Part shown: in pieces, positions 1 through 64,000 of the stretch
Position numbering within the stretch: the first letter of the stretch is position 1
How the letters are laid out: each line of letters begins with the position of its first letter
Assembly: GCF_000143415.4 (NCBI RefSeq)
Contig: NW_003314276.1
Coordinates: forward strand, 1,786,107-1,850,106
Origin: Selaginella moellendorffii
Taxonomy: Eukaryota > Plantae > Lycopodiophyta
Direction of reading: 5' to 3'
Length of the DNA stretch: 64,000 nt
The notes under the pieces: generated by a model
Seen by the model: the letters and a program-made list of their open reading frames with translations, nothing else
Databases searched by the model: none
What the model was told of the DNA's origin: nothing
Made by a program: the position numbers and the translations under genes

Positions 1-10795: not shown

Positions 10796-11773
10796 TTAAA
10801 CTCTTCGTTTGTCAAGGTAAATCTCGTTCATGACTAGAAACATCGAAACCACAAACAACGAGTCCACTCCAGGTTCAATCTCTATGCTGTAGCTGTGGCG
10901 TCCCGCAATGCTTGCCAGTTTTCTCTTGTACCTTGCCTGTGGATCAATCTCAAAATCTCTTCTTCGCAGAAGAACAGAGAGACATACCTTTGCAATCAGC
11001 TGTCCAGTATCAGTCCTGCGTAAGCTGTACTTCCCGGTGAAGTTGCATCCAGTGAGCTTGAAATCGGGCGTGGTGCTTCTCCCCGAGGTACACATCGACG
11101 CAGAACTTTAGCCGGAAGCAAGGCTTCTTCGCTGTGAAGAGAAACTTGTCTTCAACGAGATAGGCCTTCCACTTGTTCTGGAAACTGAATGCCTGCCAAA
11201 TGGGTTACTATCTAGAGAAAAGAGAGATGGTTTTGTACCTCTTTGTGGAGCACGAGAATAACCTTTCCACTGGAATCCATCACTCTCCGCTGGCGACCGC
11301 ATCCAAAGTTTCCATCCACATGCTTTATTTCGTTAAAGTGGGACTTATTCAGTAAAGTGGGACATTAATTAGCATGTGTCCACATGCCATTTCCTAGTAC
11401 TTAATTAATATTTATTAATATTTCTATCAGTTTTTTAATTTAATTTTTTATATTTCACAATATTATAACACAAAATCATATGAAAAGTTTTTAATTTATA
11501 AATTATAAAGTTAAAACTTCAATTTTTTATTGTTGTTATAAAAATGACATATGGCCACACACCATAAGTGGGATAATGAAAAGTCCCACTTTAACGAAAT
11601 AAAGCATCCACTGCAAAAACTTGGTTTTGTTTTGCATCTCGGACAGTATACTTCCCACAGCTGAAGACTCCTGAGCTGGAGAGAGTAAGATCCATAGCGT
11701 GGAAGTTGCAAAACTGTGCTCCAGCAACAGGCAAAGCCGCAGCAACCTTGGCAGAATCTTGATCAAAACCCAT
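10796..11773 (-). pseudogene. LURP-one-related (Tubby C-terminal-like) gene disrupted by a MITE
   Basis: MGFDQDSAKVAAALPVAGAQFC...YTVRDAKQNQVFAVD and YSIEIEPGVDSLFVVSMFLVMNEI. Exon 1 is interrupted at 11320-11607. Confidence 0.85.
11320..11607. mobile_element. MITE, 288 bp, 27-bp perfect TIRs, apparent CCAC target duplication
   Basis: atgctttatttcgttaaagtgggactt (11320-11346) and aagtcccactttaacgaaataaagcat (11581-11607), AT-rich interior. The empty site ccatccactgcaaaaac is seen in the paralog at about 12943. Confidence 0.9.
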
Positions 11774-12039
11774 AGCCTTAGCCTGGAAGTTTAAAATCAC
11801 CAAGCCTTTTCAAGAGCAAAGCTCTTGACGCTTGCGAGGATGGAGAAATCCAGGATGCTCTGACTAATCTCCTCTAAGACGCGTTTTAACTCTTGGTGGG
11901 AACGGCTAATCAATGAGTGGGACCTCAACAAAACACAACCAAATGGATAATTTCGTGTGTTCTTTTTCCCGTGTCGTAAAGATAAACACTAAAGTATAAA
12001 TCCCGGCTAAAGCCGAAAAATGGAGTACAACTTAACGGC

Positions 12040-12300
12040 AGTACACGCTAGGCCTCCAAGTGTAGCTCTTCCATTATCAGTACGCAAAATACCGTAACTG
12101 TGTAAGCACCGCATCCCCAAACAAAGCTGGAGGAGTGCGCGGGATTGGGGCTATTTGCGATACGCTGGGCACTAAGCCTAATCGATGGGTACCTCGAAGG
12201 CTCCATGTCCGAGGATGAGTGAGGATCACCCCAGCAGGAGATTTGATCACCATGTGCCCCTATAGCTTCAACAAGCAATCGGGCAAGAATGTCGATCCAA
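12040..12300. pseudogene. Fused fragments: LURP-one last exon (minus) plus degraded CCD internal piece (plus)
   Basis: GCGAYTVTVF..VLIMEELHLEA matches 17440-17540. ccagcaggagatttgatcaccatg...agcttcaacaag matches the CCD segment [14 protein letters not shown]. Confidence 0.7.
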
Positions 12301-12421
12301 TGCAAGAAAACCGCTAACCAATGCCCGCCATAGCTGCCTGGAAGAAACTGTCTAGAAGTGAAATTCTCCCGTTTCACGATTTCGCCATATTATGTAAATG
12401 ATGAACTTGCATTTAATGGAC

Positions 12422-13088
12422 TCAACTTGGAATGGATCCATTATATTGACGTCCCACGATGGTTAAAATCATTGAAACCACAAATAGCGAGTCCACTCCA
12501 GGCTCAATTTCTATGCTGTAGCTCGCAACGCATGCCAGATTCCTCTTGGACCTTGCCTGTTCATCAAACTCAAAGTCTCTTCGAAGAAGAAGAAAAGAGA
12601 GACATACCTTTGCAATCAGCTCTCCAGTATCAGTCCTGTGTAAGCAGTATTTCCCGGTGAACGCGCTTCCAGTGAGCTTGAAATCGGGCGTGGTGTTCTC
12701 CCCGAGGTACACATCCACGCATAACTCTAGCCGGAAGAAGAAAGGCCGCTTCGTTGTAAAGAGGAGCTTGTCTTCGTCGAGATAGACCTTCCACTTGTTC
12801 TGGAAACTACATGCCTGCCTAACGGTTTTCTGAGAATTCGAAAGGAAAAGAAAGATGCGTTTCAAGTACCTCTTTCTGGAGCACAAGAAGAACCTTTCCA
12901 CTCGAATCCATAACTCTCCGCTGGCGACCGCAGCCAAATTTCCCATCCACTGCAAAAACTTGGTTTTGTTCTGCATCCCGGACTGTATACTTCCCACAGC
13001 TGAAGACTCCCGAGCTGGAAAGAGTGAGATCTACGGCCCGGAAGTCACAAAACTGTGATCCAGCAACAGGCAAAGCCGCAACAGCCAT
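12422..13088 (-). CDS. LURP-one-related protein, 3 exons
   Basis: MAVAALPVAGSQFCDFRAVDLTL...RRVMDSSGKVLLVLQKE / ACSFQNKWKVYLDEDKLLF...PDFKLTG / YSIEIEPGVDSLFVVSM. The C-terminal helix is divergent. Confidence 0.8.
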
Positions 13089-13992
13089 AGTCTTAGCCTG
13101 GAGCTGGAAAATCACCGAGCCTTATCAAGAGAAAATTTTTCCATGCGATGAACAGAGAAATCCAGGATGCTCTGACTAACCTCCTTTAAGACGAGTTAAA
13201 TAGAGCCACACTCCTCTGTGTCAGAGTTGTCTCGGTCAACTTTTCATGCGGTGAAAGTAAGATGGAGTTTTGTAACTCTTGAATGATCAATCAGTGGAGA
13301 ATAAACCGTGAAGAGAGAGAAATATCAACTTTTGTGGATAATTTTGTTCCGAGGAGAAGGCCATGCTTTTGAGTTGCCTTGCATCTAATCTAGAACAAAT
13401 CTTGATAGACAACTTAACTTGCGCAAGACCAGAATATCTCTGCAAATGTCCCATTGTATCGCAGTTTTGACCTAGAAAATTTTCCTCAGAGGAATTTGTC
13501 ATGCTCATTCCAGCTCTCGCGACTTTGTGATGATGTATGGCTGGCTTACGGATCTTCATGGTGGCATCCCTCTCTTGCATTTGGTGTTGCGCAATCTATA
13601 TGGACCATAAACTAGAAATATTGTAAAAGTAAGTTCAAGGTTAAGGAGTGTGGAGCTTTTAAGGTAGCTTGGGGTGAAGAACATTTATTCTATAGCCTCT
13701 TTGCTGGGTGTGCTGAAGAGCAGAAGGTTTCTTCTTTACAAATTTGTCTAAAATCATTTGAGAAACCTTTGCGCCAAAACGTCAATTCCTCTGTCGTGGT
13801 GGCAAATTCGACCTAATAGCGAAGATACTAAAGAAGTGTCACTAGGCTTTGCTAAGGCACGGAATCTAACATTTTCCCTGTTGTGCCAGCCGCTCGAATT
13901 TTGATTTGCGAATATGCTAACCATCTAAATGGCATTTTTGTCCGAGTGGCTGGCAAAAAGTCCTTGTCACAAAGTAATTACATGAATTTTTC

Positions 13993-15777
13993 TTACAAGG
14001 TGACATGGTTTTGGTTTGCTATTTGATAGGCATTTACAAAGATTCCATGGAATCCATATGGAACTCTAGCAGGCAACTCTATAGAAGCCACTGTCTCAAG
14101 CGTGGGCGATTTAGCATCCATGATCAAAAGCTCCGAGACACCACTCTTCTCATCATGGACGTAGCTTAAGACGTATCCATCGTCTTCCTCGTCTTCCTCC
14201 TCGCCTTTTGCCACAAAGAAAGGCTCGTTGCAAAACCTCCCAGGTTCGAATCTCCTCGAAGCCACAATGCACGGTTCGCTTAGATCCGGATCACTTGCAC
14301 CGTCGATTACTACTCTGGGCAGCCGTGGAGCGTCTAGATCGACCTTGGCCAGGCCCGAGAATTTGGGCCATGGCCCATAGTAGCACATGTAGACGTACCT
14401 ATTCTTTCGCCCCAAAAATTTCTGGTTGATCTGTCCAAAATCCAGTCCGGCGGAGCACACGTGTTGCTTCCACGACCGTCCAGATCGAAGATCCAGGTGG
14501 ATCTCGTGCAATCTGCTGGACAATCCGGCTACGTCATCGAACAGACATTCCACTGGCGTAATAGACGAACTGAGCACGACGATCTTGTCCGTCCCTTCCT
14601 CCCACGCGTTGATGTAGTGGAATGACGTCCAATCCGGGACGTCGATCCAGCGAACGCCGGAATATCCCACGGTCGGGATGCGAGGGATCACCCCGAATCT
14701 GGGAACCTTGGCGGTATCTCCACGGATGGGCATCTTGTTCTGGAGCACAACATCCTGGATCTTCATCACGACCTGATTCTCTGGGAAGATTGCGTAGTTC
14801 TCCGTGATCGCAAAATCGTGAAACAGGCACGGCTCGCGCAACCACACATCAAAATCGGGGCTTTTCCTCCCTTCCCGGCTCGCCCAGAAGTAGCGGAGGT
14901 GGGGATTGATCACTGGATTGAAGCTAAACGCGAAGAGCTCGCCAGAGGTTGGATCGATCTTTGGATGAGCGCACATTGGCAGTAGCAATCGCTTGTTGAA
15001 GCTGTAGCGACCCATGGTGATCAAATCCCCTGCCGGGGTGATATTCACGGCGTATGGCATATCATCCTCGGACATGGCAAGAATTCGGCGATCGAAGTAG
15101 GCCATCCCAGCGTTGGAAGTTCCCATCCCGCCCAAGATATCGATCAGGCCCAGAGCCGCGCGCATCGCGAATAGCCCCAGTCGCGCGAGCCCGGCATAGC
15201 TGCTCATGGTGCCCAGTGTGTAGGGGAAGAGAATCTTGCCCGCTACTTGCTCCTGGAGGAATCGATTGGTCTGGGTGAATCGCGCGCAGTAGATTGGAGC
15301 GTGATGTTCTTCGAGATCATCATCGCCCGGGAACTTGATCGCGTGGAGCATCCCGTGGCCATCGAAGTAGTGGTAGCCGGCGGGAGGGGGATGGAGTGGA
15401 TTGGAGCCATTGCGGATGTAAGCACCGCCGCGGAGGCAGCGAGGGATCTCGCCAGTGACTCGGCGGCATGGCGTCGGCGGGGATTCTCCAACCGGGGCGA
15501 AATTGTCCGCGAGCTGGATCTTGGGGTCTTGCGAGGGAGGGAACTCGCGGGGATCGATGTACGTGGCGATGAGATTCTCCACAGTGTCGCACAGGGCTAC
15601 TGCCGCCGCCCGCGCCTCTTCGATTGGATTGGGGATGGAGAATCCAAGGGCGTTGTTGTTCCTGCGAGAGGTCTCTCTCGATTTGGTGGCGGTGGCTGTG
15701 ATCCTTGATGATCTTCTCCTGGGTGGAGCTGGGAAGAAGGAGCTGCTAATGCCATAACCAGTGCCAATGGCATACAT
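13993..15777 (-). CDS. Carotenoid cleavage dioxygenase, NCED/CCD4 clade, plastid transit peptide, intronless
   Basis: NFAPV, YIRNGSNP, FDGxGM, LAMSEDD, four Fe-binding His (AHPK, FHDF, SFHY, YGFHG) and VHDE motifs. First ATG 15777. Confidence 0.93.
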   Translation of the reverse strand: MYAIGTGYGISSSFFPAPPRRRSSRITATATKSRETSRRNNNALGFSIPNPIEEARAAAVALCDTVENLIATYIDPREFPPSQDPKIQLADNFAPVGESPPTPCRRVTGEIPRCLRGGAYIRNGSNPLHPPPAGYHYFDGHGMLHAIKFPGDDDLEEHHAPIYCARFTQTNRFLQEQVAGKILFPYTLGTMSSYAGLARLGLFAMRAALGLIDILGGMGTSNAGMAYFDRRILAMSEDDMPYAVNITPAGDLITMGRYSFNKRLLLPMCAHPKIDPTSGELFAFSFNPVINPHLRYFWASREGRKSPDFDVWLREPCLFHDFAITENYAIFPENQVVMKIQDVVLQNKMPIRGDTAKVPRFGVIPRIPTVGYSGVRWIDVPDWTSFHYINAWEEGTDKIVVLSSSITPVECLFDDVAGLSSRLHEIHLDLRSGRSWKQHVCSAGLDFGQINQKFLGRKNRYVYMCYYGPWPKFSGLAKVDLDAPRLPRVVIDGASDPDLSEPCIVASRRFEPGRFCNEPFFVAKGEEEDEEDDGYVLSYVHDEKSGVSELLIMDAKSPTLETVASIELPARVPYGFHGIFVNAYQIANQNHVTL

Positions 15778-16736
15778 TGCGACCACCTTCCAAATCAAAG
15801 CCCAAGACTAGTGCCAGTGGCATACATTGCTATCAATCACAAGTAAATTGATCCCTCAACCAATGTTTGGAGCTATGGATTGATGATCTCTCTGAGCCAC
15901 ACGCCTCGCATAGATATTTCCACCAAAAAAGTGTCTCCGCGAAATATCAGCTGGCATGTGAATCGGTGGTAGGGCTGACTCAGAATAACGGTACCTTGCC
16001 ATGTCAGCGAGTGAGTCATCATAGTTTGGGTGGTCCTGCGTTCGATTCTAGCCAGCCGCAATAGAAAGTTTTTAAAAAATATTGGGGGTTTTGTTTTTAG
16101 GGTTCTAGCTCGATGAGAATCGGATCGAAAGGAATGTGTCCCGATTTTCCAGCGATAGTTTCTCCTGGACCGCCTACATTCAGCTTCTCGAAGCGATCTC
16201 CATCATTGTGGGAAGAAATTGATTTCGCGATTGGATAGGGTTCTTGTTGACGATAGGACACATTTCTAGTACGACTGATTCGCAGTACACTGAACAAAGG
16301 CAACGACATGCCTGGTGAGTTTGTTTACGCATCCTTTTCTTTTTTCTTCTTCGATCGATCGATTAACGTCACAAAACGTGGTTTTGACTTCCACAATGGT
16401 TTTTTTTTTTTTTTTTTTTGGTACCAAGCGGGTCATCCACACCTCATTATCGCAAATGCGTGGCGACTAAGCACGGTATTTATTTCCTAATCCCACTCGT
16501 TGTCTTAGCTCATTTCTTTTTTTGCTGCTACGTTTACGTCAGGTTGTGTTGCTCATCGTTTGTCTTGACCGATTTCCAGATACCGCTGAGGAGCGGCCCC
16601 TTTGCTTCGGTGTTCCATGTCGCCATCGCCATCAGCAGCAGCGCAGCACGGCGAGGAGTATGCGTAAATTCCCGGCGGTGGCAACAGTGCTAATGCTAGT
16701 AGCACTTAAGATCCCCGTAAGCCACGAACAAAAACG

Positions 16737-17563
16737 ATGACGGCTTCTTCAAGGACGACCATGGCACTTAATCAAGTTGAGGGAAAGGCAGGAGTAGGCT
16801 TGGTCCCTGTGGTTCGGCACGAGTTTTGTGCGCACGATGGCATGGAGTTGATACTCTCCAAGGTCGAGGCATGGAGTTGGGGCAATTACACTGTCACCGA
16901 TGGAGTCGGGAATTTCCTCATCACGGTGGAAGGGAGGCTGAGCCTGCGATGGACTCGGACTCTGCTGGATTCGAGCGGGACACGGATCCTCAAGATCCAC
17001 AAGAAGTTCATGGTTTGTTGCAGCTCCTAGATAGCAAAGTTTTGGTTTTTCTTGTTTAGATTTTCTGACAAGGTTTCTCTTTCCAAGACAGAACCCAAGC
17101 ATCTTCGATGCCTTCATTGACGGTGAAGACGGCGCGAGGAGAGTGTTCACAGTGCAATCTTCGTTAGAAGCGCCGGCTTCACGCTTTTCTCTCAAGGTGT
17201 TCTTGCCAGTGAAAGGCTCCGAGCCGGACCTCTCCATGGATCCCGACTTTAAGCTCGAGGGGGCCTACTTCCAAAATGATTACGGTATCGATTGCGGAGA
17301 AAGGTCGATTGCACAGGTACGATTTCTGTGATCTTCCTCTTTCTTTTCTGTACTTTGGAAAGAATGTTCCTTGGTATGTACCTCACAATTGATGTCGTCC
17401 CGTGCAGGCCTCACGAAAGCCAGACGCGTCCAGCTTTGTTCTGGGATGCGGTGCTTACACCGTTACGGTTTTTCCTGGGGTCGACCACGTCTTTGTAGTC
17501 GCCCTCGTACTGATAATGGACGAGCTACACTTGGAGGCCAGCGTGGGTCACGACTCGACTTAA
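16737..17563 (+). CDS. LURP-one-related protein (divergent paralog), 3 exons
   Basis: PVVRHEFC...GNYTVTDGVGNFLITVEG...RTLLDSSGTRILKIHKK / FSLKVFL...PDFKLEGAYF / YTVTVFPGVDHVFVVALVLIMDEL. Confidence 0.85.
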
Positions 17564-18034
17564 CTTGCGCGGAGAAGCGAGAACGAGAGAAACATCACTA
17601 CTGCCTTGTAAGTGAACTCCATTTTTTCGGGTTTATATCTTCGTTGGACATACATCGCAGGGATTTATATGTTCGCTACTGTGCTGTGGTGTTTATCTTT
17701 ACCGACACGAGAAGAAAAAAAAACACGAAATTATCCAGACAAGTTGATTTTTCGTTGGTTTATCTCTTCATGGCTTTTTCTGTGTTTGACATTGCTTGTT
17801 AAGCTTCCTGCAGGTCCCACTGATTGATTAGCTGTGCACTCCAGCTCAAATGAAGATTACTTCCACCGCATGCCGAAGAGCAGACGTGTGGCTTCATTTA
17901 CGCTTAAAACGCGTCTTAGAGGAGATTAGTCAGAGCATGGAAGCCTCCTGGATTTCTCAGTTCATCTTCCTCGCAAGTATGGAGAGCTTTGCTCTTGAAA
18001 AGGCTTGATGATTTTCCAGCTCCAGGCTAAGGCT

Positions 18035-18741
18035 ATGGGTTTCGATCAAGATTCTGGCAAGGCTGTTGCGGCTTTGCCTGTTGTTGGAGCACAATTTTGC
18101 GACTTCCAGGCTGTGAATCTCACTCTCTCCAGCGCGGGAGTCTTCAGCTGTGGGAAGTATACCGTCCGGGATGAAAAACAAAACGACGTTTTTGCAGTGG
18201 ATGGGAACTGTGGATGCGGCCGCCAGCGGAGAGTTATGGATTCCAGTGGAAAGGTTCTTCTTGTGCTCCAGAAAGAGGTACTTAAACACATCTCTCTTTT
18301 CCTTCGAAACTTATAGAAACCCGTTCGCAGGCATTTAGTTTCCAGAACAAGTGGAAGGCCTATCTCGACGAAGACAAGCTTCTCTTCACAGCGAAGAAGC
18401 CTTGCTTCCGGCTAAAGTTCTGCGTGGATGTGTACCTCGGGGAGAACACCACGCCCGATTTCAAGCTCACTGGATGCTGCTTCAAGGGGAAGTACAGCTT
18501 ACGCAGGACTGATACTGGAGAGCTTATTGCAAAGGTATGTCTCTCTGTTCTTCTGCGAAGAAGAGATTTTGACATTGATCCACAGGCAAGGTACAAGTGG
18601 AAACTGGCAAGCATTGCGAGATGCCACAGCTACAGCATAGAGATTGAGCCTGGAGTGGACTCGTTGTTTGTGGTTTCGATGTTTCTAGTCATGAACGAGA
18701 TCTACCTCGACAAACCAGCTGCTGGTGGTGGTGGAGGTTAA
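18035..18741 (+). CDS. LURP-one-related protein, 3 exons, intact
   Basis: MGFDQDSGKAVAALPVVGAQFC... through YSIEIEPGVDSLFVVSMFLVMNEIYLDKPAAGGGGG*, with GT-AG introns at about 18278-18330 and 18534-18585. Confidence 0.88.
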
Positions 18742-19814
18742 AATTGCGGTTCATTGCTTGTTTCTAGTATACTATTTGTGAGTGTTTTCAAGGATTATGT
18801 TATTACTGTGTTGGAATATGTAAGTTGCCTCTTTGCTGTTTTTCCGCTCTTTCCAAGTATCTAGATTCATCGTTGGAAAAATTTACTCGGATCTAGATCC
18901 CTGATCTCTCTTAAAGATTTCTTTAACAGACATTCCCACTGGAATTATGTTGTTTCTTGTGCCTAACTAAATTTCCTTATGCTGAGGAAGCTTTGATGTG
19001 AGAATGGCTCCATGCATTTTATCAAGCTCGCAACCTTTGGATTTACATAGTCCGGCTGTTAGTTTTGTTAAAGTTTATAATTTAATGTTTTATTAACGTG
19101 TTGTAGCTAAGCTGTAGAGCGATCTCTTCGCATGTAGTAATAATAATACATGTTTTTGGAGGTCTTGCAACACTCAATTGGAGGCATGAGACCACTAGTG
19201 GGTATTTGTGATAATCAAATATTTAGTCATTCTCATTTCAACGTAGGAAAGTGTGAGAAATAAGACCATCCAAATTTGAATACCGTAAACAAATCTCTGA
19301 GATTTCTACTCATATATTTTTGCATCTCAGAAATTAGCAATGCTTAATGTGGTGGATGGCAAGCCTTAGAATTGATAACTCCTACAAACTCTAACATGTC
19401 AGAAGAAGACTTGTCAATTGCTTGAATCAATCTTTCAACTCCTACTATAATACATGTTCTTTTTATGGGGGGGGGGGGGGGGCAGAGGTCTTTTGGCGCC
19501 CAGCTAGATACATATAATTACTTGTAAAATGAAGAATATATTACCTGCCTACTCTCTCCTCACTCCTTGAATTTGAAGCTCCCTTAGCTCTTCCATCCGA
19601 CAAAAATAAATAGCCAGCTGATGGCCAGGTTCTCGGGCCTAATTCTCTAGGAAGCCGGTGGGATCCCTTTAGCTCGAGGGGATCTGAAGATAGCATGTGG
19701 AAGGCTATACAGTCATAGACAACGTGAAAGACATCTTCCATCCTGTAAATTGTATTATTGATCCGTCTCACACGGATCCCAATGACTTCAGCAAATAACA
19801 ACGATGGCACCATC

Positions 19815-20060
19815 ATAAAACTAGCTATTCCAAAGCTTCCAAGTTGGGAGTACGCTAAAAGTTCAAAGAAAACGATAAAATTACAACGTCCCGTTCTTTG
19901 TTTTCCAAAGCTTGTCTCTACGCTGGCTTGCGCACCATAAAGTCTAGAATCGTGGCCTTTCTTCCCAGCTTTCCTCTCTGGACCGGCTTCAGATTTTCAA
20001 GTGCCGCTTTCAGCAGAGACATCAATTTTCAAATAGCTGGAATGGTTATAAACTCAAGCT
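19815..20060 (-). pseudogene. Inverted remnant of the RHL1 last exon and 3' flank
   Basis: Reverse complement matches 8100-8420 (ccagagaggaaagctggg...gccacgattctagactttatggt). Confidence 0.75.
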
Positions 20061-21096
20061 GTCTGAACTTCGCAAGTTCTGCCACAAACCTATTGTTGTG
20101 GTGTGCCAAGAACAATTTGGGGGATCTATTTGATGGTCAGTGTGATGTCGCGACGAGGTGATCCAGCCATGTCATGAACATAGTGTTTTGTGTTGCTATA
20201 TAACATTAGTAGTTGGAGCTAGTTTGTTTTCTGTGTTTTTTTTTTCCTGATTCACTATGTGGCTGCCCTGAGTGCTTGCTAGGCGGTGAAAATGCTGAAG
20301 AGCCCCGCCTGAGAGACAGCACCCACAGGAACAAAAAAACAAGCCATTTTCCACTCAAAGGTAGCAGTACAGCAGAGGAGCACCAGATTGTGATCTTGTA
20401 TTGTAGTGTAAATTCAGTACAAGCAAAACAATATGCGATTCCGAAAGCTTTTAGAACGTAAAGACATTCTACTATACTACTGCTGCTGATCAAGCCCACA
20501 AGATGGTCAGGTTTTCTTGGCTGAGTGGGGGAATAGATAAGTTTCCAATTTCTTTTCTGTTCTTTTTCTTTTGTTTTTCTAATATTTGAAGAGTTGGCGA
20601 GTCGTGGAGCGGAGAAGTGTCGAGATTCTAGAGAAGATTTTTCCTGATCCAGCTTTATCTCGGCTGAGTGGGGGTGTGATTCCATTGCCTTGTCACGGTT
20701 TGCAGAATATATCTATCCTGATTGATTCCCACTTATTCAAAATGGCTGGTTCTTCCGGCCAAGCATCTATTACGTCAAGAACACTACAATAGGACGCAAT
20801 GAGGAGTGGCTTACCAGACGTGAAGTTCAACTATGGTTTTTCTCTCTTTCGTGAGAACTTTTGCTGGAAATGATTGTTTGCACCCATCTCATTTTCTTCT
20901 GTAAATCCCGGGAAAAAGAAAGAAGGCATCCTTGTCGCTGCCAATGCGTTTGAAAGAACACCAGCCCCAGTGGTAGGAGTAGCAGCAAAATCTTTCTTTA
21001 ACTCCAAAGCTCGCAGTCTCGATAACTTGTTTGCTCCGAAGCCATTGTATAGAGTTTCTCGTCAATTTCTTGGCGATACCAGATCTATTGTTCGGA

Positions 21097-23134
21097 ATGG
21101 CAGCAACCGCAGCAGTGATGGTGGAGGAGAAGAAGTTTAGCAGCGATGAGTTCGTGGAGCCCGACGAGAACAATGCCACCGATGTGTCATGGAACAGACC
21201 GTCAAGAAAATTGACAAGCGGGAACTGGAAAGCCTGTTGGCTCATCTTCGGTGAGCAAATGTCCCACCCACCTTTGCAACGGACTAACACTAGCTTCTCA
21301 TGCTTCTGCGATATCTAAACTTCTCTTCTTTACTATACTTCATCTTTTCTTCTAAAACTTTTTTGTTTATATTTTCCTGATAGTTGTATGTCTCTGTGAT
21401 CGATCACCAGGTTGCGAGGTGTGTGAGCGAGTTGCGTACTACGCCATCTCTTCCAACTTGGCCAACTATCTCTTTCAGCAGCTCCACGAGAATCGAGCGG
21501 ACGCTGCCAACAACGTGAACAATTGGACCGGAACTCTCTACCTGGTGCCACTCCTGGGAGCGTTTCTCGGCGACTCTTTCGGCCGATACGTCACCCTCTC
21601 CATCTTCCTCTGCATCTATCTCATGGTAAAGCTCCATCCTTGTAACCTTGTTTCTTAGAACTTACCGAGGCGCAGTCCCTGGTTTTCATCACCATGTCCG
21701 TCAGCGTCCCAGGCATCAAGACTGAGAAAAACCAGCCCGTGAGCTCCACCCAGTCGGGATTCTTCTACTTTGCGCTCTATCTCATGGCGTTGGGCGCCGG
21801 CGGGATCAAACCCAACGTCACCTCCTTCGCAGGGGACCAATTCGACGAGGAAGACCCACAGGAATCCAAGCGCAAAATGTCTTTCCTCAACTGGTGGTTC
21901 GTGAGCATCAGCTCGGGCAACGTGTTCTCGGTCACTGCCCTCGTCTACATCCAGGTGACTTACGGATGGACGTGGGGATGGGGCGGCGCCACCGCTGTCG
22001 TCGCCCTCGCCACCCTCGTCTTCTTCTCCGGGAGATCAAACTATCGCACCCAAAAGCCCGCTGGAAGTCCCTTCACCCGCGTCGCCCAGGTCCTGGTGGC
22101 GGCCACCAGGAAGTGGAATGTGTGCGTTCCAGACGACGATGAGAGGCTGTACGAGCCGACCGACAAGGAGGCGCAGTTCCCACACATCCGGAACCTCCCC
22201 AGGAGTAAAGAATTCACGTAAGTCCATCGAGCTAGTTAAAGAGATAGCTGCGAAGAACAATCTTAGCTTACTACGATTGATCGCGAGCAGATTCCTGGAC
22301 AAGGCGGCGGTGGTGAGCGAGAAGGATCTGCAGAGCAAGGAAGTGAAGCCGTGGAGCCTGTGCCCAGTGACCCAAGTCGAGGAAGTGAAGCTCCTAGTGC
22401 GAGTGATGCCCATCTGGTTCACGAACCTCATCTTTAGCAGCGTCTTCGCCCAGGTGGGCACCTTATTCCTCAACCAGGGCGACACCATGGAGCGGCATTT
22501 GGGGCGATTGCAGATCCCAGCCGCCTCCTTCACGCTCTTCATCACCCTCACCATTTGCACCATCATGCCGCTCTACGACCGCTGCTTCGTGCCATTCGCA
22601 CGCCGGATCACGGGGAACGAGCGAGGGATCACGATGCTCCAGCGCATCGGGATCGGCCAGGTCATCTCCACGGTCTCCATCGCCATCGCCGCGCTGGTGG
22701 AGATGAAGCGCTTGCGAGTGGCTAGGCAACACGGTCTGTTGGATCGCCCACAGTCGACGGTCCCGATGAGCGTATTCTGGCTCTTGCCGCAGTACGCCCT
22801 CGCGGGAGTTTGCGAGGTTTTCATCTCCGTCGGCCAGAACGAGTTCTTCTATGATCAAGCCCCGGATTCCATGCGAAGCATTGGAGCTGCGCTCTATCTC
22901 AGCACCATCTCCATCGGGAGCTACATCAGCAGCTTGCTCGTGGAGATGGTGGTCAAGTTTACAAGTACAAAAGGTGGCGGGGTTGACGGCAACTGGATCA
23001 ATGACAATCTCAACAGGGCTCACATTGATTACTTCTACTGGCTGCTCACGATTCTCAGCATCATCAACCTTGGTATATATGTTTTGTGCGCGAGGTGGTA
23101 TACTTACAAGAATGTGGGAGATATTGCAATTTGA
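21097..23134 (+). CDS. NRT1/PTR family (NPF) proton-coupled transporter, NPF5/NPF8-like, 4 exons
   Basis: GNWKACWLIF/GCEVCERVAYY (ExxER motif), ALGAGGIKPNVTSFAGDQF, GSPFTRVAQVLVAA, VTQVEEVK, LQRIGIG, WLLPQY, EFFYDQAPDSMRS. Confidence 0.93.
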
Positions 23135-24889
23135 TCATCAATCGATCCTAGTAACATGTTATGCCGCAGTTTGTGAGATACCAAGAGAGACCAAGAGAAG
23201 GGTTAAGCGGCTGGGGACGAGGCGATGATGTGATATCACTACCAAGGCTACAAACCTGGTTGGAATCTTATTAATAAGATACTTATTGTTATATCTTTTA
23301 AATATGACCGTCATAAGTTTAGCTCAAAGTTTGTACTGTGGAAAATGAGAATAGTCGAACTATGATTTTCAAGTGGTGAGGTTCACCTCAAGTTCTGGGT
23401 GTTGTAGGAAAGAAATATCTGAGCTGTTTTTTATCAACTGTGGAAACACAGATCCCTAGCATGAGAGAACTGTTAGAGGAGGTATCCAGTGAGTTGGAGT
23501 GGCCAAGAAAGATTTCTGGTAACTTGTGCTGGCTAGCTCCACAAAGCTTAGAAAGCTGTACGTTAAATGAAAATCCTTTTGTCAGCAGGTGGGAGAATCT
23601 TTGCATGATTTTGCAAATGGTGGTGGCAACAACCACAACAAAGAGCTAAGAGAACATAGAGGAAGATTAGAGGCTGATTCTAACACAGCCAAGAAGCTAG
23701 GAGAGAGAGAATTGTTGGCAGGCAACACGCAACATCTTCTTGGTGTTACAAGCTGGTGGCTTCGCCCTGGAGCAGCTGGGGACAAGCCGGACGAGCTTGA
23801 GAGCAGGCAAGAATTAAAAAGATCCCCAAAAAAAGAGAGGAAGCGTTTATTTTTTACCTTGAAGTCCAAGTTGTTTCTGTGCTGTTTTTCCACTCATTAA
23901 TTCATGGTCTCACTGAAGCATTAGACCAAAGCTAACTTTAGGCGATCGAAAGAATGCTTGCCTGAATTTCTTTCGATGAGGAATCTTTGATGTGTATCGA
24001 CCAGAATTTTGCAAGATGGATACTTAGAATATTCTTTAATTTAACTGGTGATAAAGTACAAACTATCAAGTGTTCATGTTTTACTTGAATATTCTAATAT
24101 ATTCTATCATTTTTTAGATTAGTCTTAAATTATATACATTACACCAAATTTAGTGCCTTTGTTTGGAGCTTGACAGCCTTTTATACCGGAGCATATATAT
24201 ATCCAAAGAGGGATGTAACAATATGGGGCTGGAATCTTGTCACTGAGCAAATAACAACATAACCCAAAGAGATTAACAGGCTTGAAAACTTAGTAATGGC
24301 AACTGACATAGTAATCTAAGTGGCTCTTTCTTGATACAAGCCAACTTCTCTTTCACAACAAATACCACAACATCCTGCCTGATAATAGATATTTCGTGGC
24401 CCAGCACCATCCAGGTGTAATCCCTGCTGTAAGTCCCTTGGTTCGAGATTCCTGCACAAACAAAGTCTGAAGCTCGTCCATACTCTCAACCACTAATTGA
24501 CACAGACTTCAACAAATATTTTGTATCTGGATGAAACCTGTCAGGGATGAAACTTCCCTTCATTTCATGGTTTATAACTAATGCTCTATCGGCTAGAGTT
24601 TGCCAGTTCTGCGAGCGTGAAACTGTTATGGAAGGATCTTCAGAAAGTTTTCTCCTTTAGCAGGGACAAAAATTGTCACGAACATCGGAATTTAAGAGAA
24701 TAAAGACAGGAAAATGATGAGCAACAGCAAAAGTTCCACGCTGCCAATTCTTCGCTTGTCAAATCGCAGCAGAACTATCTTAGTTCTGCTCAGAAAGAAA
24801 AAAAAAATGCTACAATGCACATCAACCAAAGTAAAATTCGCATCTAAATATTCTCCTAGCAAAACCATATGCCCATTCTGGGTCAGACC

Positions 24890-26120
24890 ATATCCCTACA
24901 TAGTCGTGCTCCAAGAGATTAAGCTCCTTTCTGGCATTAGTTCGTTGCTTTATCCAAATGCCTGTTAGTGGCATAACTGCTTGTCGGAGGAATCCATACC
25001 GAGAGAAGGGCAGTGGTCATGCTCGTCCCACTCGGGCATTCAATCAACCAGCTGCTTTGCGACATTCCACGAAAATCAATTCCTCAACCTAGAGCCGTAA
25101 AAGACTTGCCATGCCACCTATGGGCATCCACACCTCATATACATTGCACCACCAAATTGGACGCCAACCAATCTCCCGCCGCCGAGGAGGTGTATGATCT
25201 CATTGTGGCTGGATGTGGGTAAATTTGAGACGGTCCTTTATTCCATCCAGCAAAACCTCGCTTGCGAACCACCAAAAATTACATTATTCTAGGGTGCGTT
25301 AGGAGACATGAATCTAGATTGAATATATCTAGCTTTGTTTTTGGTCCACTCGTGCCCATCTAGGAAGCATGGGCTAGATGGCGACCTTTACATCATAGTC
25401 TTCGTCCCCTCCGCCGACACACAATTATTGGTTTCCAAACTCTGATTGTCCCACATCCCACCACCTCAGCCCCACAATATGATCTTATCTATGCGAGGCG
25501 TGTGGCTCAGAGCGTCCAATCCATAGCTCTGAAATTCGATTGGAGAGACCAATGTATGTCTGCCAATGGCACTGTTCTTAGTGGTTGATTGTGTCTCAAT
25601 GCATGCCACAGCTGGCATTGATATTGGTTATAGCCTTACCAACTTCTCCTTCCCTAGGAGAAGATCATCGACGATCACAGCCACGGCTACCAATTCCTCT
25701 CGCAAGTATATCAATAGCCTTGGATTCTCAATCCCCATTCCGATCGAACTTGGCTCATTTTGATAGAATCATGCTCCTGGAGATTAAGCTCCTTTCTGGC
25801 ATTAGCTCGTTGCTTTATCCAAATGCCTGTTACTGGCATAATCTTCTGCTTGTCGGAAGAATCCATACCGAGAGAATGCAGTGATCATGATCCTCCCACT
25901 CGGGCATTCGATTAACCAGCTGCTTGGCCTGGTCAAGAGATGCCAAGGCGAAGAGCATGACATTCCACGAGAATCACTTCCTAGATCTAGAGCCGCGAAA
26001 GACTTGCCATGCCACCTATGGGCATCCACACCTCATCCACACCACATTGCTCCACCGGACGCCAAACAATCTCCGGCCCCTTGCCTGGATGTGGATAAAT
26101 TTGATACAGTTCTTTATTCC
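24890..26120 (-). pseudogene. Two heavily deleted PPR 5' remnants flanking a CCD promoter/transit-peptide fragment (25480-25745, plus strand)
   Basis: Blocks such as gagattaagctcctttctggca and gggcatccacacctc match the PPR 54556-56499. MHATAGIDIGYSLTNFSFP matches the CCD N-terminus. Confidence 0.7.
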
Positions 26121-26474
26121 AATTCTAAAACAGATGATATTTCGCGCGGGGAGTACGTTCTTATCTATTCGAGGGGATGAAAACTACGGACGGAGACTTC
26201 GAGTGCATTAATAAGTAAAGATACGGTCCCATGCTTCCTAGACGGGCACGAGTGGACAAAAGACAGAGCTTCTCATGTCTCCTAACGCACACACAGTTAT
26301 TGGTCTCAAGCGCATTGTTTCCAACCTTTGATTGTTAGAATCCTCACAGGTCAGCCCTAAAATATTGATCTTATCTATGCCTGTGGCTCAAGATCATCCA
26401 ATCCATAGCTCTGAAATTTGATTGGAGGGATCAATGTATTTAGGTATGCCAATGGCACAGTTAATTTGGTCGCA

Positions 26475-28226
26475 ATGCACACAGATATTGGTTATAGCCT
26501 TACCAACTTCTCCTTCCCAGCTCCACCCAGGAGAAGATCATCAGGGATCACAGCCACGGCTACCAGTTCCTCTCGCAAGTATATCAATACCCTTGGATTC
26601 TCAATCCCCAACCCAATCGAAGAGGCGCGGGCGGTGGCGGTAGCCCTGTGCGACACGGTGGAGAATTTCATCTCCACGTACATTGATCTTCGCGAGTTTC
26701 CTCCCTCGCAAGACCCCCAGATCCAGCTCGCGGATAATTTCGCGCCTGTTGCAGAGTTCCCGCCAACGCCGTGCCGCCGAGTCACTGGCGAGATCCCTCG
26801 CTGCCTCCGCGGCGGTGCTTACATCCGCAATGGCTCCAATCCACTCCATCCCCCTCCCGCCGGCTACAACTACTTCGACGGCCACGGGATGCTCCACTCT
26901 GTCAAGTTCGGCGATGAAGAAGAGCAAGCTCCAATCTACTGCGCGCGATTCACCCAGAACAATCGATTCGTCCAGGAGCAAGCAGCGGGCAAGCCTCTCT
27001 TCCCCTACACACTGGGCACCATGAGCAGCTATGCCGGGCTCGCACGATTCGGGCTGTTCGTGATGCGCACGGCTCTGGGCCTGATCAATATCTTGGGCGG
27101 GATGGGAACCTCCAACGCTGGGATGGCCTACTTCGATCGCCGAATCCTGGCCATGTCCGAGGATGATATGCCATATGCCGTGAGTATCACACCAGCAGGG
27201 GATTTGATCACCATGGGCCGCTACAGCTTCAACAACCGATTGTTCTTGCCGATGTGCGCTCATCCAAAGATCGATCCAATCTCTGGCGAGCTCTTCGCGG
27301 TTAGCTTCAATCCGGTGATCAATCCCCACCTCCGCTACTTCTGGGCGAGCCCGGACGGGAGGAAGAGCCCCGATTTCGACGTGTGGCTGCCGGACCCGTG
27401 CTTGTTTCACGACTTCGCGATAACAGAGAACTACGCAATCCTTCCAGAGAATCAGCTCGTGATGAAGTTCCAGGATGTAGTGCTCAAGAACAAACTTGTC
27501 ATTGATGGAGATACCGCCAAGGTTCCCAGATTCGGGGTGATCCCTCGCATCCCGACCGTGGGATATTCCGGCGTTCGCTGGATCGACGTCCCGGATTGGA
27601 CGTCATTCCACTACATTAACGCCTGGGAGGAAGGGACGGACAAGATCGTCGTGCTCAGCTCGTCCATTACGCCGGTAGAACATTTCTTTGACGATTTCGC
27701 CGGATTGTCCAACAGATTGCACGAGATCCACCTCGACCTTCGATCTGGACGGTCGTGGAAGCAACACGTGTGCTCGGCCGGACTGGATTTTGGACAGATC
27801 AACCAGAAGTTCCTGGGGCGGAAGAATCGGTACGTCTACATGTGCTACTATGGGCCATGGCCCAAAATCTCGGGCCTGGCCAAGGTCGATCTGGACGCTC
27901 CACGGCTGCCCAGGGTGGTCATCGACGGAACGAGTGACCCGGACCTCAACGAGCCGTGCATTGTGGCGTCAAGGAGATTCGAACGAGGTCAGTTTTGTGG
28001 GGAGCCTTTCTTTGTGGCGAATGGCAAGGAGGAAGACGATGGATACGTCTTAAGCTACATCCATGATGAGGAAAGTGGTGTCTCGGAGCTTTTGGTCATG
28101 GATGCCAAATCGCCCACGCTTGAGACAATGGCTTCTATAGAGTTGCCTGCTAGAGTTCCATATGGATTCCATGGGATCTTTATAAATTCCGATCAAATAG
28201 CCAACCAGAACTATGCCACCCTGTAA
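26475..28226 (+). CDS. Carotenoid cleavage dioxygenase, NCED/CCD4 clade (tandem copy 1)
   Basis: Intact ORF with all four His. First in-frame ATG 26475. Confidence 0.93.
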   Translation: MHTDIGYSLTNFSFPAPPRRRSSGITATATSSSRKYINTLGFSIPNPIEEARAVAVALCDTVENFISTYIDLREFPPSQDPQIQLADNFAPVAEFPPTPCRRVTGEIPRCLRGGAYIRNGSNPLHPPPAGYNYFDGHGMLHSVKFGDEEEQAPIYCARFTQNNRFVQEQAAGKPLFPYTLGTMSSYAGLARFGLFVMRTALGLINILGGMGTSNAGMAYFDRRILAMSEDDMPYAVSITPAGDLITMGRYSFNNRLFLPMCAHPKIDPISGELFAVSFNPVINPHLRYFWASPDGRKSPDFDVWLPDPCLFHDFAITENYAILPENQLVMKFQDVVLKNKLVIDGDTAKVPRFGVIPRIPTVGYSGVRWIDVPDWTSFHYINAWEEGTDKIVVLSSSITPVEHFFDDFAGLSNRLHEIHLDLRSGRSWKQHVCSAGLDFGQINQKFLGRKNRYVYMCYYGPWPKISGLAKVDLDAPRLPRVVIDGTSDPDLNEPCIVASRRFERGQFCGEPFFVANGKEEDDGYVLSYIHDEESGVSELLVMDAKSPTLETMASIELPARVPYGFHGIFINSDQIANQNYATL

Positions 28227-28269
28227 GAAAATTTGATATAGTTGTAAAATCTCTTGTAAATATCTAACC

Positions 28270-28990
28270 TATGTAACTATGTGAGAATTCGTAATAAGAA
28301 CATATGGAGCACTGTTACTTGGCTCCACACACGCTGCGATCTGGCATTTTTTCAAAATTCACAGCGTTTTCTCTAACCTTTGGTTGTTTACATTGGCAGT
28401 CCACACATGCCTTCGATTCTTTAACTTTTCCAGATGCCCTTTCCTGGCTATAGAGCAAACCAGGGCAGCATTACATTGCAAGAAAAAGCGTCTGCATTAA
28501 GAAATTTTCTCAGCAATTCTACTGTTGCTCCATGGACTCACTTTCCGCCAAGCCAAGCATACAAGCACTTCTGAGGGAGCCCAAGAAAATTCTCTTTGCC
28601 TTTTGCAAATGCAGACTTTGGCATAGATACAAGACCCCCTTACTTGGCACATTTGATAGAATCGTGCTCCAAGAGATTAAGCTCCTTTCTGGCATTACCT
28701 TATCCAAATGCCTGTTAATCAGGAACGTCGTCTGCTTGTTGGAGGAATCCATACCAAGAGAAGGCAGTGATCATGATCGTCCCACTCGGGCATTCAATCA
28801 ACCAGCTGCTTGGCCTGGTCAAAAGATGTGAAGGTGTAGAGCATGGCATTCCACGAGAATCAATTCCTCAATCTAGAGCTGCGAAAGACTTGCCATGCCA
28901 TCTATGCACCTTATATACACTGCACCACCAAATTGGACGTCAGATAATTTCCTGCCGCAAGAGGTGCTTGATATATTTGTGGCTGGAGCA
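28270..28990 (-). pseudogene. Collapsed PPR remnant convergent with CCD
   Basis: Contains the PPR C-terminus (APYVLIxNSHIVT) and N-terminal blocks, with most repeats deleted. Confidence 0.7.
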
Positions 28991-29717
28991 TCCCGTTAAA
29001 CACCATCTTGTTTAGTCTCTGATGTGAACTATAGCAAAACTTTTTCACTAGTTGTCAAAATAGCTGCATGTCCGGCATCTGGTCAAAGACCTATCAAAGG
29101 TCAAGTGGGTCAAACGGTCAATCAATTATTCTGGAATCTTGACTGTGGTCTTTCTCGTTTTTTGACCCATTCGATTACATTCTTTCTTGTTCTTGGTGGA
29201 GACGTCCAACACTTCAGAAGGGCATGCATCCATTGGAGGATGTAGATGTAAGATCCTCTCTAAAACGCAAAATGGGTTTTTCTCCCAGGTTTTGATCACT
29301 TTGCAGCCACTTTTGATCTCGAGATAGTGGATCAAAATTGAGGGTGCAGCGGGCTTCTCCTTAAGACTAACTGTTAACTTAGCCAAATTTTCCTATCAGA
29401 TGGGAGTGTCTACGTCATTGCCAGCTAGGTGGATGAAGAAATTTGATACAGTTCTCTATTCCATCCAGCAAAACCAAACAAAGATATTTCGCGCAGGGAG
29501 TACTTTCTTATGTGGGACACTCGAGTGCTCAGGATTTACATTGCATTATGTAAAGGTAAGGTCCCATGCTTCCTAGACGGGTACGAAAGGAAAGCTAGAC
29601 ATCTCCAAATGCCGACATTGTTCTCACGCGCATTGCTTCCAATTGGTCGACATCCCAAGTAGCTAGAATCCTCAGAGTAAGCCTTAAAACTTTCTCTATC
29701 GCGCCATCATCCTATCT

Positions 29718-31583
29718 ATGCGAATGGTGTGGCTCAGAGAGTCCAATCCAATTCGATTGGAGGGATCAATGTATTTATATATGCCAATGGCACTGTTTTT
29801 AGTCATTGATTCTGTCTCAATGCATGCCACAGCTGGGATTGATATTGGTTATAGCCTTACCAACTTCTCCTTCCCAGCTCCACCCAAGAGAAGATCATCA
29901 GGGATCACAGCCACCGCCACCAAATCCTCTCGCAAGTATATCAATACCCCTGGATTCTCAATCTCCAATCCAATCGAAGAGGCGCGGGCGGTGGCGGTAG
30001 CCCTGTGCGACACTGTGGAGAATCTCATCGCCACGTACATCGATCCCCGCGAGTTCCCTCCCTCGCAAGACCCCCAGATCCAGCTCGCGGATAATTTCGC
30101 GCCTGTTGCAGAGTTCCCGCCAACGCCGTGCCGCCGAGTCACTGGCGAGATCCCTCGCTGCCTCCGCGGCGGTGCTTACATCCGCAATGGCTCCAATCCA
30201 CTCCATCCCCCTCCCGCCGGCTACAACTACTTCGACGGCCACGGGATGCTCCACTCTGTCAAGTTCGGCGATGAAGAAGAGCAAGCTCCAATCTACTGCG
30301 CGCGATTCACCCAGAACAATCGATTCGTCCAGGAGCAAGCAGCGGGCAAGCCTCTCTTCCCCTACACACTGGGCACCATGAGCAGCTATGCCGGGCTCGC
30401 ACGATTCGGGCTGTTCGTGATGCGCACGGCTCTGGGCCTGATCAATATCTTGGGCGGGATGGGAACCTCCAACGCTGGGATGGCCTACTTCGATCGCCGA
30501 ATCCTGGCCATGTCCGAGGATGATATGCCATATGCCGTGAGTATCACACCAGCAGGGGATTTGATCACCATGGGCCGCTACAGCTTCAACAACCGATTGT
30601 TCTTGCCGATGTGCGCTCATCCAAAGATCGATCCAATCTCTGGCGAGCTCTTCGCGGTTAGCTTCAATCCGGTGATCAATCCCCACCTCCGCTACTTCTG
30701 GGCGAGCCCGGACGGGAGGAAGAGCCCCGATTTCGACGTGTGGCTGCCGGACCCATGCTTGTTTCACGACTTCGCGATAACAGAGAACTACGCAATCCTC
30801 CCAGAGACTCAGCTCGTGATGAAGTTCCAGGATGTAGTGCTCAAGAACAAACTGGTCATTGATGGAGATACCGCCAAGGTTCCTAGATTCGGGGTGATCC
30901 CTCGCATCCCGACCGTGGGATCTTCCGGCATTCGCTGGATCGACGTCCCGGATTGGACGTCATTCCACTACATCAATGCCTGGGAGGAAGGGACGGACAA
31001 GATCGTCGTGCTCAGCTCGTCCATTACGCCGGTGGAACATTTCTTTGACGATTTCGCCGGATTGTCCAACAGATTGCACGAGATCCACCTGGATCTTCGA
31101 TCTGGACGGTCGTGGAAGCAACACGTGTGCTCGGCCGGACTGGATTTTGGACAGATCAACCAGAAGTTCCTGGGGCGGAAGAATCGGTACGTTTACATGT
31201 GCTACTATGGGCCATGGCCCAAAATCTCCGGCCTGGCCAAGGTCGATTTGGACGCTCCACGGCTGCCCAGGGTGGTAATCGATGGAACAAGTGACCCGGA
31301 TCTAAACGAGCCGTGCGTTGTGGGGTCGAGGAGATTCGAACGTGGTAAGTTTTGTGGCGAGCCTTTCTTTGTGGCGAATGGCGAGGAGGAAGACAATGGA
31401 TACGTCTTAAGCTACGTCCACGATGAGAAAAGTGGTGTCTCGGAGCTTTTGATCATGGATGCCAAATCGCCTGCGCTTGACACAGTGGCTTCTATAGAGT
31501 TGCCTGCTAGAGTTCCATATGGATTCCATGGGATCTTTATAAATTCCGATCAAATAGCCAACCAGAACCATGCCACCTTGTAA
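29718..31583 (+). CDS. Carotenoid cleavage dioxygenase, NCED/CCD4 clade (tandem copy 2)
   Basis: Intact 621-aa ORF. The real start may be a downstream ATG such as 29820. Confidence 0.93.
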   Translation: MRMVWLRESNPIRLEGSMYLYMPMALFLVIDSVSMHATAGIDIGYSLTNFSFPAPPKRRSSGITATATKSSRKYINTPGFSISNPIEEARAVAVALCDTVENLIATYIDPREFPPSQDPQIQLADNFAPVAEFPPTPCRRVTGEIPRCLRGGAYIRNGSNPLHPPPAGYNYFDGHGMLHSVKFGDEEEQAPIYCARFTQNNRFVQEQAAGKPLFPYTLGTMSSYAGLARFGLFVMRTALGLINILGGMGTSNAGMAYFDRRILAMSEDDMPYAVSITPAGDLITMGRYSFNNRLFLPMCAHPKIDPISGELFAVSFNPVINPHLRYFWASPDGRKSPDFDVWLPDPCLFHDFAITENYAILPETQLVMKFQDVVLKNKLVIDGDTAKVPRFGVIPRIPTVGSSGIRWIDVPDWTSFHYINAWEEGTDKIVVLSSSITPVEHFFDDFAGLSNRLHEIHLDLRSGRSWKQHVCSAGLDFGQINQKFLGRKNRYVYMCYYGPWPKISGLAKVDLDAPRLPRVVIDGTSDPDLNEPCVVGSRRFERGKFCGEPFFVANGEEEDNGYVLSYVHDEKSGVSELLIMDAKSPALDTVASIELPARVPYGFHGIFINSDQIANQNHATL

Positions 31584-31632
31584 GAAATTTTGATATAGTT
31601 GTAAGTTGATATAATCTCTTGTAATTACTAAT

Positions 31633-32340
31633 CTATGTAACTATGTGAGAATTGGCAATAAGAACATATGGAGCATTGTTACTTGGCTCCACACTATGGT
31701 ATCACGCTGTGATCTGGCATTCTTTCAAAATTCACAGCGTTTTCTCTAACCTTTGGTTGTTTACATGCTGTCCACACACATCTTCGATTCTTTAGCTTTT
31801 CCAGATGCCCTTTCCTGGCATTGGAGCAAACCAGGGCAGCATTACATTGCAAGAAAAAGCGTCTGCGTTAAGAATTTTTTCAGCAATTCTACTGTTGTTG
31901 CTCCATGGACTCACTTTCCACCAAGCCAAGCATACAAGCACTTCTGAGGGAGCCCAAGAAAATTCTCTTTGTCTTTTGCAAATGTAGACTTTGGCATAGA
32001 TACAAGACCCCCCTACTTGGCACATTTGATAGAATCGTGCTCCAAGAGATTAAGCTCCTTTCTGGCATTACTTTATCCAAATGCCTGTTACTGGCATAAT
32101 CAGGAACGTCGTCTGCTTGTTGGAGGAATCCATACCAAGAGAAGGCAGTGATCATGATCGTCCCACTCGGGCATTCAATCAACCAGCTGCTTGCCCTGGT
32201 CAAGAGATGTGAAGGCGAAGAGCATGGCATTCCACGAGAATCAATTCCTCAATCTAGGGCTGCGAAAGACTTGCTATGCCATCTATGGGCATCCACACCT
32301 TATATACACTGCACCACCAAAATTATTTCCCGCCGCAAGG
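31633..32340 (-). pseudogene. Collapsed PPR remnant convergent with CCD
   Basis: Near-duplicate of 28270-28990. Confidence 0.7.
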
Positions 32341-32804
32341 AGTTAAACATCATCTTGTTTTAGTCTCTCTCCACCTAATTGGCGATGTTTACACCTTCCC
32401 ATCTGTCAGTCCGACGTCCGACGACTGTGGTCTTTCTCGTTTTTTGACCGGCACACTCCCATTCGATTACATTCTTTCTTGTTCTTGGTGACGTCCAACA
32501 CTTCAGAAGGTCATGCATCCATTGGACGATGTAGATGTAAGATCCTCTCTAAAACCCAAAATGGGTTTTTCTCCCAGGTCTTGATCACATCGAGATAGTG
32601 GATCAAAATTGAGGGTGCAGCTTCTCCTTAAGGCTAACTGTAAACTTAGCCAAATTTTCCTATCCGATGGGAGTGTCCACGTCATTGCCAGCTAGGTGGA
32701 TGAAGAAATTTGATACAGTTCTCTATTCCATCCAGCAAAACCGAACAAAGATGATATTTCGCGCGGAGAGTACTTTCTTATGTGGGACACTCGAGTGCTC
32801 AGGA

Positions 32805-32958
32805 TTTACATTGCATCATGTAAAGGTAAGGTCCCATGCTTCTTAGACGGGTACAAGAGGAAAGCTAGAAATCTCCAAATGTTTACATTGCATCATGTAA
32901 AGGTAAGGTCCCATGCTTCCTAGACGGGTACGAGAGGAAAGCTAGACATCTCCAAATG
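32805..32958. repeat. 77-bp direct tandem duplication in a CCD promoter
   Basis: tttacattgcatcatgtaaaggtaaggtcccatgcttc...ctccaaatg occurs at 32805 and 32882. It is single-copy in the sister promoter at about 29535. Confidence 0.85.
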
Positions 32959-33067
32959 CCGACACCCAATTATCACGCGCATTGCTTCCAATTGGTCGAC
33001 ATCCCAAGTAGCTGGAATCCTCAGAGTAAGCTTTAAAAACTTTCTCTATGGCGCCATCATCTTATCT

Positions 33068-34933
33068 ATGCGAATGGTGTGGCTCAGAGAGGCCAATCCA
33101 ATTCGATTGGAGGGATCAATGTATTTATATATGCCAATGGCACTGTTTTTAGTCATTGATTCTGTCTCAATGCATGCCACAGCTGGGATTGATATTGGTT
33201 ATAGCCTTACCAACTTCTCCTTCCCAGCTCCACCCAAGAGAAGATCATCAGGGATCACAGCCACCGCCACCAAATCCTCTCGCAAGTATATCAATACCCC
33301 TGGATTCTCAATCCCCAATCCAATCGAAGAGGCGCGGGCGGTGGCGGTAGCCCTGTGCGACACTGTGGAGAATCTCATCGCCACGTACATCGATCCCCGC
33401 GAGTTCCCTCCCTCGCAAGACCCCCAGATCCAGCTCGCGGATAATTTCGCGCCTGTTACAGAGTTCCCGCCAACGCCGTGCCGCCGAGTCACTGGCGAGA
33501 TCCCTCGCTGCCTCCGCGGCGGTGCTTACATCCGCAATGGCTCCAATCCACTCCATCCCCCTCCCGCCGGCTACCACTACTTCGATGGCCATGGGATGCT
33601 CCACTCTGTCAAGTTCGGCGATGAAGAGGATCAAGCTCCAGTCTACTGCGCGCGATTCACCCAGAACAATCGATTCGTCCAGGAGCAAGCAGCGGGCAAG
33701 CCTCTCTTCCCCTACACACTGGGCACCATGAGCAGCTATGCTGGGCTCGCACGATTCGGGCTGTTTGTGATGCGCACGGCTCTGGGCCTGATCAATATCT
33801 TGGGCGGGATGGGAACCTCCAACGCTGGGATGGCCTACTTCGATCGCCGAATTCTGGCCATGTCCGAGGATGATATGCCATATGCCGTGAGTATCACACC
33901 AGCAGGGGATTTGATCACCATGGGCCGCTACAGCTTCAACAACCGATTGTTCTTGCCGATGTGCGCTCATCCAAAGATCGATCCAATCTCTGGCGAGCTC
34001 TTCGCGGTTAGCTTCAATCCGGTGATCAATCCCCACCTCCGCTACTTCTGGGCGAGCCCGGACGGGAGGAAGAGCCCCGATTTCGACGTGTGGCTGCCGG
34101 ACCCGTGCTTGTTTCACGACTTCGCGATAACAGAGAACTACGCAATCCTTCCAGAGAATCAGCTCGTGATGAAGTTCCAGGATGTAGTGCTCAAGAACAA
34201 ACTTGTCATTGATGGAGATACCGCCAAGGTTCCCAGATTCGGGGTGATCCCTCGCATCCCGACCGTGGGATATTCCGGCATTCGCTGGATCGACGTCCCG
34301 GATTGGACATCATTCCACTACATCAACGCCTGGGAGGAAGGGACGGACAAGATCGTCGTGCTCAGCTCGTCCATTACGCCCGTGGAACATCTGTTTGACG
34401 ATATCGCCGGATTGTCTAACAGATTGCACGAGATCCACCTGGACCTTCGATCTGGACGGTCGTGGAAGCAACACGTGTGCTCGGCTGGCTTGGATTTTGG
34501 ACAGATCAACCAGAAATTCCTGGGGCGGAAGAATCGGTACGTCTACATGTGCTACTATGGGCCATGGCCTAAAATCTCGGGCCTGGCCAAAATCGATTTG
34601 GACGCTCCACGGCTGCCCAGGGTGGTCATCGATGGAACAAGTGACCCAGATTTAAATGAGCCGTGCATTGTGGCGTCGAGGAGATTCGAACGAGGTCAGT
34701 TTTGTGGTGAGCCTTTCTTTGTGGCGAATGGCGAGGAGGAAGACGATGGATACGTCTTAAGCTATGTCCACAATGAGGAAAGTGGTGTCTCGGAGCTTTT
34801 GGTCATGGATGCCAAATCGCCCACACTTGAGACAGTGGCTTCTATAGAGTTGCCTGCTAGAGTTCCATATGGATTCCATGGGATCTTTATAAATGCCGAT
34901 CAAATAGCCGATCAGAACCATGCCACCTTGTAA
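33068..34933 (+). CDS. Carotenoid cleavage dioxygenase, NCED/CCD4 clade (tandem copy 3)
   Basis: Intact 621-aa ORF, offset 3350 bp from the previous copy. Confidence 0.93.
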   Translation: MRMVWLREANPIRLEGSMYLYMPMALFLVIDSVSMHATAGIDIGYSLTNFSFPAPPKRRSSGITATATKSSRKYINTPGFSIPNPIEEARAVAVALCDTVENLIATYIDPREFPPSQDPQIQLADNFAPVTEFPPTPCRRVTGEIPRCLRGGAYIRNGSNPLHPPPAGYHYFDGHGMLHSVKFGDEEDQAPVYCARFTQNNRFVQEQAAGKPLFPYTLGTMSSYAGLARFGLFVMRTALGLINILGGMGTSNAGMAYFDRRILAMSEDDMPYAVSITPAGDLITMGRYSFNNRLFLPMCAHPKIDPISGELFAVSFNPVINPHLRYFWASPDGRKSPDFDVWLPDPCLFHDFAITENYAILPENQLVMKFQDVVLKNKLVIDGDTAKVPRFGVIPRIPTVGYSGIRWIDVPDWTSFHYINAWEEGTDKIVVLSSSITPVEHLFDDIAGLSNRLHEIHLDLRSGRSWKQHVCSAGLDFGQINQKFLGRKNRYVYMCYYGPWPKISGLAKIDLDAPRLPRVVIDGTSDPDLNEPCIVASRRFERGQFCGEPFFVANGEEEDDGYVLSYVHNEESGVSELLVMDAKSPTLETVASIELPARVPYGFHGIFINADQIADQNHATL

Positions 34934-35289
34934 GAAAATTTGTAAATTGATATAATCTCTTATGTAACTATGTGAGAATTCGTAATAAGAACATATGGAG
35001 CACTATTACTAGGCTCCACATTACTGGCAATTTTCATTGCATCTCCACTTGCGGCAGCTCCAAGCAAGCACTTCCAATCCACACTACTCCTGTATGATTA
35101 GTTGGGTAGGGTATATCCAAAACACTGAGAATCTTCTGTGGGAGATGCCATATTCGCTTTGAGGGTTTGATGGAGTGATCAAACTGGAAAGACACAAAGA
35201 GATGCCAAGCTATGGCATTAGTGCCTTTGTGGGCACACGAAGTGAGCAAAGCAGTTAAGTTCATCAGGTGTATTGGATTGGATGATCTC

Positions 35290-38200
35290 TCGCAATAATA
35301 TTTTAAGGCTGAGGCAGTACAATGCTTTTAGAGAAATTGGGTATGAAAAGGTTGCAATGCTGATAGGATATGTGAATACTCAGAGGACCAATAATTGTGT
35401 GTCCGTAGGATAGGTGAACACTCAGAGGACCAATAATTGTGTGTGCGTAGGACTCAGAGGACCAATAATTATGTGTCTGTATATGCCTGAAATGCTTTTG
35501 TATTTTGTTTTTAGTCTACTCCCTGTCTAAGGACAATTGAAAAAAATATCATCACTTGACATTCAAACTTTTGATGATTTTTTAAGAATGTCACAGTAGA
35601 ATATACTTAATATATACCTATTAAGGATATCCTATCACTTCATTTTTACCCTCAGAGAATGTTGTTTTGATGAAGGAACTCTTTAGAGCAATCTTGGTTA
35701 TTCCAGTAAGCATGGTTGCTTGTAAATGATGATTTTCCAGGCAAAATGTGATGGAGAATCATTTTCAAAATTGACTAAACCTTAAGATATTGGATATGTA
35801 TATATTTTTTTTACTAAAGGGCTTATAGATATATATATTATTAGTTATGTGTTAGGTGTAGTTTCAAGTCCTAAGTCACAACATTACAGGATAAAGGCAA
35901 AATAGCAACTTTATTTTATCATAATATCATTTAACATTTATATTTATATTTAGTGGATAAATGTAAAAACAAATAAAAAATTTGCTATATATACATGATG
36001 CAATATAAATCCTTGCATAGATAAGAAAGTACTCCCTAAATAACCTTAATAAAATAGCATAAATTGATAATTTTTTTGTTACTTTGACTATGACTAGCAA
36101 ATTTTGACTTTCTTGCCCAACCATTCACACCTATTATGGAAATCATGCTATTTCAATCTATTATGCCTAATGGAGAGAGAGAGAGAGAGAGAGAAATAAA
36201 TGAAGTATAACCTAAATGCGTAAGCAAGAACCTTCATCTGCAACACCCATTGTCATATACATGCAATCACATGGCTCTCAAACTGTGTTAAAGTCATTCA
36301 TTAAACAAGGTAGCCAATTTAAAATTTAATTAAGATCAAAGCTATATAAATTTCTTCCTAAATATCAATAGTATAAGTGCTAATTCCTTAAAGTTTTTGT
36401 GTAGATGCCATTCTATCCAAGAAGAAATTTCACAAATCTTAAAGGCAAGACTGAGGTGTATTCTATGCTCTAACATCCCTTTGTTAAATAGGTATTGTCC
36501 AAGTACTTTTGTGTTGCTTGATGCATCAAACCTAATCCAGGCTGTGAGAGTTGGTGGTGGCATTCTCTTTCCTAGGACATTATCTAATGGTTTATTTCTT
36601 TATCAAGGTTTGGGAATTATCTCTGAATTATTCAAAGGTTATTCAGGAACAATCTCTTGGTTTGAGTGTTTGAAGTTAGATCTAGGGTTTAGGGTAGATG
36701 CCATTAAGTGTCAAGCAGCATAGTATTCTCTAGATTGATCAATCTTGGGAAATCTTGTAGCTTTGGCATTTTCAACTATTACTAGGGATGGAATGTAGAT
36801 TTGCAAAGACTTTTGTTTGCCAAGGCACACTATTACTCTAGGGTGTGTTGTCACAACACTAGTTCTAGATTGCATCACAACATATAAGCACTAAGAATTT
36901 AGTTTAGATTAATGCTTGCTAGGGTTATAATGTTTTAGAGGGATTAAAAATTTATGGAAGAAAGTGGTGTCATTACTTTGTCTTGTGCTTGTAGTTCTTC
37001 CTCATCTTTCGAAATTTGAAACATTTTTCTATTTTCTTTACCCCCTATTCTCAAGTAAGAAACATATGCACAAGGATGCCATGAAGCTCATTAACAACTA
37101 AGCTTAAGAAATACTCTAAAATTCATCATGTTCATAGGTGGAAAGGCATTTGACAAGGCTCGAGCAAATATGTCTACACTCAACTTGTCTCAAAAACCAT
37201 CACATATAAGGTTTGAGAAAAGAAGATCATATATCTCAATTAGTTATTGGATCAGTGGCTTTTATTTAAACACTTAAATTTTAGATTAGGCAACACCAAG
37301 AATATACTTAAAAAAACAATTAAACCTTTACTCTAAAGGTATATAATAGGTTTTTTAACCCTTTGAGTGATCCTACCCTAAACAAGTGTGACCACTTTAG
37401 ACTTAGTTCTCTTTTGCAAATTAGGATTTCTATCAGTGACATCAATGTAGCTAGCATATTTACTTTAAGATTCATTCATTCACTCACACAACACCAGAGC
37501 TATAAGTTAGATACTTCACTAAACTTTTTATAATTATCTCTCAAAAAGTTCATAGGATGTTTACTCAAGATGAGAGGTACTCAAGAAGAAGTTACCAAAT
37601 TTATAACACTATTGTTGACTCTATAACATGAGTTTAAATGATATTCACAACATAGTTGCAACACTAGCTAACAAGAGCATTGTCGAGGATTAGTGATTTA
37701 AAGTAGAAATTATAAGCCAAAATTCCTAGAATAAAAAATAGAACAATTTTTAAAATAAATCAATTTGGCAGTACATATTAGGAATAACTAGAATTGTTAA
37801 TGAAAATGAGAATGAAAACAAAAAATCACTAAAACTTCACTATGTACCACAATTCTAAAATTTTAGGAAGAATTATTGGAATTTTATTAGATATATAAAA
37901 TTCCTAGCAGTGTAACTTTATTTTAGAATTATGCACATATATAGTTTTTGCCCAAAATCCCACATATAATTGCTTATATAATTTAAATACCCATTGTGGG
38001 ATTTTTAGTGCATAACCCCCCACTTTACTCCTGGCATGCATGCACCTCAGTTAACTGCCACATCAAATGGTTCAACCACTCACTAACAACTAGGTGAGGA
38101 TTGCATTGAGGTTCTAACCCAAGATGCATTAGGAGGGGTAGTAGGTAGATTAGTGAAGCCCAAGGTTAGATTTTACATGAATAATAGCCTAGATTTCACT
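35290..38200. repeat. About 3-kb AT-rich block, probable decayed transposon; copies at about 46620-49640 (direct) and 57325-61410 (inverted)
   Basis: Three colinear copies, each with a (GA)n tract, CpG-poor, short stop-ridden ORFs. Family not recognised. Confidence 0.75.
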
Positions 38201-38970
38201 TGTGCTCATCAAAAATAGAAATCTTTGGTAAGTTCTTCCGTGGTTAACTTCAGTGATCAATCACCACTTCCGTTACTTCTGGGCAAGCCCAGACGGGAGA
38301 AAAAGAGATGAATTTCCAGGATGTAGTGCTCGAGAACAAACTGGTCATTGATGGAAATACTGCACAAGGGTCCCAGATTGATCCTCCCTCGCATCCCAGC
38401 TGTGGGATCTTCTGGATCGACATCCCGGATTGGATGTAATTCCACTACATCCACGCCTGGGAGGAAGGGATGGACAAGATCGTTGTGTCCATTACGCCGG
38501 TGGAACATCTATTTGATGATTTCGCCGGATTGGCCAACAGATTGCACAAGATCCACCTGGACCTTTGATCTGGACGGTCGTGGAAGCAACATGTGTGCTC
38601 GGCGGGACTGGATTTTGGAAAGATCAACCAGAAATTCCTGGGGCAGAAGAACTGGTACGTCTACATGTGCTACTATGGGCCATGGCCCAAAATCTGTGGC
38701 CTGGCCAAGGTCGATCTGGTGTGGCGTCGAGGAGATTCGAACGTGGTAAGTTTTGTGGCGAATGGCGAGGAGGAAGATGATGGATACATCATCTTAAGCT
38801 ACGTCCATGATGAGAAAAATGGTGTCTCGGAGCTTTTGGTCATGGATGCCAAATCGCCCACACTTGAGATAGTGGCTTCTATAGAGCTGCCTGCTGGAGT
38901 TCCATATGGATTCCATGGGATCTTTATAAATGCCAATCAAATAGCCAACCAAAACCATGCCACCGTCTAA
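38200..38970 (+). pseudogene. 5'-truncated, frameshifted CCD
   Basis: Starts near the AHPK motif. Deletions and a premature TGA. Ends ...VPYGFHGIFINANQIANQNHATV*. Confidence 0.9.
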
Positions 38971-39022
38971 GAAAATTTGATATAATTGTAAAAATTAATA
39001 TAGTCTCTTGAAAATATCTAAG

Positions 39023-40977
39023 CTATGTAACTATGTGAGAATTGGCAATAAGAACATATGGAGCACTGTTACTAGGCTCCACACTAATGGCATTTTTCAT
39101 TGCATCTCCACTCGCTACAGCTCCAAGCAAGCACTTCCAATCCATGGAATCTGGGTAGTATGGCATCTCCCACAGAAGATTCTCAGCGTCTTGGATATAC
39201 CCTGACTGGACAAGCACACCAATCATACATGAGTAGTGTTGCTTTGAGGGTTTGATGGAGTGATCAAACTGGAAAGACACAAAGAGATCCCCAGCTATGG
39301 CAGCAGCACCTTTGTGAGCACACGACGTGAGCAAAGCTGTTAAGCTAGCTTCATCAGGTGTATTAGTAGTGACCATGGTTTGCAAGGCATCCAAGGCTCT
39401 GGAAATGGCCCCAATCCGAGAGTATGCCGCCAGCATTGCATCCCAAGATATGAAGTCCTTGTCCGGCATTGTTAAGAATATCCGATTTGCCATATCCAGA
39501 TGCCCGTTTTGGGTATATGCAGAAAGCATTCACTCCATGGAGATTGGTTTCTTTCTTGGATTGAATCGAACACACTTTTAGCTTCCAGTAACTGCAAATT
39601 TGATGAAAAACCAGACAAGAAAGCATTGAAAGCAATAGCACTCTTTTCATTGGAGTTGTCAAAAATTCTCTTAGCCAAAAGCATATGTCCAGTTCGGGCA
39701 TATGCCGACACGAGCACAATCAGTGGTATTTCGCCGTGACCTGGCATTTTTTCAAAAATACACAGGGCGTCTTCTAGCCTGTGGTTGTTTACATATCCTG
39801 TCAGCATGGCAGTCCACGTAACCTCGTTTCGCTCCTTCATTCCATCAAAGAGTTTCTTTGCTTTTTCCAGATGCCCGTTGCAAGCATATGCTGTAATGAG
39901 AGCGGTTGCCGGGACTAAATGCTCGCCTTGATCAGGCAGACCTAAATATATGGCTTCGGCGTCGTGAGTCCGCCCTCGTCGAGAATACAAGCGCAGCATT
40001 GCAGTGCAAGCAAACGCGTTGTGGCGCTGCATGGTGTAAAATATTTGCTCAGCCTCCGCGATGCTACTGTCCTCGTGATCTGCGTAAGCGGACAGGATTA
40101 CTGCGCATGAAACCACATCGATACACTCCATCGACTCAAACAGATTCTTTGCCTCGTGAAAGCAGCCACTTTCCGCCAAGACGACAAGCAAAACCGTGGA
40201 GGCAACCAAATCCTTGTGAGGCAGCGCGAGGAAGAAATACTTGGCATCTTCCAAAAGGCCGTGCTGGCCAAAGCACTGAATCATGGACGTAAAAGACAGA
40301 GCATCAAATTCTGGCATGTTGGAGAAGATGTCCTTCGCCTCCTGCAAATGCCCAGCTTGGGCAAGTGCTGATAGTTGAGAGTTCCAAGCAACAAGATCTC
40401 TCTCAGGCATGGAGCTGAAGAGTGTCGTTATTTAAAACAAGTTGGTGGATTTGGATAGAATTGTGGTCCAAGAGATTAAGCTCCTTTCTGGCATAAGCTC
40501 AAAGAGCTGCATTGCTTTATCCAAATACCCGTTTGTGGCATATGCTAAGATCATTGCGTTCCATGCTACAAGGCCTCTCTCTCTCATGGAATCGAAAACT
40601 TCTTTTGCCTGTAGGAGTAAGCCATGCCGAGAGAAGGCAGTGATCATGATCGACCATGAAGCAACATCCCATTCGGGCATTCGATCAAACAACTGCTTTC
40701 CTTGGTCAAGATAGCTGTTTGATGCGAAGGCAGAGAGCATGGCATTCCACGAGAATCGATCCCGTGATGTAGAGCCACGAAAGATTTGCCATGCTGCCTT
40801 TGGGCATCCACACCTCCCATACATTTGCACCACCAAATTGCATGCCAAGCAGTCTCCTGCCGCGAGGAGGTGCTCAATCTCATTGTGGAGCTTAGAAGCT
40901 GTGGATAGATTGGTACACTTCTTTATTGCATCCAACAAAACCTCTCGACAATCTGGTTCTCTGTAAGAAAAAACCAT
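39023..40977 (-). pseudogene. PPR pseudogene (copy of 54556-56499)
   Basis: CAA>TAA at 40432 and a 1-bp deletion near 39530 split the ORF in three. Confidence 0.9.
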
Positions 40978-40981
40978 ATAA

Positions 40982-41371
40982 TCATGCACAATCTTGGATG
41001 GTTCCTTGGTTGTTGTAGACACAATCATCAATTTGGAGATTAGTTTCATGATCCGCACCACTGTTGTCTTTGCACGTCGCATAGTAGACCAACTTTGGGA
41101 TGTTTTCATTGTTATACATGCAACCTGTGGGCGTGCATGTCTCTAAGAAATTTGCCCCGCCACACTTTAAATTCCCATTATCATTGTGGATGTGATTGTC
41201 CAAGACCAAATAAATCTCAGATTTTCCAGGGAGACACCATTCTAAATGAATAGTGGTTAAGTTGAATTCAACTATATTACAAGTAAGTGAGAAATCCCCA
41301 CACCCAAATGTTTTAGGAATGATCAAAGCAGCAAGCGAGGCAACAATGGAAACTATCAATCGCACACCCAT
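40982..41371 (-). CDS. Secreted cyanovirin-N homology (CVNH) lectin, 129 aa
   Basis: Signal peptide, then GDFSLTC...LDNHIHNDNGNLKCGGANFLETC...ATCKDNSG...TNLQIDDCVYNNQGTI. Aligns by eye with cyanovirin-N GKFSQTC...LNSVIENVDGSLKWQPSNFIETC...AECK...INLDDHIANIDGTL. Confidence 0.85.
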   Translation of the reverse strand: MGVRLIVSIVASLAALIIPKTFGCGDFSLTCNIVEFNLTTIHLEWCLPGKSEIYLVLDNHIHNDNGNLKCGGANFLETCTPTGCMYNNENIPKLVYYATCKDNSGADHETNLQIDDCVYNNQGTIQDCA

Positions 41372-41509
41372 TCTAAAAATTAGTTTTTTGAAGTGCTGAG
41401 ATTTATTGTTAAGGGAAAATCCAATCAACCTTTATGGAGACAAAAGTTTTTGCCATGTAGTCCACATAGCGGTGATGAAGTAGATAAATATTCTTATTGA
41501 TGAACAAAA

Positions 41510-42122
41510 ATATTCAAAAACATTGGAGTTGTCAAAGATTCTCTTCTCAAAAAGCATACGTCCATTTCGGGCACAATCTGGTATCACGCTGTGATCGGCA
41601 TTGTTTCGATGGTATGGCAGTCTCGTCTCGCATCAAAGAGATTCTTTCGGACTAAATGCTCGTCTTGATCAGGCAGACCTAAATATATGGCTGAGTCCGT
41701 TCTTGAGAATACAAGCGCAGCATTGCAGTGCAAGCAAACGCTGTATGCTGTAAAAATTCTGCTCAGCCTACTGTCGTCATGATATGCATAAGCACAGCAC
41801 AAGACAACACAGCAAAGCAGTGGACGCAACCAAATCCTTATGAGGGTGGCCAAAGCACTGGGCGTGAACGACAGAGGAGCAAACTCTGGCATGTTGGAAA
41901 AGATGTTCTTCGCCTCCTGCAAATGCCCAGCTTGGGCAGTTGCTGCTAGATGAGATTTCCAAGAAACAAGATCTCTCGGCATAAACAGAGTCCTTAATTG
42001 GCATATGTTGGTGGTCTTTGATAGAATTGTGGTCTAAGATATTAGCTCCTTTCCGGCATAAGCTCAAAGATGCATTTCTTTATCCAAATGCCCGTTTGTG
42101 GCAGACTATCATTGCATTCCGG

Positions 42123-42176
<54 letters not shown>

Positions 42177-42424
42177 ACACACACACGGAATAAAAAACAG
42201 GAGTAAACCTGATGTTTGATGTGGCATGGCATTCCACTCCTCGATCTAGATACTTGCCATGCCGCCTCAGGGCATCCACACCTCCCATACATTTGCACCA
42301 GAAAATTGGATGCCAAACAATCTCCTGCCGCAAGGAGGCACTTGATCTCATTGTGAAGCTTACAAGCTGCAGATAGATTGCTACACTTTTTTATTCCATC
42401 CAATAAAACCTCTTGACCATACAT
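41510..42424 (-). pseudogene. Deleted PPR paralog containing a (CT)n microsatellite
   Basis: MYGQEVLLDGIKKCSNLSAACKLHNEI..., AQAGHLQEAKNIFSNMPEF. (CT)n at about 42124-42170. Confidence 0.8.
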
Positions 42425-42444
42425 TGCTCTCTATGAGAAAAAAA

Positions 42445-42590
42445 GCATATCTGTTGATGCAATCTTGGCTAGTGCCTTGAGAGTTGTAGAAACAATCATC
42501 AATTCGGAGATTAGTGTCTTGACCTACACCACCATCGTCTTTGCAGCTTTGGGATTTCCATTTGTAAAATTCAAACATGCATGTCTCAAT
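42445..42590 (-). pseudogene. CVNH 3' fragment
   Basis: ETCMFEF...SCKDDGGVGQDTNLRIDDCFYNSQGTSQDC. Confidence 0.75.
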
Positions 42591-42877
42591 TTGAGAAGGG
42601 CAAGCAGCAAGATCCAAGCTCAGGATCACAAGAACCAAGGGGGAGGAGTGATGGGCAGTGGTTGTATCCCACAGCCTCAAGACCCAAGGCTCCATTTCTT
42701 CGATACTCTCATCCCTGGCACTAGATACTAGCGATAGAAACGAAAAGGCTCCCATTCATCGATGATTCTTCCAGTTGTCAATAAATTCCATGTCATACTA
42801 AAAGAACTCCAGTTGATTGATCAAATGGTTCTTTAGTTCTTCCCAAAAGTTTCTTTGCCATCTCTACGCGATCATCT

Positions 42878-43647
42878 CTATGATCGCCTAAACGCGTTCT
42901 TGTCCGTGAACTTCTCGCGGTAGTGCGATCGCCGATGCAAAGTGTCCGCGACCGAGGCACTGCCTCCATTCTCGGTGCCATAGACACTCCTGTTCGTCTC
43001 GTCCAGGAAGTTCTTCCCCGACTTGATCGAGTCCTTCTCCTCCTGGACAGCGTCGCTCGCCGAGGCGCGTTTGATCCGCTGCCATCGCTGCTCCTCGTGG
43101 AGCTCCGCGTCCTGCTGCATCTCTCTCAGCCGCGCCATCTTCTCCTCCTCGCTCAGCTGGGCTTTCTTCCTCGGCAGCGGTGGCTTGCCGGAGCCACGGT
43201 TTTCCTCCTGTCCCTGTGCCTGTCTTCGTGCCTGCGATGCCGTTCATCCACATGTCTCTCCCGCTTTCTACTTCTCGTATCATCGTCCTCGCGAACTTGG
43301 TTGCTTCTGTACCTGTCTTGCTCGTCTCTCTCGGGAATTCTTTTGCTGCGATCTTCTCGATCATCCCGTGAAGAAGCACCTATTTTGTTTCTATGCCTGT
43401 CTTCCCCGTCGCTGTCCTCGGCAGAGCTTTTCCTCCTGCTATACCTGTCATCCTCATCGGAACCTCCTTTGTTTCCATCGTCATCCTCCTCGGCAGCTCT
43501 TCTGCTTCGATCAGCTCTCTTTGCTTCTGGCTCGCCAGCTTCACCGTTCTCTTTCATTTTCTTCTTCAGTGCCTTCCTCTTCTGCTTCTCCTCGGCTTTT
43601 ACTTGTGCTTTCAATCGCTTCTTTTCCTCTTTAGCTTCCATCTTGAA
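42878..43647 (-). pseudogene. 3' fragment of pre-mRNA splicing factor CWC25-like gene
   Basis: Lys/Glu- and Arg/Asp-rich region, then LSEEEKMARLREMQQDAELHEEQRWQRIKRA...KNFLDETNRSVYGTENGGS...NAFRRS*, typical of the plant CWC25 C-terminus. Frame break near 43190, no 5' domain. Confidence 0.75.
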
Positions 43648-44818
43648 GTTCTCGGTCACTGCCCTCGTCTACATCCAGGTGACTTACGGATGGACGTGGG
43701 GATGGGGCGGCGCTACCGCTGTCGTCGCCCTCGCCACCCTGCTCTTCTTCTCCGGGAGATCAAACTATCGCACCCAAAAGCCCGCTGGAAGTCCCTTCAC
43801 CCGCGTCGCTCAGGTCCTGGTGGCGGCCACCAGGAAGTGGAATGTGAGCGTTCCAGACGACGATGAGAAGCTGTACGAGCTGAGCGACAAGGAGGCGCAG
43901 TTCCCACACATTCGGAACCTCCCCAGGAGTAAAGAATTCACGTAAGTCCAGAAGAACAATCTTAGCTTACTACGATTGATCGCGAGCAGATTCCTGAACA
44001 AGGCGGCGGTGGTGAGCGAGAAGGATCTGCAGAGCAAGGAAGTGAAGCCGTGGAGCCTGTGCCCAGTGACGCAAGTCGAGGAAGTGAAGCTCCTAGTGCG
44101 AGTGATGCCCATCTGGTTCACGAACCTCATCTTTAGCAGCGTCTTCGCCCAGGTGGGCACCTTATTCCTCAACCAGGGCGACACCATCGAGCGGCATCTG
44201 GGGCGATTCCAGATCCCAGCCGCCTCCTTCACGCTCTTCATCCTCACCATTTGCATCATCATGCCGCTCTACGACCGCTGCTTCGTGCCATTCGCGTGCC
44301 GGATCACGGGGAACGAGCGAGGGATCACGATGCTCCAGCGCATCGGGATCGGCCAGGTCATCTCCACGGTCTCCATCGCCATCGCCGCGGTGGTGGAGAT
44401 GAAGCGCTTGCGAGTGGCTAGGCAACATGGTCTGTTGGATCGCCCCCAGTCGACGGTCCCGATGAGCGCATTCTGGCTCTTGCTGCAGTGAGTTCGCGAG
44501 GTTTTCATCTCCGTCGGCCAGAACGAGTTCTTCTACGATCAAGCCCCGGATTCCATGCGAAGCATTGGAGTGGCGCTCTATCTCAGCACCATCTCCATCG
44601 GGAGCTTCATCAGCAGCTTGCTCGTGGAGATGGTGGTCAAGTTTACAAGTACAAAAGGTGGGGGGGTTGACGGCAACTGGATCAATGACAATCTCAACAG
44701 GGCTCACATTGATTACTTCTACTGGCTGCTCACTATTCTCAGCATCATCAACCTTGGGATATATGTCTTGTGTGCGAGGTGGTATACTTACAAGCATGTG
44801 GGAGATATTGCAATTTGA
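43648..44818 (+). pseudogene. 5'-truncated duplicate of the NPF gene
   Basis: Near-identical to 21924-23134 starting at gttctcggtcactgcc. A deletion near 44488 creates a stop. Confidence 0.92.
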
Positions 44819-45059
44819 TCATCAATCGATCCTAGTAACATGTTCTGCAGCAGTTTGTGAGACGAGAGCATACCAGGAGAGACCAAGAGAAGGGCTAAGC
44901 GGCTGGGGACGAGCTATCGCAATAGCGATGATGTGATATCACTACCACCACCATAATAAGATACTTATTGCTATATCTTTTAAATATGACCCTATCCAGT
45001 TATAAGTTTAGCTCAAAGTTTGAACTGTCAGAGTAAGCCCTAAAATATTGATCTTATCT

Positions 45060-46205
45060 AATCCATAGCTCTAAAATTCTATTGGAGGGATCAATATATT
45101 TAGGTATGCCAATTGCACAGTTAATTTGGTCGCAATGCATGCCACACCGTCTGGGCCTGATCAATATCTTCGGCGGGATGGGATCGAAGTAGGCCATCCC
45201 AGCGTATGATATGCCATATGCCCAGCAGGGGATTTGATCACCATGGGCCGCTACAGCTTCAACAAGCGATTGTTCTTGCCGATGTGCGCTCATCCAAAGA
45301 TCGATCCAATCTCTGGCGAGCTCTTCGCGGATCAATCCCCACCTCCGCTACTTCTGGGCGAGCCCGGACAGGAGGAAGAGCCCCGATTTCGACGTGTGGC
45401 TGCTTGTTTCACGACTTCGCGATAACAGAGAACTACGTAATCCTTCCAGAGAATCAGCTCGTGATGAAGTTCTCAAGAACAAACTGGTAATTGATGGAGA
45501 TACTGCCAAGGTTCCCAGATTCGGGGTCATCCCTCGCATCCCGACCGTGGGATCTCCTGGATCGACGTCCCGGATTGGACATCATTCCACTACATCAACG
45601 CGTGGGAGGAAGGGACGGACAAGATCGTCGTACTCAGCTCGTCCATTACGCCGGTGGAACATCTGTTTGACGATATCGCCGGATTGTCCAACAGATTGCA
45701 CGAGATCCACCTGGACCTTCGATCTGGATGGTCGTGGAAGCAACACGTGTGCTCGGCTGGACTGGATTTTGGACAGATCAACCAGAAATTCCTGAGGCGG
45801 AAGAATCGGTACGTTTACATGTGCTACTATGGGCCATGGCCCAAAATCTCGGGTCTGGCCAAGGTCGATTTGGACGCTCCACGGCTGCCCAAGGTGGTCA
45901 TCGATGGAACAAGTGACCCAGATCTAAACGAGCCATGCCTTGTGGCATCGAGGAGATTTGAACGAGGTCAGTTTTGTGGCAAGCCTTTCTTTGTGGTAAA
46001 TGGCAAGGAGGAAGACGATGGATGCGTCTTAAGCTACATCCACGATGAGGAAAGTGGTGTCTCAGAGCTTTTGGTCATGGATGCCAAATCGCCCACACTT
46101 GAGACAGTGGCTTCTATAGAGTTGCCTGCTAGAGTTCCATATGGATTCCATGGGATCTTTATAAATGCTGATCAAATAGCCAACCAGAACCATGCCACCT
46201 TGTAA
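45060..46205 (+). pseudogene. CCD pseudogene with multiple deletions and a micro-inversion
   Basis: About 600 bp missing after MH, many small deletions, GEP>GKP change. The 3' third is in frame. Confidence 0.9.
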
Positions 46206-47627
46206 GAAAATTTGTAAATTGATATAATCTCTTGAAAATATCTAAGCTATGTAACTATGTGAGAATTGGTAATAAGAACATATAAAGCACTGTTACTAGG
46301 CTCCACACTAATGGCAACTTTCATTGCATCTCCACTTGCTGCAGCTCCAAGCACTTCCAATCCATGGAATCTGGGTACACTACTCGTGTATGATTAGTCA
46401 GGCAGGGTATATCCAAAACGCTAAGAATCTCCTGTGGGAGATGCCATATTATCTTTGAGGGTTTGGAGTGATCAAATTGGAAAGACACAAAGAGATGCCG
46501 AGCTATGGCATCAGTGCCTTTGTGGGCACACGAAGTGAGCAAAGCTGTTAAGTTAGCTTCATCAGGTGTATAATCCCTCCAATTAAAATATGGATTGGAT
46601 GATCTCACCTTCACAATAATATTTTAGGGCTGAGGCAGTACAGTGCTTCTAGAGAAATTGGGTTCAAAAAGGTTGCGATGCTGATAGGATATGTGAACAC
46701 TCAGAGGACCAATAATTGTGTGTCCATAAGATATGTGAACACTTAGAGGACCAATAATTGTGTGTCTATATATGCCTGAAATACTTTTGCATTTTGTTTT
46801 TAGTCCACTCCGACCATTGAAAAAAATGTCATCACTTGACATTCACATTTAATGATTTTTTAAGAATGTCACAATAAAATATATCTATAAGAATATATAC
46901 CTATTAAGGATATCCTAGTGTTTACCAATGTGTAATCACCTCATTTTTACCCTCAAACCTCCTTAACTCTAAAATGAAGCAATAAAGCTTGAAGAAGAGA
47001 TTGAGGAATGAATAAAAATGAGAATGAAACAGTGAATTTAAAAAACAAAATTTGACATATAGATATAAATAGAGTAGAGAATATTATTTTGATGAAGAAA
47101 CTTTTTAAAGCAATCTTGGTTATTCCAGTAAGCATGGCTTCTTGTAAATGATCATTTTCCTGGCAAAATATGATGAAGAATCATCGTCAAAATTGACTTA
47201 ACCTTAAGATATTGGATGTGTATATGTTTTTCTTACTAAAGGGCTTATAGTGCTTTTTTTTTATTAGTCATGTGTTATGTGTAATTTCAAGTCCAACATT
47301 ACAGGATAAAGGCAAAATAACAACTTTATTTTTATCATAATGTCATTTAACATTTATATTTATATTTTAGTGGATAAATGTAAAAAAAAAAAAAAATTCT
47401 CTATATAAAACACCTTTACATGATGCAATATAAATCCTTGCATAGATAAAAAAGTACTCCCTACATAAAATATCAACTAGCCTAAGCAAATGACCTTAAT
47501 AAAATAACATAAATTGATTTTTTTTTTTGTTACTTTGACTATGACTACCAAATTTTGACTTTCTTCCCAACCATTAACACCTATTATGGGAATCGTGCTA
47601 TTTCAATCTATTATACCTAATGTATTT

Positions 47628-47658
<31 letters not shown>

Positions 47659-49639
47659 AAGTATAACCTAAATCCCTAAGCAATAACCTTCATTTGCAAC
47701 ACCCATTGTCATATACATGAAATCACGTGGCTCTCAAATTGTGTTGAAGTTATTCATCAAACAAGGTAGCTAATTTAATTAAGATCAAAGCTATATAAAT
47801 TTCTTCTTAAACATCAATGGTATAAATGCTAATTCCTTAAAGTTTTTGTGTAGATGCCATTTATCCAAGAAGAAATTTCACAGATCTCAAAGGCAAGATT
47901 GAGGTGCATTCTATGTTCTAATATCCCTTTGTTAAATAGGTATTGTTCAAGTATTTTTGTGTTGCTTGATGCATCAAATCTGGTGATAATAAGTAGCATA
48001 TGGGTTTTGGAATCTAGGCTGTGAGAGTTGGTGGTGGCATTCTCTTTCCTAGGACATTATCTAATGTTTTATTTCTTTATCAAGATTTGGGAATTATTTT
48101 TGAATTATTCAAAAGTTATTCAGGAATAATCTCCTGGTTTGAGTGTTTGAAGTTAGTACCAAGCAATATAGTGTTCTCTAGATTGATCAATCTTAAGAAA
48201 TCTTGTAGCTTTGGCATTTCCAACTATTATTGAGGATAGAGTATAGATTTGCAAAGACTTTTGTTTGCCAAGGTGCACCATTGTTCTAGGGTGTGTTGTT
48301 ATAACACTAGTTCTAGATTGCATCACAAGACATAAGCACTAACAATTTAGCTTAGATTAATGCTTGCTAGGGTTAGATTTTTTTAGAGAGATTAAAAATT
48401 TATGGAAGAAAGTGGTGTCATTACTTTGTTTTGTGCTTGTAGTTCTTCCTCATCTTTCAAGGTTTGAAACATTTTTCTATTTTCTTTACCCCTTATTCTC
48501 AAATAAGAAACATATGCATAAGGATGCTATGAAGCTCATTAACAACTAAGCTTAAAATCCATCATGTTCATAGGTGGAAATCCATTTGACAAGGCTCGAG
48601 CAAATATGTCTGCACTTAACTTGTCTCAAAAACCATACACATAAGGTTTGAGAAAAGAAGATCTCCAAGTTGTTGGATCAATGGCTTTTATTAAAACCCC
48701 TAATAATACTTAAATTTTAGATTATGCAACACCAAGAATATACTTTAAAAAAACAATTAAACCTTTACTCTAAAGGTATATAATAGGTATTTTTAACCCT
48801 TTGAGTGATCCTACCCTAAACAAGTGTGACCACTTTAGATTTAATTCTCCTTTGCAAACTAGGATTTCTATTAGTGACACCAATATAGCTGGCATATTTA
48901 CTTTAAGATTCACTCATTCCATGGGACCTGCATCATTCACACAACACCAGAGTTATAAGTTAGATACTTTACTAAACTTTTTATAATTATTTCTCAAAAA
49001 TTTTATAAGATGGCTACTCAAGATGAGAGGTACTCAAGAAGAAGTTACCAAATTTATAGCACTATTGTTGACTCTATAACATGAGTTTAAATGAGATTCA
49101 CAACATAGTTGCAACTCTAGCTAACAAGAGCATTGTCTAAGATTAGGAGCACTAGTGATTTAAAGTAGAAATTATAAGCCAAAATTCCTAGAATAAAAAA
49201 TAGAACAATTTTTAAAATAAATCAATTTGGCAAAAATACATATTAGGAATAACTAGAATTGTTAATGAAAATGACAATGAAAACAATAAATCACTAAAAC
49301 TTCACTATGTACCACAATTCTATCTAATGAAATTCAAATCATTCTTCCTAAAATTTTATATAAAATTCCTCACAGTGTAACTTTATTTTAGAATAATGCA
49401 CATATATAGTTTTTGCCCAAAATCCCACATATAATTGCATACATAATCTTAAACCCTTAGTGCATAACCCCCCACTTTACTCTTGCCATGACACACCTCA
49501 GTTAACTGCCACATCAAATGGTTCAACCACTCACTAACAACTAGGTGAGGATTACATTGAAAGATGCACTAGGAGGGGTAGTAGGCAGATTAGTGAAGCC
49601 CAAGGTTAGATTTTACATGAATAATAGCCTAGATTTCAC

Positions 49640-50337
49640 GTGTGATCATCAAAAATAGAAATCTTTGGTAAGTTCTTCATGGTTAACTTCAGTGATCAAT
49701 CCCCACCTTTGTTACTTCTGGGCAGGGAGGAAAGAGATGAATTTCCAAGATGTAGTGCTCAAGAACAAACTGGTCATTGATGGAGATACTGCCCAAGGGT
49801 CTCAGATTGATGCATCCCGGCCACGGGATTTTCCGGATCGACGTCCCGGATTGGATGTAATTCCACTACATCCATGCCTGGGAGGAAGGGATGGACAAGA
49901 TTGTCATGTCCATTACGCCAGTGGAACATCTGTTTGACGATTTCGCTGGATTGTTCAACAGATTGCACAAGATCCACCTGGCCCTTCGATCTGGACGGTC
50001 GTGGAAGCAACATGTGTGCTCGGCAGGACTGGATTTTGCACCAGAAATTCCTGGGGCAGAAGAACCGTTGGCTAAGGTTGATCTGGTGTGGCATCATGGA
50101 GATTCGAACATGGTAAGTTTTGTGGCAAATGGTGAGGAGGAAGACGATGGATATGTCGTCTTAAGCTACGTCCATCATGAGAAAAATGGTGTCTCGGAGC
50201 TTTTGTTCATTCATGCCAAATCGCCCACACTTGAGACAGTGGCTTCTATAGAGTTGCCTGCTGGAGTTCCATATGGATTCCATGGGATCTTTAGAAATGC
50301 CGATCAAATAGCCAACCAAAACCATGCCACCTTCTAA
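49640..50337 (+). pseudogene. 5'-truncated CCD (duplicate of 38200-38970)
   Basis: Same breakpoint next to the AT-rich block, with additional deletions. Confidence 0.9.
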
Positions 50338-50389
50338 GAAAATTTGATATAGTTGTAGGAATTGATATAATCTCTTGAAAATATCTAAG

Positions 50390-52300
50390 CTATGTAACTA
50401 TGTGAGAATTGGCAATAAGAACATATGGAGCACTGTTACTAAGCTCCACACTAATGGCATTTTTCATTGCATCTCCACTCGCTACAGCTCCAAGCAAGCG
50501 CTTCCAATCCATGGAATCAGGGTAGTATGGCATCTCCCACAGAAGATTCTCAGCGTCTTTGACCGGACAAGCACACCAATCATACATGAGTAGTGTTGCT
50601 TTGAGGGTTTGATGGAGTGATCAAACTGGAAAGACACAAAGAGATCCCCAGCTATGGCAGCAGCACCTTTGTGAGCGCACGACGTGAGCAAAGCTGTTAA
50701 GCTAGCTTCATCAGGTGTATTAGTAGTGACCATGGTTTGCAAGGCATCCAAGGCTTTGGAAATGGCCCCAATCCGAGAGTATGCCACCAGCATTGCATCC
50801 CAAGATATGAAGTCCTTGTCCAGCATTGTTAAGAATATCCAATTTGCCATATCCAGATGCCCGTTTTGGGTATATGCAGAAAGCATTCACTCCATGGAGA
50901 TTGGTTTCTTTCTTGGATTGAATCGAACACACTTTTAGCTTCCAGTAACTGCAAATTTGATGAAAAACCAGACAAGAAAGCATTGAAAGCAATAGCACTC
51001 TTTTCATTGGAGTTGTCAAAAATTCTCTTAGCCAAAAGCATATGTCCAGTTCGGGCATATGCCGACATGAGCACAATCAGCGGTATCTCGCTGTGACCCG
51101 GCATTTTTTTGAAAATCCACAGGGCGTCCTCTAGCCTGTGGTTGTTTACATATCCTGTCAGCATGGCAGTCCACGTAACCTCGTTTCACTCCTTCATTCC
51201 ATCAAAGAGTTTCTTTGCTTTTTCCAGATGCCCGTTGCAAGCATATACTGTAATGAGAGCGGTTGCCGTGACTAAATGCTCGCCTTGATCAGGCAGACCT
51301 AAATATATGGCTTCGGCGTCGTGAGTCCGTCCTCGCCGAGAAGGCAAGCGCAGGATTGCAGTGCAAGCAAACGCGTTGTGGCGCTGCATGGTGTAAAAAA
51401 TTTGCTGAGCCTCGGCGATGCTGCTGTCGTCGTGATCTGCGTAAGCGGACAGGATTACCACGCATGAAACCACATCTATACACTCAATCGACTCAAACAG
51501 ATTCTTTGCCTCGTGAAAGCAGCCACTTTCCACCAAGACGACAAGCGAAACCATGCAGGCAACCAAATCCTTGTGAGGCAGTGCGAGGAAGAAATACTTG
51601 GCATCTTCCAAAAGGCCGTGCTGGCCAAAGCACTGAATCATGGACGTAAAAGACAGAGCATCAAATTCTGGCATGTTGGAGAAGATGTGCTTCGCCTCCT
51701 GCAAATACCCAGCTTGGGCAAGTGCTAATATCTGAGAGTTCCAAGCAACAAGATCTCTCTCAGGCATGGAGCTGAAGAGTGTCGTTATTTAAAACAAGTT
51801 GGTGGATTTGGATAGAATTGTAGTCCAAGAAATTAAGCTCCTTTCTGGCATAAGCTCAAAGAGCTGCATTGCTTTATCCAAATGCCCGTTTGTGGCATAT
51901 GCTAAGATCATTGCATTCCATGCTACAAGGCCTCTCTCTCTCATGGAATGGAAAACTTCTTTTGCCTGTAGGAGTAAGCCATGCCGAGAGAAGGCAGTGA
52001 TCATGATCGACCATGAAGCAACATCCCATTCGGGCATTCGATCAAACAACTGCTTTGCTTGGTCAAGATGGCTGTTTGATGCGAAGGCAGAGAGCATGGC
52101 ATTCCACGAGAATCGATTCCGTGATGTAGAGCCGCGGAAGATTTGCCATGCTGCCTCTGGGCATCCACACCTCCCATACATTTGCACCACCATGCCGCGA
52201 GGAGGTGCTCAATCTCATTGTGGAGCTTAGAAGCTGTGGATAGATTGGTACACTTCTTTATTGCATCCAACAAAAGCTCTCAAGAATCTAGTGCTAACAT
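50390..52300 (-). pseudogene. PPR pseudogene (copy of 54556-56499)
   Basis: Shares the TAA (51789) and the 1-bp deletion with 39023-40977, plus extra stops and deletions. Confidence 0.9.
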
Positions 52301-52327
52301 GGTTCTCTGTAAGAAAAAACCATATAA

Positions 52328-52717
52328 TCATGCACAATCTTGGATGGTTCCTTGGTTGTTGTAGAAACAATCATCAATTCGGAGATGAGTGTCATGATCC
52401 GCACCACTGTTGTCTTTGCACGTCGCATAGTAGACCAACTTTGGGATGGTTTCATTGTTATACTTGTAACCTGTGGGCGTGCATGTCTCTAAGAAATCTG
52501 TCCCGCCACACTTTAAATTGCCATTATCATTCTGGATGTGATTGTCCAAGACCAAATAAATCTCAGATTTTTCAGGGAGACACCATTCTAAATGAATATA
52601 GATTAGGGTGAATTCAAATATAGGACAAGTAAGTGAGAAATCCCCACACCCAAATGTTTTAGGAATGATTAAAGTAGCAAGCGAGGCAACAATAGAAACT
52701 ATCAATTGCACACCCAT
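52328..52717 (-). CDS. Secreted CVNH lectin, 129 aa
   Basis: Intact paralog of 40982-41371 (GDFSLTC, LDNHIQNDNGNLKC, DFLETC, LRIDDCFYNNQGTI). Confidence 0.85.
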   Translation of the reverse strand: MGVQLIVSIVASLATLIIPKTFGCGDFSLTCPIFEFTLIYIHLEWCLPEKSEIYLVLDNHIQNDNGNLKCGGTDFLETCTPTGYKYNNETIPKLVYYATCKDNSGADHDTHLRIDDCFYNNQGTIQDCA

Positions 52718-52829
52718 TCTAAAAATTTGAAGTACAAACGCTGAGATTTATTGGCAAGGGAAAATCCAATCAACCTTTATGGAGACGAAATTTTTTGCCA
52801 TGTAGTCCACGTAGGATTTGTATTGATGA

Positions 52830-54335
52830 ACAAAAATGGGGTTGTCAAACGTTCTCTTCGCAAAAAGCAAAAAGCATACGTCCATTTCAGGCAAGAGCAC
52901 AATCTGGTATCGCGCTGTGATCGGCATTGTTTCTAACGCTTCCTCCAACTTCTGGTAGTTAACATACCCTGTCAGCAAGGCGGTCCACGTAACCTCGTCT
53001 CGCGCCTTCATTCATCAAAGATGCCGGACTAAATGCTCGCCTTGATCAAAATATATCGTTCTTGAGAATACAAGCGCAGCATAAACGCTGCATGCTGTAA
53101 AAATTCTTCTCAGCCTCGACTGTCATCGTGATCTGCACAAGCACAGCACAAGACAATGGACTCGTGAAGCAGCCACTTTCCGCCAAGATGACAAGAAAAG
53201 CAGTGGACGCAACCAAATCCTTATGAGGGTGGCCAAAGCACTGGGCGTGAACGACAGAGGAGCAAACTCTGGCATGTTGGAAAAGATGTTCTTCGCCTCC
53301 TGCAAATGCCCAGCTTGGGCAGTTGCTGCTAGATAAGAGTTCCAAGAAACAAGATCTCTCTCAGGCATAACACAACATCCTGGCTGATAATAGATATTTC
53401 GCGGCCCAGCAGGTGTAATCCCTGCTGCAAGTCCTTCTTTGTCCACTCTTTTGAGATTCCTGCACAAACAAAGTCTGAAGCTCGTCCATACTCTCAACCA
53501 ACAATCTATAGACTTTTGTGTCTGGATGAAACCTGTTGAAACTGTTATGGAAGGATCTTCAGAAAGTTTTCTCCTTTAGCAGATCGTCACAAACACCAAA
53601 ATTTAAGAGAATAAACACAGGAAAATGATGAACAACAGCAAAAGTTCCACGCTGCCAATTCTTTGCTAGTCAAATCGTAGCAGAACTATCTTAATTCTGC
53701 TCAGAAAGAAAAAAAAAATGCTACAATGCACATCAAGCAAATTAAAATTCGCATCCAAATATTCTCTTAGCAAAACCATATGCCCATTCCGGGCATATGC
53801 CGATCACGCTGTGATCCGGCCTTTTTTCAACATTCACAGCGCTCCCTCTACCCTTTGGTTGTTTACATGCTGTCAGCTTGGCAGTTCACATCGTCGTTTC
53901 ACACATTCGATGGTTTAACTTTTCCAGCTGTAACAAGAGCAAACCAGGGCAAGAAACAAGACCATATCCCTACATAATCGTGCTCCAGGAGATTAAGCTC
54001 CTTTCTGGCATTAGCTCGTTGCTTTATCCAAATGCCTGTTACTGGCATAATTAGGAACGTCTTCTGCTTGTCGGAGGAGTCCATACCGAGAGAAGGGCAG
54101 TGGTCATGCTCGTCCCACTCGAGCATTCAATCAACAGCTGCTTGGCGACATTCCACGAAAATCAATTCCTCATTCTAGAGCCGCAAAAGACTTGCCATGC
54201 CACCTATGGGCATCCACACCTCATATACATTGCACCACCAAATTGGACGTCAAACAATCTCCCGCCGCCGAGGAGGTGCTTGATCTCATTGTGGCTGGAT
54301 GTGGGTAAATTTGATACGGTTCTTTATTCCATGAC
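52830..54335 (-). pseudogene. PPR remnants interleaved with an unassigned block (53372-53790) duplicated from 24368-24880
   Basis: RDEVTWTALLTGYVNY and MPERDLVSWNSYLAA fragments. The caacatcct...ctctcaacc block is shared with 24368 onward. Confidence 0.7.
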
Positions 54336-54555
54336 CACCTAAAATTACATTATTCTAAAGCAGAGATGATATTTCGTGTGGTGGTGCGTTAGGAGACATG
54401 AATCCAGATTGAATATATCTAGCTTTGTTTTTGGTCCACTCGTACCCGTCTAGGAATCATGGGACCATACCTTTACATGATGTTTCTATAGTCTTCATCC
54501 CCTCCAAGAAGCAAGGAACCATCCAAGATTGTGCATGATTATATGGTAGAGAACC

Positions 54556-56499
54556 ATGGTCACACTAGATTGTCGAGAGGTTTTGTTGGATGCAATAAAG
54601 AAGTGTACCAATCTATCCACAGCCTCTAAGCTCCACAATGAGATTGAGCACCTCCTCGCGGCAGGAGACTGCTTGGCATGCAATTTGGTGGTGCAAATGT
54701 ATGGGAGGTGTGGATGCCCAGAAGCAGCATGGCAAATCTTCCGCGGATCTACATCACGGAATCGATTCTCGTGGAATGCCATGCTCTCTGCCTTCGCATC
54801 AAACAGCCATCTTGACCAAGCAAAGCAGTTGTTTGATCGAATGCCCGAATGGGATGTTGCTTCATGGTCGATCATGATCACTGCCTTCTCTCGGCATGGC
54901 TTACTCCTACAGGCAAAAGAAGTTTTCCATTCCATGAGAGAGAGAGGCCTTGTAGCATGGAATGCAATGATCTTAGCATATGCCACAAACGGGCATTTGG
55001 ATAAAGCAATGCAGCTCTTTGAGCTTATGCCAGAAAGGAGCTTAATCTCTTGGACCACAATTCTATCCAAATCCACCAACTTGTTTCAAATAACGACACT
55101 CTTCAGCTCCATGCCTGAGAGAGACCTTGTTGCTTGGAACTCTCAACTATCAGCACTTGCCCAAGCTGGGCATTTGCAGGAGGCGAAGCACATCTTCTCC
55201 AACATGCCAGAATTTGATGCTCTGTCTTTTACGTCCATGATTCAGTGCTTTGGCCAGCACGGCCTTTTGGAAGATGCCAAGTGTTTCTTCCTCGCGCTGC
55301 CTCACAAGGATTTGGTTGCCTCCACAGTTTTGCTTGTCGTCTTGGTGGAAAGTGGCTGCTTTCACGAGGCAAAGAATCTGTTTGAGTCGATGGAGTATAT
55401 CGATGTGGTTTCATGCGCGGTAATCCTGTCCGCTTACGCAGATCACGACGACAGCAGCATCGCGGAGGCTCAGCAAATATTTTACACCATGCAGCGCCAC
55501 AACGCGTTTGCTTGCACTGCAATGCTGCGCTTGTATTCTCGGCGAGGACGGACTCACGACGCTGAAGCCATATATTTAGGTCTAACTGATCAAGGCGAGC
55601 ATTTAGTCCCGGCAACCGCTCTCATTACAGCATATGCTTGCAACGGGCATCTGGAAAAAGCAAAGAAACTCTTTGATGGAATGAAGGAGCGAAACGAGGT
55701 TACGTGGACTGCCATGCTGACAGGATATGTAAACAACCACAGGCTAGAGGACGCCCTGTATATTTTTGAAAAAATGCCGGGTCACGGCGAAATACCACTG
55801 ATTGTGCTCGTGTCGGCATATGCCCGAAGTGGACATATGCTTCTTGCCAAGAGAATTTTTGACAACTCCAATGAAAAGAGCGCTATTACTTTCAATGCTC
55901 TCTTGTCTGGTTTTGCATCAAATTCTCAGTTACTGGAAGCCAAAAGTGTGTTCGATTCAATCCAAGAAAGAAACCAATCTTCATGGAGTGCAATGCTTTC
56001 TGCATATACCCAAAACGGGCATCTGGATATGGCAAATCGGATATTCTTAACAATGCCGGACAAGGATCTCATATCTTGGGACACAATGCTGGCGGCATAC
56101 TCTCAGATTGGGGCCATTTCCAGAGCCTTGGATGCCTTGCAAACCATGGTCACTACTAATACACCTGATGAAGCTAGCTTAACAGCTTTGCTCACGTCGT
56201 GTGCTCACAAAGGCACTGCTGCCATAGCTCGGGATCTCTTTGTGTCTTTCCAGTTTGATCACTCCATCAAACCCTCAAAGCAACACTACTCATGTATGTT
56301 TGGTGTGCTTGTCCGGTCAGGGTATATCCAAGACGCTGAGAATCTTCTGTGGGAGATGCCATACTACCCAGATTCCATGGATTGGAAGTGCTTGCTTGGA
56401 GCTGTAGTGAGTGGAGATGCAATGAAAAATGCCATTAGTGTGGAGCCTAGTGACAGTGCTCCATATGTTCTTATTGCCAATTCTCACATAGTTACATAG
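54556..56499 (+). CDS. PLS-class PPR protein (31-aa repeat array, E-like end, no DYW), intact
   Basis: 647-aa ORF ending HYSCMFGVLVRSG...MPYYPDSMDWKCLLGA...EPSDSAPYVLIANSH. Confidence 0.92.
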   Translation: MVTLDCREVLLDAIKKCTNLSTASKLHNEIEHLLAAGDCLACNLVVQMYGRCGCPEAAWQIFRGSTSRNRFSWNAMLSAFASNSHLDQAKQLFDRMPEWDVASWSIMITAFSRHGLLLQAKEVFHSMRERGLVAWNAMILAYATNGHLDKAMQLFELMPERSLISWTTILSKSTNLFQITTLFSSMPERDLVAWNSQLSALAQAGHLQEAKHIFSNMPEFDALSFTSMIQCFGQHGLLEDAKCFFLALPHKDLVASTVLLVVLVESGCFHEAKNLFESMEYIDVVSCAVILSAYADHDDSSIAEAQQIFYTMQRHNAFACTAMLRLYSRRGRTHDAEAIYLGLTDQGEHLVPATALITAYACNGHLEKAKKLFDGMKERNEVTWTAMLTGYVNNHRLEDALYIFEKMPGHGEIPLIVLVSAYARSGHMLLAKRIFDNSNEKSAITFNALLSGFASNSQLLEAKSVFDSIQERNQSSWSAMLSAYTQNGHLDMANRIFLTMPDKDLISWDTMLAAYSQIGAISRALDALQTMVTTNTPDEASLTALLTSCAHKGTAAIARDLFVSFQFDHSIKPSKQHYSCMFGVLVRSGYIQDAENLLWEMPYYPDSMDWKCLLGAVVSGDAMKNAISVEPSDSAPYVLIANSHIVT

Positions 56500-56551
56500 C
56501 TTAGATATTTTCAAGAGACTATATCAATTTTTATAACTATATCAAAATTTC

Positions 56552-57325
56552 TTAGAAGGTGGCATGGTTTTGGTTGGCTATTTGATCGGCATTTATAAAG
56601 ATCCCATGGAATCCATATGGAACTCCAGCAGGCAGGCAGCTCTATAGAAGCCACTATCTCAAGTGTGGGCGATTTGGCATCCATGACCAAAAGCTCCGAG
56701 ACACCATTTTTCTCATCATGGATGTAGCTTAAGATGACATATCCATCGTCTTCCTCCTCGCCATTCGCCACAAAACTTACCATGTTCGAATCTCCTTGAC
56801 GCCACACCAGATTGACCTTGGCCAGGCCGCAGATTTTGGGCCATGGCCCATAGTAGCACATGTAGACGTACCGGTTCTTCTGCCCCAGGAATTTCTGGTT
56901 GATCTTTCCAAAATCCAGCCCCGCCGAGCACACATGTTGCTTCCACGACCGTCCAGATCGAAGGTCCAGGTGGATCTTGTGCAATCTGTTGGCCAATCTG
57001 GCGAAATCGTCAAACAGATGTTCCACTGGCGTAATGGACACGACGATCTTGTCCATCCCTTCCTCCCAGGCGTGGATGTAGTGGAATTACATCCAATCCA
57101 GGACGTCGATCCGGAAGATCCCACGGCCAGGATGCCGGGGAGGATCAATCTGGGACCCTTGGGCAGTATCTCCATCAATGACCAATTTGTTCTTGAGCAC
57201 TACATCCTGGAAATTCAACTCTTTTCCTCCCGTCTGGGCTTGCCTAGAAGTAACAGAAGTGGTGATTGATCACTGAAGTTAACCATGAAGAACTTACCAA
57301 AGATTTCTATTTTTGATGAGCACAA
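56552..57325 (-). pseudogene. 5'-truncated CCD (inverted duplicate of 38200-38970)
   Basis: Reverse complement of the truncated CCD, with an extra 4-bp duplication near 56632. Confidence 0.9.
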
Positions 57326-58332
57326 GTGAAATCTAGGCTATTATTCATGTAAAATCTAACCTTGGGCTTCACTAATCTACCTACTACCCCTCCTAATGCA
57401 TCTTGGGTTAGAACCTCAATGCAATCCTCACCTAGTTGTTAGTGAGTGGTTGAACCATTTGATGTGGCAGTTAACTGAGGTGAAGAGTAAAGTGGGGGGT
57501 TATGCACTAAAAATCCCACAATGGGTATTTAAATTATATAAGCATGGGATTTTGGTCAAAAACTATATATGTGCATAATTCTAAAATAAAGTTACACTGC
57601 TAGGAATTTTATATAAAATTTTAGGAAGAATGATTTGAATTTTATTAGACAGAATTGTGGTATGTTTTCATTTTCATTAACAATTCTAGTTATTCCTAAT
57701 ATGTACTGCCAAATTGATTTATTTTAAAAATTGTTCTATTTTTTATTCTAGGAATTTTGGCTTATATTTTCTACTTTAAATCACTAATCCTGGACAATGC
57801 TCTTGTTAGCTAGTGTTGCAACTATGTTGTGAATCTCATTTAAACTCATGTTATAGAGTCAACAATAGTGTTATAAATTTGGTAACTTCTTCTTAAGTAC
57901 CTCTATGAACTTTTTGAGAGATAATTATAAAAAGTTTAGTGAAGTATCTAACTTATAGCTCTGGTGTTGTGTGAGTGAATGAGTGAATCTTAAAGTAAAT
58001 ATGCTAGCTACATTGGTGTCACTGATAGAAATCCTAATTTGCAAAAGAGAACTAAGTCTAAAATGGTCACACTTGTTTAGGGTAGGTTCACTCAAAGGGT
58101 TAAAAAACCTATTATATACCTTTAGAGTAAAGGTTTAAATGCTTTTTTAAGTATATTCTTGGTGTTGCCTAATCTAAAATTTAAGTGTTATTAGGGGTTT
58201 AAATAAAAGCCTAACTAATTGAGATATATGATCTTCTTTTCTCAAACCTTATATGTATGGTTTTTGAGACAAGTTGAGTGTAGACATATTTGCTCGAGCC
58301 TTGTCAAATGCCTTTCCATCTATGAACATGAT

Positions 58333-58864
58333 TGTGAGACACAAAATCCCTAGGCCCCAAAGTGGAGCCGGAAAGGGTGCCACGTGGTAGTGGCTGAAGC
58401 GAGAGCCAAACGAGCGTAACACGTTTGGACCAAAAGCTCCGACTTGAAAAGTCAAGAGCGGGAGTGGAACTCCCAACGAAGTGCTCGAGGAACGAGCATG
58501 AAGCGAGCAAAAGGCGAGGCTCCAAAAAGGGACCCAAAAGGACCAACACATGACACGGGGGAGTGTCCGAGATGGACCCGAGTTGGAGTCCGAAGTGGAG
58601 TCCGAGATGGACCCGAGTTGGAGTCCGAAGTGGAGTCCGAGATGGACCCGAGTTGGAGTCCGAAGTAGAGTCCGAGATGGACCCGAGATGGAGTCCGAGA
58701 TGGAGTCCGAAGTGGAGTCCGAGGTGGACCCGAGTTGGAGTCCGAAGTGGAGTCCGAGATGGACCCGAGATGGAGTCCGAGATGGAGTCCGAGATGGAGT
58801 CCGAGATGGAGTCCGAGATGGAGTCCGAGATGGAGTCCGAAGTCGAGACCGAGACCGAGACCGG

Positions 58865-58902
<38 letters not shown>

Positions 58903-60022
58903 TCAGGATCGAGACCGAGACCGAGACCGAGGCCGAGGCCGAGACCGAGCCCGAGCCCGAGTCCGAGTCCGAATCCGAGTCCGAGTCCGAGTCCGAGTCC
59001 GAGTCCGAGTCCGAGTCTGGAGCCTGAGAGGGTGAAAGCCCAAAGCGTTCGTCTCCCAGACCCTGGGGGGTTTGGTGAGCTCCAAAAGTATAGTAAGGGG
59101 AGGACTGCAGTGGAGCCAGTTTGGCCAGGAAAGGCCAGTTTGGCCCAGGAAGGCTGGACCCAGTGTTGGGTGATGAGCTGCCCACTGGGAAGTCTAAGAC
59201 TAGAGTGAACACAGACCGACAAGCGGGGTAGCTTGGTGAAGTGTTCAAGAGCCGGCTCTAGTTCCCCCGGGAGATCGACTGGCCGATGCTCCCAGTCCAA
59301 GTGTGGGTGGCACTACCTACTTGGATACCTGGTGTGGCTCAACGGAACCCGCTCTAAGCCCATGGCTAGAGCACCCAAGGGCAGAAGGCGAGGAGAGTAC
59401 CCAGGTGGCTCGCGTAAGGCCACGGTGTTCCGAAATGTTGTCCCAAAGGCCCAGACTGTGGAAAGGAAGAGGAGTAGTCCTCTGGGGTAGTGACCAAGGA
59501 CACAGTCGTGTGGTGGGGAAGTCCCAGAGGACCGTGGGACTTAGTGGTCGGGCCTGTGGGTCTCGATCCAGTGGCAGTGTTGGCAAACACGGCCAGGGGC
59601 AGAAAGGGACTTAGTGGGGACTGACAGAGGGATATTGGGGAAGGCTATTCCCCTTGTCGGTGGGCATCCTAAGGATGCTAAGGAGTGGATCTGAGATGAC
59701 CACTCATGGATGGTTTGCCTAGTCTTGGAGAGCCAAGACGGTGATGCAAGTGGTATTGGACTACCAGTGTGGCAAAGGTGATTGGGCATGGCCTTAGCGT
59801 AACAGGCTGCTATGTCGGTGGTACCTTTGAGTGTCGGTCATGGGATCGGACACGTGGAGCACTTGGACCAAGTGCAAATGTTGAGTGGCATGGATGCCAT
59901 TCTCGGGGCTAGCAAGTCCCAAGTCCTGGATTGGACTTATGGAGGTTGTGAATGAGACTCCTCCAAGTGGTCAGAGGTGTGGTTAAGTGACTAAAGTAGA
60001 ATGGAAAATTTAGTCCCTTACA
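58333..60022. mobile_element. Solo LTR (1690 bp) with 5-bp TSD ATGAT
   Basis: Starts TGTGAG and ends CTTACA. ATGAT at 58328-58332 and 60023-60027. The empty site is present in sister blocks (about 37125 and 48560). GC-rich and non-coding. Confidence 0.88.
58561..59016. repeat. Compound hexamer-derived tandem array inside the solo LTR
   Basis: 36-mers, (GGAGTCCGAGAT)n, (GAGACC)n and (GAGTCC)n. Confidence 0.95.
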
Positions 60023-60951
60023 ATGATGAATTTTAGAGTATTTTTTAAGCTTAGTTGTTAATGAGTTTCATGGCATCCTTGTGCATATGTTTCCTACTTG
60101 AGAATAGGTTGTAAAGAAAATAGAAAAATGTTTCAAACCTCAAAAGATGAGGAAGAACTACAAGCACAAGACAAAGTAATGACACCACTTTCTTCCATAA
60201 ATTTTTAATCCCTCTAAAAAATTATAACCCTAGCAAGCATTAATCTAAGCTAAATTCTTAGTGCTTATGTGTTGTGATGCAATCTAGAATTAGTGCTGTG
60301 ACAACACACCCTAGAGCAATGGTGTGCCTTGGCAAACAAAAGTCTTTGCAAATCTACATTCCATCCCTAATAATAGTTGGAAATGCCAAAGCTACAAGAT
60401 TTCTCAAGATTGTTCAATTTAGAGAATACTATGCTGCTTGACACTTAATGGCATCTACCCTAAACCCTAGATCTAACTTCAAACACTCAAACCAAGAGAT
60501 TGTTCCTGAATAACCTTTGAATAATTCAAAGATAATTCCCAAACCTTGATAAAGAAATAAACCATTAGATAATGTCCCAGGAAAGAGAATGCCACCACCA
60601 ACTCTCACAGCCTGGATTACGTTTGATGCATCAAGCAACACAAAAGTACTTGAACAATACCCATTTAACAAAGGGATGTTAGAGCATAGAATATACCTCA
60701 ATCTTGCCTTTAAGATTTGTGAAATTTCTTCTTGGATAGAATGGCATCTACACAAAAACTTTAAAGAATTAGCACTTATACCATTGATGTTTAGGAAGAA
60801 ATTTATATAGCTTTGATCTTAATTAAATTTTAAATTGGCTACCTTGTTTGATGAATAACTTTAATACAATTTGAGAGCCACGTGATTGCATGTATATGAC
60901 AATAGGTGTTGTAGATGAAGGTTCTTGCTTACGCATTTAGGTTATACTTCA

Positions 60952-60952
<1 letters not shown>

Positions 60953-61024
<72 letters not shown>
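60953..61024. repeat. (CT)n microsatellite
   Basis: About 35 units, versus about 11-13 GA units at the homologous sites 36172 and 47628. Confidence 0.95.
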
Positions 61025-61026
<2 letters not shown>

Positions 61027-61409
61027 ATTAGGCATAATAGATTGAAATAGCATGATTTCCATAATAGGTGTGAATGGTTGGGCAAGAAAGTCAAAATTTG
61101 CTAGTCATAGTCAAAGTAACAAAAAAATATTCAATTTATGCTATTTTATTAAGGTTATTTAGGGAGTACTTTCTTATCTATATTGCATCATGTATATATA
61201 GTGAATTTTTTTATTTGTTTTTACATTTATCCACTAAATATAAATATAATTGTTAAATGATATTATGATAAAATAAAGTTGCTATTTTGCCTTTATCCTG
61301 TAATATTGTGACTTAGGACTTAACTACACCTAACACATGACTAATCAAAAAAATATATATATATCTATAAGCCCTTTACTAAGAAAAATATATACACATC
61401 CAATATCTT

Positions 61410-63208
61410 AAAGGTGGCATGGTTCTGGTCGGCTATTTGATCGGCATTTATAAAGATCCCATGGAATCCATATGGAACTCTAGCAGGCAACTCTATAGAA
61501 GCCACTGTCTCAAGTGTGGGCGATTTGGCATCCATGACCAAAAGCTCCGAGACACCACTTTCCTCATTGTGGACGTAGCTTAAGACGTATCCATCGTCTT
61601 CCTCCTTGCCATTGGCCACAAAGAAAGGCTCGCCACAAAACTTACCACGTTCGAATCTCCTCGACGCCACAACGCACGGCTCGTTTAGATCCGGGTCACT
61701 TGTTCCATCGATTACCACCTGGGCAGCCGTTGAGCGTCCAAATCGACTTTGGCCAGGCCCGAGATTTTGGGCCATGGCCCATAGTAGCACATGTATACGT
61801 ACCGATTCTTTCGCCCCAGGAATTTCTGGTTGATCTGTCCAAAATCCAGTCCGGCCGAGCACACGTGTTGCTTCCACGACCGTCCAGATCGAAGGTCGAG
61901 GTGGATCTCGTGCAATCTGTTGGACAATCCGGCGATATCGTCAAACAAATGTTCCACAGGCGTAATGGACGAGCTGAGCACGACGATCTTGTCCGTCCCT
62001 TCCTCCCAGGCGTTGATGTAGTGGAATGATGTCCAATCCGGGACGTCGATCCAGCGAATGCCAAAAGATCCCACGGTCGGGATGCGAGGGATCACCCCGA
62101 ATCTAGGAACCTTGGCGGTATCTTCATCAATGACAAGTTTGTTCTTGAGCACTACATCCTGGAACTTCATCACGAGCTGATTCTCTGGAAGGATTGCGTA
62201 GTTCTCTGTTATCGCGAAGTCGTGAAACAAGCACGGGTCCGGCAGCCACACGTCGAAATCGGGGCTCTTCCTCCCGTCCGGGCTCGCCCAGAAGTAGCGG
62301 AGGTGGGGATTGATCACCGGATTGAAGCTAACCGCGAAGAGCTCGCCAGAGATTGGATCGATCTTTGGATGAGCGCACATCGGCAAGAACAATCGGTTGT
62401 TGAAGCTGTAGCGGCCCATGGTGATCAAATCCCCTGCTGGGGTGATACTCACGGCATATGGCATATCATCCTCGGACATGGCCAGAATTCGGCGATCGAA
62501 GTAGGCCATCCCAGCGTTGGAGGTTCCCATCCCGCCCAAGATATTGATCAGGCCCAGAGCCGTGCGCATCACAAACAGCCCGAATCGTGCGAGCCCAGCA
62601 TAGCTGCTCATGGTGCCCAGTGTGTAGGGGAAGAGAGGCTTGCCCGCTGCTTGCTCCTGGACGAATCGATTGTTCTGGGTGAATCGCGCGCAGTAGACTG
62701 GAGCTTGATCCTCTTCATCACCGAACTTGACAGAGTGGAGCATCCCATGGCCATCGAAGTAGTGGTAGCCGGCGGGAGGGGGATGGAGTGGATTGGAGCC
62801 ATTGCGGATGTAAGCACTGCCGCGGAGGCAGCGAGGGATCTCGCCAGTGACTCGGCGGCACGGCGTTGGCGGGAACTCTCCAACCGGCGCGAAATTGTCC
62901 GCGAGCTGGATCTGGGGGTCTTGCGAGGGAGGGAACTCGCGGGGATCGATGTACGTGGCGATGAGATTCTCCACAGTGTCGCACAGGGCTACCGCCGCCG
63001 CCCGCACCTCTTCTATTGGATTGGGGATTGAGAATCCAGGGGTATTGATATACTTGCGAGAGGATTTGGTGGCGGTGGCTGTGATCCTTGATGATCTTTT
63101 CCTGGGTGGAGCTGGGAAGGAGAAGTTGGTAAGGCTATAACCAATATCAATCCCAACTGTGGCATGCATTGAGGAACAATCAACGACTAAGACCAGTGGC
63201 ATTGGCAT
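61410..63208 (-). pseudogene. Near-full-length CCD with a 1-bp frameshift and lost stop codon
   Basis: 498-aa ORF ends at LPRW because one base is missing near 61719. The C-terminus continues in another frame and is fused to the AT-rich block at about 61410. Could also be a sequencing error. Confidence 0.85.
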
Positions 63209-63394
63209 ACATAACTACATTGATCCCTCCAATCGAATTTCAGAGCTATGGATTGGATGCTCTGTGCCACACCTCTCGCATAGATAAGATCATATTGTAG
63301 GGCTGAGGTGGAGAATGTTACTAGCTACTTGGGATGTGGGACAATCAGGGGTTGGAAACAATGCGCGTGAGACCAATAATTGTGTGTCGGTATG

Positions 63395-63738
63395 TTGGTT
63401 GTTGTAGAAACAATCATCAATTCGGCATGATCAACATTACTTTTATCTTTGCACCTTGCATAGCAGACCACCTTTGGGATGGTTTCATTGTTATACATGA
63501 AACCTATGGGCGTGCATGTCTCTAAGAATTTTTCCCCGCCACACTTTAAATTCCCATTATCATTGTGGATGTGAGTGTTCAAGACCAAATATCGAGGGAG
63601 ACACCATTCTACACGAATAATGGTTGAGCTGAATTCAGCTATAGCACAAGTAAGTGAGAAATTCCCACACCCAAATGTTTTAGGAATGATCAAAGCAGCA
63701 AGCGAGGCAACAATAGAAACTATCAATCGCACACCCAT
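63395..63738 (-). pseudogene. Third CVNH copy, 3' frameshifted and truncated
   Basis: MGVRLIVSIVAS...GNFSLTC...LNTHIHNDNGNLKCGGEKFLETC...ARCKDKS. Frame lost near 63425, then joins the CCD promoter. Confidence 0.8.
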
Positions 63739-63854
63739 TCTAAAAATTAGTTTTTTGAAGTACAAACGCTGAGATTTATTGGCAAGTGAAAATCCAATCA
63801 ACCTAAATTTTTTTGCCATGTAGTCCACGTAGCTAAATATTCTTATTGATGAAC

Positions 63855-64000
63855 GAACATTGGGGTTGTCAAACATTCTCTTCGCAAAAAGCACAATTTC
63901 GGGCAAGAGCACAATCTGCTATCACGCTGTGATTGGCATTGTTTCGAACGCTTCCTCCAACTTCTGGTAGTTAACATACCCTGTCAGCATGGCGGTCCAC
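63855..64000 (-). pseudogene. PPR remnant
   Basis: WTAMLTGYVNYQKLEEAFETMP. Homologous to 52830-53000. Confidence 0.7.

Follow-up and report, generated by a model that had tools for sequence, protein, structure and literature searches.

Duplicated CVNH lectin and PPR genes of Selaginella moellendorffii and the acceptor-like motif in the spacer between them

Introduction

The closest described relatives of the lectin genes treated here are the cyanovirin-N-homology (CVNH) lectins of seed-free plants and fungi, for example CrCVNH of Ceratopteris richardii (PDB 2JZJ) and Selaginella SELMODRAFT_424600 / LOC112347223. For the PPR genes that lie next to them, the closest known system is that of the PLS-class Selaginella PPR genes ('At4g02750-like'), which are RNA-editing factors with E and DYW domains. 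The arrangement of the two genes can be compared with green-algal bicistronic nuclear loci, with which it shares same-strand ORFs less than 100 nt apart (PMC11291117), and with nested genes and the 5'-UTR introns of plants.

Like the known CVNH lectins, those of the present locus have one CVNH domain of about 100 residues behind a signal peptide, and their repeated N-D-N-G-x-L motif can be aligned, as can four invariant cysteines. The match to 2JZJ has a profile E-value of 1e-19, and Foldseek comparison with CVNH lectins gave TM values of 0.68-0.76. Unlike the known proteins, they reach only about 28-34% identity to any deposited protein; CVNH-A and CVNH-C have no intron, in contrast to the single short one in each of the two annotated Selaginella CVNH genes, and the genes described here are moreover unannotated, AT-rich, locally duplicated and fast-diverging. 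The PPR genes resemble the PLS class in that PPR motifs of 31-35 residues form a long array, introns are absent and the N-terminus is short, and their closest relatives are PLS/DYW proteins of Selaginella and Ginkgo. They differ in having at most 36% identity to any annotated PPR protein and no E or DYW Pfam domain.

Materials and methods

The window, i.e. the whole stretch of DNA that was analysed (64,000 nt), is part of Selaginella moellendorffii scaffold GL377580.1. RNA data comprised two raw runs, of which 12% was read, and the contig sets X1 and X2, which were presumed to represent RNA. Depth in the raw data was 0-4 reads, and joints were listed only when supported by at least 3 reads. 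The deposited model P0153 was examined by comparing its joined two-exon sequence with the deposited protein. A single-sequence AF2 model of the mature CVNH protein was unusable (pLDDT 39.7) and was replaced by a model based on an 11-sequence alignment (pLDDT 80.6).

Results

The duplicated block

Read along the minus strand, the repeat unit consists of a CVNH lectin gene, a spacer of 22-25 nt and a PPR gene, behind which a carotenoid-dioxygenase (RPE65) fragment is found (Table 1). On sequence comparison, the CVNH+PPR units A, B and C are paralogous copies of a single duplicated unit, 81-97% identical. Over the whole length of the unit, identity is 94-97% among A, C and D and 81% for B. The tight spacing is not special to this block, as the next coding sequence behind another CVNH gene of the Selaginella genome lies only 75 nt downstream. 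CVNH-PPR adjacency was considered as a general rule and rejected, because both of the two other annotated Selaginella CVNH loci are without a PPR neighbour.

Table 1. Positions of the features in the window.
Feature	Position	Strand	Description
PPR-A pseudogene	39023..40977	-	in-frame TAA at 40434-40432 (CAA in D) and 1-nt deletion near 39530
AATAAA	40922..40927	-	55 nt 3' of the CVNH-A stop codon, within the first PPR codons
Motif copy A	40955..40973	-	T-tract, CTTACAG, then AGAACC
CVNH-A	40982..41371	-	intact intronless 129-codon ORF; single cyanovirin-N-homology domain, signal-peptide-like N-terminus; Pfam CVNH 2.7e-9
PPR-B pseudogene	41521..42424	-	heavily deleted, (CT)n microsatellite; truncated at the boundary of the unit, which corresponds to A 39648
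Motif copy B	42425..42443	-	about 75-79% identity to copy A, equal to that of the flanks
CVNH-B remnant	42459..42548	-	last ~30 codons, without stop codon; from tblastn and alignment
PPR-C pseudogene	50390..52300	-	3 in-frame stops, 22-nt and 10-nt deletions, 1-nt deletion as in A
Motif copy C	52301..52319	-	identical to copy A
CVNH-C	52328..52717	-	intact 129-codon ORF; 86% amino-acid identity to A; without annotation in the public assembly
Inverted segment, ~8.9 kb	54506..63394		its inversion separated E from D, formerly one CVNH-PPR unit
Copy D junction	54512..54555	+	last ~36 nt of CVNH coding sequence and spacer lacking 10 nt of the T-tract
PPR-D	54556..56499	+	intact 647-aa ORF, annotated gene; the only intact one of the family in the window
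CVNH-E	63395..63804	-	5' flank plus the ~118 initial codons of the CVNH formerly before PPR-D

The inversion is apparent from two colinear pairs, namely 33100-41018 with the reverse complement of 54502-63239, and 41006-41431 with 63395-63804. Two sequences bridge the left breakpoint, namely the uninverted paralogue at 25280-25560 and L004 20524-21821, which belongs to another scaffold. CVNH-E carries a frameshifting 10-nt deletion, and its end is cut at the inversion breakpoint. Since the inversion parts PPR-D from the CVNH body and its 5' flank, no CVNH-spanning intron can serve PPR-D, the ATG of which stands in the context ACCATGG. With both breakpoints bridged by uninverted paralogues, the block provides a small and clean case of the remodelling of a gene pair by tandem duplication, inversion and pseudogenisation.

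CVNH lectin genes

The assignment of the two gene families in the sequence-only reading was confirmed. CVNH-A and CVNH-C scored 38.2 and 34.7 bits, respectively, against Pfam PF08881 (cut-off 24.5), and a profile of both with their relatives matched cyanovirin-N chains of the PDB over the full domain at E-values of 1e-20 to 1e-40. When the alignment-based model was searched against the PDB with Foldseek, all of the 25 top matches were CVNH proteins (TM by target 0.61-0.76 for monomeric entries). Both genes have kept the signal peptide and 9-10 cysteines. The start context of CVNH-A is strong (A at -3, G at +4), and the GC content of the CVNH genes is 36-40% compared to 45-54% in the PPR genes. 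The remaining CVNH copies (B, E, F and G) are broken.

CVNH-A and CVNH-C differ by 20 nonsynonymous and 4 synonymous substitutions; the resulting dN/dS of about 1.3 does not prove purifying selection, and the lectin genes may be decaying too. Differences that mostly change amino acids would fit a defence lectin and, equally, neutral decay.

An exact-product look-up of CVNH-A in databases returned no record, and a word-index homologue search with CVNH-A no match. By exhaustive HMMER search with the CVNH sequence, 9 weak matches (E<1e-3) were obtained among 1.84 billion representatives. Cluster look-ups in the protein collection with PPR-D, pieces of PPR-A and CVNH-A and CVNH-C, with and without stop codon, found none of them present. 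A literature search for CVNH and Selaginella yielded nothing specific. The genes thus far discussed represent a subfamily of secreted CVNH lectins that is divergent, lacks annotation and has been locally amplified in the Selaginella reference genome.

Judged from the sequence alone, CVNH-A and CVNH-C would be small independent intronless genes, each with its own proximal promoter, for which a CCAAT/TATA-like stretch 40-120 nt upstream is the putative site. Their product would be a secreted mannose-type lectin with predicted binding of high-mannose glycans. The AATAAA behind CVNH-A, with an equivalent 52-66 nt past the CVNH end in B and C, is a candidate poly(A) signal of the CVNH mRNA; in C it occupies 52262-52257. 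This mRNA would probably end within the first ~100 nt of the dead PPR gene, at the AATAAA 55-66 nt past the stop codon; with such an end, the spacer and the PPR start would therefore be CVNH 3' UTR.

PPR copies

Tandem PPR motifs were confirmed by Pfam scores of 283 bits (PPR) and 222 bits (PPR_2). In the Pfam scan of PPR-D, neither an E (PF20431) nor a DYW (PF14432) domain was detected, both of which are carried by many relatives. The PPR-D ORF stops about 17 residues into what we take to be an E1 motif, and its end lies 53 nt from the RPE65 fragment. Because of this early end in an E1-like motif close to the fragment, PPR-D and PPR-F are regarded as C-terminally truncated, so that even the 'intact' PPR copies are incomplete at this end. 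A missing N-terminal coding exon was considered as well and rejected, since PPR-D starts as other Selaginella PPR proteins do.

The only intact PPR genes of the family are PPR-D in the window and PPR-F on scaffold GL377577.1. Product look-ups of these two retrieved the genome assembly only and no transcript contig, and a literature search for Selaginella PPR pseudogenes gave nothing specific. PPR-A and PPR-C have two lesions in common: codon 178 has changed from CAA to TAA, and 1 nt corresponding to D nt 1436 is deleted. As both copies carry the same stop codon and deletion, the PPR gene was broken before A and C separated. Transcription of the intact PPR genes would be independent, starting at the CVNH 3' remnant or a short distance upstream.

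An intact CVNH gene (A, C) is followed by a dead PPR gene, whereas the intact PPR genes (D, F) have a broken CVNH and a shortened T-tract in the spacer. CVNH and PPR do not act as a unit within the window.

The motif in the spacer

The sequence-only reading had noted an acceptor-like motif at three sites behind the CVNH 3' end. This observation was reproduced: the 19-nt pattern TTTTTTCTYAYAGAGARCM is found at exactly three places of the window, each time on the minus strand, and each of them is located directly 3' of a CVNH end and directly 5' of a PPR start. From shuffled sequences 0.03 matches are expected in the window; as the three sites are copies of one unit and not independent, the excess over chance corresponds to one ancestral occurrence. 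About 5 independent strings of the similar type Y9-A-Y-AG are present in 128 kb (both strands). The CVNH stop codon TGA is found 8 nt 5' of the T-tract in A (40984-40982) and C (52330-52328). The positions reported for the PPR start were likewise correct. The ATG follows the motif immediately in B (42424) and C (52300), and copy A lacks 11 nt just 3' of the motif, including the ATG that is present in C, D, F and G, and has an alternative in-frame ATG at 40977.

The description of the motif as conserved could not be upheld, because its identity equals that of its flanks. The junctions of A and C have no mismatch in 50 nt, and several other 60-nt windows of these copies are equally identical; compared to the B family, the motif is about 75-79% and the flanks are 66-80% identical. 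On these alignments the motif is no better conserved than its surroundings, which indicates common descent and not a conserved regulatory signal. As for the junction itself, the common strand, the tiny spacer and the acceptor-like appearance were borne out, but in B the CVNH part comprises just about 30 codons without a stop codon.

The T-tract is retained in A, B, C, G and two more B-like copies, and 10 nt of it are absent from D and F by a deletion common to both; the tract is therefore ancestral. The apparent rule that it is kept where CVNH lives and lost where PPR lives is based on two independent lineages only. Two other explanations of the tract were rejected: with only 6 T it does not fit the poly(A) remnant of a retrocopy, and a TATA box for the PPR gene does not fit a distance of 13 nt between TATAT and ATG in D.

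RNA evidence

No splice joint at 40960 or 42430 was found in the two raw runs and two contig sets, the depth there being only 0-4. The B junction is crossed unspliced by an X1 contig (42271-42454). The A junction is crossed contiguously by 1-2 raw reads of run X22, and depth accounting implies bridging X1 contigs, which were themselves not listed. CVNH-A is represented by an X1 contig (40978-41316) of depth 6.2 with 2 differences, indicating weak expression; CVNH reads were absent from run X21 and amounted to about 2 in run X22. For the CVNH-A 5' flank (41317-42270), there was no RNA among the contigs listed.

PPR-like contigs had a depth of 22-55 and F/D-type bases, 26 of 32 matching F. At the position of the PPR-A stop codon they read CAA, and the expressed PPR paralogues differ from PPR-A by G at 40434 and by one more G behind 39530. 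Stranded reads over the PPR gene were in sense orientation.

Discussion

We consider it probable that the block is an ordinary young segmental duplication which has been duplicated repeatedly as well as rearranged and contains unannotated, fast-diverging CVNH lectin genes, and that the motif was inherited with it and implies no coupling. The evidence does not carry the reading of a coupled lectin/PPR unit.

The strongest competitor, which we rate as unlikely, takes the motif as the real 3' splice site of a PPR 5'-UTR intron that houses CVNH, with the copies of the window as decayed descendants. Splicing over CVNH would then give the PPR mRNA, and an early end or intron retention the lectin mRNA. 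Similar to nested genes and plant 5'-UTR introns, a near-consensus acceptor (T-tract, CAG) is situated just 8 nt from the PPR ATG, and A, C and E have conserved a donor-like AG|GT at a distance of 60-70 nt on the 5' side of the CVNH start codon. The most direct support comes from paralogue G on another scaffold. Its deposited model P0153 (exon 1, L004 10001-10198; exon 2, 11421-11822) contains a GT-AG intron of 1222 nt that encloses CVNH and PPR remnants and ends at exactly the AG homologous to that of the motif. The AG may well be splice-competent, as this deposited model uses it, and should RNA support P0153, at least one copy of the motif would function as a 3' splice site. To this extent the model supports the earlier interpretation as an acceptor, but no joint at 40960 or 42430 does. 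Exon 1 of P0153 has no counterpart in the window and is arranged head-to-head with a strongly expressed small gene, and its transcript looks like a by-product. Use of the AG in G would be opportunistic splicing of a transcript initiated upstream and not a designed lectin/PPR switch.

The depth of the RNA does not decide in favour of the intron either. PPR-like RNA in X1 is 4 times deeper than CVNH RNA, as expected if CVNH is spliced out, but the deeper RNA stems from F/D-type copies, which lack the T-tract. Against the intron stand furthermore the absence of any joint at the thinly covered junctions and that of RNA among the contigs listed for the 5' flank of CVNH-A. The claim that CVNH lies inside the 5'-UTR intron of a working PPR gene, with either/or products, is not supported, as all three motif sites precede PPR pseudogenes; unlike in nested genes, the host is dead at each of them. 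The intact copies speak against the switchable transcript as well, as D and F have lost 10 nt of the polypyrimidine tract and the inversion has detached D, which keeps its ORF nevertheless.

It is also improbable, more so than the splice-site interpretation in general, that the AG is real and that an ancestral lectin nested in the PPR 5'-UTR intron gave competing products, of which A and C kept the lectin and D and F the PPR protein. If true, this would be a natural degenerative partitioning of a nested gene pair, in which D and F also deleted the polypyrimidine tract, and a splicing-switched lectin/PPR transcription unit would be a new plant gene arrangement.

A low probability is likewise assigned to the view that the whole block is decaying duplicate DNA, in which CVNH-A and CVNH-C owe their open frames only to their small length and young age and the weak RNA is read-through noise. 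The dN/dS of the two genes is indistinguishable from neutral, the chance of both 387-nt ORFs remaining open under neutrality is roughly estimated at ~0.2, and the missing annotation, the near absence of CVNH reads in the raw runs and the broken state of the other four CVNH copies agree with decay. However, two full CVNH ORFs persist beside PPR genes in which 2-7 lesions accumulated during the same time, X1 includes a contig of A-type CVNH, and a raised dN/dS is equally expected from diversifying selection on a defence lectin.

Far less credible is a dicistronic mRNA, i.e. one unspliced transcript with both ORFs from which the PPR start is reached by leaky scanning or reinitiation as in the green-algal loci. 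The inter-ORF distance of 22-25 nt resembles that of the algal loci (PMC11291117), and the contiguous reads and implied contigs across the A junction would fit such a transcript. An ORF1 of 129 codons is too long for efficient reinitiation, a further difference from the algal loci. Leaky scanning depends on a weak start codon of ORF1 and on a second ORF preceded by few ATGs or none (PMC11291117); here the CVNH start is strong, 10 ATGs lie between the two starts in A and C, and the PPR ORFs 3' of the intact CVNH genes are dead. PPR translation from a dicistronic mRNA, which the sequence-only reading named as an alternative, is implausible.

A spliced CVNH-PPR fusion protein, the least probable of all, is suggested by the common strand, the small distance and a PPR frame in A that is open for about 50 codons upstream through the CVNH 3' end, but can be dismissed, given that the two ORFs are in different frames with a stop codon between them, that no joint was seen in RNA at depth 0-4, that 0 of the 120 best PPR relatives have a Pfam CVNH domain, that CVNH relatives measure 97-281 aa save for one unrelated repetitive match, and that there is hardly a biological rationale for joining a secreted lectin to an RNA-binding array of organelles.

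Abundant reads that break at 42598 were considered as evidence for a plus-strand gene spliced across the locus, which was rejected. The 'loose' letters of these reads are absent from the window and contiguous in L004 9782-9811, so that the reads derive from a complete paralogue on the other scaffold. The copy of this plus-strand gene in the window is truncated, with about 970 nt deleted.

Identity of the CVNH genes

The window comes from the nuclear genome of the lycophyte Selaginella moellendorffii (scaffold GL377580.1, GCA_000143415.2), and its CVNH genes add new members, divergent and unannotated, to a known lectin family. CVNH-A matched the Pfam CVNH family at 38.2 bits (cut-off 24.5), and a profile built from it and a few relatives matched cyanovirin-N structures at E-values of 1e-20 to 1e-40. 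An alignment-based AF2 model had a pLDDT of 80.6, and all 25 top PDB neighbours were CVNH proteins. Just 9 weak matches were obtained among 1.84 billion representatives, and the two annotated Selaginella CVNH genes are about 28-29% identical to those of the window. Neither of these two has a PPR neighbour, so adjacency to PPR is not general for CVNH genes. At one, LOC112347223, the next coding sequence lies just 75 nt downstream; very short spacers therefore occur elsewhere in the compact Selaginella genome. This gene (within 6001-12430 on L003, a piece of scaffold GL377585.1) has one short intron, the coding sequence after it is that of an alpha/beta-hydrolase, and two jacalin-lectin genes are found near it; the surroundings may be a small lectin neighbourhood.

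Duplicated units and their decay

Three sites had been claimed at which a CVNH 3' end is followed by the motif and a PPR frame. Their presence was confirmed: the pattern has exactly three matches in the window (40955-40973, 42425-42443 and 52301-52319; 0.03 expected), and the PPR ATG positions and the 11-nt loss in copy A are as the sequence-only reading stated. By sequence comparison, the sites are copies of one CVNH+PPR unit. Upstream of each CVNH lies a PPR fragment cut off at one common point (A-equivalent about 39648), which is a signature of tandem duplication of a unit reaching from the CVNH 5' flank into PPR. The one close protein match pointed to scaffold GL377577.1, and a piece of it, L004, carries another four copies: G, F and two that are B-like.

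CVNH+PPR copies and gene model P0153 (window positions unless L004 is given)
Feature	Position	Strand	Remark
Unit A	41371-39023	minus	self-comparison
CVNH-A	41371-40982	minus	129-codon ORF; signal-peptide-like N-terminus and one CVNH domain
Unit C	52717-50390	minus	94% identical to A over 2.4 kb
Unit B	42548-41521	minus	about 81% identical, many deletions
Unit D	54512-56499	plus	self-comparison
E, CVNH 5' part	63804-63395	minus	self-comparison
P0153 exon 1	L004 10001-10198		donor CGC/GTACGT
P0153 intron	1222 nt		acceptor CAACAG/AGAACCATG at L004 11420/11421

A working PPR had been expected downstream of the motif, and none of the three sites has a live one. Compared with the intact frame of D, PPR-A and PPR-C have in common a stop at codon 178 (CAA>TAA, 40434-40432 in A) and a 1-nt deletion at nt 1436; PPR was therefore dead already in the A/C ancestor. 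In PPR-C two further stops have been added, as well as one deletion of 22 nt and one of 10 nt, and PPR-B is a ruin. The ORFs of CVNH-A and CVNH-C, next to these dead PPRs, are intact. They differ at 24 positions (20 nonsynonymous, 4 synonymous), with a dN/dS of 1.3 (2.2 in the mature part), from which no departure from neutrality can be distinguished. Between 40982-41371 and 52328-52717, 18 of 129 residues differ and the adjoining PPR DNA is 97% identical; the nucleotide divergence of CVNH is about twice that of PPR, and its changes are mostly nonsynonymous.

Survival is reversed in D and F, where the PPR ORFs are intact and annotated (647 aa, 54556-56499, and 644 aa, L004 15953-17887) and CVNH is broken, in F by a deletion and a 45-nt insertion with stop codons; CVNH-E is frameshifted by a 10-nt deletion. 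The intact PPRs lack E and DYW domains, and both stop a few residues inside what we take to be an E1-like motif, with an RPE65 fragment 53 nt away. They may thus be truncated relics, yet PPR comparisons gave a dN/dS of 0.4-0.5 and an F-like copy is expressed.

Inversion detaching PPR-D

The homology of E to A ends at '...AACAACCAA' and that of D begins at 'CAAGGAACC...'; put together, the two overlap by 3 nt and complete a single CVNH 3' end. An uninverted paralogous stretch of the window spans this breakpoint: its part at 33100-41018 is colinear with 54502-63239 once the latter is reverse-complemented, and its part at 41006-41431 is colinear with 63395-63804 as it stands. Across the second breakpoint run another uninverted paralogue (25280-25560) and L004 20524-21821, and about 54506-63394 is therefore an 8.9-kb inversion. 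It cut the unit inside the CVNH 3' end, about 12 codons ahead of the stop, so no CVNH-spanning intron can reach PPR-D, and the proposed position of CVNH inside an intron of the PPR gene is impossible there. Within the window PPR-D is the sole member of the family to be intact, and it has been physically split from its CVNH. The inversion junctions carry 3 nt of microhomology and a few filler bases.

The motif and its use as a splice site

The motif (T-tract/CTTACAG/AGAACC) starts 8 nt past the CVNH-A TGA and is followed by the PPR reading frame. In an eight-copy alignment it is 75-79% identical between the A and B families, against 66-80% for the flanks; the junction window has no mismatches between A and C, and several other 60-nt windows are equally identical. 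Since the flanks are equally conserved, the motif is common to the copies through descent. The T-tract, retained in A, B, C, G and the two B-like copies, is consequently ancestral, and a 10-nt deletion common to D and F, the lineage with live PPR, takes out most of it. A PPR splice acceptor would predict the reverse of such a loss, in a comparison of just two independent lineages; over the same two lineages, a tract that is either part of the CVNH 3' end or neutral fits.

One observation favours use of the motif AG as a 3' splice site. P0153, an NCBI-named S. moellendorffii PPR protein, is a two-exon model on L004 whose joined exons gave the deposited protein exactly in a script comparison, and its acceptor is homologous to the motif AG. 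Within the intron lie the 3' remnant of a CVNH and one B-like copy. Exon 1 contains no known domain and is not matched anywhere in the window; a small gene with strong expression lies head-to-head with it about 75 nt away, and PPR-G is broken after about 133 codons. We read P0153 as probable opportunistic splicing of a divergent transcript, by which the AG would be at most splice-competent. Among joints with at least three reads, none fell at 40960 or 42430 in the 12% of each raw RNA run (X21 and X22) that was covered, a weak negative.

RNA evidence and proposed transcription

Strand was calibrated on a small plus-strand gene from 42598 on, where minus-strand first mates dominate 45:7; by this rule the low PPR-A coverage (depth 0-4) is sense RNA. 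In the same 12% of each run, CVNH-A reads were absent from X21 and numbered about two in X22, both running across the stop codon toward the PPR start. Contig set X1 is just presumed to be RNA, but its very uneven depth and zero coverage over 41317-42270 are as RNA would show. In X1, one contig covers CVNH-A (40978-41316, 2 differences, depth 6.2) and another (42271-42454) crosses the B motif unspliced. In PPR-like contigs (depth 22-55), sites differing from A match F at 26 of 32 and D at 21 of 32, with CAA at the PPR-A stop codon; expression is therefore from an intact PPR copy without the tract.

CVNH-A and CVNH-C would each be an independent gene, intronless and weakly expressed, that encodes a secreted lectin. 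A CCAAT/TATA-like stretch is conserved 40-120 nt upstream of CVNH, and AATAAA occurs 55-66 nt past its stop; the mRNA would end within about 100 nt of the start of the dead PPR. For the intact PPRs, transcription would begin at the CVNH 3' remnant or close to it.

A nested or coupled lectin/PPR unit was not established, given dead PPRs at the sites, the tract gone in live PPRs and D uncoupled; it is improbable as an ancestral state and still less probable for the copies in the window. Dicistronic translation is unlikely: algal bicistronic loci that rely on leaky scanning require the first start to be weak and upstream ATGs to be few (PMC11291117), whereas at CVNH the start carries A at -3 and G at +4, with ten further ATGs ahead of the PPR start. 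A spliced CVNH-PPR fusion protein is not supported, as the two genes are in different frames with a stop codon between them, and a CVNH domain is absent from all of the 120 best PPR relatives. The locus is an ordinary, if tidy, case of duplication, inversion and reciprocal decay.

Other features of the region

The region covered by the window is rich in PPR sequence and highly rearranged. Two more long PPR ORFs (1664-3391 and 5298-7046, plus strand) are about 32% identical to PPR-D, and many PPR fragments, 70-80% identical, lie at 24.9-35.3 kb. An RPE65 (carotenoid-cleavage-dioxygenase) gene and several 3' fragments occupy 38593-38970, 45654-46205, 49891-50337 and 56552-60499 (minus), each convergent to a PPR copy 53 nt apart, so the duplicated block exceeds CVNH+PPR. 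Part of a POT/NPF transporter gene is present twice (21924-23221 and 43648-44913, 93% identical), and a CWC25 splicing-factor gene (minus strand, about 42878-43660) has a duplicate at L004 8132-9541 (92% identical). About 970 nt of the paralogous scaffold are absent from the window at 42597/42598, truncating a small gene that has no intron and encodes a His/Ser-rich protein of about 95 aa (L004 9650-9925, minus strand). A splice was considered for the reads at 42598-42700 and rejected, their origin being the complete paralogue on the other scaffold. Expression of the His/Ser-rich protein gene is very high (contig depth 120-650).
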